The position numbers and the translations under genes are program-made. Source: a virus (lineage: Duplodnaviria; Caudoviricetes). Taken from it: a DNA stretch of 61,662 bases. Shown here piece after piece: positions 1 to 61,662 of this stretch (positions are counted from its first letter, which is position 1; the number at the start of each line of letters is the position of its first letter). The notes under the pieces are model-generated. The model saw nothing but the letters and a program-made list of their open reading frames with translations, had not been told where the DNA came from and did no database searches. The DNA is taken from the IMG/VR virus record IMGVR_UViG_3300016484_000327, positions 1-61,662 of that record; one strand, written 5' to 3'.

Positions 1-3000
1 TCTCATTCTCCTCATCCTTAGTAATCTTAGATAACTCTTCGTTATACTTAACGATATTAGTGATATTACCAGAAGCGTCTGTATATTTAGCAGCAAGTTC
101 AGCTTTTAACACATCATACTTAGCTTTAATGTCACTAAGCTTTATTGATGTAGGAGTTTTAGGAGTTTCCGTTGGAGTAACTTCTGTAATAACAGGTTCT
201 ATACGAGCTGTATCTGTCACCTGTGCTAATGGAGACTGATTAGGTTGAAGCACTGCTTGCTTTGTAGATGCAGTCTTCTTTTTAGCACCCTTCATATCCT
301 CAGCATCTACAGTACTTGGATCTACATCTTCTCTTACAGCAACTGCTCCTTCCTGCTGAACACGAGGAAACCTAGCTGTTTTCTTGACAGGAGTGGGTAT
401 TACGTCCTTTACAAGATCACTGTTAGGAGTAAAACGAATAGATGTATTCTTAAATATAGAAGGATCTACATTAGTGAAGAATCCGCTAATCTGTGTAAAG
501 TTGGTATTAGCAGGGATGCTATTCTTAAAGTAATCACTCTTAACTGTAGGTAATTCTGCGGTAGGATTAGAACTATTAAATGCTACAATAGATTGATTCA
601 TTCTACTGAGCAAATCATCAAATCCTTTGATTAATGCTTTATTAGTTTTGTCATAAGGAATATCAACGAATACAGTAAAGTTGCGGTCCTTATAGTTGTC
701 AAAGTTTAGCTTCAAGTCTCCAGCTGCTGTAAGAGAAATCTTAACTCCATAACCTAAAGAACTGGTACTTGCTGGCACTGCAATAAAGACACGCTGACTT
801 AAAGACTCGTCAAAGTCACGCGTAAACTCTGGGTTCTTTGCAATACGCTTACCATCTTTAACTTCTACATTCTTCTTAAATGTATTCTCTAGTTCTGTCT
901 TAATATCAGCAAATAACTCATCCTTTTCTTCACCTGCTAAATAACCTGAAGACACCTCTACTAAAGCAGGATTACCATTTGGAAGTGCAAACACCGCGAT
1001 ATATCTACCCTGATTCTTAGTCTTCTCAGCAAAGTCCACTTTACCAAGTAAGGTGGTTAGCTTAGCACGATTCTCATTAATTTCTGTTGCTGTTGCACCA
1101 CGAAGAATAGGTTCTGTAGGACTCTTCTTATCTATCACTGCAATCATTACAGAATTAGTAGCAGCTTCTAAATCAGTAAGTTGATGCTCTTCATCTGTAA
1201 ATACATAATCACCCTGCCTAGGAGTGAGCGTCATAACCTTCTTAAGCTCCTCACTAGAAAGTTCTACACTTTCTTTATCCCCCAGCTTTAAATTAATAGC
1301 TTCATATACCGCTTTAGAACCTAAGTAGTTATTAAGAAAGTCTTCATAGGTTCCTGCTTCTGGTCTAGCAAATATGCTATACTCAGTTTTTGTAAGCTGG
1401 TCTACAGTCTTAACCACTCCATTAATCTCAAAAGTGTATACGTTATGATATGTAGGAAATCCTACGAGTTTACCATCAATATATAACTCAGATGAAATAG
1501 GAGGATTTTGACGTAGCACCTTATACGCACCATTGTTCTTAGAAAACACCACTTTTGGTTCAGTGGAAACTAATGTGCGAACAGCTTTTAATGTAGCATT
1601 TGAAGTGATGTTATCAGGTGTACGACCTAAAACAGAATCACGCATTTCTCCATCTGTCTCTGGTGTAGAGAATATCTTAAGTGTATTATCAACAACAGAT
1701 AGAAACTTAGGATCAGATGTCTGCTTGGTTGCAGTGAAAGCTTTCTGCTTATCTGCAATCTGCTTATCAATATCAGCTATTATACCCTTTAAGATATTTG
1801 CAATAGACTTGGATAGAGCTTCATAGTTCTGCTTATCAAGACCTTCAAGATCAATATTATTAAACAGTTCCTGTTCTATATCTGGAGTTAAGTTAAGGAC
1901 AATACCAAACGCGTCCTTATTAGTAAGTATGCTGTCAATAAATCCAGTATGCATATCCTCCTTCTTATCATACTTCATATTGCTCTTATTCATCTTACCA
2001 GTGAGCAATGACTGAAAGTAGGTTTTTGCAACATATAAGTCTATAAGTTGCTTAAACTCAGACTCGGTGGATATACTTTTTTCAACATTCTTTGGACCAG
2101 TCGCACCCTTATAATTCCATACAATAGACTTAATGCTACCATTAGGATTGTAATTAATAGTATATTCTATCTCTTTAGGTGCAACTTTATGAGCTCCATT
2201 ATAATAAGACTGATTTGGACTATACGTTCCTTGTGCATCACCCTTACTCACTACAGCATCTTGTGCTGTCTCTTTGGGTTTCTCGGAAGCTGCTTTCGCT
2301 CTATCTGCTGCTTCTTTTGCGGCTTTCGCTTTTGCTTCTTCACGCTTTCTAGTCTCTGTTTCAGTAGCTTTATTATGTTCATCTACAACTTGTTTAATAA
2401 CATCGTAATCCTTTGAACCAGGTTCAACAGGAATTATTTGATCATTAACAATCTTGTAATACTTTCCAGGATTTTGTGGGTCTTCAACATATCCAAATGT
2501 ATCAACACCGTTTGTTTGCTCAGGGTGCTTAAGACGTAATAGCTTATGAATAAGATCATTACTATCTGTAATCTTTAATCCTTTCTCAATAGCTTCTATA
2601 ATGATTTGAGATCTGCGATTAAAGATATCTTTCATCACTCCGTAGTGACCCTCATACAACTTTAAGAAGTTCTCAGGATCAGCAAGTGTATTAATAGCTT
2701 CTGTTAAACGACCCTGCTCTTTAGAAAGTTGTAAGAAGTCCATAAGGATGTCAAATCCTTCATCCACTCCTTCTCTAAACGCAGAATCTTTAACAGCACT
2801 AGCTTCCACTTCTACTAAACGCTCAAATGCTAGCTTAGCTAGATTGCGATAGTTTTCGTATGCGGGATTAGCTGCTGTAGGATAGTCAACAGGATATATA
2901 CCACCATCAGGAGTGATAGCAGGAGACTGCACCTTTACGGTGAGGGGGTCTCCACCGGGAGACTCAACAGCATTCTTCCATTTCTTAAGAGCTTCTAAAC

Positions 3001-5371
3001 GTTGCTCTTTAAGAGCTGCAAGCTTTTTAGAATCAGCATCACCAAGCTTTAAGGATGCAATTTCATCCTGTAAAAGCTTCATCTCATTATTATAAAGATC
3101 AGGATTGGTAACCATAGCAAGATCTATGTAATTACCCTTAGAAGTCTTTTTGATATTCTTAAATCGACCTAGCAGATCTACCATACGCTCTGCTGTACGA
3201 TCAAAAGAATACCCCATAAAGATTGCTTGCTCGCGTGCATTCTCCCACGCCATAAACTTAATAGCAGCATCTTCATATTCTTTAGTTCCTTGCTTAAATG
3301 CAGTCAGGTTAATAGGATTGGGCAGTCTATCTTGCTGATCGTTATAACGCTCCTCAAGTTTATCAAGACGTCCTAATGTTTGATCTAAACGTTCTTTAAG
3401 CTTACCAGATTCTTCTACATTAAATCCAATAGCAGCTGTTAGCTCATCACCTTCAAGTTGTTTAAAGTTGTTGATCTTATCTCTAAACAAATCTATCTTA
3501 CCACTCCTAAGAACAGTCATAAGATGTTCATAGACAGCTTGGTCTTTAACATCATGGAAGTTCTTATCATTCTGATTAATGGAAGATTGCGTCAAATATT
3601 TACCTAATTCAGCTTGACGCACTGCGTTCATCAACTCAGGGTCAAAGAACTTAAGTGGATCTTTGTATACCTCATTAAGTTGAGATACGTATTTATTTAC
3701 TAAGTCTTTTCTCTTAGTTTGAAACTCTTGATATTTCTCCTTATTAGTATAACGGAATGCTAAATCTTGCACCCCTCTGGCAGCAGCTACACCACCAGCT
3801 GGGATTGTACCCATTAATGCACCACTTAAGAATGTGCTAAGACCTTGACCACTAAACTGGTTTCCAAGGTTCTTAGATAGATCTCCAAGCATAGCATTCA
3901 TTCCTCCGTAAGAAGGATTATAGAAGCGCTTATAGTAGTAGTCATAAGACGCACCTCCAATAGTTTCCTGAAGATTCTCTTGAATACCTTCCATGTAATT
4001 GGCTTTGAAATAGTTAAGACTATTTCCAAGACCATAACGGAATGCGTTCTTTACATTATATGGACTTACAGCTTCAAAGAGCTGCTTACCTGTATTAAAC
4101 TTAATACTGTTAAATACACTATTAGAAGCAGCACCACGCATTAAATTGCTAATAGTACCATTACCTCTAAATAAATTACCAAACCCTATTCGGTTTGAAT
4201 AGTAAATAACAGGAAGATTAAACTTAGTTGTAAAATCTGCTGAAGCATCAGCGGCTTGCTGGATTCTTAATGCATTATCTCCTTCAGGAAGTCTACCATA
4301 CTGATTTACATAATCACGTGTAAGGTCATCTTTAAGTTGCAACTTCTGGAATCCACCCTCAAGTTTTGCTTCAGATAGTGCAAAGTTAACTTCACGTAAG
4401 TCACGATATGCAGCACCAAATGCACGAACAGCGTTAAAGGTTTCTGATCCACTATAAACTCCTCTAACTAAATCAGTTGTATTACGAAGAGGACTAAAGA
4501 ACTTTAATGTATTCCCACCAAGTTTAGCTGCATTATAAAACACCTTACGAGCAGCATTTGCATCGGAGAATATATCTCCCACCTTAGAAAGATTTCTATA
4601 TGCTTGTGATAACGCTCTAAACCCACGACCCATATTCATACTAAAGCGTGCAGCAACTGCTGGAGTGGCTCCTCCAAATGTAGCACCTTCAACAAATGCT
4701 AATAAAGCATTTTCAGCAACAATCTCGGTTACTGTACCAAGCATGTGTGCTGCAGAAATCTCAAAGTTACTAAGAAAAGAAGATGCGGGTCCGTATGTAG
4801 AAGATCCCATACTTGTAGCTCTACTCCACTTTTGTGCTACAGCATCATCAGTTGATAAGAAACTGTCCCAGTCTCCTGTAAATACACCGTCTATTAAATC
4901 AGGAAATGAACGAAGTCCAGATGTAAATCCATCCCAATAAAGAGGAGCTGCCCAACTAGTAGAACGGTACATCTCCTTAAGAAAATTAGTGCTAGCATTA
5001 TGTATAGCTTCATTATCTCTCCAAGGAACAAATCCTCCTGTTGTATCACCAAATGCCCAAGCTCCTTCAGGATCTACATAACGATCAAAGTTAAGAGACT
5101 CGGCAGGAAAGTAATCTACATTACCCTGCTTCTTATAATCTCTTAATGATAATGCAGCATTAATATCACGATTAAACTGATTATTAACATCTAGAAACGG
5201 ATCCTTAAAGTTTTGAGGAGGACCAGAAGGAATAGGATAGTCTTCATACTTAGGTAGGTCCGGAACTGGATATAAGTTTGGACCATAGTTTAAATAAGTA
5301 TTAGGACCAGGAACATAACTGGAAACATCAATAGGGTTACCACCGGTGATGATATCATTGTTATCTGCCAT
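1..5371 (-). CDS. Giant virion cargo/ejection protein (>1790 aa, runs off the left edge); positional candidate for a crAss-type virion RNA polymerase-cluster protein
   Basis: Absent from the ORF track because no stop lies in the window. ATG at 5371 (MADNNDIITGGNPIDV...) is 2 nt after the upstream stop, and the same frame is still open at the left edge (...SKITKDEENE); I spot-checked rather than translated every codon. N-terminal third has hydrophobic Ala/Gly segments. No DxDGD motif seen in this part. Confidence 0.75.
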   Translation of the reverse strand, partial: MADNNDIITGGNPIDVSSYVPGPNTYLNYGPNLYPVPDLPKYEDYPIPSGPPQNFKDPFLDVNNQFNRDINAALSLRDYKKQGNVDYFPAESLNFDRYVDPEGAWAFGDTTGGFVPWRDNEAIHNASTNFLKEMYRSTSWAAPLYWDGFTSGLRSFPDLIDGVFTGDWDSFLSTDDAVAQKWSRATSMGSSTYGPASSFLSNFEISAAHMLGTVTEIVAENALLAFVEGATFGGATPAVAARFSMNMGRGFRALSQAYRNLSKVGDIFSDANAARKVFYNAAKLGGNTLKFFSPLRNTTDLVRGVYSGSETFNAVRAFGAAYRDLREVNFALSEAKLEGGFQKLQLKDDLTRDYVNQYGRLPEGDNALRIQQAADASADFTTKFNLPVIYYSNRIGFGNLFRGNGTISNLMRGAASNSVFNSIKFNTGKQLFEAVSPYNVKNAFRYGLGNSLNYFKANYMEGIQENLQETIGGASYDYYYKRFYNPSYGGMNAMLGDLSKNLGNQFSGQGLSTFLSGALMGTIPAGGVAAARGVQDLAFRYTNKEKYQEFQTKRKDLVNKYVSQLNEVYKDPLKFFDPELMNAVRQAELGKYLTQSSINQNDKNFHDVKDQAVYEHLMTVLRSGKIDLFRDKINNFKQLEGDELTAAIGFNVEESGKLKERLDQTLGRLDKLEERYNDQQDRLPNPINLTAFKQGTKEYEDAAIKFMAWENAREQAIFMGYSFDRTAERMVDLLGRFKNIKKTSKGNYIDLAMVTNPDLYNNEMKLLQDEIASLKLGDADSKKLAALKEQRLEALKKWKNAVESPGGDPLTVKVQSPAITPDGGIYPVDYPTAANPAYENYRNLAKLAFERLVEVEASAVKDSAFREGVDEGFDILMDFLQLSKEQGRLTEAINTLADPENFLKLYEGHYGVMKDIFNRRSQIIIEAIEKGLKITDSNDLIHKLLRLKHPEQTNGVDTFGYVEDPQNPGKYYKIVNDQIIPVEPGSKDYDVIKQVVDEHNKATETETRKREEAKAKAAKEAADRAKAASEKPKETAQDAVVSKGDAQGTYSPNQSYYNGAHKVAPKEIEYTINYNPNGSIKSIVWNYKGATGPKNVEKSISTESEFKQLIDLYVAKTYFQSLLTGKMNKSNMKYDKKEDMHTGFIDSILTNKDAFGIVLNLTPDIEQELFNNIDLEGLDKQNYEALSKSIANILKGIIADIDKQIADKQKAFTATKQTSDPKFLSVVDNTLKIFSTPETDGEMRDSVLGRTPDNITSNATLKAVRTLVSTEPKVVFSKNNGAYKVLRQNPPISSELYIDGKLVGFPTYHNVYTFEINGVVKTVDQLTKTEYSIFARPEAGTYEDFLNNYLGSKAVYEAINLKLGDKESVELSSEELKKVMTLTPRQGDYVFTDEEHQLTDLEAATNSVMIAVIDKKSPTEPILRGATATEINENRAKLTTLLGKVDFAEKTKNQGRYIAVFALPNGNPALVEVSSGYLAGEEKDELFADIKTELENTFKKNVEVKDGKRIAKNPEFTRDFDESLSQRVFIAVPASTSSLGYGVKISLTAAGDLKLNFDNYKDRNFTVFVDIPYDKTNKALIKGFDDLLSRMNQSIVAFNSSNPTAELPTVKSDYFKNSIPANTNFTQISGFFTNVDPSIFKNTSIRFTPNSDLVKDVIPTPVKKTARFPRVQQEGAVAVREDVDPSTVDAEDMKGAKKKTASTKQAVLQPNQSPLAQVTDTARIEPVITEVTPTETPKTPTSIKLSDIKAKYDVLKAELAAKYTDASGNITNIVKYNEELSKITKDEENE

Positions 5372-5373
5372 AA

Positions 5374-8300
5374 TTATTGCTTAGCTGCGTTTTGAACATC
5401 ATTCCAAGATACCTTCGGAAGATTAGGATTAGCCATTCTAGAAGACTCAACTCTTTGTCTTATATCTTCATTTCTATATATGGTAGCAACCATACTATTT
5501 AATATCTGATAATAAGCACTTGTCAAATCTAAGGATTTATCTACAACTTGCGAATTACTTTTAGGAGTTTGTGTAATCACCCCATTAGGAAGAGTAGTAT
5601 TCTCTATATAATCTGTAATCACTTTATACCCACCAGTAGAAAGATTTGACACTGTAATCTTAAAACCGGGTGCAATTTCTCTAGTAAAATATCCTTGATC
5701 AGCATTAGCTCTTAATAGCATATCAATCTCCCCAATTCTACCTGTCTCAACAGCTGCTAAGGAGTTATCAATTGTCTTTATAATATTACCCTTATCATCC
5801 CTATCATACTTCTTAACATAAACAGTGATTCCGTTAGCCATACTAAGAGCTTCATCTTTAGTTAATAGCTTCTTAGTCTCAGTGGTAGATGTATTATCCT
5901 GTACCCACTTAGGATCAAGAGTAATAGTATAAGCTGCCCAATTACCATCATTACCAGCAATTTGAGCACTTGTAAAATTATGTTGGTTGATATTATCTTT
6001 ACCACCTATTCTCACTGTATTTAGAAGAGGCATCTTAATCTTTTCAAATAGTGTTTCTGCAGCTGATTTATTTTCAACCTCAGCTCCCCCATTAAAACTA
6101 AACTTAACGTAGTCATCACTATATCCACCACCTTTCTCACTAGCATATGTAGAGATAGTTTGAACTAAACTTTCTGTAAATCTATCGGCATCCTCACCCT
6201 TAACATTTGATTGTCCATAGAATACTAATCTACGACTAGCAATACCTCCACCCTTTTGATTCTCAGCAAAGTAGTTAAACTCATTACCTGCTTTATTCCA
6301 AGTCTGTATGATAGTGTTAAGATTTTTATCATACATATCTGAAAACTTACTTGGATTCTCAGCTATATATAAATCAAGAAAGTCATTCTTTCCTAAAGAA
6401 AGGATATTAGAAATTCTTTGAAATTCCGCTGCATCCCCAGGTTGGTCTCTATCCCTACCCATTCTAGATCTAAGAACATTAGCTCTATCTACATAAGATT
6501 GCTTAAATGTTTGAATATCAGCGTCTGTAATAGATGCTCTAAGATTAGATATATATTCTTCTGGAGAACTAACAATGCTTGCTCCGTTGAACATTGCATT
6601 GAACATAGCTGCTTGTTCTGGATAGGAACCTGCAAGATTATTAATAACCTGCTGAAGCTTTTCTTTCTTAAACTGAATAGCTCCTGTCCATACATCATTG
6701 AGATTATTTATTCTTGTAACATCTCCCAAAGCATTTTGATATTTAGCATTATCACTACCAGTTTGTGCCCATGACTTATAACGTGTCATTGCAAGATCAT
6801 AAAGACGATCAAGCTCATTATCATAACTACCACGCTTATAAAAATCATAAGAAGTTGCTTGTGTCTGTTGCTTACTAGGATCCTGAAAGAGTCTGTCAAT
6901 AGAATATTTACGTCCTGAGTTTAAAGTGAAGTTTTGTAAATTCGTACTATTAGTAGGTGTATAAGATGTTAATAACCCTGAAGAAACCTTCATATTAATT
7001 AACTCACCTCTCTTACCAGCAGGAATTAGATTACCCTTAATATCTTTAATCTCGCTAGGATCTAATACTTTTTCAATGAATGAAATCTTTGATCCTATCA
7101 ACTGATTCATTATATCATTATTCACTTCATTGAAAAGCTGATAGGTATTCACCTGACCATTCTTATCTCTAGGAAGTGTATTAGCAGCAGAGCTTTTTTC
7201 GTCATCTAAAACTGTAGGAATATTTATATTACCTCCAGGACCTAAAGGAGATTTAGGAGTGTTGACAGTTGATTTACCAGCACCTGTACCAGCATTATCA
7301 TTTGCATCATATAAAGGAATACCGTATTCTAACTTTAAGTCGTACAAACCTCTTTGCTTACGCAATTCTGCTTCCACTTTATAATCTTCTAACTGTTTAC
7401 TCTTTTCAAACTCATAGTCTGCTTTCTTAAATGGAAATACAAGATCCTTATATATAGGATTAGTATCCACTTTTGTTGTACCAAACTGAGAAAGAGATGT
7501 AGCTAAGTCAATAGCCATCTTATTTAAATAAGTCTGGGAAAGAAATGCTGTAGGATTACCTAGTATTCTTTCAAGATAAGGAGCAGGTTTACCTCCTACA
7601 TCAAATATGTCACCTCTAATTTTATCAGACTTTAACTTAAGAGCATTATATTGCTTCTGATCATCAATAGCTTGTTGCTCTTCTTTAGATCCAGCAATCA
7701 GTGTACCTTCATCAGCACGTTTCTTCCATCCATCTAAACGCATTGAGATTTGCTTCATAGCATCTTCAGTTCCTTCAAGTACACCTTTCTGTGTATTAAA
7801 GTAGTCATTTGCTAATGCATTATCATGTGCTTTAGCTGCTTCTTCAGCAGATGCAAATCTACCATTCTGAGTGTTATCACGTATAAAACGTGAGCGTGTC
7901 ACTCTACCCATTACATTAAAACCTTCCATAGCTTCAGGATCATTCTCTGCCATAGAAAGATATAAGTTAACTAATGGAATTTTAAGAGGTTCACCATTCT
8001 CATATGTATACTTATACTGACCATCTAATTCATCATATGCACGCTTTAGTTTGCCTTCAGCAAACATCTTAAGTATCTGATCGTCAACGTTTGGTTTAGA
8101 TACATATCTACGAGAACGCATATTCATCATCTCAGTAGGAGATGCTTTAGAGAAATCGTCTGCCCAGTTGTCAAGATCTTCAATACCCATACTCCAATAA
8201 CGATTCCTCTGATCTTCTTTTTCAGATTTACTAAGATCCATTCCATATTGACGCTGACCCATATACTGTTTAGTCTGCACCATATCATGCAGTATATGAT

Positions 8301-8607
8301 TGTCTTCGTAGAAAGGACGGAATAAAGAACTAGCAGCTGCAACATTCTGAGGAAGAGAAAGATCTACATTAGGAAGATCCTTTAATGCCTGCTCTGCATC
8401 TGCAAGAATTTGCTTGCGACGCTCTTTACTATATTCATTAAGTAGAGGGGAATCAATGACAGTACGAGCTGTACTGCTTAGTTGGGCAAATCCTTTATCA
8501 TACCTGGACTGCTTAAGCATTAACCCCTGCTGAATCAACCCCCAATTAGGAGTGAATAGCTTATCGGGTGGAAAAAAATCCGTAGCTCCTTGTAAGAATG
8601 TTGCCAT
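5374..8607 (-). CDS. Large virion cargo/ejection protein (1077 aa)
   Basis: Long ORF; N-terminus MATFLQG...KQSRYDKG...DLSLPQNV..A..LF.PFY resembles crAss-like cargo proteins; lies between muzzle and giant ORF; preceded by late-promoter-like motif. Confidence 0.65.
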   Translation of the reverse strand: MATFLQGATDFFPPDKLFTPNWGLIQQGLMLKQSRYDKGFAQLSSTARTVIDSPLLNEYSKERRKQILADAEQALKDLPNVDLSLPQNVAAASSLFRPFYEDNHILHDMVQTKQYMGQRQYGMDLSKSEKEDQRNRYWSMGIEDLDNWADDFSKASPTEMMNMRSRRYVSKPNVDDQILKMFAEGKLKRAYDELDGQYKYTYENGEPLKIPLVNLYLSMAENDPEAMEGFNVMGRVTRSRFIRDNTQNGRFASAEEAAKAHDNALANDYFNTQKGVLEGTEDAMKQISMRLDGWKKRADEGTLIAGSKEEQQAIDDQKQYNALKLKSDKIRGDIFDVGGKPAPYLERILGNPTAFLSQTYLNKMAIDLATSLSQFGTTKVDTNPIYKDLVFPFKKADYEFEKSKQLEDYKVEAELRKQRGLYDLKLEYGIPLYDANDNAGTGAGKSTVNTPKSPLGPGGNINIPTVLDDEKSSAANTLPRDKNGQVNTYQLFNEVNNDIMNQLIGSKISFIEKVLDPSEIKDIKGNLIPAGKRGELINMKVSSGLLTSYTPTNSTNLQNFTLNSGRKYSIDRLFQDPSKQQTQATSYDFYKRGSYDNELDRLYDLAMTRYKSWAQTGSDNAKYQNALGDVTRINNLNDVWTGAIQFKKEKLQQVINNLAGSYPEQAAMFNAMFNGASIVSSPEEYISNLRASITDADIQTFKQSYVDRANVLRSRMGRDRDQPGDAAEFQRISNILSLGKNDFLDLYIAENPSKFSDMYDKNLNTIIQTWNKAGNEFNYFAENQKGGGIASRRLVFYGQSNVKGEDADRFTESLVQTISTYASEKGGGYSDDYVKFSFNGGAEVENKSAAETLFEKIKMPLLNTVRIGGKDNINQHNFTSAQIAGNDGNWAAYTITLDPKWVQDNTSTTETKKLLTKDEALSMANGITVYVKKYDRDDKGNIIKTIDNSLAAVETGRIGEIDMLLRANADQGYFTREIAPGFKITVSNLSTGGYKVITDYIENTTLPNGVITQTPKSNSQVVDKSLDLTSAYYQILNSMVATIYRNEDIRQRVESSRMANPNLPKVSWNDVQNAAKQ

Positions 8608-8610
8608 AAG

Positions 8611-8626
8611 TTATAATATAATATAC
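8611..8626 (-). promoter_or_regulatory. Putative phage late promoter (GTATATTATATTATAA)
   Basis: One of five near-identical intergenic motifs upstream of structural genes. Confidence 0.55.
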
Positions 8627-8667
8627 CGAAAAATCTTGTAAGTTTAAAACTAAACTTTATAAGTTTA

Positions 8668-10719
8668 CTAGTCTTCGTCATTGCTAAATAGTGACGGATT
8701 CATCGCTTGCTGCTGCTGTAACATAGCCATTTGTAATACAGGATTCATATATCCAGCACCCATACCACCCATCATTCCAAGCATTGCAGGATTCATTGCT
8801 GTTCTAGAACTAGTTCTTGGTGCTTGAAAATACTGATTAATCAATGCTTTCCTATATGTATCTCTAGCTTTTTCATCTGGAATCTTTTCTACCTCTTTTT
8901 CAATAGCGTCCATTATCGCAGCATTATTTCCAGAAGCAGATGACTGACTATTAAATACACTAGCAGCAGACATTCCACTTCCATATGGTTGATACATACT
9001 AGCTGTCCATGGATCGATTGCTGCTTGTGGAAACATTTGATTATATATAGATGCTTGATCAACATTAAATAATAGTTGATTAGCAGCATTCTTAACATTT
9101 CTACCTTTAGTAATACGTTGCTTATCAGAACTATCTACAAAACGAGCTACATCCTCTAAATATTGACGAGCAAGTCCAGCATTAGCAGCTAGATTCTGAC
9201 CATACATCTGTGCATTAAACTGACGTGCAGCCATATCTGTTTGAACATTCTGAGCACCTGTTACAGTTTGTAGTCTTGATAATTCAGGAAGTGTTCTAGA
9301 CTGAATATCTGCTAATACAGCTGATTGAGTTTGTGGAGCTCTTGCATATAAACTAGCTTCTCTAGATTGCTGTGCTGCAACTGATTGTATAGGAGCGTAG
9401 TCAGGTTGTAAGAATGCAGGATCAATACTCACTGCAGGAAGCGCTTGTCTTACAGGATATACATCAGTTGTATATTCTCCTAAAGCACTAGCTAAATTTA
9501 ATACATCTTGCTTAAATGGACGTGTTCTAGTAATAGAAGGAGTGATAGTAACTAATCTTGGAGGAGTCTTTTTCGTTGTAGTAGGGGGAACTGTAGTCTT
9601 AGTGGTTGTTCCTGGAACATCCTCAATTAACACCTCTTCAGGAGGAGTAGCTGGAATATTATATTCTTCCACTTTCGTTTCATCTTTTCCTGGAATAGGT
9701 ACATAATACTTTTCATACTTCTTTAATCCCTCTTTTGTACCGTGCTTTGCTTCAGCAAGTTGATCAATAGTTACACCTTTCTGTAATTGACTGATAATCC
9801 ACTTTTCCCAATCCGTACCAGCTTTACCTCCAGGAATAGCGCGTGTCACTTCCATAGATCCAGGAGTACCTTTAATAACAACAGTTCTTGTACCCTTACT
9901 ACCTGCAGTACCAGCTTTTACATAACGATTAGGATTATTAGGATCTTGAACATACCCAGGATTCTGTTGTAAAAATGTAGAAAGCTCACTCTTCTTAATC
10001 TTCTTAGGACCACCACCCACTTGCATTTTTTGCATACCACCATATTTCATTTCTGACATAGGTTCTTGTGCTGCAGATTCAATACGTGAATCTTTCTGTA
10101 ACTCTTCTAATGCAGGAATACCAAGCTGAGGAATTTCATAATCTTTACCAATCATAGCTTTAGATAGTTCACCAGCAAGAGCAGCTCTAGATATATACTT
10201 ATTATAATCAGGTAGACGATTCATTGCAGTGTTTAATTCATACTGATCAACAGGTTCACCTAGTTCAGCTTTACGCAAAATCTGAGTATTACGATTATAA
10301 TCTTTAACATCCACCTTCTTATTAAGAAGAGCAGCAATAGTATTATCTTTCTTCTTCTTAGAAGAAGCTTCAAATCCAAAAGCTACCTGAAGCGCGGGAT
10401 GCATAGTTATATAATCAGAGAATACATAAGCTCCAGGTTCTACATTAGTTTTATGACCTCCATCGGCATGTTTCTTACCACCCACCTTATATATACCCTG
10501 ACTATCTTTGATAAGTTCTCCCTTCTCCACTTCTACATTAGCATTCTCCTTATCTTCAGGATAGTAGACACGGATGTTTTCATCAGAAGATTCTTCTGTA
10601 CCAGTGAGGTAGTCTTTTAAATTACCACCACCGCGATAAAGTCCATAATTCTGCTGATCACCTGTATGACCACCGTTAGCAAAGTTTGGAAGCTTAGTAA
10701 TCTTTACCTTATGTTTCAT
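8668..10719 (-). CDS. Virion cargo protein (683 aa)
   Basis: ANVEVEKGE...GKKHADGG...YVFSD block typical of crAss-like internal proteins; xxGG motifs; Thr/Pro linker; Gln/Ala-rich C-terminus. Confidence 0.6.
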   Translation of the reverse strand: MKHKVKITKLPNFANGGHTGDQQNYGLYRGGGNLKDYLTGTEESSDENIRVYYPEDKENANVEVEKGELIKDSQGIYKVGGKKHADGGHKTNVEPGAYVFSDYITMHPALQVAFGFEASSKKKKDNTIAALLNKKVDVKDYNRNTQILRKAELGEPVDQYELNTAMNRLPDYNKYISRAALAGELSKAMIGKDYEIPQLGIPALEELQKDSRIESAAQEPMSEMKYGGMQKMQVGGGPKKIKKSELSTFLQQNPGYVQDPNNPNRYVKAGTAGSKGTRTVVIKGTPGSMEVTRAIPGGKAGTDWEKWIISQLQKGVTIDQLAEAKHGTKEGLKKYEKYYVPIPGKDETKVEEYNIPATPPEEVLIEDVPGTTTKTTVPPTTTKKTPPRLVTITPSITRTRPFKQDVLNLASALGEYTTDVYPVRQALPAVSIDPAFLQPDYAPIQSVAAQQSREASLYARAPQTQSAVLADIQSRTLPELSRLQTVTGAQNVQTDMAARQFNAQMYGQNLAANAGLARQYLEDVARFVDSSDKQRITKGRNVKNAANQLLFNVDQASIYNQMFPQAAIDPWTASMYQPYGSGMSAASVFNSQSSASGNNAAIMDAIEKEVEKIPDEKARDTYRKALINQYFQAPRTSSRTAMNPAMLGMMGGMGAGYMNPVLQMAMLQQQQAMNPSLFSNDED

Positions 10720-10732
10720 AGTATAAATTGAT

Positions 10733-12046
10733 TTAGAGGAACTCTATTTGTCCTCCGTTAGCTAATATCTGTTGAATCTCATTGTCGTCTAATTCATACA
10801 CTCCACCTTCTTTAAATAATGGAAGGTCTTTGATTGCATTATACCCCTGCTTACCTTCCCATTTAGCAAAAAGCTTAAGCAACTTATCTTTCTCTACAGG
10901 AGTTAATTGGGAAATATAAACATCTTTACCCATCGACTTTACAATATGTCTTGTACTTTCAGAAGGTTGATCAACATTACCATTCACCCAACGATTGCGT
11001 GCTTCTGATATTCTAAGATTAAAGTATGCAGAATTAGGACTAAATAACAAATCTTTAGCAGCTTGTATTCCCGTATTTAGATCAGGGAATATTGCTACAT
11101 TACCCATATTATCATACGCTCCTTTAGTAGCTCCATACTTCTTAGTAAAACCACCAAAGTGAATGTTTAAAGGGTTATTATGAGTATATGAAATCTCCCC
11201 GACACTCTTTTTAGAAGGAACAAGAGGAGGAGCATTATCTGGTCCAACAGGAGGAGATACTAATACATTAACTAAATCTTCAGATTTAGGAAGTTCTATA
11301 TCAGCATAACGTCTTGTCATTGCTGCTTCTATAGCAGGATCTTCAGCATATAATCCAGGTGCTGTTGGATTTCCAGTGTATAATGTAGGCAGTTGCATAA
11401 TATCGCGAACCACCTCAATACCATCTTGTGCAAACTGAGGAACTGTCATTGCTTCAAATGCGGGAGCCCCAGCAAATTGCACGGGGACCATTTGATTATA
11501 TGCATATCCTGTAGGAGTTCTTCCGTAAGAATATACATTACGCATTGGACCAAATCTAGAATCAGTCATTCCAAATCTCTTCTGTGCTTCATTCACACGC
11601 TTTTGAAGATCAGCAGTTTGAAGTTTATCAGCAACACCTGATAACATATTTACAGCAATTGCTGCTAGTTCTGCACCAGGAAAAGCTCTATTTAAAGACT
11701 GATTAAGATTACTTTGTGGATTAACTCCCGTACCAGGTCCTGTCTTAGGAGTACCAGTAGATAGTTTAGAATTTACATTAAATTTCTGAGGTGCTTTCTG
11801 ACCAACAGGAACACATTTTTGATCTTCTACACTCCATTCAGTTACACCCACTTGACAACCATAGACATCATATTGTGGAGCTGCGGTTGTAGTAGGAGTT
11901 GTTTGTGCTGAATAATTTATATCAGGAACACACTGACCCAAAGTTTCATCAAATCTTTCTCCAGGAGCACATCTAAAATCACCAATTGTACCAGGTTGCT
12001 GCTGATATTTTGGAAGACCTCTTCCTGTAATCTTTACTTTACGCAT
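10733..12046 (-). CDS. Virion cargo protein with C-terminal NNPxNI lysozyme-like domain (437 aa)
   Basis: HNNPLNI...AIFPDLNTGIQAAKDLL...Y..L.I......W pattern of phage virion-associated muramidase-like domains; two short N-terminal Cys repeats ending in CVP. Confidence 0.55.
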   Translation of the reverse strand: MRKVKITGRGLPKYQQQPGTIGDFRCAPGERFDETLGQCVPDINYSAQTTPTTTAAPQYDVYGCQVGVTEWSVEDQKCVPVGQKAPQKFNVNSKLSTGTPKTGPGTGVNPQSNLNQSLNRAFPGAELAAIAVNMLSGVADKLQTADLQKRVNEAQKRFGMTDSRFGPMRNVYSYGRTPTGYAYNQMVPVQFAGAPAFEAMTVPQFAQDGIEVVRDIMQLPTLYTGNPTAPGLYAEDPAIEAAMTRRYADIELPKSEDLVNVLVSPPVGPDNAPPLVPSKKSVGEISYTHNNPLNIHFGGFTKKYGATKGAYDNMGNVAIFPDLNTGIQAAKDLLFSPNSAYFNLRISEARNRWVNGNVDQPSESTRHIVKSMGKDVYISQLTPVEKDKLLKLFAKWEGKQGYNAIKDLPLFKEGGVYELDDNEIQQILANGGQIEFL

Positions 12047-13656
12047 TAGTCTAAGTATTGAATGTTATAACCCTGTGCGATTAAATTATCAATCTCATCT
12101 TGTGAAAGTTCCATAGGAACATTATACTGTACACCACCATCTTGCTTCTTCCACTTAGCTGCATTACGAGCAAAGTTAGCTTGACGACGTGTTGCAGCTG
12201 AATAGCGTCCTTCTGGAGCATTTAATACCTTACTAGCAAATCCCTGAACACCCATACCAGCTTCCTTAGCTTTTGCTGTAAATTTACCTTTATTTGCTGG
12301 ATTAATGTTAATTCCACCACGTTTCATTTCAGGAATATTTCCACCATACATATATCCATACTTACGCATCTGATCTAGATTACCTGCTGCTGCAAAACGC
12401 GCACGAGCTATTTCATATGGCATTTTACCACCCTGTCCCATCTCCATCATGTCTTCTACATATGGATTATTTACGTAAGCACGCATAGCACCACCTGCTC
12501 CATACATAGGTATTCCGTAGATGTCTACAGGCATAGCTGGTAGTACCATACCACCATACTGATCTGTCATACCACCATATTGGTACTTAGATCCACCACA
12601 CTTATAGCATGGCATACCTCCACCCATACCCATCATAGGTTGTTGATTAGCAACACCTTGTGCTTGCTCAACAGCTTGCATCATTTGTTTTAATGCTTGC
12701 TGCTGCTCTTGAGGTTTCATCTTCTTAAGTTCTCCAATTATTTCTTCTGGAGATACATTTGCAATTTGAGCATATGCTTGAATGATTTGGTTCATCTGGT
12801 CTTGCTGCTGACTACCACCCATCTGAGCACGTTGAATAAAATCGAAAAGGGGGTTCATAGAGTTTATATTTAAATTGTTATACATATCTGTTTGTCCACC
12901 ATCTTCCCATGTACCAAAACGCTTATGCCAGTACAGCGGGCTGAATGGATCTGTAGCTTTAGAGGAATCACGACCCCCCATTCTGCTCCAGAACTTCTTC
13001 TGACGTTTCTTATTACGGTGCTGAGTAAAGTCTTTCATACCCTTATACCCACCGTGTACAATCTTATACTGATCACCTTTCTTAGCAAGAACCATCCACT
13101 TCTTACCGGGGCGGGTAGACTGACGCTTAACCCCCACCTTAGTGAATCCGCGCTTACGGTAGCGCTCAGGAATACCCCCGTTTTTCATCTCCTCAAGCTC
13201 ATTCTCTGTCATAGGAGCTTCTTCCTCTTCCATTTCATCTTCTTCCTCTTCTCCTTCTTCTTCATCTCCTTCAGCTCCATATTTAATATAATCATAAATA
13301 GCATCAGCACTATGATCCATTACAGCTAGCTTAGATGCAATCCATGGATCTAGATTATCTTCTCCAGTTATAAACTGACGGAGCTTCATCATCTTGTCTG
13401 CTACTGCTGCCATCTGACCAAGAGCCATCTCACCATTGGGTTCCCCACCCTCTTCCATAAATCGAGGGAATAGTCCACCAACATTCATAAGAGGGATTTC
13501 CATACCTTCCATAGCTTTACGCCATGTACCTCCTTTACTCTTGTACCATTTAGCTGCCCATCCATTAGCATAGGCGCTAGGATAAACATCAAATTTCTGC
13601 TTTGCTAAAGACTTTGCTTTAGACCACAGACTGGGGTTGTTAGGTTTGTTTGCCAT
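12046..13656 (-). CDS. Modular internal virion protein of basic/acidic modules separated by xxGG motifs (536 aa)
   Basis: DUF5872-like N-terminal half (KFDVYPSAYANGWAAKWYKSKGG), acidic tract, basic KKWMV...IVHGG...FSPLYW module, NKGKFT...RRQANFARNAAKW module seen in crAss-like phages. Confidence 0.6.
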   Translation of the reverse strand: MANKPNNPSLWSKAKSLAKQKFDVYPSAYANGWAAKWYKSKGGTWRKAMEGMEIPLMNVGGLFPRFMEEGGEPNGEMALGQMAAVADKMMKLRQFITGEDNLDPWIASKLAVMDHSADAIYDYIKYGAEGDEEEGEEEEDEMEEEEAPMTENELEEMKNGGIPERYRKRGFTKVGVKRQSTRPGKKWMVLAKKGDQYKIVHGGYKGMKDFTQHRNKKRQKKFWSRMGGRDSSKATDPFSPLYWHKRFGTWEDGGQTDMYNNLNINSMNPLFDFIQRAQMGGSQQQDQMNQIIQAYAQIANVSPEEIIGELKKMKPQEQQQALKQMMQAVEQAQGVANQQPMMGMGGGMPCYKCGGSKYQYGGMTDQYGGMVLPAMPVDIYGIPMYGAGGAMRAYVNNPYVEDMMEMGQGGKMPYEIARARFAAAGNLDQMRKYGYMYGGNIPEMKRGGININPANKGKFTAKAKEAGMGVQGFASKVLNAPEGRYSAATRRQANFARNAAKWKKQDGGVQYNVPMELSQDEIDNLIAQGYNIQYLD

Positions 13657-13662
13657 ATAATA

Positions 13663-16179
13663 TTACTTTCTACGTTTATGTGAATAGGGTATACGTTCAC
13701 TACTTGTCTTTGAGCGTTTAAACTTCTCTTTTTCAGCACTGCTCAACTCTGAGGAAGTCTTAGGGGTCTTGGATGATACTCTCTTAGAAGGGCGACACGC
13801 TGGATATGCTCTGCTCTCTCCTTCTTGTCTACCACATGGTTTACCTGTCTTTACATCCACCCACTTCTCTGCAAACCATCTATCTAGTCCACCATGCTGT
13901 CCACCTGATTTATATAAAGGAGGAACAGACATCCCTCCACCATAATCTCTTAGCATTGCTAATGCATTACCACCTATCTGATACTTCTTAGTATGTCCTT
14001 TAGACATAGCTCCAAAGTATCTACGCTGCTTTTCTGTAAGAGGACGACCATGCACTTCTTTATCATGTAATATCTCACGAGCTTTATTAGGTGTAAGTCC
14101 ACCGTCTTTAAGTAGATATTCATCTACAAAGTCAGCACCCATAAAGTATTCTTCCTCTCCTTGCTTCATCACCTTAGCTTGACCAAAGTCTCCGTCAGGA
14201 ACCACCAGAATTTCATCTGGCATATTAGGAAGATCCATAGTGATACTTGTACCCTGACCATCCCCCATTATTCTCCAGTTAGATCCTTGAGGAGGAACAC
14301 CATCCATAAATCCACGCTGATTAATTATAGGACCTCCCTGCTTTTTAATCTTACGAATATTCTCATAAATCTTATCTAAAGCACTACTATAAACATTAGG
14401 TGCGTATTCACCAGCATTTGCTGATGTAACATCACTTAAAGCACTCTTCATCTTATTTTGAAAATACTGCTGTATTCTATAGTTGCTTATATTACCAGTA
14501 TTTCCAATACCATAAAGATCATGCAATGAAAGTCCAGTGTTTCCAGTCTCTGTTGGAAGTTTAGCTAAATCAAACATCCCAAAGCGTTTAGTTTCAGGAT
14601 TGTACACAATGTTCTCACCAACTAAATCTAATCCTATATTCTTTTTACTAAGCATTCTAATATCATCTAAGAACGTTTGGTATGCTTCAGTGGGAATGTT
14701 TTCCATTTCAGATGGTAGTAAAGCATCTAAAGGACTTCCCTGAACTCTTGACATCACTCTTCCAGCTATCTGTGGATTATTATACACAGTATTTATATCC
14801 GGTCTTATTGCTTTTAAAAACTCTCTATTAGATAAGTCTATATCCATATAAGACTTAGATATATTAGGACTTGTTATATCACGCATCAATTCTGGTAATC
14901 CACTTTGTATTGAAGCATTAGGATCTACAATGTTTTTATATCGATTAAGATTCTCTAATTTAACAACTATATTAGGATTCTTCTTAGTAGGAAATACTCC
15001 ATAGTTAAAACCTCCAATATCATTTGAAATATTACCTGGTAAATCTAACACCTCCCCAACATTCGTAGGAGTCATTCCTTGTAAATCACTCCAAATAGTA
15101 GGATAGGTTTTAGGAGTGACAGGATTCTTAATAGGAGTGAGTCTTTTCAACCAATGTGGTTTATAAAACTCAACTATTTCTGTTGGAATTTGTGACTGTG
15201 TAAACTGACTCCAAGAGTTAGCACCTTGCCTAGGATAACGAGATATCCATCTTGCAGAACTTCTAGGAATAGCAGCAACTACACCTTCACCATATTGAAT
15301 AGCTGTACTTACATTTGGTGAGAAATATGTATTCTTACCAAACTTCTTAGACATATTTAAATTCTTATAGTAAGAAGGTTCAACATTCTGTTTTGAGCGT
15401 AAGTAACCAGCATCTATAGCATCTTGAAAACCTTCTTGACCTATTCCTCTATACATCATATCAGCTTGCTGCTTATATGCATATGGGTTAAGTTTCCATG
15501 CATTTTTTAATGGAGTTCTGGTGGTTAAATATTCTCCAACCCCTGAAACAGGACTAACTATGTTCTCTATAAACTGCCCAGCTTTAGGAGCTCCAATACC
15601 AGCTAAAGAACCAACTAGCAAAGGTGCACCAACACCAGTTATATATGGTAAAACAGAATTAGTTTCTCTTGCAGTGTATGGAGCAGTAGCTAGTCCTTCT
15701 CCTAAATCACCAATCATCGCAAGAGGATTAATATAATCAGTCCAGTTATTAAATCTAAGTGTTGAACCTAAATTCTTTCCTGAAACATACTGCTGCTCTC
15801 TCCAATCCATGTCTTTCCACAACTTGGTCTCACCAGTAGGAAAAGTAAACGGAACATCAGCATTACCTCTAACCACTGATTCTCTTGTACGCTCAGCTGC
15901 TTTTCCTTCAGCAATCCTTCTTTTTTCTTCTTCTTCAAGTCTTCTTAAACGTGCTTGTTCAACTTCATCTTGAGCTCTATATTTAAGATCATACTGTTGT
16001 TTCTGTATATCTCTAGCACTCATTTGGGTTAATCCTTTAGGTAGTTGCTTAGGCGCTCTACCTGGTAATCCCATCATATATGCTCTAATAGCATCTTCAT
16101 CCACTGTACCAGGACGTTGCTGATACTTGGGAAGCTTACTCATGTAATAGTTCTGTAATATGGAATCAGATCTTTTCAT
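13663..16179 (-). CDS. Multidomain cargo protein with ART-like, kinase-like and DUF5872-like modules (838 aa)
   Basis: YRG...YFS pattern (aa 243-287); VVK, DLVGEN, MFD kinase-like motifs (aa 388-537); C-terminal GLDRWFAEKWVDV...CGR...YPACRP. Confidence 0.55.
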   Translation of the reverse strand: MKRSDSILQNYYMSKLPKYQQRPGTVDEDAIRAYMMGLPGRAPKQLPKGLTQMSARDIQKQQYDLKYRAQDEVEQARLRRLEEEEKRRIAEGKAAERTRESVVRGNADVPFTFPTGETKLWKDMDWREQQYVSGKNLGSTLRFNNWTDYINPLAMIGDLGEGLATAPYTARETNSVLPYITGVGAPLLVGSLAGIGAPKAGQFIENIVSPVSGVGEYLTTRTPLKNAWKLNPYAYKQQADMMYRGIGQEGFQDAIDAGYLRSKQNVEPSYYKNLNMSKKFGKNTYFSPNVSTAIQYGEGVVAAIPRSSARWISRYPRQGANSWSQFTQSQIPTEIVEFYKPHWLKRLTPIKNPVTPKTYPTIWSDLQGMTPTNVGEVLDLPGNISNDIGGFNYGVFPTKKNPNIVVKLENLNRYKNIVDPNASIQSGLPELMRDITSPNISKSYMDIDLSNREFLKAIRPDINTVYNNPQIAGRVMSRVQGSPLDALLPSEMENIPTEAYQTFLDDIRMLSKKNIGLDLVGENIVYNPETKRFGMFDLAKLPTETGNTGLSLHDLYGIGNTGNISNYRIQQYFQNKMKSALSDVTSANAGEYAPNVYSSALDKIYENIRKIKKQGGPIINQRGFMDGVPPQGSNWRIMGDGQGTSITMDLPNMPDEILVVPDGDFGQAKVMKQGEEEYFMGADFVDEYLLKDGGLTPNKAREILHDKEVHGRPLTEKQRRYFGAMSKGHTKKYQIGGNALAMLRDYGGGMSVPPLYKSGGQHGGLDRWFAEKWVDVKTGKPCGRQEGESRAYPACRPSKRVSSKTPKTSSELSSAEKEKFKRSKTSSERIPYSHKRRK

Positions 16180-19100
16180 TATCTGAATGACTTAGTAATT
16201 TTGTTATTAGACAAACGGAATAACATCTTATACTCTCCTGATACTAAACGCTTTAGAAGTACGCGTGTCATATAATGACGGAACTTCTTGCGCTGCAGCG
16301 GACTCTTAGCGTATGCTACATAATTAGGATTAATTTCCTTTACATATCCATTAGCTGCTGTGTCCCATATAGTTTGAAAGTTCGGATTGAACTCCCCGCG
16401 GTTACGCGTAATATCCCAGAACTGATTGAATCTATACTTATTCTCTTCCTTAGAGCACATGATCGTAATCTGATTCTGCTGCACAGCGGGATATTGCAGA
16501 TAGGACAAAGGATCATTCTTCTGCTTCTCTATCATCTTTAGTACACCCGATACCTGCTCTGTATTATAAACTACCGCTTGATCAAAGTTGAAATCTAATA
16601 CATGATTAGCATCACGACAATAATTATCATACTTATAGCACTCAAGCTGGTATTCAACATTCTTAAGAGTGGTTACTTCTTGACCAGTTGATGCAAGATA
16701 TTCAACCTCAAATGGATAGTCCTTTCCATAGAAGTTACAAAAAAGATCGCATCTTTCATTATGTTTCCATATCTCATCTTGGACTATTGTCATAAAATGA
16801 TTCCTAGAAGAAACCATTAGAGCAGGATGCCAATCGTGGAAACTAATCCAAGCTTGTGACTTTACATCATAACTAATTGTAAATGAAGCATCTTCAAAGT
16901 ATGTAGGATTACCAAGCTCAATTGATAATCTACCAATTCGAAAGATGTTACCCCTATCATACTTTAATGTATTCTTATAGTCGTCTTTAACACGATAGTC
17001 TTTCTTAGTAAGATATAGAATATCGTTTGTATTGTCGTATGCAAGCATGATACCAACACCGGACACTGGATTATCATAGAGTTGAAACTCAGGATAATCA
17101 GTCATAATATGTGAGGGTAAATACTTAGCAAACCACCATTTCATTCCGTCGCGGGATATTTCTTTCATACCCTGCATAAACTGAAATACCTTACCCTGGT
17201 TCTGACTAACCCAGAATAATCCAGCAGGAGTATTAATTACAGCACGTCTAGACTGACATGCTCCTTGCTCATACACTCCTTCCGCATTACTTAAGTTTTG
17301 TAGATTACCAGCAAATAATCCAGAGTCTCCAATTGTCACCTTTATACCATTCTGCGTCTGTAACTGATCTACACCAGGGAACATTACAGGACTACTAGCG
17401 TGCATTAATATCATTGCACCACTTTGGTTAACTCCTTTTATTGCAGTTATTCTAGAGTCAAAGTCTTGGTAATTATTAGCTAGATAGACTCTCCAGTTAT
17501 CTTTCTTAAGCTCATCTGTTTGGGGTAGAGAATATATAACGCGCTCAGGATAATATGAATAACATGTCTCAGCTACTTTAGGATCATAACTTGATGGTAA
17601 AACAGATGCCCATGAAAGATTATTAGTAATCAATCTTGAGTAGCTTAATGAGTAGTCATACTTATAGTAGTTACCAGACTTAATGATATCTGATCTAAAT
17701 AGACTGGCTAAGTCTGTATTTCTATACGGATCGTAGAACTGCTCTGATGCAAGTTCACCCCAATCGCGTTGTGCTAGGTTAATTTCACTCTCTACAAAGA
17801 AGTCACGCACACCATTTGCAAATAAGTAGAAATACGCATTGTCAATATTTAAGTCAAACTTATTTCCACACTTATATCTATCAAGATGTCTATAGTCATT
17901 TGGTAACACTCTATTCTGCCATGTATTAGCAGCTATAAGTGTTAGACTTGCTCCTCCTAATACACCACTTATAAGCTGATTTACAGTATCACTTGTGTTA
18001 ATTAGTTTAAGACGATTAAGCTCATTAAGTATTACATTACTTCCTAAATAAGTAGAAACCCCTGCTGTTAAAGGAGCCATCAAATTACTTAAGTTAATAT
18101 CACTAGTATCTGCCCAATAACGTGGGTAAGGAATATTTACATATTTCATGTAATCAAACCTAGCTCCATCTATATCATTAAACAACCAGTCGTTAAAGAA
18201 AAAGAATGAGTTCTTTTCTGTATAACGATTAATATAAATATCTCCTCCAAATAAGACTGGAGACGTATACTTCTGATCCTTAACAGCATCTGTATTAGCT
18301 ACACATGTAGATACTGGAATCTGAATAATACTAGGTAGCTGACCATACTGAGCTGGCTGACTAACCTTTAAAGACGCATAGTGCGCAGATGTTGTACGAG
18401 AAAAAGGAACTGTAGGTTTAGTCCATGCTCCCAATCCACCAATAGTTTCTCTACTATTATCTAGTACTTTTGGATCATCTAAAGTGCTATCAATCTTTAC
18501 AGCAATAAATCTACTTCTAAATAGATTATTAATTCTTGAGTCTAAACCAAAGTCTTGAATGTAAGGGTTAATATACTGAGCATTAGCTACATGTCTACGT
18601 CTATTATTAGCTATAGGACATAAATAGTTATCATAAGAACCATGTCCATTATACTGATAAGCATATTGTCTGTATGGAATCAAAGTGTTCATAATGCGAA
18701 CAATCTGTTCCATACCTTGTGTACCATAAAAACTCCAAAGTATTGGACCTGTTATAGGATTACCTAAAGCCGCAGCTGCTGCAACTGGACCAAGTTCTGC
18801 TAAAGGTGTAACCTCAGTAGTTCTACCAGTTAACTTTCCACCTTTAATAGCGTTTGCTAATGGGTTCAACGTACCAGTTATAGGTAGTATTACAGGATCG
18901 CCACCAGGAGTATTTGTAATTGTTCCTGCAGCTACACCAGCAATAGTTAAATTAGTTTGTATACCTTGAGGACCAGATTCAGCTGTTGTTACTGCGCTTT
19001 TACCTTTAATTAAAGCTATAGCTACACCTACCCCGATTACTGCAGCACCGTATAAAGCTAAGTCTCTAAGCATCTTATGTTCGGGATGCTTATATACAGG

Positions 19101-20984
19101 ACTAAATCGTCCATTAACCGCTCCATTAATTTCTCCATGCACCTTAAGTTCAAAAGGAGAAAGATATGGATCACGGAATTGAGTTTCAGGAGAATGAAAT
19201 GAGAAGATGTCCTTTCTGAATGTTCCCATAGGAGTGTACCCCTTACCTGTACAACCTCCCTTTACTTCTGTCTTACTAAGAAACGGATCTATACGAAGAT
19301 CATTAAAAGGATAGTTCTGGTATAATCCTTTGCGAGATGATACATCTTGATCTATATCATACTCACCCATATTATTCAATATTCCTTTAGCAATAATAGT
19401 TTTATTTCCTTCGCGAGACCCGCGTAGAATTTCATAACCTACAATAGATGTGATAGGATTACCATCGCTGTCTAAAGGATGAGATATATTATCAAACTTA
19501 ACTCCTAATAGGTTAATAAAATTACCCCCATTAGAATGTATGTGAGATGTGCAGTTATCTGGAAACTTATGATGACGAATCGGTTTACCACAAAGTTTGT
19601 CCCAAATGTCAGGACGATTATCAGGATACTTTTCTGTAGACTCCCAATATCCCATAGTACCTTCTGCTATTACAGTGGGTCCTTCTGGAAGATCATATTG
19701 TGTAGTGGAGGTAATGCTTGAAGTGTCATACACTTGCCAGTTTCTAGAAGGAGTATCTGTATATGTACTCTCTAATGCGTCTTGACCAGATGCTACAGCT
19801 AAATCATTAGTAGTTGAAGCTCTACCAGGAATATGATAGGAAGCAGTCTTTTCTCCTGTATTATAAATCCAGCGGATAAAGAATGAATACACCTCATCAC
19901 GCATATAGGATGTTAGATTACCACCCTTGTTATAATAGTTTGCTGGAACTTGAGCACTCACCCATTTAGACTGAATCTTATTTGCTTGTGGCTGATAGTT
20001 AATATCAAACTTGGTATATATACCAGTGCGCATTAAATAGTTGTTCACCTCAAATATTGCATCCGATTTCTCGTATGCTGGCGTAAGCATTGTAATATCT
20101 GATAGTGGAACAACTGGTAATGATTCAGGATACTTATCAATCATCACCTTCTTGGTTCTAGTAGAATAGAAACCAATAGATCTAGCATTAGTATTTTGAA
20201 ATACGGTGGCAATAAGTACCAGTTCAAACTCATCAAATGCATCTGCATCCATGAAGTCAATACTAAGTTCTAATCCACCACCAATACCTGCATGCTCAAA
20301 TAAAGACTGTACGTTTGATAAACCTACATAGTCTGTTACACGTATATTATTTACAGTGTATGCTACAGCTACCTGATAAGATCCATTAGCAAGATTACCA
20401 CCAGCATCTGCCTTCTCTAGAGATATACAAGGAGTTTTAAATAATGGAGCTAACCTAAGAGCTTCACAATCAAGCTTATCTGTATATTCAGGAACTTTAC
20501 AATCGGGACCACTTCTTTGCTTTTTCTCAATATAAGGTATCTTATCTAAGTTAAGTACGCGGTCTGGGTTAAGACCATCTGAAAAGTATACAGATTCTGT
20601 GCAATCAAAGTTTCCACGCACTACACCCGTTATCAGGTTTGTAGTTTTAAAGTTTAAACAGTTATCGTTTACCAGCTTCTCATATGAGCATTTGGTCTCA
20701 TCAAAGATTCCAATCTCTGAGTTTACGTCATTAGTACTAAAAATAACCCACTTACCTTCTGTCTTACTAATCGCTCCAATAATTGTATAGGAAATATCCA
20801 GACACTTAAAGTTAGCGGGTTCATTTCCAATAACTCCAATCTGTCCAAAGTTGGTATTATTAACAGCATTTCGTGCATGTGTCCAATTACCTTCTGGTGT
20901 ATATGCAGAGTCAAAGTCTTTTACCATTCCTTTATTAAAAGAGTTGGTAGTAGCTGACCCAGTATTTTGAAATTTCTCTGCCAT
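16179..20984 (-). CDS. Tail muzzle/stabilization protein (1601 aa)
   Basis: N-terminal SFNKGM.KD...W.HARN...GNEP, RDEVYSFFIRW, GGDIYINRYT, and FTISYD...WISFHDWHP motifs of crAss-like muzzle proteins; follows ring proteins. Confidence 0.8.
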   Translation of the reverse strand: MAEKFQNTGSATTNSFNKGMVKDFDSAYTPEGNWTHARNAVNNTNFGQIGVIGNEPANFKCLDISYTIIGAISKTEGKWVIFSTNDVNSEIGIFDETKCSYEKLVNDNCLNFKTTNLITGVVRGNFDCTESVYFSDGLNPDRVLNLDKIPYIEKKQRSGPDCKVPEYTDKLDCEALRLAPLFKTPCISLEKADAGGNLANGSYQVAVAYTVNNIRVTDYVGLSNVQSLFEHAGIGGGLELSIDFMDADAFDEFELVLIATVFQNTNARSIGFYSTRTKKVMIDKYPESLPVVPLSDITMLTPAYEKSDAIFEVNNYLMRTGIYTKFDINYQPQANKIQSKWVSAQVPANYYNKGGNLTSYMRDEVYSFFIRWIYNTGEKTASYHIPGRASTTNDLAVASGQDALESTYTDTPSRNWQVYDTSSITSTTQYDLPEGPTVIAEGTMGYWESTEKYPDNRPDIWDKLCGKPIRHHKFPDNCTSHIHSNGGNFINLLGVKFDNISHPLDSDGNPITSIVGYEILRGSREGNKTIIAKGILNNMGEYDIDQDVSSRKGLYQNYPFNDLRIDPFLSKTEVKGGCTGKGYTPMGTFRKDIFSFHSPETQFRDPYLSPFELKVHGEINGAVNGRFSPVYKHPEHKMLRDLALYGAAVIGVGVAIALIKGKSAVTTAESGPQGIQTNLTIAGVAAGTITNTPGGDPVILPITGTLNPLANAIKGGKLTGRTTEVTPLAELGPVAAAAALGNPITGPILWSFYGTQGMEQIVRIMNTLIPYRQYAYQYNGHGSYDNYLCPIANNRRRHVANAQYINPYIQDFGLDSRINNLFRSRFIAVKIDSTLDDPKVLDNSRETIGGLGAWTKPTVPFSRTTSAHYASLKVSQPAQYGQLPSIIQIPVSTCVANTDAVKDQKYTSPVLFGGDIYINRYTEKNSFFFFNDWLFNDIDGARFDYMKYVNIPYPRYWADTSDINLSNLMAPLTAGVSTYLGSNVILNELNRLKLINTSDTVNQLISGVLGGASLTLIAANTWQNRVLPNDYRHLDRYKCGNKFDLNIDNAYFYLFANGVRDFFVESEINLAQRDWGELASEQFYDPYRNTDLASLFRSDIIKSGNYYKYDYSLSYSRLITNNLSWASVLPSSYDPKVAETCYSYYPERVIYSLPQTDELKKDNWRVYLANNYQDFDSRITAIKGVNQSGAMILMHASSPVMFPGVDQLQTQNGIKVTIGDSGLFAGNLQNLSNAEGVYEQGACQSRRAVINTPAGLFWVSQNQGKVFQFMQGMKEISRDGMKWWFAKYLPSHIMTDYPEFQLYDNPVSGVGIMLAYDNTNDILYLTKKDYRVKDDYKNTLKYDRGNIFRIGRLSIELGNPTYFEDASFTISYDVKSQAWISFHDWHPALMVSSRNHFMTIVQDEIWKHNERCDLFCNFYGKDYPFEVEYLASTGQEVTTLKNVEYQLECYKYDNYCRDANHVLDFNFDQAVVYNTEQVSGVLKMIEKQKNDPLSYLQYPAVQQNQITIMCSKEENKYRFNQFWDITRNRGEFNPNFQTIWDTAANGYVKEINPNYVAYAKSPLQRKKFRHYMTRVLLKRLVSGEYKMLFRLSNNKITKSFR

Positions 20985-21370
20985 TATAACTTAACTGTAA
21001 GGTTCTTCTTAGTGATAAATTTATACAAGTGTTGCGTTATCCATCCACACAACCAAGCCTGCTGCTCATCATCATTTATCTCACGGTCTTCTGTCATCCT
21101 AATTACTGCGTGAAATATCTCGTGAGCAATTGTATTATGACTAAGATATTTAACATCCAGTAGCAATATATATACGTCAATGTCTGTCGATATCAAGCAC
21201 CCTTCTGCATGATCGACAAATAGTTCAGGAATATCAAGTTTCTTGTAGATGCGGTTCACTTCTTCCATCAAATGGTCTGTTATAATAAACTGAAGTGTAC
21301 ATTCGTATACCGGTATCTTTAGATTCTTGACAGCTCTAAACTTTTTGTTATCACTTAGTTCATTTACCAT
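20984..21370 (-). CDS. Small zincin-like metallopeptidase
   Basis: TIAHEIFH (HExxH) with downstream E..AW; overlaps both neighbours. Confidence 0.65.
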   Translation of the reverse strand: MVNELSDNKKFRAVKNLKIPVYECTLQFIITDHLMEEVNRIYKKLDIPELFVDHAEGCLISTDIDVYILLLDVKYLSHNTIAHEIFHAVIRMTEDREINDDEQQAWLCGWITQHLYKFITKKNLTVKL

Positions 21371-21869
21371 GTTTTCTTAAATAATCTACTGCTTTTAACA
21401 GTATATTAATATCATCTTTAAATTTACCAAGACCAAAGTTGCAGGAGTCACATAATAACTCCCTTATCTTTAATGTATCATGACAATGATCTAAACACAA
21501 AGCTTTTTTAAACCCTGATGGAGGATTACCACAAATAGCACAGTTACCTTCTTGATTACTATACATTTTATCATACTCCTTTTTAGTAATAGATAAACCA
21601 AGCTTTTTATATGTAGCCTGTTTTACACTCCACTTAAACTTTTCAGGTTGTGCTTTTCGATATAATGTAGACCTTTGCTGATTTAACATCTTACCTTCTT
21701 CTGTACTCAACTTCTTTCTTGCACGGTTTCTGCACTGACTTTTTTTACAATCTTTGCAAATACTAGCTTTACCATAACTATATTTTTTCTCATTGTAAAA
21801 GCAGTCTAGTGTCTTTTCTAGTTTACATTTACTACAAAACTTTGTAATTATAGACTCTTCTACAATCAT
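21360..21869 (-). CDS. Endonuclease VII-family HNH endonuclease (homing-type)
   Basis: N-terminal CxxC...CxxC finger, then CAIC...LDHCH...IRELLC..CN.GLG.FKD. Confidence 0.85.
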   Translation of the reverse strand: MIVEESIITKFCSKCKLEKTLDCFYNEKKYSYGKASICKDCKKSQCRNRARKKLSTEEGKMLNQQRSTLYRKAQPEKFKWSVKQATYKKLGLSITKKEYDKMYSNQEGNCAICGNPPSGFKKALCLDHCHDTLKIRELLCDSCNFGLGKFKDDINILLKAVDYLRKHGK

Positions 21870-21872
21870 TAT

Positions 21873-22712
21873 TTATCGTTTAAACATATTATAGTAACGA
21901 CCATACATTGCTTTGCGGTTGGTTTCCCAAACCTTTTGGAAGTCTGCGTAATCAGGTGTGTTGACAAAAGACATAGCATTATTCCTAGCTGAACGAACGC
22001 GCTGTTCGATAAGCTGGATACGCTGAACTACATCTTCTCCATTAAGATACAAGTTCTCAAGTATTCTTTGCTTTAAAGCATACTCATAATACTCGTTTAC
22101 AAGAGGGTTATCTAAAACAAGCAAATTACCCTCATCATCTTCCATAGCTCCTAGATAATTAATATGCACTGTAGCTGTTTCAAGATCTACGTACATAAAA
22201 CCATCTTTTAGATAGGCATGATTAGCTGCGTGTGTTCTAGTATTAGGACACTCCACCGAAACTAATCGACCCTTCTTTATATTCAAAGGATAAAATATAT
22301 CATAGGTTCTAATCTCTGATTTCAACATCTGTACTAGATTAACATAGTTACCACATGCTGAGATGCAGGGTTTTACACTACACGGATTATCGTTAGTATA
22401 ACTAGCGTCTACAGGACGTTCTTCAATATGTGTCCCACTAATTACAGGTTCTGACACTGTATACTTACCACAAAGATTAGCATAGTTGAGTACATAGAAA
22501 TCAAGAGGAAGACGAGCTTTACCTTTTTCAATATGAAGAATAGCATCCTTAGCTTGATTAATCTTAAGTCCCAACTCGTAGTTACAACGCTGCGCTACCT
22601 TAATAAGTTGCGCAGGGTCGATCATTCCTTCTAGATTAAAGGTGCTGAAGTCTGTAGTCACCTCATCTAGAAGCTGATCAAATGTTTTATATTTAACTTC
22701 GGTGAGTGCCAT
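21873..22712 (-). CDS. Tail ring/tubular protein
   Basis: I..GKARLP.DF and Y.G...D.EG.L...D...EY.EY motifs; synteny upstream of muzzle as in crAss-like phages. Confidence 0.7.
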   Translation of the reverse strand: MALTEVKYKTFDQLLDEVTTDFSTFNLEGMIDPAQLIKVAQRCNYELGLKINQAKDAILHIEKGKARLPLDFYVLNYANLCGKYTVSEPVISGTHIEERPVDASYTNDNPCSVKPCISACGNYVNLVQMLKSEIRTYDIFYPLNIKKGRLVSVECPNTRTHAANHAYLKDGFMYVDLETATVHINYLGAMEDDEGNLLVLDNPLVNEYYEYALKQRILENLYLNGEDVVQRIQLIEQRVRSARNNAMSFVNTPDYADFQKVWETNRKAMYGRYYNMFKR

Positions 22713-23383
22713 TATCGTAACGGATTTTGCTTATTCGCATCAGTATCAGAAGGAACCTGCATCATTGCTGTTAGGTCTTTCATAACATGACTCTCGATCT
22801 CAGCGTGTAAATAATCTGGAACATTAAATGATTGATCCACTCGTAATACGCAATCATCACACGTATCGCAGTTATATCCAATAATACTATCTTCAAAGAT
22901 TGCTTCAATACGAACAGCATCCCACTCTAAATCTGGAAAGTAAAGATAGTCATTCAAGTACCAGTAGTATTGAGTCTTATTATACTTAAACGATGTAGAT
23001 GTAGTCATACCTACATATGTTGTAGGCATAGTGGGTTGCATCACTACAGACCCATCAATAGATGTCACTGCACGAATAAGAGGACCAAAATACCCCTGCA
23101 TAAACGTAGGAAGTTTCTCACAGGTTCTTTTAATCTTACAATTGGTTTTAATACCAACGCATTGAGCTTCTATTCTATCCACCTCCTCAAGTTCTACAAA
23201 CTCCAGCGTTTGAACTACAGAAGAAAACTTCATCAGTTTATTCTTACTGTCCTCACGCTTCATTAACCAGTGAGCATGTTTAGATATAATGCTATATAAA
23301 AAGCGGTCTGTCAAGAACGCATCTTGCTTCACCGCCTTTAGTAGGTTGCGCACTCTTGATATAACCTCTCCAATAGTAGTCAT
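22712..23383 (-). CDS. Tail ring protein
   Basis: YYWYLNDYLYFP...VRIEAIFED motif; synteny IHF-like, ring, ring, muzzle. Confidence 0.65.
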   Translation of the reverse strand: MTTIGEVISRVRNLLKAVKQDAFLTDRFLYSIISKHAHWLMKREDSKNKLMKFSSVVQTLEFVELEEVDRIEAQCVGIKTNCKIKRTCEKLPTFMQGYFGPLIRAVTSIDGSVVMQPTMPTTYVGMTTSTSFKYNKTQYYWYLNDYLYFPDLEWDAVRIEAIFEDSIIGYNCDTCDDCVLRVDQSFNVPDYLHAEIESHVMKDLTAMMQVPSDTDANKQNPLR

Positions 23384-23392
23384 GTTATAAGT

Positions 23393-23977
23393 TTAGTCTA
23401 GATCGAATTCATCGTACGTTTTCAACATCTCTTCTTCAATCTTTTCTATGTCCATCTTAAAAGCTTTCTTGCTAAAGATTTCATTTATCCTACGCTTGTT
23501 GTCTACCACCAGATACTTTAAGTATTGCTCTGGATAAGTTTGACCTACGCTTCTAGAGAACTGTCTTACTGGTTTAAATCCCCACAACTTGGAATACATA
23601 AATCTATACTTAGATCCGTAGTTAGTATAAAATATCTTAGCCAAGTAGTTGTCAGATTCCCAGTTACGATGTTGAATTAATTGCTGTAGCTCTTTTGACG
23701 TCTTGTAATCTTTATTCATCTTCTTAGCAGGACAACTACCGATGAAGATATATCCAAGCTGCTCAGGAAGTTCTACTCCGTCTCGCTCATCTATTACAGT
23801 CTGCCAGAGCTTACCGTTTACATTATGGATGATACTCTTAATATCTTGGTTAGAGAGATGAGCATACTTAGGATGCTCTTTTCTGAATGCATCACAGAAG
23901 TCAGCATTCAGAATATTTAACCTCTTTCCCCTGAATCTTGGAGCATTTAAATCCGGTTTTCTAAACGGTTTACTCAA
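23393..23977 (-). CDS. IHF/HU-like protein (crAssphage gene 53-like)
   Basis: GVELPEQLGYIFI...WGFKPVRQFSR resembles HU/IHF fold; position conserved in crAss-like genomes; TTG start. Confidence 0.6.
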   Translation of the reverse strand: MSKPFRKPDLNAPRFRGKRLNILNADFCDAFRKEHPKYAHLSNQDIKSIIHNVNGKLWQTVIDERDGVELPEQLGYIFIGSCPAKKMNKDYKTSKELQQLIQHRNWESDNYLAKIFYTNYGSKYRFMYSKLWGFKPVRQFSRSVGQTYPEQYLKYLVVDNKRRINEIFSKKAFKMDIEKIEEEMLKTYDEFDLD

Positions 23978-23984
23978 GAGTTAT

Positions 23985-24001
23985 CTACATTAATAATTTA
24001 C
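23985..24001 (-). promoter_or_regulatory. Putative phage late promoter (GTAAATTATTAATGTAG)
   Basis: Variant of the five-copy intergenic motif, 7 nt before the start codon. Confidence 0.5.
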
Positions 24002-24039
24002 GAAAAAAATACCAATTAACCTACCTAAACTTATAGGGT

Positions 24040-25353
24040 TTACACTGTGTATACAAACTCAGAAATCTTACCCTTTTCCTTATCGTGAAGTTCCATAACT
24101 GCTTGACGCTTAGCACCTGTGAACTTGTTATGGTAATGCCAGTAGTCACTCTTACAAAGACTAGGAAGATGCTTTATAGCAAATCCATGATGCTCATTCT
24201 CTGTAACATACTCTAGGGTTTTCTTACTATGGAAGTGACCAGTGTAACAAGTTCTATAAGTCGTTGATCCCCAAGCTTTTGCAAATTCTGTAGCGTAAAC
24301 CAGAGGTGTACTCTTCTTGGTAACATCTCCATGCTCAAATGCAAAGAAGTTCTCACCATATGTAACCACCTTTCTTTCAGCATACTCTACATCAAACTTA
24401 ACCCTATCATCTTTAATACATTTAGAAAGCGCATGTGCTAAATGAAATGAGCTAAGACGATCATGGTTACCTGGTAAATACACCACCTGTAAATCATGGG
24501 TAAACTCAGCTAGGTATAAAATAGACCAGTAGATCGCGTGGAATGCTTCCTCATATGCTTCCTGAGCACGGAGGTCATTATCTACGGGTGTACCCTTAGT
24601 GGTAGCTCCACTAAAACTATCCATATTTAGAATATCCCCTCCAATTACGTATATAATCTTATCTAGCATGTGGGAGTGATAACTCCTTAATACTAAGCTA
24701 CCTACAGCATCTTTAAAGTCTTTTGTAATACCATCATTATTCTCCTTACCAAAATGGAGGTCCTGTATAGACAGAATCCCCACAACCGGATTTACAAAGT
24801 TCTTATTAATTACCGGGGTGGGGATCTCAACTGTGCAGGGGTTAAACTTCTGTATCACCCTTTCTAGGAAGTCATCAGCTTCCGGTTTTAACTGCGTCAC
24901 CAGTGCTGAGACTAACCAGTAGTCCTTATGCTGTTTATTCCAATACTGACTAAGCTTCCACTTAGAAATGTCCACTTTAAGGATTCTTATGATCTCCTCG
25001 GGACTTTTAGGTTCTGCAAAGGCAATACCTTTAATTTCTGCAGTACCATCCTCTAGATCTTCTTTGAACTCAATTACACGCTCTTTTTGCTGTGTGATGC
25101 TTTCTACAATCTGATCTTCTAACTCACCAACATAGTTATTTAAAATTGCATCATCGTCAACAAGATCCATCATTTTCTTACTCACAGCATCCTTCATCAT
25201 TTCGTCCAAGTCATCTTGTACTAATGATTTTACATTGAGAATTTGTTGCTTAATAGCGCGGTATTTCTCCAGAGAAATCCCTATCTTTGCTGCGCAGAAT
25301 GCATCACTCTTCTTTAACTTGAGTGAGTCATACACTTCATTGATTAAGTTCAT
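24040..25353 (-). CDS. Calcineurin-like metallophosphoesterase with N-terminal HTH-like region
   Basis: Complete motif set DLHFG, GGD, GNHD, HGD, GHFH. Confidence 0.85.
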   Translation of the reverse strand: MNLINEVYDSLKLKKSDAFCAAKIGISLEKYRAIKQQILNVKSLVQDDLDEMMKDAVSKKMMDLVDDDAILNNYVGELEDQIVESITQQKERVIEFKEDLEDGTAEIKGIAFAEPKSPEEIIRILKVDISKWKLSQYWNKQHKDYWLVSALVTQLKPEADDFLERVIQKFNPCTVEIPTPVINKNFVNPVVGILSIQDLHFGKENNDGITKDFKDAVGSLVLRSYHSHMLDKIIYVIGGDILNMDSFSGATTKGTPVDNDLRAQEAYEEAFHAIYWSILYLAEFTHDLQVVYLPGNHDRLSSFHLAHALSKCIKDDRVKFDVEYAERKVVTYGENFFAFEHGDVTKKSTPLVYATEFAKAWGSTTYRTCYTGHFHSKKTLEYVTENEHHGFAIKHLPSLCKSDYWHYHNKFTGAKRQAVMELHDKEKGKISEFVYTV

Positions 25354-25380
25354 AAGGACAAATTAATGGGTTAAGTTATA

Positions 25381-25388
25381 CAATATTA
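25381..25388 (-). promoter_or_regulatory. Possible Bacteroidota-type -7 element (TAATATTG)
   Basis: One mismatch to TAnnTTTG, 27 nt upstream of the phosphoesterase ATG. Confidence 0.35.
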
Positions 25389-25405
25389 CTACTATTCTCT
25401 GATAT

Positions 25406-25469
25406 AAAAAAATAAACCCCCAGACGTAGAAACGACGGGGGTTTTGTCAGGAAAACCAACAAACCTGAC
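25406..25469 (-). terminator. Intrinsic terminator with a second hairpin after the glycosylation operon
   Basis: aaaccccc...gggggttt stem (25414-25444) followed by a minus-strand T-run; second stem gtcagg/cctgac (25446-25469). Confidence 0.7.
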
Positions 25470-25478
25470 TTTGTCTAT

Positions 25479-26318
25479 TTAGAATACTTTCTTGATCAAA
25501 TCTTCAGCACTCCCCCAATATGGATTAGATGGCGATGTAGTCTTACTATAAATACTAAAGTGGGAAGTAAAGTGCTTACCATGATTAACATGGATAGCTG
25601 GATTCTTACACATCCACTGCTTTCTACCTGGATCAGGTTCAACTAGCACCCCACCCTTTTCAATAGCTTCTTTAAGAAGCTCTTCAAAATGAGCAATAGC
25701 TTCATGAAATATCATAGTCATTTGATGAAGAGGTTCATGATTAGCTGTACGCATTTGAAATCCCTGCTCACATATTCCTATGTAATTCATATTAGTCATA
25801 ATCCCACTATCAAAATCTGGAAAGTCAAAATACCCATCTGGATACATCACATCATGCTCTAAGAAGCTGACATACTTATAGTTACCACTACTTCTAGCTA
25901 TATATAAAAGCTGCAAAATCTGTATTACAATATTCAAATGACTACTACTTTTAGTCATTGCTTGCACCTCATAAAAAGGATTACCTGGAATAGGTTTCCA
26001 AACACAGGTGAGTATATCAGCTATACCACTAAATCTTTGTAAGTTTAGAGCAGCAGCTTGCACTGTCTTATCTACATTGTTATTAGTATAGTAAATACCA
26101 AGCTTATTAGTTTTAGAGTGTGGAAGAGTTAGAAATGATCCTTCTGGAAGTTTTTTAGAACCTGCATTATAAACAACTTCTAAGTATTTATACATACCTG
26201 GTGCAGTATCACCAAATACATCATTAGAAGCTTTGATTCTAAGCTCTCCATTTTTAACATGCGATCTAACTATATCAGTTACATCCACACCTCCATAAGT
26301 TGCTTTAATTATTTCCAT
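25479..26318 (-). CDS. SUEL/DUF3395-like lectin domain fused to GT-A-like glycosyltransferase
   Basis: aa 1-66 IIKATYG..DVT...SNDVFGDTAPGMYKYLEVVY; C-terminal domain with YVSFLEHDVMY (DxD-equivalent) and a late H.NHG.HF motif. Confidence 0.6.
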   Translation of the reverse strand: MEIIKATYGGVDVTDIVRSHVKNGELRIKASNDVFGDTAPGMYKYLEVVYNAGSKKLPEGSFLTLPHSKTNKLGIYYTNNNVDKTVQAAALNLQRFSGIADILTCVWKPIPGNPFYEVQAMTKSSSHLNIVIQILQLLYIARSSGNYKYVSFLEHDVMYPDGYFDFPDFDSGIMTNMNYIGICEQGFQMRTANHEPLHQMTMIFHEAIAHFEELLKEAIEKGGVLVEPDPGRKQWMCKNPAIHVNHGKHFTSHFSIYSKTTSPSNPYWGSAEDLIKKVF

Positions 26319-26788
26319 GCGTGATACACTCCTATTCGGTCAGTATTTTCGTTAAATAATTGATACAGCTCTATATGCTTAAATCCCCATTTTTCAAGTT
26401 GGGATTCACAAATTCTTTTAGTCTCAGCATCGTGATATTCAACTGCAAATTGTCTAACACTTGAGGGTAAAGAATGAATATCTTCAAAGTACTTCTCAGC
26501 TCCTTCTATATCACACTTGATAATCTCAGGAGTGTGGTAGAGAAAATCTTCAAGATCTTTTTTGCTACTCACTGCTTTTGCATATGGTACAAATCTCTCA
26601 TCCTCAATAGGTTCTTTATTAATATCCACACCTATTACCTTTGCAGCACCTTCATCTAAAAACCATTGAGCTGTAGATATAGATGAGTAGAACTTACCAC
26701 ATCCAAGATCTAATACAATCTTACCCTTTGGGTTTAAGAATGACCAGTGCTTTTTGGGTTCTTCGCTGTTAATTACTAAAGTAGACAT
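26309..26788 (-). CDS. SAM-dependent methyltransferase, FkbM-like
   Basis: VLDLGCG (motif I), VIGVD, IIKCDIEGAE, VEYH. Confidence 0.8.
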   Translation of the reverse strand: MSTLVINSEEPKKHWSFLNPKGKIVLDLGCGKFYSSISTAQWFLDEGAAKVIGVDINKEPIEDERFVPYAKAVSSKKDLEDFLYHTPEIIKCDIEGAEKYFEDIHSLPSSVRQFAVEYHDAETKRICESQLEKWGFKHIELYQLFNENTDRIGVYHAWK

Positions 26789-27708
26789 GTTACCTCCTTG
26801 GTTTTAAGTATTTCCTGAACATAGTTTATAGAACAAAACTTATCACTATAAGTCTTATTAACTACATCATTATATGGTAATGAGTGTATATAAGCTCCTT
26901 TAAAGAATATTTCATGCGCACGATCATGCGTTACACCAGCATTGTGAAAGATTGGATGCTTATCCCATTCCTGAATACCTGATGTAGCCCAAGAAAATGA
27001 TAAGTCACTAGTCACTTTAACTTGCTTACCACGTTTCCATAGTCCCCAAAGCAAACACCACATGTCTGCACACCAGATCTGTATCTCATGATGATTCGGA
27101 TCTGCTGCTTTGTCTTCACGTATTATCTCATTAACTCTACTATACATCTCTTCCACCTGATGATACATCTCTTCCCAAAATGAAGCATCAATATCTTTTA
27201 TAATATACTGAGCTCCCCCACTATCTTTCTCATTATCTATAACTACTTGAGGATCAATACCTACAATATTAGCCATAGTATTAAGATAACGCTCACCCTT
27301 GCTACGAATATAATTAGCTCCAATGTAACTAACTGTATCTGCAGCATAGCACGTATCACCTTCTGCAAGGTGTTGGAACCCAAACGGTTTACTTAAAATA
27401 ATATCTGAATCGTGGTAAAATACCACTTCCTTAGCTAACTCAGGACGAGCTATCCAATGTTTCTGTAAAATATAAGGACGAATGCTAGGAATATACCCCT
27501 TTTTAGGACGGTCATCTTTATAAAAGAAAAAACATACATAGGGATATGTGTCAGCGAGTTTACTCCATATTTCTGGAATATTCCCGTAATGACCACATAC
27601 TATATGTATGTCATTAGCATTTACACCATTTCGAATAAAATTGAGGATCATCACCTCAACTTGCCAAGCATAGTAGTCTATCGCTGGTTGTGCACAGACA
27701 AATTTCAT
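26776..27708 (-). CDS. GT-A glycosyltransferase resembling GT96/GT95 protein O-glycosyltransferases
   Basis: YYAWQ (12-16), YIPSIRP (72-78), VFYHDSDII (DxD 100-102), GGAQY, WCADMW, IFHNAG. Confidence 0.7.
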   Translation of the reverse strand: MKFVCAQPAIDYYAWQVEVMILNFIRNGVNANDIHIVCGHYGNIPEIWSKLADTYPYVCFFFYKDDRPKKGYIPSIRPYILQKHWIARPELAKEVVFYHDSDIILSKPFGFQHLAEGDTCYAADTVSYIGANYIRSKGERYLNTMANIVGIDPQVVIDNEKDSGGAQYIIKDIDASFWEEMYHQVEEMYSRVNEIIREDKAADPNHHEIQIWCADMWCLLWGLWKRGKQVKVTSDLSFSWATSGIQEWDKHPIFHNAGVTHDRAHEIFFKGAYIHSLPYNDVVNKTYSDKFCSINYVQEILKTKEVTCLL

Positions 27709-27723
27709 AATATTGGTTTTCTA

Positions 27724-27731
27724 CAAATATA
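27724..27731 (-). promoter_or_regulatory. Bacteroidota-type -7 promoter element (TATATTTG)
   Basis: Exact match to TAnnTTTG, 15 nt upstream of the glycosyltransferase ATG. Confidence 0.55.
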
Positions 27732-27746
27732 CTAAACTGTTAGAAC

Positions 27747-28874
27747 TTATCCTCCAAGAGTAGTAGTTGTAGTGGTAAATCCACATGGGATTTGATATAG
27801 TATAGTAGCTTCATTTAAAACAACAGATCCTACAATAACGCAAGGCGTAAGAATAGTTTCTCCAGGACCCACTCCTGTAATTGATTCTAATCCACTTCCA
27901 CAAAGAGTAGCTTTAGCAAATCCACCAGTTATACTAGTTATTGCATACTGAGCGCATGCTTGTGTTGTAGTGGTTGTTGTTGGAGCTAATGTAGTAGTAC
28001 TTGTCGTACTTGTAGTGCTAGTACTTGTAGTAGTCGGAGGAGGGCAAGGAAATATTTCCTTTACTGTTGCATTAGTTAAAACTAACGTATTTGACCATAT
28101 ACATCCTGTATATATAGAAGCACCACTAGTGCTTATTGTTCCTCCTACAGGAACATTATAACAGGTTTGAGCTGCCCATGTAGCACCAGCAATAGTTGCT
28201 TGAACTCTATATTGTTGGCAAACGGGAGCAGCTGTAGTTGTAGTGGTTGTACTAGAAGTACTTGTAGTTGAAGTGGTAGATGTTGATGTAGTTGTAGAAG
28301 TGTTACATCCTGATCCTAAACCAAGCGCTAATATAAAATTATTATTATATGTAAGATCTTCATCACATACACAAATAAGAACAGTTGCACCAGCAGCTAA
28401 TGAAACATTATTGAATCTTACACGAGAACAGTTAGTATAACTATATGTTTGAGTAACATTAGAAACATTCTTAAGACTATACGTTTCACAATCACAAGGT
28501 GCAAGTGTTGTAGTCGTCGTTGTAGATGTAGATGTGCTGGTAGTTGTAGTTGGACAAATACATGTAGTTGTAGTTGTCGTAGGTATAATCGTTGTAGTAA
28601 TTATAACCGGAGCTTTTGTAGTCGTAGTTGTAGTAGTACAATTACGAGGTACGGGAAGCATACTTATAAAATGCAAAAGAATATCCTGAAGATTTTTACC
28701 TTCAGGAATAGCATAGCAACTATCTCCAGGATGTACAACACATATGTCTTTAGTTAAATCTGTACATACGTTCGCATCCTTACACGTTGTCGTCGTTGTA
28801 GTCGAAGACGTGGTAGTTGTCCCTGAACATATTGGACATGGTGGATCGCATGGTGTATAGCAATTACAAGACAT
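27747..28874 (-). CDS. Mucin-like Cys/Thr-rich putative virion fibre protein (375 aa)
   Basis: Multiple poly-Thr/Ser tracts alternating with three ~50-aa Cys modules; N-terminal anchor-like motif. Confidence 0.75.
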   Translation of the reverse strand: MSCNCYTPCDPPCPICSGTTTTSSTTTTTTCKDANVCTDLTKDICVVHPGDSCYAIPEGKNLQDILLHFISMLPVPRNCTTTTTTTKAPVIITTTIIPTTTTTTCICPTTTTSTSTSTTTTTTLAPCDCETYSLKNVSNVTQTYSYTNCSRVRFNNVSLAAGATVLICVCDEDLTYNNNFILALGLGSGCNTSTTTSTSTTSTTSTSSTTTTTTAAPVCQQYRVQATIAGATWAAQTCYNVPVGGTISTSGASIYTGCIWSNTLVLTNATVKEIFPCPPPTTTSTSTTSTTSTTTLAPTTTTTTQACAQYAITSITGGFAKATLCGSGLESITGVGPGETILTPCVIVGSVVLNEATILYQIPCGFTTTTTTLGG

Positions 28875-28890
28875 AGTACTAGTTCAGATA

Positions 28891-29118
28891 TTAGTCGTTA
28901 CAACCACAAATTTCTTCTTTACCTGAAGGAAAAGCAAATATAGCTCCTCCTAGAAACTTCACTCCTTGCCCATTATGACAAAAAGAATAAGTTCCAGTTT
29001 CAATATATAATTGAGTGGGTTCAGAACCCTGACACGGGGTCCATTCAGCAACACCTACACCATTCACCAAATATTCGGTGTTATAACAAGGGGAAACACA
29101 AGGTATATTATTACTCAT
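28891..29118 (-). CDS. Small Cys-rich protein (single Cys module, 75 aa)
   Basis: C...Y...W.PC...FC pattern shared with neighbours; fills the gap between genes. Confidence 0.65.
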   Translation of the reverse strand: MSNNIPCVSPCYNTEYLVNGVGVAEWTPCQGSEPTQLYIETGTYSFCHNGQGVKFLGGAIFAFPSGKEEICGCND

Positions 29119-29136
29119 AATTTATAGTCTTATATA

Positions 29137-30072
29137 TTAACAAGGACCTGATGAAACTACTGTTACACCGCCTGCAGTAACATTATATCCACTACCATCA
29201 GTACAAATTGTAAATTGTCCGTTAAAGGTTTGTGTTAACGGAGTACCTCCACAATCAAACCATTCAATAGATGCAGGACTACCGCCTGAGTCAAGAGTAT
29301 ATCCAAAACATAAACTTTCTACGGTAGTCGTAGTTGTAGTTATAGGTTCAATTGTTGTAGTAGATGTAGTTGTTGTAGGTTCTACCGTTGTACTGGTAGT
29401 TGTCGTAGTAGGTTCCGCAGTAGTAGTAGTAGTTGTTGTCGGTTCTAATGTTGTAGTTGAAGTAGATGTAGAAGTTGTAGTCGGAGGAGGTTCTGCGGTT
29501 GTAGTTGTTGTACTACTACTTGTTGTACTAGTTGTAGAAGATGTAGTTGTAGTAGTTGGAGCTATAGTTGTAGTTGTAGTAGTACTAGTAGATGTTGTGG
29601 TTGTTGGAGGAATCGTAGTTGTGGTTGTTGTAGATGAAGTAGTCGTAGAAGTTGATGTTGTTGTACTAGAAGTAGTAGTAGGTGTAGGACCTAGGTTAGT
29701 TGTAGTCGTAGTAGTAGGAACTATAGTGGTAGTAGTCGTTGTACCAGAAATAGTTGTTGTCGTAGTAGTTGCTGGAGCAATTGTTGTACTACTTGTTGTA
29801 GATGTAGTGGGTAAACTAGTTGTACTAGTAGTTGTAGTTGGTCCTCCAATTATAAACAGATCAATAGATGTAGTACATGTACCAGTAGATTGCACACGGA
29901 TAATAGTAGTATTATCTGGAACTGTAACCGTATAAACTGCGGGTGCTTGTATTAAAGACTTTGGAATACCTGATGCAAACACAATAAAATTACCTGTTGC
30001 GTTTGATAGTAATCGAAAAGGACCTGTATTAGACCCTAATCCTGATAATGATATTGATACAGCAAATGGCAT
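29137..30072 (-). CDS. Mucin-like protein with ~175-aa PTS domain (311 aa)
   Basis: aa ~78-252 mostly Thr with Ser/Pro/Glu, between an N-terminal beta domain and a C-terminal Cys module. Confidence 0.8.
   Translation of the reverse strand: MPFAVSISLSGLGSNTGPFRLLSNATGNFIVFASGIPKSLIQAPAVYTVTVPDNTTIIRVQSTGTCTTSIDLFIIGGPTTTTSTTSLPTTSTTSSTTIAPATTTTTTISGTTTTTTIVPTTTTTTNLGPTPTTTSSTTTSTSTTTSSTTTTTTIPPTTTTSTSTTTTTTIAPTTTTTSSTTSTTSSSTTTTTAEPPPTTTSTSTSTTTLEPTTTTTTTAEPTTTTTSTTVEPTTTTSTTTIEPITTTTTTVESLCFGYTLDSGGSPASIEWFDCGGTPLTQTFNGQFTICTDGSGYNVTAGGVTVVSSGPC
29317..29841 (-). repeat. Low-complexity poly-Thr coding repeat
   Basis: Mixed ACT/ACA/ACG/ACC codon runs with recurring (E)PTTTTTT units. Confidence 0.85.
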
Positions 30073-30084
30073 TTCACTATTATT

Positions 30085-31179
30085 TTATATGGTAGTTGTT
30101 GTAGTTGTCGGTACACATGCTGCTACATTAACAACTGTAATAGAAGATCCAGATGGGAATGCAACAGATCCTGTACAAGCACATACCGCTACTGTTTGTC
30201 CCGCTGGTACAGAAACAAATGCAGACTGAGCAGTTCCACAAGTATTATAAGTCACATACGCAGCTGTTGCACCTGTGTTAGTAAGATTATAAGTTCTACA
30301 AGTGGAACAATTAAGTGTAGTGGTTGTAGTTACAGGAATTGTAGTAGTTGTAGTCACATAAGGAGTGTTGGAACATACATTAACTGTAAACGCTCCGCCC
30401 ACCTCACAATCGTTATATATTACTGTACCATTAGGTTTAGTAATTCTCACCCATATTTCGTGCTGGTGAGATACTGGAGTGTTATCACAAACAGCACTAT
30501 ATTTTGTTACAGCATGGTCTAGATTAAATGTAATATTTGAACTTCCACCATTTGCAGCAGCTATCTGAATAGCTTCTTCCATAGTAAGTGTAATAGAACT
30601 ATACCTACTATGCTCAGAACCTTTCCATATACCTCCAGTTAACGGAGAAGGTGTATTTTTATAATCTTTACATATAACTGTACCGTATTCTGAAAGAGCC
30701 CCACAATCAGAATCATCATTATTCATACGAGCATCTCCAACATATTCACCAGCTAAATAAACTTCATGCAATGCACGATTACAGTTATGTGTAGCTATAG
30801 AAGATTCACAAGGATGTACATAACCAGAAGGTAAAAGTGAATAATCTTGATTAGTAGCTATATAAAGAAACTCAAGTTTTAATCCAAGTAGACATGCAAT
30901 AGTTGGTGTAGCAGCAAATCCAGAACAGATTTCACAAGGATTATATGTAGTAGTGGTCGTATTACAGTTGGGATAAATATAATTATAAAGAATAGCAATC
31001 ACCTGTGTAATTGTCATTCCGTTTGTGATACCAAAGCAAGGAAGGTTAGGTCCTGTGTAAAGCACACAATCCGTGGATGTTTCTTCATCACACTTAGGTC
31101 CTGCTGGACATGCTTCCGCAGGTTGTAAAAATTCTGGACACCATTTATCGTGCCATGGATTACCGCAGTTACAAGACAT
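30085..31179 (-). CDS. Cys/Thr-rich putative virion fibre protein (364 aa)
   Basis: CVLYTGPNLPC.GI..G anchor-like motif, four poly-Thr runs, C-terminal Cys module. Confidence 0.7.
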   Translation of the reverse strand: MSCNCGNPWHDKWCPEFLQPAEACPAGPKCDEETSTDCVLYTGPNLPCFGITNGMTITQVIAILYNYIYPNCNTTTTTYNPCEICSGFAATPTIACLLGLKLEFLYIATNQDYSLLPSGYVHPCESSIATHNCNRALHEVYLAGEYVGDARMNNDDSDCGALSEYGTVICKDYKNTPSPLTGGIWKGSEHSRYSSITLTMEEAIQIAAANGGSSNITFNLDHAVTKYSAVCDNTPVSHQHEIWVRITKPNGTVIYNDCEVGGAFTVNVCSNTPYVTTTTTIPVTTTTTLNCSTCRTYNLTNTGATAAYVTYNTCGTAQSAFVSVPAGQTVAVCACTGSVAFPSGSSITVVNVAACVPTTTTTTI

Positions 31180-31190
31180 CTTAATTACTT

Positions 31191-31715
31191 TTAGTATTCA
31201 GTGTATTCACCGCACGTAGTTTCAGCATACGGTCTATAAATCTGTGTAGTAGGAAGAGCCATTCCCGAATTACCTGTTATAGTTAATTCTAACGCATCAT
31301 AAAACTGCTCTGCTACTTTAAAGTATACAAATACAGCAGTTCTTTTATTATCACCTGGATCGTTAATCCCATAACGATTAATATACTTAAACTCAAATAT
31401 TGGAGTTTGCCCATTCATATAGACATTTAACCCAGCAGGAGTTTGTGTTAAAAGAAGACCGTCTAAAGTATATGTAGTATCATTTACTTTAATGCTTGTG
31501 AACTTAGTAGACTCTTCATCATTTGGATGGTTATCATTTGCATCATCATCTATATTCATGTAGAATACACCACACTTGTAACCCGTAGGGTCAGGTAGGT
31601 TATCACATGAAGATGTAACACTAATAGAACCATCTAGGATCAATGAAGTAACACGTGCACCAGCTGGAAGAACAACGGTTTCACCTGGTTTTATAACAAC
31701 AGACTGAGTTGCCAT
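31191..31715 (-). CDS. Hypothetical structural protein (174 aa)
   Basis: Beta-rich ORF tightly packed in the fibre cluster. Confidence 0.6.
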   Translation of the reverse strand: MATQSVVIKPGETVVLPAGARVTSLILDGSISVTSSCDNLPDPTGYKCGVFYMNIDDDANDNHPNDEESTKFTSIKVNDTTYTLDGLLLTQTPAGLNVYMNGQTPIFEFKYINRYGINDPGDNKRTAVFVYFKVAEQFYDALELTITGNSGMALPTTQIYRPYAETTCGEYTEY

Positions 31716-31734
31716 GCTTTATAGTTTATTTCAA

Positions 31735-33078
31735 TTAAGGACTAATAATAGTAGTGGTGGTAGTAACAGGAACTGTTGTAGATGTAGTTGTTGGAACAGG
31801 AACTGTAATAACGCTAGCACCGCTTGTATCATAAATAAGTACAGCTGAAGAACCAGATGAACCGGTAGCTGTAATTTGACAATAATCACACCCGCTTGGA
31901 TTTACCTGTACTGTTACACACTTAACGCATGTTGAAGATCCATCAGTAAGACATACATCTGATGTAATAGTCATACCCTGTGTAGGATCAATTGCTCCTG
32001 GGATTGACAATAGATAACCATTTTGAAGAACAGTGTTATCATCAAATACATCCTCTCTAAGCTTGATGTAGAAGTAGGACTGATGACCTGCACCATCTGT
32101 AATGTTAAACTTAGTACCATTAACAGTGTTACAATCCGCCCATCCAGTCGGAACATTACTCTTCGGTAAGAAGAATAGTGTCATTTCATCATCTGCAAGA
32201 TTCAACTGAACATCAAAGTCAACTATGATATCATCACAAGTAACCTTGCAGCAGTTATCTTGAATAAGTTTAACCGCACTTCTAAGATCATTAATAGCCA
32301 ACCACATCTTTTCCATAGACTGAGCAGCATTCGTAGAAGCTGTAGCCCATAAAATACTAGATGGATTAACTAAAGAATATTGAGGAAGAGTGGTGGGTTC
32401 TGCAGCAACAATGTCTGCAATATCAGGGTTAGGACCTATAAGTCCTTTAAATGCACAATAATTAGCTTCAATAGCTTCTATCGCCTCATCCATATCCTGA
32501 AGTCCAGGATTAATACAAGTGAGGGTAACTTGAGGAAGCGTCTCGTTCTCAAGAACAGTAACACGGGTATCTAGATTATCAATCTGATTTTGAAGATTAA
32601 CATCCTCCTGCTGTAAAGCTGTAATCTGAGTTGCAAGATTACAAACTTCAATACCTATCTTCTTAACGTATTCTTGTAAGGGTAAGTCCTTAATTAAATC
32701 CCCGCTACTATCTGTGTACTGAAAGCATACCGCCATCCTAGTGATCATCTGATTAGTATCATCAGAAGGATTGAGATTATCAATAATCTCCTCTAGTGTA
32801 CACACCTTATCAATCAGAAGTTGTAGAACAATGGAAAGCTTTTTATCGGGTTCTGGACAAGCAAGACACTGATCAATAAGACATTTTAGGTCAAGATCGC
32901 TCAAGTTTAGTAGATTCTGCAGCTCGCACACTTTCTTTGCAAGCTCGTACATAGACTCTGAAAGCGTTTGACCAGTGCACACATTGATGCAAATCAGGTC
33001 GGGACCGTTCCATATAATACAGTTAGATGATATTGGTGAACAGGTCTCCTTGTTTATATTAGATTTAATAGGAGGCAT
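31735..33078 (-). CDS. Coiled-coil, Cys-rich fibre protein with C-terminal Thr tail (447 aa)
   Basis: CSPISSNCIIWNGPDL.C anchor-like motif, heptad segment LQNQIDNLDTRVTVLE, tail PTTTSTTVPVTTTTT. Confidence 0.7.
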   Translation of the reverse strand: MPPIKSNINKETCSPISSNCIIWNGPDLICINVCTGQTLSESMYELAKKVCELQNLLNLSDLDLKCLIDQCLACPEPDKKLSIVLQLLIDKVCTLEEIIDNLNPSDDTNQMITRMAVCFQYTDSSGDLIKDLPLQEYVKKIGIEVCNLATQITALQQEDVNLQNQIDNLDTRVTVLENETLPQVTLTCINPGLQDMDEAIEAIEANYCAFKGLIGPNPDIADIVAAEPTTLPQYSLVNPSSILWATASTNAAQSMEKMWLAINDLRSAVKLIQDNCCKVTCDDIIVDFDVQLNLADDEMTLFFLPKSNVPTGWADCNTVNGTKFNITDGAGHQSYFYIKLREDVFDDNTVLQNGYLLSIPGAIDPTQGMTITSDVCLTDGSSTCVKCVTVQVNPSGCDYCQITATGSSGSSAVLIYDTSGASVITVPVPTTTSTTVPVTTTTTIISP

Positions 33079-33141
33079 AATATACTGGGTATCAAGTTGT
33101 TACAAATAATGACAGTATTGGTGTAGAAACGCAAGTATACT

Positions 33142-33157
33142 CTACAATACAATATAC
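33142..33157 (-). promoter_or_regulatory. Putative phage late promoter (GTATATTGTATTGTAG)
   Basis: Five-copy motif; follows a terminator and precedes the mucin-like cluster. Confidence 0.55.
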
Positions 33158-33173
33158 AATTTTTAGAGGACAT

Positions 33174-33207
33174 AAACAAAAAAACCACCCCAGGAATGAG
33201 GTGGTTT
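33174..33207 (-). terminator. Intrinsic terminator
   Basis: aaaccacc/ggtggttt stem with minus-strand T-run. Confidence 0.75.
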
Positions 33208-33230
33208 CTATAACTTGACAGAGTAGGGAT

Positions 33231-33740
33231 TTAGATAGGTACTACTTTCCCATCTTCAGCTTTTACAAGCTTAAAGAGGGTAACATAGTTCTCTTCTGTC
33301 TCCAGTTTAGCTAGATCAGAAAGCAGGATGGGTTTATACTCCAATTCCTTTTCAGTCTGGAGAAGTTCGTTAAACTCCTTCTCAAACTGCTGGAAGTCTG
33401 GGTTAAACACCTTCTTAGCTACTTCTTTACCATCAGCATCGGTAGTCATTACAACATTACCATCAGCGTCTAGCTCGTCGATAACCATAGGGATGGATAC
33501 ACCACCCTTGTCATCTTCCTTACCAAACTTCTTGATAAGGTCATTCTTCAGTTCCTCTACAGAAGCTTTCTCAGCAGCTACCTTCTTACCCAGCTCGGTG
33601 AGCCAGTATTTGGTAACTAAAGGAAGTTTCTCGCGTAGGAGACCTACTGAAATAGTTTCACCTGTTGATTGGTTGGTGAGACCATTGAGTTCAGCATCTA
33701 GATTGTAGAACTCAAACAGTTTCAATGTAATTTTTTCCAT
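33231..33740 (-). CDS. Hypothetical helical protein (possible fibre assembly chaperone)
   Basis: Charged helical ORF with own promoter-like element (TATATTCG at 33771-33778) and terminator. Confidence 0.55.
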   Translation of the reverse strand: MEKITLKLFEFYNLDAELNGLTNQSTGETISVGLLREKLPLVTKYWLTELGKKVAAEKASVEELKNDLIKKFGKEDDKGGVSIPMVIDELDADGNVVMTTDADGKEVAKKVFNPDFQQFEKEFNELLQTEKELEYKPILLSDLAKLETEENYVTLFKLVKAEDGKVVPI

Positions 33741-33830
33741 GGATTTAAATAATTGTAGATTAATCTACTACGAATATACAAATGATATTCCAGACTATCT
33801 ACACTGACATATTAACAGATGTGTAAAACT

Positions 33831-34412
33831 CTATCCGAGGTCAATAGGGGGAAGAACAACTTCACCATCTCTTCCATCAGATTGGATAGCTTTGTAAGTA
33901 TCACTTCTATACAAGTTATATTCTTTCGGAGAAGATTTTTTACCATCCCCTTGTAAAAAAGCTAGAAGTGCATTATTATATGGTTCACTAAAGTTTCTTA
34001 ATATAGTATACTCTAATGTTATTTGATTATAAGTTACAGCTTCTGAAAAACTTGTTTCAAATGCAGTTTCCCCAGTGAGTATAGCAAAATAAGTGACTCC
34101 TCCACCGAAAGGTAATTCATAAAAAAAATAAGATAGTGGATTCAGTATAGAACTAACACTAGGAAATATCTGATCAGGACGTAATTCCAAAGAAGTTAAA
34201 ACACTTTCTCTTTTAGAATCATAAGTAGCTTCTGTAATAGATGTCCAGCTAGTAGCCTGATTAATAATAGCTGATGCTACGGAATAATTAATGATGGTCC
34301 CCATTGAAGCGGATGCAACAGAACTACCAAAAAAGGTATATTTGTCACCATCTTCAATCACCTTATAATCAGCTATAGCTGTAGGAGGACGTTTGAATAC
34401 ATAAGAAGGCAT
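33831..34412 (-). CDS. Hypothetical protein (193 aa)
   Basis: ORF co-oriented and tightly packed; no recognisable motif. Confidence 0.55.
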   Translation of the reverse strand: MPSYVFKRPPTAIADYKVIEDGDKYTFFGSSVASASMGTIINYSVASAIINQATSWTSITEATYDSKRESVLTSLELRPDQIFPSVSSILNPLSYFFYELPFGGGVTYFAILTGETAFETSFSEAVTYNQITLEYTILRNFSEPYNNALLAFLQGDGKKSSPKEYNLYRSDTYKAIQSDGRDGEVVLPPIDLG

Positions 34413-34432
34413 AAAATTTTATATTTAAAAGG

Positions 34433-35077
34433 TTAACAATAACAACAAGAAATTCCTAAATCTACGTAAAATCCAGACACTGTACCAACTTGAGCACAGA
34501 ATATGTCTCCCACCAAAAGAATTCCGGACTGTGGAACGTTACAGCAGTCTGTCCATGTCATAAATGAAGTAGCAGTTGCTTGATGTTCAGTACAAACGTA
34601 CGCACATGCACCAGTAGTTGTAGTGGTTGTAGGACCGCAAGTTACAACAGAATCTAACTGATTTCCATTTACAGTGTAACAAACACTACCATTAGATAGA
34701 TATCCTGATATGGGAGGACTATACCCAGAGCAATTTGATTGCGAGTTTATAGAACAAAATGTACTAATTGTAGAACAACAGCTATAAAATGTAAATGTAA
34801 AAGGTCCTGCGCATGCTGTTGTACAATCTCCAGCAAACGCCCACCCTGTATGAAAATAACAAGGATTGCCTCCGCAACAGTTTATAGTGTGGTTATATCC
34901 ATACCACTCACTTATAGATGCTGGGTTACCAGCACTCGGTCTAAGCGGACTACATTGATTAATAGCTACATATCCACCATTTTCAGCAGTGTCTAATGAA
35001 AGAGGAGCTTGAGAAGGTATTCCTAACTCAGTTCTTATTTGATTCATACTCAACGATCCAGATGTAGGAAGTGCCAT
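34433..35077 (-). CDS. Putative tail-fibre tip/adhesin protein, Cys-rich with a Thr tract
   Basis: MALP.SG.LS...I..ELG...SISEWYGY N-terminus typical of proteins following chaperone-bearing fibres; starts 1 nt after the fibre stop. Confidence 0.6.
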   Translation of the reverse strand: MALPTSGSLSMNQIRTELGIPSQAPLSLDTAENGGYVAINQCSPLRPSAGNPASISEWYGYNHTINCCGGNPCYFHTGWAFAGDCTTACAGPFTFTFYSCCSTISTFCSINSQSNCSGYSPPISGYLSNGSVCYTVNGNQLDSVVTCGPTTTTTTGACAYVCTEHQATATSFMTWTDCCNVPQSGILLVGDIFCAQVGTVSGFYVDLGISCCYC

Positions 35078-35078
35078 A

Positions 35079-38000
35079 TTAGTCTAGTCTAGCTTTTAGT
35101 TCATCAATCTGCTTCTGCTGCTCTTTAATAGCTTCAATTAGCACACCGACAATATTTCCGTAGGATACGTTATACATACCTGAATTATCTTGAGCTACCA
35201 CTTCTGGAATCACCTCAAGTATCTCTTGTGCTATCACTCCCACCTTTCTACGTTTATCATCTGAGTCGGTGCGGTTATAGTATACACCTCTGAGGTTCAG
35301 CACTTTATCTAGAGCATCTTCTACTGTCTCAACATTTTCTTTAACACGAGCATCAGAGTATGCTGTTACGTCTCCCGCAACTGTCATATTACCTGACATA
35401 TCAAGTTGCCATCTATTTGCTGCAGCACTCCATCCTCCAATTCTAAGAACACTGTCTGCATCAAGTCCCATATTTACAGCATACTGACCACCTTTATGGA
35501 ATGAGAAAAACGCTGAGTTATTACTGTCAGAATATGCTTGAAGTGGAGGATTAGATAAACTACCACAATATCCTCCTAAATTACTTCGAAAATAATTAAT
35601 ACCAGTCCATGTATAAGTTCCTCCTGTAGCATTACTTACACTGTTTGTATTACCAGAGTTTGAAGCAAAACTTGCTGTACCTGCTGTTGTTGCATAGTTA
35701 ACGTTCTGGGAACCAATATTACCAGAGGTGATCATCTCTACCCATCCTGATGTAGTGCTACCCCATTTACCTCTTAACCAATATCTATTTGCAGTGGCAT
35801 CAGCAGCACCAACCATCATCCATCCATAAGCCGCACTACCATCTGAGTTAGCATAGTGTTGTCCAGATACAATACCTTGAGCGTGAATGTATCCACTACC
35901 TTGAGGGTGAGCTGTTCCTGTTCCCCATATATCCCATCCACTAAATCCTCCTCTCCAAGCATTATCCCAGTTTCCATAACTAGTCCCCCAACCATTTGTA
36001 CCTGTCCAATAATTCTGATCACTAGTTTCAGCCTGTCTATTATGCCACCAACGAGGTTCGCCCCAACGTGCTCTCGTACCAGTTGTTATACTATTAAGTT
36101 CAGAAGTACCATTAGGATCTAAAAAGTAAGAACTATCGTTAGAGTCAGAAAATCTTACACCGTATATATAACCATCAGAACCAAAATACTTACTACTTAT
36201 CCATGTATCTTCTTGTAAAACTCTACTATGATTTCCACCATAAGTATTTCTTCCTGAATATAAAGCTCCCCCAGACCAAAATATTTGCCAACCATATGAA
36301 TTATTATGAAAACCTGACTCATTTGAGGCATTAGAAAGCATCACTACTACAGAACCATTACTTCCATTACCGAACTCTATTCCTCCCCATCCATTACGTG
36401 AACCAGTTATAATCCATGATCCATAAGTTCCGTTATTAGGATAAAAGTGAGCACTATTTTGAGCAGAATAAAGACCATGGAATCCAGGTAAATGAACCCA
36501 AGTATTAAATTGACCGTAGTTGCTACCACCTTGTTGAAGTTCAAAACCGTTTGCTAAACGTAATGTTGTAAATACAGATGTAGGAGAGTTAGCTGTAAAG
36601 TTTAAATAGGACCCATCCCAATACATTCCCCTTCTACCATTCCAATCATTGTTTGACGGTAATGACCAAAATCCATTATTTTCACCAGCAACATAAGCAC
36701 CATCTATCAACATACCCATCTGACCAGCGTTTGGTAAGCCATTACCAAATACTATCTCACCACCACTAACAGCATATCCACCCCATCTTGAACCAGGCAT
36801 ATTTACGCCATACCAACCACCACCAATAGGAAGAGTGTAATTCGTGTAGTTAGCTGCTGTTAATACTAAATTACCATTAGCATATAAATCATTAACATTA
36901 AAATAAAAACTACCTCTATCGGTATATATATGAGCATAAGATCCATTTGCAGGACCTAGTTGAATATATCCTGTACTATTACTAAATCTTACCCCCCAAT
37001 CACTATTACCAGACAATGTAGCTCCAGTAGTAGATGTACCAAATGTTATGGAGTTCATTACGGAAGTACTAGCAAAGTTTCCGTAGTATGCTGTATTGTC
37101 AGAGTCGTAGAATATAGGAGCACGCATATCTGTATTAGAGTAGATAGTTCCTCTAACATCAAGTGTATAAGCAGGGTTACCAGCTCCCCAGTTACCCCAA
37201 TCACCTCCAATACCAACAGCATTATCAATAATACGCATGATGGTATTTCCATTGTATCCTGATATACCATTATGTGGGTTAAAGTCTGTGTTTCCATATC
37301 CAGAACTAGAAAAACCAAAGTCCATGAATGTACCTTGTCCATTACAACCAATAACCCACTGACGATTACTTAGACCATTAAATGCAAATTGAATTGTTGG
37401 ACCATGTTGAGTATTGCTTGTTTCAGTATGATTTAAAGTTAAAACAGGATAAGCACCTGTCATGTATATTGTAGGACGAATATTGGTGTCTTGTAAAGTG
37501 TAAGGAGTAGATGATCCACCTACAATTAATCTATTACCAAAATTACCTCCTGTTCCACCTTGCACATATATATCTCTAGCAAATGAAGCGGCATAGTTAG
37601 ATCCATTATAACCAATCCAACTAAAGACGTTATTACCAGTAGTATCGTTATGAAATCTTACATAAGAATCACCATTATTACCATTACTGTCAAGTCTAAG
37701 ATTTATGTCATTAAATGAGTTAATAGACATACTATCAGAAAAACTCCCATTAACATCAGTAGAAGATATGCCATGATTAGAATATGTATTATAACTTCCA
37801 TCCCAATCAAAAGACATGTAAGCAATCCTGTGTAAAGAACTTGACCATGTACCATATCTCTGCCAATAGCTATATCCATTTTCCAATTGAAACTGCCCAC
37901 CAGTTCTTACATCGGCAGACATATAAACGTTTTTCCCATTGTATGACCTTATCCAGGTACTATCGTTCATGTGCCATCCACCACCATAAGTTTCAAAATA

Positions 38001-39905
38001 TAATCCTGAAGTTCCAGATACTCTCACCCATCCACCATCTGCATAAATATCACCTCTTGCATGTATAAGATAGGAAGCAGAACTTGTGTTACCAAAGTTC
38101 CAGTAACCACTGCTGTTTACAAATGCAGATGCAGCACTACTATTACCTCTACCAAAATATAATTCTGAACCATCATACCAGTTAATATAAGTACCATATC
38201 CACTAGCAGCATCAATATGTAAATTTCCATTTGTTGTTGAAACAGAAGCAACGTCAGTATTATCTATATATCCCTGTCTACCATCCCCACCAACTAATAA
38301 GTACTTACCCCATGTAGGATTTGGTCCATGTAATGCTCCTCCTCTTACTCTTATGGCTGATTGTGATGTTGAATGAAAGTCTGCATAATAGGTGGTATCC
38401 TGAGAATCATAAAATATAGGAGCACGGAAAGAGCCACTTGCTATAGGATCTCCAGTAAAATTTATTGATCCATCTGTAGCAAAACTTGCTCTTGTAGTTG
38501 AAGATGTACCCGTCATAATACGTACACCTTTACTAGCTGTAGTTCTTTGAGCAAGTGTTAACCATCCTGCATCTGCTACAAGTGTTATACCTTCTGCAGT
38601 GTAAACATCGTTATCAGATGTACCTCTTATTAATAAATAACCTGCATCTTCTGCTGTTCCAGCTGATGTACTTTTTGAGAAATAAAATCCTGCATATCCA
38701 TTTGAAGATGGTTGAAATCCTAAACTATAATTAGTTCTTGTACCTGAAGAAATACCCGTCCAAGGTACTGAACTTGCACTTGAAGCAGATCCTGCTGATC
38801 CAGTAATATTGATGCTCCATGTTCCTGATGCTCCTCCTCCAGTAAGGGTTGGAGAATAGGAATTATAGTTACCAGCATGTAATACTGTATTACTATTAAC
38901 TGTTAAAGATGTAAAGTTGGTTTGAGAAGTTGTAGCTGAGTTACCAGCACTATCTGCATAACCAGCATTTATTTTGTACCATGACCCCCAACTACCTCCT
39001 TCACGTGTCCTAGTTGATAAATATCTATCAGAACCGTTATCTCTAGGAATAGCTAATTGTAAAGCATATGATGCATATGCATACTCATTACCAAGCCCTA
39101 ATGTAAATCCATAAAATTGAGTTGATCCTGTTCCTGGACCATTAGTAGTACCCTGAACATAATAAACACCAAAATTAGGAATATTATTAAAGTTAGTATA
39201 TGTACTATGGTTATTACCCATGTTATTGAATATCTGATTAACAGATATTCCACCTACAGTACTTGAATTAGTTGCAGAACCTGTAATAGAAATCCCCCAA
39301 GTTCCGCTTGCACCCCCACCTGTGAGTGTAGGACTGTATGAGTTATAGTTAGAAGTAGTAATAATACCTGTAATAGCTCCTGTATTACCATTCACTGACG
39401 TAACACCAGCATTATTAATTGTCACCGCCCCTGTAGCTCCAGAAATAGTAATTGCTGTTCCTGCTACAATAGATGTAACACCCGTATTTGTAATTGTAAC
39501 TGCACCTGTTGCACCAGATACAGAAATACCTGTACCTGCTACATTAGAAGTTACACCTGTATTAGAAACGACTACCGCTCCTGTTGTAGGAGATACAGAA
39601 ATACCAGATCCTGAACCCGTTACAGAAGATACACCAGCAGATATAGTCCAAGTTCTATCAACTGACAAATCTTGTGTTACACCATTAATAGTAATATTAC
39701 GGGTATTGGGTACAGGTGTATATCCCAACGCAGTGGTCACCATACCAGAGGTGATACCTGTGATGTATGCACTACTATCTACAGATCCATCTGCTTTTAA
39801 GAATTGAGAAGATGTACCTCCACTTCTAACAAACGAACCCGCGGTGATGGAGTTTCCAACCGTTGCTAGGTTTAATACTGCTAGTTGATCTATTCTAAAT
39901 GACAT
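35079..39905 (-). CDS. Long tail fibre with C-terminal intramolecular chaperone (Peptidase S74) domain (1608 aa)
   Basis: SDARVKENV...GVIAQE...YG...LIEAIKEQQKQI C-terminus; Gly/Ser/Thr/Asn-rich; RAPIFYDS repeats. Confidence 0.85.
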   Translation of the reverse strand: MSFRIDQLAVLNLATVGNSITAGSFVRSGGTSSQFLKADGSVDSSAYITGITSGMVTTALGYTPVPNTRNITINGVTQDLSVDRTWTISAGVSSVTGSGSGISVSPTTGAVVVSNTGVTSNVAGTGISVSGATGAVTITNTGVTSIVAGTAITISGATGAVTINNAGVTSVNGNTGAITGIITTSNYNSYSPTLTGGGASGTWGISITGSATNSSTVGGISVNQIFNNMGNNHSTYTNFNNIPNFGVYYVQGTTNGPGTGSTQFYGFTLGLGNEYAYASYALQLAIPRDNGSDRYLSTRTREGGSWGSWYKINAGYADSAGNSATTSQTNFTSLTVNSNTVLHAGNYNSYSPTLTGGGASGTWSINITGSAGSASSASSVPWTGISSGTRTNYSLGFQPSSNGYAGFYFSKSTSAGTAEDAGYLLIRGTSDNDVYTAEGITLVADAGWLTLAQRTTASKGVRIMTGTSSTTRASFATDGSINFTGDPIASGSFRAPIFYDSQDTTYYADFHSTSQSAIRVRGGALHGPNPTWGKYLLVGGDGRQGYIDNTDVASVSTTNGNLHIDAASGYGTYINWYDGSELYFGRGNSSAASAFVNSSGYWNFGNTSSASYLIHARGDIYADGGWVRVSGTSGLYFETYGGGWHMNDSTWIRSYNGKNVYMSADVRTGGQFQLENGYSYWQRYGTWSSSLHRIAYMSFDWDGSYNTYSNHGISSTDVNGSFSDSMSINSFNDINLRLDSNGNNGDSYVRFHNDTTGNNVFSWIGYNGSNYAASFARDIYVQGGTGGNFGNRLIVGGSSTPYTLQDTNIRPTIYMTGAYPVLTLNHTETSNTQHGPTIQFAFNGLSNRQWVIGCNGQGTFMDFGFSSSGYGNTDFNPHNGISGYNGNTIMRIIDNAVGIGGDWGNWGAGNPAYTLDVRGTIYSNTDMRAPIFYDSDNTAYYGNFASTSVMNSITFGTSTTGATLSGNSDWGVRFSNSTGYIQLGPANGSYAHIYTDRGSFYFNVNDLYANGNLVLTAANYTNYTLPIGGGWYGVNMPGSRWGGYAVSGGEIVFGNGLPNAGQMGMLIDGAYVAGENNGFWSLPSNNDWNGRRGMYWDGSYLNFTANSPTSVFTTLRLANGFELQQGGSNYGQFNTWVHLPGFHGLYSAQNSAHFYPNNGTYGSWIITGSRNGWGGIEFGNGSNGSVVVMLSNASNESGFHNNSYGWQIFWSGGALYSGRNTYGGNHSRVLQEDTWISSKYFGSDGYIYGVRFSDSNDSSYFLDPNGTSELNSITTGTRARWGEPRWWHNRQAETSDQNYWTGTNGWGTSYGNWDNAWRGGFSGWDIWGTGTAHPQGSGYIHAQGIVSGQHYANSDGSAAYGWMMVGAADATANRYWLRGKWGSTTSGWVEMITSGNIGSQNVNYATTAGTASFASNSGNTNSVSNATGGTYTWTGINYFRSNLGGYCGSLSNPPLQAYSDSNNSAFFSFHKGGQYAVNMGLDADSVLRIGGWSAAANRWQLDMSGNMTVAGDVTAYSDARVKENVETVEDALDKVLNLRGVYYNRTDSDDKRRKVGVIAQEILEVIPEVVAQDNSGMYNVSYGNIVGVLIEAIKEQQKQIDELKARLD

Positions 39906-39908
39906 ATA

Positions 39909-42900
39909 TTACAGTAGACGTTTAAATGTGAATGTGTAAGTAGATGCTCCCGAATTATTACCATTACCTTTTATCTGAAGATAACTTCCTGCACCAGATG
40001 GTGTTGTTCTGGTACGAAGATATATATATCTATCATTATCGGCATGACCCATGTGGTGTAAAGCAATTTCATTAACATTGGTATTATTAGTAGATGATGC
40101 ATACCAGTACATCATACCCGTATATGTAACTGTATATTGCCCCCCACTAACCCCAAAGTCATTAACATAACATGTTACTACATAAACACCATTATTTGTT
40201 AAATTAGAATTACTAACTCCTGTATCTTGCCAGCTAGTAGAAAGTGTTAAGCTAGCGTTATATGTAAAGTCTGCACTAGTAGCTGTAAGATAGTCTGTAC
40301 CTGCAATCGCTGCTACTAATACACCACTACTATTAACCTTAAGCATTGAGGAGGTTACAGATGTTTGCTGTATAGCTCCAGATACTTGCAACTTAGCTAG
40401 TCCTGAATCTGTTGTACTTCCAATAACAAAGTTACCTGTCCCACTACCTGACAACTGAAAAGAATAAAATGTACTAGTATAAATATTAGTTCTACCTGTC
40501 TCTTGCCATATAGCAAACACTCCACCACTACCATTACCAATCGCTAAATGATTTCCACTATAACCAGTAGAACCCATCGATCCAATCTGTAAGTTATTAG
40601 CAGGGTTATTAGTACTTACACCAAAGTTACCAGCATTTATCCAGCTGTTTCCACTACCAGCAAATCTCGCAAACTCTGTTTGAGAACTAGTATGTTGAAG
40701 ATGAAGTGTACCTGTACTACCACTATCATTATTAATCCAAAGATAAAAATCTTCCCAAGCTGTTCTTACAACAGTATTAGATCCACCAAATGTAATATGA
40801 TCTGAATTTGCAGTCCATATATTTAATCTAGACTGGAAAGTTGTTGATGTAGGCGTTGTAGCATCAGCACCCCAGTTATTTCTATAAGCTCCATCAATTG
40901 TAATAGCTTTACCACCAGCTACACCAATTACATCTGAAGTGTAATATCCTGTAGATGATGTTGTTCCATAAAGAACGTTATTACCATTATCAAAAATCTG
41001 ACTATTTCCAATAGTGCTAGACCCAGTCCATTTGGTAATATAATTAGTTGTACCAGTACCCGTAGTTGGATTAGATAGTGTAGATACACTACCATCAGCC
41101 ATTAAGTATTGAGTGGATGTTCCACCAGTTTTTACAAAAGAAGTACCTCTTATTGAACCATTTACATCTAATTTATATCCTGCATCTGTCGTTGTTCCAA
41201 TAAGTACAGTGCCATTAAAATGGTTTCTATCAGATGAACCAGCTTGATATACACCCCAGCGATTTGTAATTGCTACCCATGTATTATACTCAGTACTATC
41301 ATTAAGAAGTAATCCGTAATAATTTGTAATTGTAGGAGTATTAGTTCCTACATAATATGGAGCCAACGCATGAAATGATGCGACATGAGAAACTGAACCA
41401 CCAGTTTGCGCTGTTGAAAATGCTATACTTCCTGAAACAGCAGAATATGCTCTAAATCCTGTAGCTTGTGTCATTGTTACAGACACACTAGATACATTAA
41501 ATCTTAATGTAGCAATACTACTAACTCCACCTACACCTACACTATTAGGAATAGTTACAGAACCATTAAAAATATTTTCATGTGCTCCAGTTAATGCTGT
41601 ATATGCAAGACCAGAATAATAACCTGCTCCACCTGCTGTAGTTGTGGTAAGAGCACTTACAACACCTACTCTTTGTAAAGCATTAACCTGTGTATAAGCT
41701 TGCTGAACTGAAACACCACCAACAACTCTAAGTTTTTCTGTATACTCAGGACCTGTAGCATTTACACAAACTACAGAACCATCATCATATAATATACCTG
41801 TTCCAATTGCACTTGTACTAGTCCATCTTGCAACGTAGTTTAATGTACCAGTTCCTGTCACTGTATTAGCAGGAGCAGGAGCTGTATTAGTAACTGTAAT
41901 ACCACCTGTAGATGCTGAAACAGAAATTCCTGTACCAGCAGTTAGCGATGTTACACCAGTGTTAGTAATAGTCAGAGTACCAGATCCTGTAATCGGAGAA
42001 CCAGATACACTAATTCCAGTACCTGCTGTAGCTGAAACTGATGTTACTGTACCTACGCTCCAGCTTCTATCAGCTGATAAATCATAGGCAGTTCCATTAA
42101 TAGTAAGGGTACGAGACGTTGGTACGCCACCCAATCCACTAAGTGTATAGTTAGGAATGTTTAATGTAGCTCCTACAAATGTAGCAGCTCCACTAGACCC
42201 TGTAGTAGTTAATGTAATTGCGTTCTGCTTACTGTTAAACGTATTCCAATCTGTAGAAGATAAGAATCCACTAGCAGAACCTGATGCTTGCGTTATACCT
42301 ACAGTTCCAGATCCAGTAATAGTACCCCCAGTAAGAGGACCGCTAAATGTAATAGAAGTGATAGTACCTACAGACCATGTGCGGTTAGCAGATAAGTCAA
42401 AACTTGTACCATTAATAGTTAATGTTGTACTAGTTGGTACACCACCGAGTCCTGATAATGTATAACTAGGAATATTTAAAGTTGCTCCTACCAGTGTTGC
42501 TGAACCTGATGATCCAGTGGTAGTGAGAGTAATAGCATTTTGCTTATTATTAAATGTATTCCAATCTGTAGAACTAAGAAAACCGCTTGTAGTAGTATTA
42601 GCTTGTGATATATTTATAATTGGAGTTACAGTTGCACTACCAGATATAAATAAAGGACCTGATGCAGCTACCGAAGTCACTGTACCGACAGACCATGAAC
42701 GATCTGCTGATAAATCAAGCGCTGTACCATTTATTGTTAACGTTCTTGATGACGGAACACCACCTAATCCAGTTAATGTATATTGAGGTATGTTTAATAC
42801 ACCTGTTACATTACTGTATGTAGCTGCTCCGGAAGATCCGGTTGTCGTTAAACTAATTGCTTGACGAGCTCTAGCATTAGTATAATAGAGATTTGTACCT

Positions 42901-45527
42901 TCAGAAATATTAGTGGTAGTAAGAACAACAGCACCAGTTTGACCGTTTACAGATGTTACAGCATCAGTGTTATCCACCTTCTGCCACACTGTACCATCAA
43001 ACAAAATCCAGTCTCCAACTTGCCATCCAGTATTACCATCAATTGTAGTGTTACCAGCTACATTTACTATATAGAAATATCCAAGTGATCCTACACCTGA
43101 TGTAATTGTTGGAGTGTTAGTGTTTGCATTCCATGTACCTTGGAATTGTAGACCCCCAGAAAGTGCATTTATCTGACCCTGCACCTTACCAAAAGCTTGT
43201 AGAATACTATCTGTAGAAGCAATTGCTCCACTAGTTACAGAAAGTCCTGTCAACACCTTACCTATTACAGCAGAGTTAGTAAGTGTTACAGAAGCTGATC
43301 CAGGACCAGATGCTGTAGCTTCACCAGTAAGAGCAGTAATATAGTTACCCTGCGCTTGATACTGAGGTATATTTAATACATTAGAAACCAGTGTAGCTGG
43401 TCCTGAAGTACCCGTAGTAGTCAGGGATGTAATTCGATTGTTATATGCTGTATCCCAGTTAGTCTGAGAAGCATTTGTTGGAAGTGAATATCCAGAAGCA
43501 AAACTTAAAGCAATTGTACCTGAACTAGTTACAGGAGAGTTAGCAACACTAAACCCTGTAGGTGCTGTTAAACCAACAGATGTAACAGTTCCAACGTTCC
43601 AAGTTCTATTTGCTGATAAATTAAAAGATGTACCGTTAATTGTAAGCGTGGTAGATGTTGGAGTGTATGTAGTTGTATCAATTACAAGTAGACCATTACC
43701 ACCTGATGTTTTAACAAATCCATTAGTAGTATACCCCATTAACTCAATAGTAAGATCACTATTTAAAGTCATGGTATAGTTACCACCATTCACCTCAAAC
43801 TTAATTTCCCCACCTACGTTATAGTTAGCAAGTGTAACACGGTTGTCAGGAAGATCATAGTATAAAACCCCACTACCTGCTCCCATATTAGCTAAATAAA
43901 GAGAAGGAACGGTGGGAGGACTAGCAAATGTTTTTGCACCCCCGATAGTCTGTGTACCAGGTGTAATAAATCCTCTATTAACCTGATCTGCATCTGGGAT
44001 ATTAAATGTATGTACAGTACCTGCACTTACAATATTGAAGTCAGTACCTGTTGTTCCTACAGCAAACGTCTGATCGTTAGAAAGAGCTAATCCATTAATC
44101 GTACGTGTATTAGGAACACCTCCTAACCCTGAAATAGTATATGTGGGAATATTAAGAGTATTCCCAACTAATGTAGAAGATCCGCTTGATCCACTAGTAG
44201 TTAGAGTAATTTGTCCTTGATAAACAGGAATATTTAAAATTCCAGTTAATGGAGTGTATACAGCAGATCCTGTTGTCCCAGATGTAGTAAGACTAATTGC
44301 ATTACGCGCGCGAGTGTCCGTGTAATACAAGTTAGTTCCTTCAGCAAGATTTGTAGTTGTAAATGGTTGCAACGTAACCGTTGCTGTTAATGTACCTAAA
44401 TCTTGTTGGGTGAGTGTCAATACTCCACTGCTTGTATTATAACTAAAAGCAGTGATCATATTGTTATAGGCATCCGTCCATGTAGCCTGAGTTGCATTAC
44501 TGGGTAAAGAATACCCTGATGCAAATGCTAATGCTAAAGTTCCAGAAGTTGTTACAGGATTACCGCTTATCGCAAATCCTGTTGGAACACTCATATCTAC
44601 CGAGGTTACTGTTCCAACATTCCAGGTTCTATTAGCAGAAAGATCATAACCAGTTCCATTGATTGTCAGAGTTCTACTAATAGGAACATATCCAGATAGA
44701 GCAAGACTATAATCAGGAATATTTAATGTATTTCCTACAAACGTTGAAGCACCTCCGCTACCAACAGTTGTTAAACTAATCTGTCCTTGGTAAACTGGAA
44801 TATTAAATACACCTGTTAATGGTGTATACGTAGAAGCACCAGTTGTTCCTGTAGTTGTTAAACTTACTGAATTTCTAGCTCTAGTGTCTGTATAATATAG
44901 ATTAGCACCTTCTGCAAGATTAGTTGTAGTAAAAGGTTGTAATGTTATAGTTGTACCAAGTGTGCCAAAATCCTGCTGTGTTAATGTAATATCTCCTGTA
45001 GAAGTGTTATAGGAGATTGCAGCGACCATGTTATTATATGCACTGTTCCAGTTAGCTTGTGCAGCTGTTGTAGGAATACTATAACCAACAGTAAGAGACA
45101 CCGCTAATGTACCCGATCCCGTAATCGGATTACCACTGATGCTAAGACCAGTTGGTACAGACATATCTACACTAGTAACAGTACCCACGGACCAAGAACG
45201 ATTCGCAGATAAGTCTTGAGTGTTTCCATTAATAGTTATAGTTCTAGTTAAAGGAACACCTCCAAGTCCAGCTAATGTATAAGTAGGAATGTTTAGTCCA
45301 TTTCCTATTAGAGTGGAAGGACCACTATTTCCTATTACAGTGAGAGTTAGAGCACCTTGAGCACCAATATCAGAAAGCACTTCTGCTCCTGTACGGTACT
45401 TAACTACTAATCCATCCTGTACTAGGAATTTGTCTGTATCGACGTTAGCATTAGGGGTCGTATTCAGTGTAACGCTACCATCGACAATTAGACCAGATTT
45501 GGCAAATATGTCGGTTACAAACTTCAT
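39909..45527 (-). CDS. Long repetitive tail fibre (1872 aa)
   Basis: Repeated LTT.G.SG..T.....LNIP.Y, RTLTINGT..DLSA.R.W.VGTVTSV and TTNLAEG.NLYYT units. Confidence 0.8.
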   Translation of the reverse strand: MKFVTDIFAKSGLIVDGSVTLNTTPNANVDTDKFLVQDGLVVKYRTGAEVLSDIGAQGALTLTVIGNSGPSTLIGNGLNIPTYTLAGLGGVPLTRTITINGNTQDLSANRSWSVGTVTSVDMSVPTGLSISGNPITGSGTLAVSLTVGYSIPTTAAQANWNSAYNNMVAAISYNTSTGDITLTQQDFGTLGTTITLQPFTTTNLAEGANLYYTDTRARNSVSLTTTGTTGASTYTPLTGVFNIPVYQGQISLTTVGSGGASTFVGNTLNIPDYSLALSGYVPISRTLTINGTGYDLSANRTWNVGTVTSVDMSVPTGFAISGNPVTTSGTLALAFASGYSLPSNATQATWTDAYNNMITAFSYNTSSGVLTLTQQDLGTLTATVTLQPFTTTNLAEGTNLYYTDTRARNAISLTTSGTTGSAVYTPLTGILNIPVYQGQITLTTSGSSGSSTLVGNTLNIPTYTISGLGGVPNTRTINGLALSNDQTFAVGTTGTDFNIVSAGTVHTFNIPDADQVNRGFITPGTQTIGGAKTFASPPTVPSLYLANMGAGSGVLYYDLPDNRVTLANYNVGGEIKFEVNGGNYTMTLNSDLTIELMGYTTNGFVKTSGGNGLLVIDTTTYTPTSTTLTINGTSFNLSANRTWNVGTVTSVGLTAPTGFSVANSPVTSSGTIALSFASGYSLPTNASQTNWDTAYNNRITSLTTTGTSGPATLVSNVLNIPQYQAQGNYITALTGEATASGPGSASVTLTNSAVIGKVLTGLSVTSGAIASTDSILQAFGKVQGQINALSGGLQFQGTWNANTNTPTITSGVGSLGYFYIVNVAGNTTIDGNTGWQVGDWILFDGTVWQKVDNTDAVTSVNGQTGAVVLTTTNISEGTNLYYTNARARQAISLTTTGSSGAATYSNVTGVLNIPQYTLTGLGGVPSSRTLTINGTALDLSADRSWSVGTVTSVAASGPLFISGSATVTPIINISQANTTTSGFLSSTDWNTFNNKQNAITLTTTGSSGSATLVGATLNIPSYTLSGLGGVPTSTTLTINGTSFDLSANRTWSVGTITSITFSGPLTGGTITGSGTVGITQASGSASGFLSSTDWNTFNSKQNAITLTTTGSSGAATFVGATLNIPNYTLSGLGGVPTSRTLTINGTAYDLSADRSWSVGTVTSVSATAGTGISVSGSPITGSGTLTITNTGVTSLTAGTGISVSASTGGITVTNTAPAPANTVTGTGTLNYVARWTSTSAIGTGILYDDGSVVCVNATGPEYTEKLRVVGGVSVQQAYTQVNALQRVGVVSALTTTTAGGAGYYSGLAYTALTGAHENIFNGSVTIPNSVGVGGVSSIATLRFNVSSVSVTMTQATGFRAYSAVSGSIAFSTAQTGGSVSHVASFHALAPYYVGTNTPTITNYYGLLLNDSTEYNTWVAITNRWGVYQAGSSDRNHFNGTVLIGTTTDAGYKLDVNGSIRGTSFVKTGGTSTQYLMADGSVSTLSNPTTGTGTTNYITKWTGSSTIGNSQIFDNGNNVLYGTTSSTGYYTSDVIGVAGGKAITIDGAYRNNWGADATTPTSTTFQSRLNIWTANSDHITFGGSNTVVRTAWEDFYLWINNDSGSTGTLHLQHTSSQTEFARFAGSGNSWINAGNFGVSTNNPANNLQIGSMGSTGYSGNHLAIGNGSGGVFAIWQETGRTNIYTSTFYSFQLSGSGTGNFVIGSTTDSGLAKLQVSGAIQQTSVTSSMLKVNSSGVLVAAIAGTDYLTATSADFTYNASLTLSTSWQDTGVSNSNLTNNGVYVVTCYVNDFGVSGGQYTVTYTGMMYWYASSTNNTNVNEIALHHMGHADNDRYIYLRTRTTPSGAGSYLQIKGNGNNSGASTYTFTFKRLL

Positions 45528-45529
45528 TA

Positions 45530-46750
45530 TTACTGTTCTTTAACAAGTACACGATAATTTCCTATTAGTGATGCTGCTACTGAAGCATCCCATGCGAACG
45601 TAAGATTTACATCGTTCACTCCTACACGCACAACATCACAGAGAACAGTTTCTCCGGTGGACTCTCTATATACTTCCACCTGTACGTCCAGGTTATTTAA
45701 ATTATGTGTAACTGTATATGTACCAGCTGCGGTAACGTTAATGGTGGCTTTATAACCACCAGCAAATGTTGCTAAATATGTTGCAAGTTTTAAAGGTGTA
45801 ACGATAGTGCTATCGTCAGTTCCTGTATTAACTTCTGTCTGTGTTGCAATCTCAGCTATACCCGTACGAGTTTCTGTTGCTGTACGTCCTGCTAATTTAA
45901 GAGGTGTAACTGCTGTTAAGTCATCTACACCAGCATTTGTAAGAGCTGTTGTTGCAAGTTTAATTACACCAAGTGTAGTTTCTGTAGCTTGATCACGATT
46001 AACTTCTAGCGCAATCCAGTCATTTGGGTTGGTAGTAGAAGCACCGTTTATTTCTGCTATAATTACATCCCCTACATTAAAGGTTAATCCGTATGTCGTA
46101 CCTGCTACAGTGACATACCAGTAGTCACCAGCCATTGTACCACCAGGTGCAGAAGGAAACACTCCACTGGAAGCGTCCCATCCACCCTGTAGAATACCAA
46201 TACCTGCTATTGCGTTATCTACGTATGTTTTAATTGCAAGTGCTGTACCAAGATTAGTGTTAGATGCACCAGTAGAAATATCTGTAAGAACATCAAACTC
46301 TGCTACGTTAGCAGTTGCTCCTGTAAGGTTAGCAAGCACCTTCATCGCACCCACCTGCTGAATCTTAGCATAAGTGACTGCGTTTGCATTAATCTTAATT
46401 GTAGTTACAGCATCGTTTGCTAGCTTTGATGTACTAACACCAAGATCTTTAATTCTAAGATTATCTGTTAAAGCATCAACTTCAATGGTAACATTATCTA
46501 CATTTGCATCAACTGTAACAACATCACCAACAGTTGTTGTAGAAATACCTGCTCCTCCTATTACATCGCGAATATCTCCCGACATATCTATCCAGGATGA
46601 ACCATCCCAGAAGTATACGCGGAAGTCTGTTGTATCATAATAAATCTGACCTGGAACCGGAGAACCAGGTGCTGAAGGTAGGTTTTGCAACGCTACGTTA
46701 AGTATCTGGTTTTTCGTTAGGTCAAGACTGGTTAAGACTTTCTTTGACAT
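45530..46750 (-). CDS. Tail fibre proximal/structural protein (406 aa)
   Basis: ATET..G...AT..E...GTDD...VTPLKL repeats (T4 gp34-like) and C-terminal THNL...V.V domain. Confidence 0.65.
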   Translation of the reverse strand: MSKKVLTSLDLTKNQILNVALQNLPSAPGSPVPGQIYYDTTDFRVYFWDGSSWIDMSGDIRDVIGGAGISTTTVGDVVTVDANVDNVTIEVDALTDNLRIKDLGVSTSKLANDAVTTIKINANAVTYAKIQQVGAMKVLANLTGATANVAEFDVLTDISTGASNTNLGTALAIKTYVDNAIAGIGILQGGWDASSGVFPSAPGGTMAGDYWYVTVAGTTYGLTFNVGDVIIAEINGASTTNPNDWIALEVNRDQATETTLGVIKLATTALTNAGVDDLTAVTPLKLAGRTATETRTGIAEIATQTEVNTGTDDSTIVTPLKLATYLATFAGGYKATINVTAAGTYTVTHNLNNLDVQVEVYRESTGETVLCDVVRVGVNDVNLTFAWDASVAASLIGNYRVLVKEQ

Positions 46751-46763
46751 GACGAATATTTTA

Positions 46764-47297
46764 TTAATTTATATATGCTTGTCCTGAAAACGGTGCTGTA
46801 AACTTCACTTGTAAGTTATTAGCATCGATGTATACTACTTCTCCTATCACTTCCTCATATGCACTATCCACTACAGAAACAGCAGGATACTTGTTAAGAT
46901 TATGTACTACATTCCATATTGCTGCTGGAGCAAGTTGATCATGTATGTACGCGCGCTCGTACGTGTACGTGATGGGAACTGCATTGAGCTTACTCAATGT
47001 TATCATTGCTTGCTCAGGGTTAATCGGATTAACCGTTATTCCTGTAATGATGTTATCATATGCAGCCTGCAACTGAATCAGTTGTGCTGGCGTAAGTCCA
47101 ACCTGCACCCACTGATTACCATCCCATACAAAGAACGTATCTAGTGTAATATCATAAACTAATATACCCTCATCACCTGAGTTATAACTATTACCATAAG
47201 CAGTTCTTTCTGCTGTTGTAACCGGTTGCATTCTCGCATTGAGAAGCTGGTTAGTAGTCAGATCAATATTATGGAAATATAGTTTATTTTCTGCCAT
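46764..47297 (-). CDS. Structural protein with W..HNL..YP.V domain
   Basis: C-terminal domain shared with both neighbours; N-terminal IDL..NQL.NA shared with 45530..46750. Confidence 0.6.
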   Translation of the reverse strand: MAENKLYFHNIDLTTNQLLNARMQPVTTAERTAYGNSYNSGDEGILVYDITLDTFFVWDGNQWVQVGLTPAQLIQLQAAYDNIITGITVNPINPEQAMITLSKLNAVPITYTYERAYIHDQLAPAAIWNVVHNLNKYPAVSVVDSAYEEVIGEVVYIDANNLQVKFTAPFSGQAYIN

Positions 47298-47872
47298 TAC
47301 GATAAGTATGCGGTTCCAGTAACAGGTTGAGAGAATGTAATAGTAAGTTGATTAACAGTATCATGTGTAATGACACCTTCCATATCCACACCAAGCGCGT
47401 TTTCGGTACGAACAACGGGATTATATCCAAGATTATGTTTAATAACCCAGTTAGTAGAAGGTATAGACTGTACGTGAGCATAGTTATCAGGTCTACTAGT
47501 CACTTTAAGTTTAATCTCACAACCACCCATATTAACGTGAATGAGTCCATCTGTACCCTCTACAGGTATTTCAAGAATACCAGAAGATGGTAACACAATA
47601 GACCCATCTGCAAAACCAATGTTTACATCACAAGGAACTCCTGCAATAAGTTGCCAGTCTAGCATCTGCTTTCTAATAGTAGCAGACACAAAGTCTTTCA
47701 ATGGTGCGCAAGTTTTAACCCCAAATCTTTTATTTAAGAAATGAGCATAAACATTAGACGCAAATTGAGAGTTAACTTTCTTTGCATCTTTAGTATAGTT
47801 ATTTGGGGCTGGACATGTACACGTCTCCGTATTACTATAAACTGCAGGACAATTTGGTGATGAGCATGACAT
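47297..47872 (-). CDS. Putative tail hub protein with C-terminal W..HNL domain
   Basis: FAS.VY....KRFGV..C N-terminus; synteny after the hub-like gene. Confidence 0.5.
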   Translation of the reverse strand: MSCSSPNCPAVYSNTETCTCPAPNNYTKDAKKVNSQFASNVYAHFLNKRFGVKTCAPLKDFVSATIRKQMLDWQLIAGVPCDVNIGFADGSIVLPSSGILEIPVEGTDGLIHVNMGGCEIKLKVTSRPDNYAHVQSIPSTNWVIKHNLGYNPVVRTENALGVDMEGVITHDTVNQLTITFSQPVTGTAYLS

Positions 47873-47876
47873 TTAG

Positions 47877-48032
47877 TTATCGTTTTTGAGTGGTTGCTGC
47901 TTTCTTCTCAGCTAGCTTCTTTTCATAAAGAGCTTGACAATTGGTGCAGATAGATTTACCATCTGACGCTGTTCTACGCTGACATCCACATGTAATGTTA
48001 GCGTTACAGTTTGGACATACTGCTGCGGACAT
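47877..48032 (-). CDS. Small Cys-rich, putative Zn-binding protein (51 aa; not in ORF track)
   Basis: MSAAVCPNCNANITCGCQRRTASDGKSICTNCQALYEKKLAEKKAATTQKR; fills the intergenic gap; AAAACCAACT leader. Confidence 0.75.
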   Translation of the reverse strand: MSAAVCPNCNANITCGCQRRTASDGKSICTNCQALYEKKLAEKKAATTQKR

Positions 48033-48050
48033 AGTTGGTTTTATTTTAGG

Positions 48051-48599
48051 TTAACAAGATGCTGAACAACATGCAATCGCAAATTTATCTAATTGCGACT
48101 TAGCATAATTATAAACTTGCATTCCTTTTTGTAATTCATGACAATACTCCACTTCTGACTTAGCTGAATCTAGGTACATTTTAATTATACTAAGTTCTTC
48201 CAGCTTGTCTTTCACCTCTTCTGAAGGGTCACATCCCGACATATCAAGATCACAAAGAACCTGGTAGTATTTATTCATGAATGCTGTAGTTCTCAAGAAC
48301 GCATATTCTACATACACCTTATCATTAGGACTAACTGAGTAACGAATCTTCCATATTCCATCAGGAAGATCTGATGCTGTTTCTCCACATCCGACTGTTT
48401 GAAGACCAAGACTGCATGCATTTAAAACCAGATTAAAATTCTGGGTAACATCAAACTGTTTTACGATGTTAAATCCAGGAGCTTGAATCTCCAGAAGACC
48501 ACAAGTAACAGGAAAATCTGCATAGACGCTCGCATCTGCGATACGTAGAGTGGTGAGATTTGCAGTCTCAAATATATCTAAACCTAATATGTGTCTCAT
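48051..48599 (-). CDS. Putative tail hub protein (crAssphage gene 73-like)
   Basis: L.I.DAS.Y...LEI..PGF...LPDGIWKIRYSV.P motif; ATG at 48599 preferred over the track's TTG at 48605. Confidence 0.65.
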   Translation of the reverse strand: MRHILGLDIFETANLTTLRIADASVYADFPVTCGLLEIQAPGFNIVKQFDVTQNFNLVLNACSLGLQTVGCGETASDLPDGIWKIRYSVSPNDKVYVEYAFLRTTAFMNKYYQVLCDLDMSGCDPSEEVKDKLEELSIIKMYLDSAKSEVEYCHELQKGMQVYNYAKSQLDKFAIACCSASC

Positions 48600-48647
48600 A
48601 ATCAATGGTTTACACTTTAAAAGTGTATGGTCGGATTGAGCATACTA

Positions 48648-48663
48648 CTCAATAATAATATAC
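48648..48663 (-). promoter_or_regulatory. Putative phage late promoter (GTATATTATTATTGAG)
   Basis: Five-copy motif directly downstream of a terminator. Confidence 0.55.
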
Positions 48664-48683
48664 CAAAAAAATAGCACTTTAGC

Positions 48684-48722
48684 AAATAAAAAAGGGTGAG
48701 GAAAAATCCCCACCCTTTTATT
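48684..48722 (-). terminator. Intrinsic terminator
   Basis: aaaagggtg.gg/cc.caccctttt stem with A/T runs. Confidence 0.8.
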
Positions 48723-48739
48723 ATCATTGCTGATAACTA

Positions 48740-50113
48740 TTAACCAGCAGTAGTAGTAGTGCTAGTAGTTGGAGCAGCGGTAGTAGTAGTTGTTGTAGCA
48801 GCTACACAATTGTTCTTGAAAGCAACACCAGGAGCTAAATTAGCACACTGAACAGCGTTTGTACCTTCAATCTCAACACCATTTCCAGCGCAGTTCAGAA
48901 TATCTTGAAGACGATTCAAGAACAGAATTGCGTTAGTTCCTTTAGGAACATAGAAAGTCAACAGATACTGATCGTTGTCGAAAGTACCAGTTGGGTTGTT
49001 AAAACGGGGTACGCTGTGAAGAATGTTGATAGAATCCCACAAAGTGTTACGATCGAAATTCTTGATCGCAGGATCAGTTTCGATCTCACGCATACGCAGA
49101 CTATCTACGTATTTGTTATCAGGGAAAGAATTCTGGAGATAACGAGTGAACATGATCAAATCACGAACCACAGTTTCACCAGTACCCTGAGCTTGTAGAC
49201 CTTCTACCAATTCAGTTGCGCTAAATCCTTTCCAAGTCCAGTTTGTATCACCATTAGGACCAGTACGTTCAACGCAAGCTTCTCCGCTCATATCTACCAA
49301 AGAGGTAAGAATACGAAGAGGTTGCAGTTCGTAATGATCAGTAGGAGTGAAAGTACAGTTACCGAACTTAGTGTCCACATAAGCAACAATCAGTTGCAAA
49401 TCAGAGCTAGAAGCAGCATCAGCTACAGGATCAAATGCAGCATGCACAGGACCAGCAAGATAAGCATCCAAAGCAGCAATAAATGCAACGATGTCAGCTT
49501 GAGTAGTACCAGCTTGTGTAGCAATAGTTGTTCCTTCGTAGTCTTTTACCACTAACTTAACGAAGTCAGGAAGAATAGGACGCTCCAGAATTTGCTTAGC
49601 CCAGTTGATTGTTACAACTGTAGGGTCAACAAGAGTTCCAGTGCAACCTGCAGAGCAATCATCATTGCAACATCCTGTAAACGCATCAACTGTGCGATAG
49701 ATGTTGTGAGACAAAAGACGTAATGCAGGAGATCCTTTCAGATCCAGACGGAGATAATAAGTCTGTCCACACTCAGCACCAGAAGCAGTAATTTCCATTA
49801 CTTGATTCTGAGCGTTTTCACCACAAGCAGTCCACACTTTAGTGATGTACTTGGGGTTAATAACTTTAGATTTTACAGACTCTTTGTATCCACCATGAAA
49901 CGGTCCAATCTTGTCAGAGGTAAAATAGCTACCCTGAGCAATGATGAAAGGTTTAGAGGATACAGATGTGATAGCTTGGAAAGTCTTCGCGTCGAAAAGA
50001 CCCAGCTGACCTGCTGTGAGATCAGCTGTGCTACCAGAACTAGCAAGAGGAAGTGCTCCACCTGTTACTGCAGGAAGAAACGCTTTCTTAAACGCATGAT
50101 TAAAATACGCCAT
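48740..50113 (-). CDS. Putative auxiliary capsid protein (crAssphage gene 74-like) with poly-Thr C-terminal tail
   Basis: MAYFNHAF...KSKVINPKYI...Y.LRLD.KG motifs; synteny; high-expression codon bias like the MCP; ends AATTTTTTAAPTTSTTTTAG. Confidence 0.65.
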   Translation of the reverse strand: MAYFNHAFKKAFLPAVTGGALPLASSGSTADLTAGQLGLFDAKTFQAITSVSSKPFIIAQGSYFTSDKIGPFHGGYKESVKSKVINPKYITKVWTACGENAQNQVMEITASGAECGQTYYLRLDLKGSPALRLLSHNIYRTVDAFTGCCNDDCSAGCTGTLVDPTVVTINWAKQILERPILPDFVKLVVKDYEGTTIATQAGTTQADIVAFIAALDAYLAGPVHAAFDPVADAASSSDLQLIVAYVDTKFGNCTFTPTDHYELQPLRILTSLVDMSGEACVERTGPNGDTNWTWKGFSATELVEGLQAQGTGETVVRDLIMFTRYLQNSFPDNKYVDSLRMREIETDPAIKNFDRNTLWDSINILHSVPRFNNPTGTFDNDQYLLTFYVPKGTNAILFLNRLQDILNCAGNGVEIEGTNAVQCANLAPGVAFKNNCVAATTTTTTAAPTTSTTTTAG

Positions 50114-50148
50114 GTTGTTAACATTTAAGGATTAAAAATAAAAAATAA

Positions 50149-50601
50149 TTAGCTTAAAAATAATAGTTTATACTTAGTTGAATCAATTAGACTTTTAACT
50201 TCATCTAGTTGATTTACAATTTCACTGAAAGGCATGATCTTTTGTAAACCATCCACCTTTCCAGTAAGATCTCTGAGCATTTGTACTGCTGAATCAACGC
50301 TATCCAAACTTACTGGATACATTGGAGGAATATCTAGAAGAGACTCACGAGCTCCCTGATATTGTTCAGCAATACTATCTGCATGACCCTGAATTGCTTC
50401 ATAGAAGTCACCGATTGCTTTATGAGCAGCATATGAACCAGGACCCGTAACTTTTAAATGTAGTCGGTGCATTGATGTACCAGCACTCATTAAATCTGCT
50501 ACTAATCGACCAGTTTCAGCACAAGGTGTTTTCATCACCGGAGCTTGAGACTTTACTGGTTGACTAGCCAATTGTCGCAAAGGTCTTTGTAGCATATCCA
50601 T
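50149..50601 (-). CDS. Ferritin/Dps-like four-helix-bundle protein
   Basis: HL.V.G..SYAAHKA...FYE.I....D.IAE.YQG...KYKL.FL. Confidence 0.75.
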   Translation of the reverse strand: MDMLQRPLRQLASQPVKSQAPVMKTPCAETGRLVADLMSAGTSMHRLHLKVTGPGSYAAHKAIGDFYEAIQGHADSIAEQYQGARESLLDIPPMYPVSLDSVDSAVQMLRDLTGKVDGLQKIMPFSEIVNQLDEVKSLIDSTKYKLLFLS

Positions 50602-50605
50602 TTAG

Positions 50606-51304
50606 TTATGTGTTTCTAGTAGCATTCTGTATTTCACGTTGATACTGGTTAAAACTCTCAATATCACCCGCTAATATAGCTGCTGCTTCGTCTATAATAA
50701 TTTCAGTTACGTCATCTCTAAATTCACACTCTACATTTCCTGATGGAAGACCTGTAGAAGGATCTATACAACCATCGAAGGATATATCTAGAGGTTTTTT
50801 ATAATAGTGAAGAATTGCTTTTGTAATAGCAAACTTATTATTGGTATAAATAGAAAACCTATTATCATGCATTGTAGCAAATGTCTCAGCCCAATCAAAA
50901 TCAGGTCCTTTTAAAACATCGGTAAGAAGAACATCTACGTTAGCTTCTTCTGCCATATACACTGTAATTTCTCTATTCGTACAGGGTTCTTTATCCGCAA
51001 AACTTGTTAAGCGAATAAAGTGGGCATAGTCACTTGGTGTAGGTAGAGTGTCAAAGTACATCTTCTTATTAGTACCTAGAAGTTCTACTGATCTAACAAA
51101 CTTTTGCAGATCATCTATGGATACCATAGACTGTTCTGGAGACTCTTGACGCTGATTGAATCCGTGCACTTGTCTACGGAACCACTCGCGCTGAGCTTTA
51201 TTAAACGCTTCTGCAATCTGCCAACACTCGATATTATCATAATCAAAGCTAGCAAGCTTATTTAAGCGTTCATAAATCTTTACTCTTACAAGATTGTTAT
51301 TCAT
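50606..51304 (-). CDS. Tail ring/head-tail connector protein
   Basis: FNKAQ, DDLQ, L.YYKKP, EIIDEAA motifs; synteny after MCP. Confidence 0.65.
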   Translation of the reverse strand: MNNNLVRVKIYERLNKLASFDYDNIECWQIAEAFNKAQREWFRRQVHGFNQRQESPEQSMVSIDDLQKFVRSVELLGTNKKMYFDTLPTPSDYAHFIRLTSFADKEPCTNREITVYMAEEANVDVLLTDVLKGPDFDWAETFATMHDNRFSIYTNNKFAITKAILHYYKKPLDISFDGCIDPSTGLPSGNVECEFRDDVTEIIIDEAAAILAGDIESFNQYQREIQNATRNT

Positions 51305-52320
51305 TATTTATTCCAAGTTTTTTCCACTTTACCTTGAACATCTATAAGCACTTGCTCATTTAGAGGGTTCTTTAGATATTCAACTACATCGCTAGGAGTT
51401 TTTCCTAACATAGTCCCAGACTGCATGTGATAGATGAATCCATCCCCACGTGGTGCTACAATTTTATGATAGGTGGCATCTTTAACCATTGCTCTGAGTT
51501 TCAGAGTTTCCATGTCAAGATCAACCACTTCTAAGAAACGCTCAGCAGTCTTTTTCTTATTAGTTTCAACTGTTTCTCCGTTGATATACTTATCCATGTT
51601 ATCATATATGATATCATTCGGTGTGGACTTTTTATACTGTGTAGAGTTAATATCCACCACCTTAGCAACGTAGAACAATTTGTTCGTATTCTTATCAAAG
51701 AGCTTCTGCAATTCTGCAAGAGCTTTGTTACGCAACTTCTTCACCTCTGTTTTAGTCGATACGGTCTCTTCAAGTTTATCGAGGTAGAACTTTGGTGGTG
51801 TGGGCATCCTACGAGCTTCTTCAAAAGACTTAGCTACGATAGAGAATCCACCTGCTTCAATTGCGTAAAGTTTTATTAGATCGTAAGGATCTTTGTCAGG
51901 TTCTAAGAACACAGGTTCATTACCACAGACAATTTTAATCCTACTCCAAAAATCATCGTTATCAGGTTTTAACAACTTCACTTTGTTCCAGAAGTTTTCA
52001 TCTTTAGGATCAACAATGTTAGCTGCTAGTTCTTTCTCCAACTGAGAAACTACCATCCTAATTTGTCTAATCTTAGCTTCAGCTTCATCAGGAGGAAGTT
52101 GCTTGATGTCTGGAGAGAACTCATTTAGTCCTGTCAAATAACGTTTAATACCGTTAATTTCTAGACATGCAAGTTGTTCTTCGTGAAACGCACCGTCAAA
52201 GAGCGAGAGTCCGTATTTCTCAAGTCCCATGTTCGACATACTAGGATCGAAGAATGGACGAATAGCAATACTAGACTTTTTGTTTTGTGGATACTTCTCC
52301 ACCATGGTTACAGTACTCAT
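51304..52320 (-). CDS. Conserved crAss-like protein (gene 75-like)
   Basis: FW..I...L...DPYDLIK, V.YLKNPLN motifs; synteny after MCP. Confidence 0.65.
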   Translation of the reverse strand: MSTVTMVEKYPQNKKSSIAIRPFFDPSMSNMGLEKYGLSLFDGAFHEEQLACLEINGIKRYLTGLNEFSPDIKQLPPDEAEAKIRQIRMVVSQLEKELAANIVDPKDENFWNKVKLLKPDNDDFWSRIKIVCGNEPVFLEPDKDPYDLIKLYAIEAGGFSIVAKSFEEARRMPTPPKFYLDKLEETVSTKTEVKKLRNKALAELQKLFDKNTNKLFYVAKVVDINSTQYKKSTPNDIIYDNMDKYINGETVETNKKKTAERFLEVVDLDMETLKLRAMVKDATYHKIVAPRGDGFIYHMQSGTMLGKTPSDVVEYLKNPLNEQVLIDVQGKVEKTWNK

Positions 52321-52370
52321 GTTTGGTTTTTTGGTTTTATAAATAGGTCCGGACTCTCGTCTCGAACGGG

Positions 52371-52598
52371 TTAATCTAAAAGTTCAGAGATCCAACTTCT
52401 CTTAGTAAGATCTTCTGGGTTCTTCTCTGCACGCATCATACCTCTTGCAATTTCTCCTTCTGTAAGTAGGATGCATTGAGCTACTCCACGTGCATTCTTT
52501 ACCCATACAGCTACGAAAGAATCGCGTTCACCAGTGTGACCCTTTTTATTAGTGTTCTTCACACTAACCAGTCTACCCAAGCGAGTGTATTCTTCCAT
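52371..52598 (-). CDS. Hypothetical protein (75 aa)
   Basis: Co-oriented ORF filling the gap; G.L..VKN...AVWV...LLT..E......RAEKNPED. Confidence 0.6.
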   Translation of the reverse strand: MEEYTRLGRLVSVKNTNKKGHTGERDSFVAVWVKNARGVAQCILLTEGEIARGMMRAEKNPEDLTKRSWISELLD

Positions 52599-52618
52599 CG
52601 CTATAACTATTTAATTGA

Positions 52619-52674
52619 ACCTGTTGAGAGTTGCAAGCTCTCCATTTGATCAGAACGGTTTGCGTACAACAGGT
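52619..52674 (-). ncRNA. Putative D-armless tRNA-like structured RNA
   Basis: 7-bp closing stem ACCTGTT/AACAGGT, stem CGTT/AATG around loop CTGATCA, stem GAGAG/CTCTC with 7-nt loop. Confidence 0.35.
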
Positions 52675-52714
52675 GATCTGTAGATACTATCTACAGAGAG
52701 GGATCTTTTACAAT

Positions 52715-52759
52715 TGTATCAGAGGAGCGGGGGAACACACACCCCCGCTCGTGATACAT
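52715..52759 (-). terminator. GC-rich hairpin immediately after the MCP stop (terminator or mRNA-stabilising stem)
   Basis: tgtatca...gagcggggg/cccccgctc...tgataca; no strong T-run. Confidence 0.55.
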
Positions 52760-52764
52760 ATATA

Positions 52765-54399
52765 TTAGAATGAACCACCGGTGATCGGGTTGCGCATCAC
52801 AATCTTCAACACCTTGGTTGGGTCTTTAACCCAAATAGCAGGCATTGTCTGACTCATGAATACACGGTAACCGTTGAACTGTCCAGAAGACTGGAATCCG
52901 TTCGTACGACCCATATAGTCCATAGTACCATTCTGATACCACCACTTCAATTGATTATCCCAGCTGAGTTTCAGCAAGAAGATGTTATCATTTGTATTAT
53001 CAGTGATATCGAAAATGATAAAGTTGTAAGAAGAAAGAGGGAAACCATCGATGATTGGGTTCTCGATATCGTTAGTATGTACGTTATCGAACGCAGGGTT
53101 CAGTACAAACTTAACGTTAGCGAGGAACGGAATCACATAGCTAGTGTAAGCGAATCCGAAGTTCAGATCCATACCCTTACCAGTGATTGCTCCAACATCA
53201 GTAGCATTGATTACAAGACCGCTATTGATAGCTTCTTTCTTGATAGCTTCGTTAACAAGACGCATACCACCCATACCAGTTTGTACAACCAGTGAACGCT
53301 GAGGATCAGGTCCTTTGAACTCCACACGACCATTGAAGAAGTTGAAGATCTCAGACTTGAACAGGTCAAGATTGAAACTAGTTTTGTTGTAAATACGCTT
53401 GTAAGAGTTGTCAAGCTGCTTCCAAAGACCCACAGACAGACGTACATCATCTGGACCATCTTGCTTAACACGACCACCATGTCCCCACATCAAGTAGGTT
53501 TCGATGTCAGTTGCAATCTTAGTCAAGTGAGCTGATTCAAGAGCAGTCAAGAAAGTACGAGTTAACGTACCGCTCTGCATAGCTTTTTTAACAGCTTCCT
53601 TACCGAATTTAGCTGCAAGACCTTCCAAGTTAGTGATAGAAGGGTCAGTCAAATTCTTGTCGAAGTTACGCCAGATTTCCACTACAGGTACAGAACCATC
53701 GTTCTTCAAACCACCTTTCAACATAAGATCAGCGCGAGAAGAAACAGAGTAGTGTACGTGAGCTTCTGCACCACCTACGTAGTTGTAGAACTCACGGAAA
53801 CCAGCACCATATGCTCCGATATCAGAGAAACGCTCACCGTATTCACCGCGAGCAGAACCTTTACGGAAGAATTTAGTACCAGGCTTCAGATAGGGAGAGT
53901 TACCAGCCAAGAACTTAGTGCTATCATTGTTTACAAGTTGTACTGTGTAGATAACACCGTCAGCTACAGGGAGGATATCCTCAGTAGGAACGATGTACAA
54001 TTCCACACCATTGTACTTGTCGTAAGTGATGATGTCACCGTGTCCGAAAATACGACGGTTCAATTTGATCTTGAAGGTTGTACCATCAATACCCAATTGA
54101 GCTTCAGCATCTTCAACATTCTCTACAATGTAGGGAAGGTCTTGAGACACAGGAACTTGCCATTTGTACTCACCACGAGCGTTATTAACCTCGATTACAT
54201 TCTTTCCACCAAAAGAGGACATTTGATACAGAGGCATTTCTACCTTCTGCGCCATAGCCCACAGATCCACTGGACCCAAGTCCATAGGTTCTGCAGTCTT
54301 CATCATGTTCACCAGGTGGTAAGAATCTACGTGTGAGCTTGCGCCCGAATAACTGGTATCACGTAGAAATATACCATTGTTTAAAACTGGAGTTGCCAT
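52765..54399 (-). CDS. Major capsid protein (crAss-like)
   Basis: GLWKQL...Y, VQTGMGG, V.FVLNP.FD, F.GY.V.M......WVKDPTK motifs; strong codon bias; synteny portal-scaffold-MCP. Confidence 0.9.
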   Translation of the reverse strand: MATPVLNNGIFLRDTSYSGASSHVDSYHLVNMMKTAEPMDLGPVDLWAMAQKVEMPLYQMSSFGGKNVIEVNNARGEYKWQVPVSQDLPYIVENVEDAEAQLGIDGTTFKIKLNRRIFGHGDIITYDKYNGVELYIVPTEDILPVADGVIYTVQLVNNDSTKFLAGNSPYLKPGTKFFRKGSARGEYGERFSDIGAYGAGFREFYNYVGGAEAHVHYSVSSRADLMLKGGLKNDGSVPVVEIWRNFDKNLTDPSITNLEGLAAKFGKEAVKKAMQSGTLTRTFLTALESAHLTKIATDIETYLMWGHGGRVKQDGPDDVRLSVGLWKQLDNSYKRIYNKTSFNLDLFKSEIFNFFNGRVEFKGPDPQRSLVVQTGMGGMRLVNEAIKKEAINSGLVINATDVGAITGKGMDLNFGFAYTSYVIPFLANVKFVLNPAFDNVHTNDIENPIIDGFPLSSYNFIIFDITDNTNDNIFLLKLSWDNQLKWWYQNGTMDYMGRTNGFQSSGQFNGYRVFMSQTMPAIWVKDPTKVLKIVMRNPITGGSF

Positions 54400-54429
54400 A
54401 GTAAATGATTGTTTAAATTAATAATATAA

Positions 54430-55692
54430 CTATCGTTTAAATATATTCGTATTTCTAGGAATCTTACGTTGTTGAGATTGAGGTTCAGCAGGTTCTTCAG
54501 AAGAACTAGCGAGCTTACGGGCTTGCTCAGTCTTCAATTGTCTTACAGTATTTTCTACAGCTTGGTTCTTACCCTGCTTTACTAATGTTTGTCTATAGGA
54601 GTCTGGATCAGAGAGCAACCACAACGCTTCAGCAATAAGAGGATAATTTGGCTCTACATACTGATACTTCTCAAGCAGATGTCCCAACAGATTTGTTGGT
54701 CTACCGCTAATTGAAGGGTATTGAGGTTGAACTAGACCGGTATAAAGAGTCGCTTGTGTTTTACGATCAAGTTTAAGTCCGTTAACTTCCGCAGACTTCA
54801 AAGCTTCATATACATTCTCTATATATGCATTAGCAGCTTCCTGCTGTTGCGCTTTCATCTGTTCCTGACGAGCAAGCTGTTCTTGTACCACCTGTTCTTG
54901 CATTGCATCAAGCTTTGGTTTGAATTTCATTGCTTGTTGCTCCAACTTTCCTAGGTCTTTCCATGTAGAAATTTCTTCTGAAATCTCTTCATCATTACCG
55001 AATCCAGTTGCACGCAAATAGGATCGAACTATAAACTCCTGATCGTTAGGATCTTGCGGACTCATTTCACGGAATTCTTCCACTTGAGCAAGTGCTTGGA
55101 AAAGACCTTTAAGATCTTGACCACCATCCGCTACATATTTTGCAGCGTATTGCAACTCTTCTGGAAGACTCTCAAAGAACTGTTGAGGTGTTTCTTGTCT
55201 CACCTTCTTTTCCCTTTCCTGGAAGTTTGCTTCTAAAAGCTCCTTCCAGTCTTTTACGGAGTAATCCTCCATCGGTTTGTCATCGTCAAAGGGTACGATG
55301 AGACCTTCGTCTATTAACTTTGACATTGTATCCACCAGACCAGACTTGTCAATCTTAGGACGACCACCTGTAGATTTTTGATCATCTACGTTGTCTTCTT
55401 CTGGTTTCAGGATGTCTTCAAGTGTTTCACGTGAAACATCCTCTTTCTTCTCTTCCTCACCTTCTTTCTTCTCCTCAGTTGAAGTTTCTTCAGATGTAGA
55501 TTCTTCTTTACTAGGATCTAGAAAACTTAAGTCTACCGAGGGACTAGTAAAAACACTTGGTTTCTTACTAGGAGCGGGTGGTGTATCTGGTGTCACTACA
55601 CTAGATGCATCTGGTGCACCCGCGAATAGAGAATCAATGTCAAGATCTACTTGTTGCACATTAGTCTGTGCAGCAGCACTTTGTGTACTCAT
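54430..55692 (-). CDS. Putative scaffolding protein (acidic, coiled-coil)
   Basis: Acidic disordered N-terminus, Gln/Glu coiled coil, directly upstream of MCP. Confidence 0.65.
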   Translation of the reverse strand: MSTQSAAAQTNVQQVDLDIDSLFAGAPDASSVVTPDTPPAPSKKPSVFTSPSVDLSFLDPSKEESTSEETSTEEKKEGEEEKKEDVSRETLEDILKPEEDNVDDQKSTGGRPKIDKSGLVDTMSKLIDEGLIVPFDDDKPMEDYSVKDWKELLEANFQEREKKVRQETPQQFFESLPEELQYAAKYVADGGQDLKGLFQALAQVEEFREMSPQDPNDQEFIVRSYLRATGFGNDEEISEEISTWKDLGKLEQQAMKFKPKLDAMQEQVVQEQLARQEQMKAQQQEAANAYIENVYEALKSAEVNGLKLDRKTQATLYTGLVQPQYPSISGRPTNLLGHLLEKYQYVEPNYPLIAEALWLLSDPDSYRQTLVKQGKNQAVENTVRQLKTEQARKLASSSEEPAEPQSQQRKIPRNTNIFKR

Positions 55693-55708
55693 GTTGGTTG
55701 TTTTTAGT

Positions 55709-55724
55709 CTACAATATAATATAC
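55709..55724 (-). promoter_or_regulatory. Putative phage late promoter (GTATATTATATTGTAG)
   Basis: Consensus copy of the five-copy motif, 16 nt upstream of the scaffold ATG. Confidence 0.6.
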
Positions 55725-55811
55725 GGAATTATATCCGTAAATCTTAAAAATGTAGACGGAAATACAGCAATTTGTGCAGTATACAGCTATAGTTAAACCT
55801 ACTCCTGCTTA

Positions 55812-56162
55812 TTAAGCAAGAGTCAGGTTCAACTTACCAGCTGCCCATACAAAAGCTGCTTCGTTGATAGTTCCAGCTTCACTCTCATCCCAATTAATAT
55901 AGTCTTGACCAGTCATAACTATATTACCCTGTGCCACTTGCTGAATAATTGTTGAAGGACCAGGAGGAATAGGACCTGGAGGAACAGGACCAGGATTTTC
56001 ACTAGTTGTGGTAGTGGTTGTAGGAACAGGAGTTTCTACTACCAAAGCGTAGAAGAAAGTCGCACTATCCTTTAAATTGTCATTAATAACGTACAAGTTA
56101 AGACGGTTTGCTTCCATTTCTACACCGTTAAACCACACTTGTACAGGTTGAATAGCTCTCAT
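55812..56162 (-). CDS. Small structural protein with internal Thr/Pro insert (116 aa)
   Basis: PVPTTTTTTSENPGPVPPGPIPPGP between beta-strand segments. Confidence 0.6.
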   Translation of the reverse strand: MRAIQPVQVWFNGVEMEANRLNLYVINDNLKDSATFFYALVVETPVPTTTTTTSENPGPVPPGPIPPGPSTIIQQVAQGNIVMTGQDYINWDESEAGTINEAAFVWAAGKLNLTLA

Positions 56163-56197
56163 GATTGTTTGTTTATATAAGGGGTTAAATAATTATT

Positions 56198-56809
56198 TTA
56201 GTTTCCAACTTGATTCACTGTAACAATAAGTCCAGGAATAGCAGGTATAGAACCATTAGCAGGTTCAGATTTTATATAAAGACCATTATCAACATTACTA
56301 TCAATTCTCCACTTTAATTGAACATACTCATTAGCAGTAGTTGTTTCAAAAAACCAGTTCCATGCTGCTACTATGTATACAGAGTTTGCTGGAAAACTAA
56401 TCTGTGTAGCGCTCTGAGGAACAGCAGTTCCATTCTGAGCTAACCAAATGTGCGCGTGTGTTGCACTATTACCACTATCTTTTAGCATCTGAGCACTAAA
56501 CATAATGTTATAAACACCAGGATTAGCAATAGTAATTCGATTACCAGAAACAACAGATACACCATTATTCCAAGGATCAGTAGCATTAAGACCCATTGTA
56601 AGTACTGCTCCTGATAAACCTGTTTGATTAGTGGTATCATAAAAGCTACCACTCCATCCTACACCATTTAATCCTGGAACTCCCTGTGGACCAGCGGGAC
56701 CTTGTGGACCAGGAGGTCCTGGTGTCGGGTTATCAATAAGTTCTTGAATCTGACAACATAATTGCTTGACCTTCTTGGTTAACCAATCTATAGAACTATA
56801 TATATCCAT
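56198..56809 (-). CDS. Collagen-like trimeric fibre protein with BclA/C1q-like C-terminal domain
   Basis: GPPGPQGPAGPQGVPGLNG repeat; I....GVYNI.FSAQ...IWL..NG..V..S beta-sandwich. Confidence 0.7.
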   Translation of the reverse strand: MDIYSSIDWLTKKVKQLCCQIQELIDNPTPGPPGPQGPAGPQGVPGLNGVGWSGSFYDTTNQTGLSGAVLTMGLNATDPWNNGVSVVSGNRITIANPGVYNIMFSAQMLKDSGNSATHAHIWLAQNGTAVPQSATQISFPANSVYIVAAWNWFFETTTANEYVQLKWRIDSNVDNGLYIKSEPANGSIPAIPGLIVTVNQVGN

Positions 56810-56820
56810 TATAGTAAGTT

Positions 56821-59553
56821 TTATTTCTTCTTCTTATTCTTTTGCTCTACATCGTATTTATTCTTATTAACGCGTGCAATCTCTAGTTCTTTATCTGCTA
56901 CACGTTCTCTAGCTGCAATCTCTTGCTGTTTAATACTGTAGTCTTCTCTAGCTAGATTCATACGATTCACTTCTTTTTCACGTTCCAGACCCATACGCTC
57001 GCGATATTCATCCTGCTTACGAATCTGCTCCATTGCGTCACGGTAGTCGGACTGCTCGTTTTTATTGATATCAACCATTGACCCATAACCTGCTGCACGG
57101 ATTTGAGTTTCAATAATACGAGCTTGACGATCCTTATCATTCTCAGAAGCTTCAAACTCCATTTTCATACGCTGCTCATCAGCACGAGCTTGCAACATTT
57201 GCTCTTGCATAGCTTGTTCTTGTTGAGCTTGCTGTTCACGAGCAATATTTTGCTTCTCTTCAGCAGTTTTAAGAACACGAGAAAGCTCTGCAACCGACTC
57301 GCTCTTAATGATATTTCCAAGATCATAAATAGAAGCACCTGCTGTATTATTAGTAAGTGCTAACTGCTTAAGTTGTTCAAGAACAAAACGGTGATTGCTC
57401 TTTGTTGTAGAGAATACATTAAGATCACGGAGTAAAAGATCTGTTCCATTAATCTGGAAATTCACTTTATCTTCCGTAGTTGTAAGATATTGTAATCTTA
57501 ATGAAGGTCTATTAGACTGATAATACTGTGCAAGATCTGTACGCATTTGATGTACACGTGGCATCAGATAGTCTGAATGCTGTGTAAAATACTGCTCAGT
57601 TTGAGCATAAGATGCAGCTACAGATTGCTGTATTCCAGTGGCAGTCTCTTGTGCTACAGGTGTACCCATACGCTGAGCAGAAACACCAATAGATTCAAAT
57701 GCTTGCACTTTAAAATAGTTAGCAAGCTGAATCCTTGACAAGAGACGTTGAGTTTGCTCTAAATTCAACACCTGATAGTGCTGGAAATTAAGAGCATTCT
57801 CTGTATTAGTGATAGACGTGTCGAGAGCAAGCATCTGGAAATTCTTCATGGCTACGTAAGCCTTTGCCAGATTATTTCGTCCCCAGTCTTCTCCCATGGA
57901 GTGACGAGGTAGAGCATTCTGGTCCAGAAGGATTACGGTTCCTAGCTCATCGACGAGTATATCAGCGATCTGATTATTTACAATATTATATCCAATCTGG
58001 TAGGGTTTCATAAGATCCACCAGACTCACTGATCGCGTATTGCGATCCGAGAACACACTTCCTTCTACAGGAAGTTTGCACCCATAAAGTGAATTATCAC
58101 CTTTAAACTGGAATGGAAGACGATTTACATTCAAGTAAATAGGACTAAATCCGCTAGGATTATTCATTCCCCAGAATGTAGGACGATTAGGTCCAATCTT
58201 CACACCACCCCATACCTCATTAATCCAAATCCAATCTACGTGCTCACCAAAAATTAAGTTTTCCTTAGTCTTCTTAGTACTTACACGTGTATTGTAAATA
58301 GGTTTTTCAAGAACCTTGAATGTCTCATCCACGATATCTTGAATCACCTCACCTTCTTCTGTAATTTTAGTAAGATGACCCACCTTACGCTGAGATTTCC
58401 AGTAGATGCTAGCTACACGAAGCATATAGTTTGGACCATAATCCAAGAAGTCTTCACCCTCAGATAAGATCCACTGCACAATATCCCCATTATAGGGCAT
58501 ATTCTCATATGCAGATAAGTATTGACGCATTGCGAGAGAAGGACCCTCAACATTCCAAGAATGTGGACGTGTTGCGTCGTAGAAAGATCCATCATTTTGC
58601 ATCCCATGGATTGGAAGACCAGCCGAGCGTATTGGGTAGATGGCTTCCAAACTTTCTAACTGCTCCTGGGTCATCAGATAACCATATTTATCTATAACGT
58701 CAGCAACAGTGAGAATGTCAAACTTTCCAACCCACTGACCTTGCGATACATAACGCACGTCAGAGCTCTTGTGATAGAAAGTAAGTAAGGGATTCCAAAG
58801 CTCCACTTCGTAATCATCTTCCATCATGCGGAAATGCCAGAACTCACGATCCGTAATGAGCATGTCACGGAACGCCATATTCTCTAGTTCAAACATCTTG
58901 AATCGCTCTTCGTCCACTTTAGTCTGGTGCATAGCCCATTCTTCTACCATGGAACGATAGTCTTTTTTAAAGAACGATTCTATCTCGGGAAGTGATTTAA
59001 GACTTTCAGGATTTAGTGCTTGCTGAGCTTCTTCTGATTCTGGATCCATACCCATCTCAACCATCTTAATAACCATCTTCTGTTGAGCTTCTGTAAGCAA
59101 CGCATTCTCAATCATAGCGCGTTTTTGCTCCATCATCTCATTGTAAGAGTAGTCATCTACAGCTCTAAACATCACCTTTGCAGATCTCTTAGCAAATTCC
59201 CCAGTCATCAAGTTGATAACGTTAGGAATAATAGGATAGAATTTCAGCTCTAATGCTGTTTGGTCTTCCTTTGTTAAGGTTTCAATAAGGTCTGCATATT
59301 CGTTATCTTCTTCTACAATATAGTCTGTACGATCAATAATACCTTTAGCAAGTTTATAATTCTTAAGGAGTTTACGAGAATTACGACGAATCTGCTTTAT
59401 CCCCTGCCACTCTAACCAGTCCATATTATTCGCTCTCCACTGGTCATCCTTAGCAGATAGGGGTAGAAACTGAATAGGCTGTGTAATCGTACCCAGCTTA
59501 TTATATTCAGCTTTCTTACCTGATTTTAAATCTAACGCGTTTAGTATCTGCAT
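56821..59553 (-). CDS. Portal protein (crAss-like)
   Basis: YPIIPNVINL..GE..KR, WINEVW.G.KIG, SLVDLMKPYQI.YNI..N, C-terminal coiled coil; follows TerL. Confidence 0.9.
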   Translation of the reverse strand: MQILNALDLKSGKKAEYNKLGTITQPIQFLPLSAKDDQWRANNMDWLEWQGIKQIRRNSRKLLKNYKLAKGIIDRTDYIVEEDNEYADLIETLTKEDQTALELKFYPIIPNVINLMTGEFAKRSAKVMFRAVDDYSYNEMMEQKRAMIENALLTEAQQKMVIKMVEMGMDPESEEAQQALNPESLKSLPEIESFFKKDYRSMVEEWAMHQTKVDEERFKMFELENMAFRDMLITDREFWHFRMMEDDYEVELWNPLLTFYHKSSDVRYVSQGQWVGKFDILTVADVIDKYGYLMTQEQLESLEAIYPIRSAGLPIHGMQNDGSFYDATRPHSWNVEGPSLAMRQYLSAYENMPYNGDIVQWILSEGEDFLDYGPNYMLRVASIYWKSQRKVGHLTKITEEGEVIQDIVDETFKVLEKPIYNTRVSTKKTKENLIFGEHVDWIWINEVWGGVKIGPNRPTFWGMNNPSGFSPIYLNVNRLPFQFKGDNSLYGCKLPVEGSVFSDRNTRSVSLVDLMKPYQIGYNIVNNQIADILVDELGTVILLDQNALPRHSMGEDWGRNNLAKAYVAMKNFQMLALDTSITNTENALNFQHYQVLNLEQTQRLLSRIQLANYFKVQAFESIGVSAQRMGTPVAQETATGIQQSVAASYAQTEQYFTQHSDYLMPRVHQMRTDLAQYYQSNRPSLRLQYLTTTEDKVNFQINGTDLLLRDLNVFSTTKSNHRFVLEQLKQLALTNNTAGASIYDLGNIIKSESVAELSRVLKTAEEKQNIAREQQAQQEQAMQEQMLQARADEQRMKMEFEASENDKDRQARIIETQIRAAGYGSMVDINKNEQSDYRDAMEQIRKQDEYRERMGLEREKEVNRMNLAREDYSIKQQEIAARERVADKELEIARVNKNKYDVEQKNKKKK

Positions 59554-59555
59554 GA

Positions 59556-59651
59556 TTATGAATTAGTTATGGTGTAATATACTACACCTCCGGTTGATGA
59601 TACGTAAACATACTCACTAGGAATAGTAGCAGTGCTTTCGTAGATGTACAT
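59556..59651 (-). CDS. Micro-ORF (31 aa) between terminase and portal (not in ORF track)
   Basis: MYIYESTATIPSEYVYVSSTGGVVYYTITNS; starts 1 nt after TerL stop, ends 2 nt before portal ATG. Confidence 0.5.
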   Translation of the reverse strand: MYIYESTATIPSEYVYVSSTGGVVYYTITNS

Positions 59652-59652
59652 C

Positions 59653-61662
59653 CTATCTCAAATTTTTAAATGGTGAGCGGGGTTTAGACATGTTAGAACT
59701 ACTTGGTCCTGAACCTCCTAAATGTCTAAAGGGACTCAATTTTAATTTATGACTTTTTTGCGACTTTTCCAAATTTGTGTTAGCTTCAAATCGCTTCTGA
59801 TATCCTCTATTAGACTGTTGTACCTTCGCAAACGCTACAAGTGCACAGAATGCTACTAAACGGTCTACGTTTAAACCTTCATGGTATGCTTGCATTTCTT
59901 TAAGAAGCATTAAATCTGGAATACGCTCCACTCCATATGTAATCTTAGTGATGTTTCCAGCTTCGTCAACTTCCTGGTCTATTTCCTCTGTAAGATATTG
60001 AATACCATAGGATAAGAGATGCTGACGAAATAACGTACCTGTATTCTTCCATCCGTAGGTTTGGAAAACGTTAGCATTTGATCCTAAGTCCTTTAGAAAG
60101 AGTATTTGATCTTTAGGTACAAGATAACGCTGCTTCTTTCTAGAAATCATGTATTGGATGAAAAGAGAAATGTTATTCTCCACTATTGTCCAAGCGTTAT
60201 ACCACTCAATCATTATCTCTAAACGCTCGTGTGTTTTAGTAATATCGTCAAATCTCCCACACCAGCTAGCTACTATTCTATCCTGTTCTACAAAGGTTTT
60301 ACGTTCTCCAAAGTTGTCCTCTCTTGTCACCTCCACAGGGTTCTTATAAATAAATATAGAACATAGCGAATCTGACGTAGTAGTCTTTCCTTCTCCTACA
60401 GGGTCAATTGAAGCATAATACATCCCAAATTGTGGGTTTGTAACAGGTCTCTCCCACACTACAATTGCACCCTCCTTATTTTCTGACTTCTTAGAAATGG
60501 GAAACTCAGATATAGGAAGCTTATTAGTTTCCTTAGCTATAATCTTTCCATGCTCATCCCTGCTTACATCTAAGATCTCATATCCATATTCTTTATCCTC
60601 AATACGTTGCACCTGCTTAGAAACTAAATGCTGAGGAAACTTAGACTCTTTTCTAAAAGCAAACGCTTCCTCGATATTGGTAGGTTTCTGAGATATACGT
60701 AGCTGATATTGTTCTGGATTAAGTTCTTTCTTCCAACGCTCACGTTCTTTCTTAATCGCTTCTAATGCTTCTTTAATCTGAGAGTTACCATGCTGATCAA
60801 TATAGGGAGGCATGCTCCACTGCTCAGGAATAAATAACCCACTTCTTCCTATTGTTCCTTTAGAATCTATAAGCGATGTTTCCACCGCTAGCATATCATA
60901 CGTATCTGGGTTTAGAATAAATTGTTTTAATGGGTCACACTGATCCAAATCACCCACTGAACCAGCAGCAATAAATACTCCTGTAGTTATCATACCTGAT
61001 TGCATAGCAGGTCGCATATATTCATATGTCTGATCCATCTTAGGTGCGATACCAGCCTCCTCATGAAAGAAATAAGTTACGGGACCACCGACACCAGCAG
61101 TCGCATCCTTTTCAAACGACGTACCTTGTAATACAGAAAATAATCCTTTATAGGTGTCACGTCCATTCATTCTCACCTTAATACGCTGTTGCCATGCTAA
61201 TACCTTGTCTGGATCATTAGGACGATACCAAGCTGTATGCTCATTTAAGAAGTTCTTATACTCATTGAGCATCCTCCATGTACCCTTCTCAGAAATGTAG
61301 TCTTTAAGACTTGCTCCAATCTTTAGAATTGCCCCCTCTTCAAACCAATACGCATTAATTAATTTTGCAGCATGAAAATAAGAAGATGCGATCTGACGTT
61401 TCTTTAGAATAGGACAGTGCTTATATTCAAGCTCCGCTAGACATTCATATAACGCCATGTGATACTGCGCATCTCTCACCTTAGCAAAGTCAAATCTAGC
61501 TTCTTCTTTATCATAGATGGGAAGAAAGTTTAACCACATATAGTAATCCCTAGTGAGATACCATATTCTATCACCATTCTTATAAATGACACCAGTTCTA
61601 CACTTATCCTTTTGATCATTCCAATATTTGATATAATCTTTTGTTCGTATTGGAGCATTGCA
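59653..61662 (-). CDS. terL: Terminase large subunit (5'-truncated by window edge)
   Basis: LKKRQIASS Walker A variant, FFHEEAG Walker B, IDP and NVDR nuclease motifs; frame stays open from 61539 to 61662 (...YWNDQKDKCRTG...LTRDYYMWLNF). Confidence 0.92.
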   Translation of the reverse strand, partial: CNAPIRTKDYIKYWNDQKDKCRTGVIYKNGDRIWYLTRDYYMWLNFLPIYDKEEARFDFAKVRDAQYHMALYECLAELEYKHCPILKKRQIASSYFHAAKLINAYWFEEGAILKIGASLKDYISEKGTWRMLNEYKNFLNEHTAWYRPNDPDKVLAWQQRIKVRMNGRDTYKGLFSVLQGTSFEKDATAGVGGPVTYFFHEEAGIAPKMDQTYEYMRPAMQSGMITTGVFIAAGSVGDLDQCDPLKQFILNPDTYDMLAVETSLIDSKGTIGRSGLFIPEQWSMPPYIDQHGNSQIKEALEAIKKERERWKKELNPEQYQLRISQKPTNIEEAFAFRKESKFPQHLVSKQVQRIEDKEYGYEILDVSRDEHGKIIAKETNKLPISEFPISKKSENKEGAIVVWERPVTNPQFGMYYASIDPVGEGKTTTSDSLCSIFIYKNPVEVTREDNFGERKTFVEQDRIVASWCGRFDDITKTHERLEIMIEWYNAWTIVENNISLFIQYMISRKKQRYLVPKDQILFLKDLGSNANVFQTYGWKNTGTLFRQHLLSYGIQYLTEEIDQEVDEAGNITKITYGVERIPDLMLLKEMQAYHEGLNVDRLVAFCALVAFAKVQQSNRGYQKRFEANTNLEKSQKSHKLKLSPFRHLGGSGPSSSNMSKPRSPFKNLR

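Follow-up and report, generated by a model that had tools for sequence, protein, structure and literature searches.

The window, that is, the whole stretch of DNA analysed here, is a viral record of 61,662 bases estimated to be about half complete, with nearly all of its genes lying on the minus strand. Its portal protein resembles the portals of crAss-like, Cellulophaga and Flavobacterium phages (23–34% identity), and based on this likeness the host of the phage is probably a member of the Bacteroidota. The gene of main interest codes for a 310-residue glycosyltransferase; it is accompanied downstream by genes for a methyltransferase and a second glycosyltransferase-like protein, and upstream, as well as elsewhere in the window, by genes for proteins bearing poly-Thr tracts:

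25479..26318, minus strand: 279-residue protein with an N-terminal β domain of ~65 residues and a GT2-like GT-A domain (residues 67–279) with the invariant E154-H155-D156
26309..26788, minus strand: 159-residue SAM-dependent methyltransferase (Pfam Methyltransf_31, E 2.6e-6, 27.6 bits at a cut-off of 27)
26776..27708, minus strand: 310-residue GT-A glycosyltransferase of the family phrog_4417, an open reading frame from ATG to stop; candidate initiating poly-Thr O-glycosyltransferase
27747..28874, minus strand: 375-residue protein with 27% Thr, 26 Cys and poly-Thr linkers, ending ...FTTTTTTLGG; candidate acceptor
28891..29118, minus strand: 75-residue Cys-rich protein encoded between two poly-Thr genes, itself without Thr runs; its membership in the system is uncertain
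29137..30072, minus strand: 311-residue mucin-like protein with 40% Thr, 53% Ser+Thr and 13 Thr runs of length 4 or more; candidate acceptor
30085..31179, minus strand: 364-residue Cys-rich protein with 15% Thr, starting with MSCNC like the 375-residue protein and ending ...VPTTTTTTI; candidate acceptor
31735..33078, minus strand: 447-residue protein with a C-terminal poly-Thr tag, ending ...VPVPTTTSTTVPVTTTTTIISP; possible acceptor
34433..35077, minus strand: 214-residue Cys-rich protein with an internal T6 run; possible acceptor
48740..50113, minus strand: 457-residue protein of the head/tail gene block with a C-terminal poly-Thr tag, ending ...AATTTTTTAAPTTSTTTTAG; possible acceptor
55812..56162, minus strand: 116-residue protein whose gene lies between those for portal and capsid; a Pro-rich stretch comes after its internal T6 run; possible acceptor

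Concerning the 310-residue protein, all five sequence motifs to which the earlier note had drawn attention are present in the order claimed: YYAWQ (residues 12–16), YIPSIRP (72–78), VFYHDSDII (96–104), WCADMW (212–217) and IFH (253–255), the DxD aspartates being D100 and D102 inside the third of them. In the alignment A1—57 sequences, 33–82% identical to the query—the residues W15, Y72, D102, G165, Q167, M216, H255 and K270 are invariant, while Q16, D100, W212 and W217 are conserved in at least 90% of the sequences; because core residues of the five motifs are conserved to this degree, the motifs go beyond what chance would yield. The hydropathy of the protein reaches a maximum 19-residue Kyte–Doolittle mean of only 0.85 and there is no membrane segment, so that the enzyme is soluble, presumably acting in the cytoplasm of the host.

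The protein matches phrog_4417, a PHROGs family of unknown function, over almost its entire length (E 1.1e-67, residues 1–304 against positions 1–292 of the 293 of the profile). The Pfam scan gave no match for it at E up to 1, and phmmer against the PDB sequences returned a single noise match (E 0.84). When the profile of A1 was compared with the PDB sequences, TAL-effector repeats emerged with a spurious summed match of ~3 bits per repeat, which was rejected. The family is a large one, its relatives forming 1296 clusters at 90% identity and 851 clusters at 50% identity (E up to 0.001). Isolated phages account for 77 records, in each case with less than 60% identity; they belong to phages of Lactobacillus, Enterococcus, Staphylococcus, Lactococcus and Clostridium and, in one case, of Chryseobacterium, and none of these 77 records carries a functional annotation.

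Many relatives are longer than the query, 89 of the best 150 family representatives reaching at least 380 residues. Among 88 of these 89 that were scanned together—P0242 having been scanned beforehand—many have a second glycosyltransferase domain, namely GT7C (11), GT2 (8), GT6 (3), GT25 (2) or a sialyltransferase of GT29 (1), other fused domains being a radical SAM/SPASM pair (1) and a methyltransferase (1). Such fusions to sugar-handling domains fit a role of the enzyme as one step of glycan building.

The AlphaFold2 model of the 310-residue protein, a very confident one (pLDDT 97.9, pTM 0.93), shows a GT-A fold, its first strand beginning at residue 2 and the sequence DSD (100–102) following directly after the strand 95–99, where GT-A enzymes usually have their DxD motif. 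The best solved match found by VIA-align was glycogenin (1zcu; 15.3, 3.3, 220), accompanied by LgtC (1g9r; 14.9, 3.5, 233), the catalytic domain of UGGT (6fsn; 14.3), the Skp1 α-galactosyltransferase (6mw8; 14.3), residues 282–569 of WbbM (14.1), GlyE (5gvv; 13.6) and the GT6 enzyme Bogt6a (4cj8; 12.7, 4.1, 220). Foldseek agrees with VIA-align on the glycosyltransferase fold neighbours, with TM-scores of 0.39–0.51, and in the viral structure library, two members of the family itself (TM 0.94 and 0.75) are followed by a GT8 protein (TM 0.48). The nearest solved folds are GT8 and GT24 enzymes, the identity of the 310-residue protein to the GT8-type retaining enzymes—glycogenin, LgtC and GlyE—and to the GT24 domain of UGGT being 8–16%. 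GT8 neighbours are an outcome that the earlier note had named as speaking in part against its proposal of a peptide glycosyltransferase related to plant enzymes. The Pfam profile Glyco_transf_8 (PF01501) matched none of the 57 members of A1 at E up to 10, nor did it match the window protein in the Pfam scan. It should be noted that, since the nearest solved folds include LgtC, acting on lipo-oligosaccharide, and glycan-acting enzymes, a protein acceptor cannot be read from the fold alone.

As to the proteins encoded directly upstream, the three that are rich in threonine (375, 311 and 364 residues) are built from small Cys-containing domains linked by runs of 4–7 Thr, and the 375-residue protein has neither Pfam nor PHROG matches. 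The threonines of the 311-residue protein are specified by a mixture of codons (ACT 33, ACA 25, ACG 6, ACC 6), from which it follows that the Thr runs are selected at the level of the protein and are not DNA microsatellites. Taking the window as a whole, C-terminal poly-Thr tags are found in four proteins (375, 364, 447 and 457 residues) and internal T6 runs in two more.

The same neighbourhood was looked for in the best 80 of at least 595 IMG/VR relatives, which are the closest kin of the query and, sharing ancestry, do not represent independent observations. With coupling defined as an open reading frame with a Thr run ending at most 2.5 kb upstream of the glycosyltransferase gene on the same strand, in loci with enough flank, such a frame was present upstream in 46 of 67 assessable loci, the corresponding values being 4 of 70 for the downstream side and 14 of 395 for background frames; it was also present upstream in 23 of 36 clusters obtained by single linkage at 70% identity of the glycosyltransferase. 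The coupling is not absolute, no upstream frame satisfying the definition in 21 of the 67 loci. Homologues of the Thr-rich upstream proteins of the window occur in only 1–3 of the 80 related loci; the upstream partners being mostly non-homologous, it is the composition that is conserved and not a particular gene.

Eight isolated phages were examined, and in every one of them neighbours of the glycosyltransferase gene code for proteins that bear poly-Thr tracts, mostly as C-terminal tags on capsid, major tail or tail-tube proteins, or on small Thr-rich proteins. In phiFL1A, the major tail protein ends with a 21-residue Thr/Ser run and the glycosyltransferase gene follows directly. The tracts are located on the tail-tube protein in phiCTP1, on the major tail proteins in VPE25 and bIL285, on the capsid and tail proteins as well as on a 125-residue protein with 34% Thr in iLp84, on small Thr-rich proteins in vB-SscS-F1 and Iacchus, and on a 428-residue upstream protein—here as an internal run and not a C-terminal tag—in the Chryseobacterium phage MA9V-3. 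In the isolated small temperate phages, the glycosyltransferase gene is situated in the late structural operons, with the tail-tube or capsid genes on one side and those of the tail chaperones on the other.

The reverse test started from poly-Thr itself: IMG/VR was scanned for ten consecutive Thr codons, giving 117 new loci, 81 of them with an in-frame open reading frame containing 10 or more Thr in a row. The glycosyltransferase family was found in 7 of these 81 loci, always as the next gene downstream, and in none of the 36 loci without an in-frame poly-Thr frame; in the remaining 74 of the 81, the stretch of DNA available shows no member of the family, many of the loci being short and the sample including giant-virus contigs. 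Among the 35 assessable frames that come next after poly-Thr, the family was the commonest (6), followed by VanY (3), GT2 (1) and radical SAM (1), this census leaving out one frame of 2358 residues (L203) from the 29 next frames outside the family.

The tail-tube proteins offer a comparison among homologues. The major tail protein of bIL285, a phage bearing the glycosyltransferase, has homologues in 203 phage records and carries T9 added after a conserved W(F/Y)xxV(Y/H) motif. Six of these homologues, three from Streptococcus phages and one each from phages of Ruminococcus, Exiguobacterium and Geobacillus, stop at that very motif with no Thr run longer than 2, and the profile of the glycosyltransferase family matched none of these six phages while matching all four positive controls; the host genera of the six differ from that of bIL285. 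The association between the enzyme and poly-Thr is both statistical and phylogenetic.

Downstream, the three genes of the window form an overlapping cassette, the start of the methyltransferase gene overlapping the stop of the glycosyltransferase gene by 13 nt and the start of the gene for the 279-residue protein overlapping the stop of the methyltransferase gene by 10 nt. The 279-residue protein, resembling the teichoic-acid enzymes TarP and TarS, is proposed to be a second, elongating glycosyltransferase, and for the methyltransferase, a role in methylation of the glycan is likewise proposed. In the best 80 related IMG/VR loci, homologues of the 279-residue protein were found downstream of the glycosyltransferase gene in 35 and those of the methyltransferase in 12.

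The earlier note had also suggested kinship with two plant families. HPAT1–3, the plant and algal hydroxyproline O-arabinosyltransferases, belong to the CAZy family GT95 and to Pfam PF23452, and SGT1 (SERGT1) is the peptidyl-serine α-galactosyltransferase of GT96. The activity of GT95 consists in the transfer of L-arabinofuranose from UDP-Araf to peptidyl hydroxyproline. According to passages in PMC8012813, there is a relationship between GT95 and GT96, the HPATs reside in the Golgi as type II membrane proteins, and enzymes of the HPAT type put the first sugar directly on the hydroxyl side chains of contiguous repeat tracts in structural proteins. It is this last feature—the first sugar on contiguous hydroxyl tracts—that is proposed likewise for the phage enzyme, whereas the acceptor differs, being hydroxyproline or serine in the plant enzymes and, as proposed, threonine in the phage one, and the Golgi type II anchor of plant HPAT has no counterpart in the 310-residue protein. 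GT95 is predicted to be GT-A-like (PMC8476585, in the passage concerned), but since the GT-A fold is common to many glycosyltransferase families, an agreement in fold does not discriminate. No structure named GT95 or GT96 is among the fold matches listed.

At the level of profiles, HPAT (PF23452) found matches in 3 of the 57 sequences of A1, whereas each of the other Pfam families that appeared was matched just once. The best of these matches, P0247 (E 1.3e-4, 21.9 bits), is colinear with the profile over residues 9–242 (profile positions 9–230 of 307), and all the matching relatives lie below the cut-off of 23.9 bits; the window protein itself was not matched even when E values up to 10 were allowed. 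PF23452 was also absent from the 88 fused relatives at E up to 0.01, from another 10 relatives, close kin of P0247 among them (E up to 1), and from the precomputed entries of 85 relatives of P0247, and the profile gave no match in the window or in five phage records carrying the glycosyltransferase, both of these being weak negatives. In the protein-language-model search, the set labelled PF23452 took in 19 of the 30 named clusters lying nearest, and 6 of the 30 carry DUF7164; the one PF23452 cluster shown carries PF23452 on 10% of its members. As judged from these sequence comparisons, a specific kinship of the phage enzyme to GT95/GT96 is a weak lead that might equally turn out right or wrong.

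Based on the above results, it appears quite probable that the 310-residue glycosyltransferase sugar-coats the phage's own virion proteins via their poly-Thr tags and linkers, a reading that derives chiefly from the gene context, i.e. from the poly-Thr proteins encoded beside the enzyme in the window and in related loci. The two parts of the claim made in the earlier note have thus fared differently: the viral peptide-Thr O-glycosyltransferase is well supported by the GT-A/DxD model, by the upstream and downstream counts, by the eight isolated phages and by the tail-tube tag tracking the enzyme, all at the level of model and sequence, whereas the plant GT95 kinship, with three HPAT matches below the cut-off among 57 sequences, stays a lead. 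Synthesized in the host cytoplasm at a late stage of infection, the enzyme would bind its nucleotide sugar through the DxD–metal site and would place the first sugar on the hydroxyls of threonines that stand in contiguous runs in the tags or linkers of virion proteins; the glycan would then be lengthened by the GT2-like 279-residue enzyme and capped or otherwise modified by the methyltransferase, the outcome being a mucin-like coat on the phage particle. The analysis establishes the fold, the conservation of residues of the catalytic type, the cassette and the coupling to poly-Thr proteins; threonine as the acceptor, the order of the enzymes, a retaining mechanism with its stereochemistry, the kind of sugar transferred and the advantage to the phage (shielding, stability or adhesion) are elements that we infer. 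In the literature searched, neither biochemical support for poly-Thr glycosylation in these phages nor a paper describing the glycosyltransferase family or poly-Thr tags on phage proteins was found; supplementary tables might list the gene.

Other roles have to be weighed against this reading. The enzyme could glycosylate hydroxymethylated bases of the phage DNA as a protection against restriction, its proximity to poly-Thr genes being just inherited gene order. DNA modification is common among phage glycosyltransferases, as stated in passages of PMC12619734, and the fusions of the family to further glycosyltransferase domains would fit DNA hypermodification, too. VPE25, whose genome carries a homologue, has DNA reported to be glycosylated, so that a DNA role is possible in that phage; in the passages concerned, however, its authors attribute the glucosylation to a homologue of the T4 β-glucosyltransferase and not to the phrog_4417 gene, and they also mention a second, WbbI-like protein, again distinct from the latter (PMC4999554). 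Modification of DNA does not sit well with a gene placed within the late structural operons of small temperate phages, with upstream partners that share composition but not homology, or with a poly-Thr tag that tracks the enzyme among homologous tail-tube proteins, and we regard it as very improbable. Marginally less probable still is an action on an envelope glycan of the host—O-antigen, teichoic acid or capsule—serving superinfection exclusion or keeping the progeny from re-adsorbing to lysed cells. The closest solved folds do include LgtC and the GT8 domain of WbbM, builders of lipo-oligosaccharide or O-antigen, and the neighbouring GT2-like protein resembles TarP/TarS; the enzyme, however, is without a membrane segment, its gene lies in late virion operons and not in lysogeny modules, and the coupling to poly-Thr across the phages of both Bacteroidota and Bacillota would be left unexplained.

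A third view retains a protein glycosyltransferase but sees in poly-Thr a flexible linker or a recruiting tag, the acceptor being another residue or another protein. The data would be compatible with another modified residue, and the 21 of 67 loci in which members of the family have no Thr-run frame nearby would agree with such an arrangement. Poly-Thr is, on the other hand, the sole feature common to neighbour proteins that are otherwise unrelated, it is often found as a short tag right at the C-terminus, and capsid and tail-tube subunits of Mycobacterium phages are reported, in passages of PMC12619734, to be glycosylated at their C-termini; this view is thus improbable as well, and the sugar-coating of virion proteins at poly-Thr itself is the reading that is preferred here.

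A precedent is provided by the mycobacteriophages, O-glycosylation of whose virions was reportedly described by Freeman et al. in Cell Host Microbe in 2023. To our knowledge, they are the only phages with experimentally shown virion glycosylation. By analogy, this appears to be the closest known system in kind: phage glycosyltransferase gene(s) together with Ser/Thr-rich tracts on virion proteins, the mark of the mycobacteriophage type, are found here as well. The mycobacteriophage glycans are located at the C-termini of the subunits of capsid and tail tube (PMC12619734), a methyltransferase is said to take part in the glycosylation (PMC12894461), and papers citing this work see in the glycosylation a shield that keeps antibodies from recognizing the particle, each according to the passages concerned. 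The system predicted here is alike in that its tags are C-terminal and sit on proteins of the tail tube and capsid, and in that its cassette includes a methyltransferase. It is set apart by the enzyme family—by description, phrog_4417, with no Pfam model, differs from the mycobacteriophage system—by the acceptor, proposed to be a pure poly-Thr run unlike that of the mycobacteriophages, and by the hosts, which are Bacteroidota and Bacillota here versus Actinobacteria there.

A bolder generalization, which we consider rather doubtful, would be that phrog_4417 and a portable poly-Thr tag constitute a widespread modular system by which Bacteroidota and Bacillota phages put a mucin-like glycan coat on any capsid, tail-tube or fibre protein, and that the family is a viral/prokaryotic sister of the plant and algal GT95/GT96 enzymes initiating extensin glycosylation, the glycosylation of contiguous hydroxy-amino-acid tracts then having a shared origin. 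Should the link to GT95/GT96 be confirmed, the origin of the extensin-type glycosylation would be placed outside the eukaryotes. The prediction of virion glycosylation is directly testable in tractable isolated phages. If true, it would mean that hundreds of phage lineages—Enterococcus, Lactococcus, Lactobacillus and Staphylococcus phages and the crAss-like phages of Bacteroidota among them—sugar-coat their particles via a simple appended tag, which would offer a portable tag-plus-enzyme pair for glycoengineering. There would be consequences, too, for how stable phages are, how they adhere to mucus and how the immune system clears them during therapy, as well as for the way in which cryo-EM maps and proteomics are interpreted.

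The Thr-rich proteins encoded at 27747-28874 and 30085-31179, both of them proposed acceptors of the glycosyltransferase (the enzyme, 26776-27708, minus strand), have in common an MSCNC start followed by a Cys-rich stretch, each protein containing 24-26 cysteines. In both, Thr linkers separate small modules that contain cysteines and are approximately 60-90 residues long; the modules found no match in either Pfam or PHROG. The poly-Thr genes also leave their mark on the base composition of the window: the GC skew, calculated in 2-kb bins, is around −0.15 in the bins immediately preceding position 28001 and mostly negative elsewhere, the bin 28001-30000 that coincides with these genes reaching +0.195. 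The poly-Thr genes lie on the minus strand, and their ACN codons appear as NGT in the plus-strand sequence; the flip is an artefact of composition produced by the Thr runs and not a replication signal.

Further features of the window are the following:

2-5371, very large ORF
5374-8607, very large ORF
16179-20984, very large ORF
24040-25353, 437-aa protein matching DNA repair exonuclease (phrog_704, E 4.4e-44), directly 3' of the cassette of the glycosyltransferase, methyltransferase and GT2-like genes
35079-39905, very large ORF
39909-45527, very large ORF
45530-47872, three successive proteins of 406, 177 and 191 aa with a shared C-terminal module

The products of the five very large ORFs, one of which extends past the window end, range from 1077 to 1872 aa, the 1872-aa protein containing 17% Thr and 12 short Thr runs. 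Concerning the putative exonuclease, a homologue is present 1.4-4.1 kb downstream of the glycosyltransferase gene in 8 of the 80 related loci (the best 80 of at least 595 IMG/VR relatives). The trio at 45530-47872 looks like a tail-fibre set with one C-terminal domain in common: phrog_30556, phrog_34633 and phrog_21918 are the families matched by the shared module, and the 406-aa protein, which is the first of the three, has matches to tail-fibre families as well.

Two details concern isolated phages that carry the enzyme gene. In the Enterococcus phage VPE25, a 392-aa protein with an internal T6 run is encoded two genes upstream of it (locus positions 1382-2560), and a T10 run ends the major tail protein, the gene of which is located 1.8 kb downstream; the tagged genes are thus not adjacent to the enzyme gene there. 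In the Lactobacillus phage iLp84, the stretch matched by the family profile at the enzyme gene (6885-7772 of the record) contains one TGA. The annotated CDS ends at 7763, so that the match probably overshoots it and the TGA would represent the stop codon.

A member of the enzyme family (P0145, 658 aa) has the enzyme fused to a radical SAM and SPASM domain, and in one IMG/VR locus a radical SAM/SPASM protein is encoded by the next gene after a poly-Thr ORF. Taken together, these two arrangements hint that the poly-Thr tracts undergo an additional modification.
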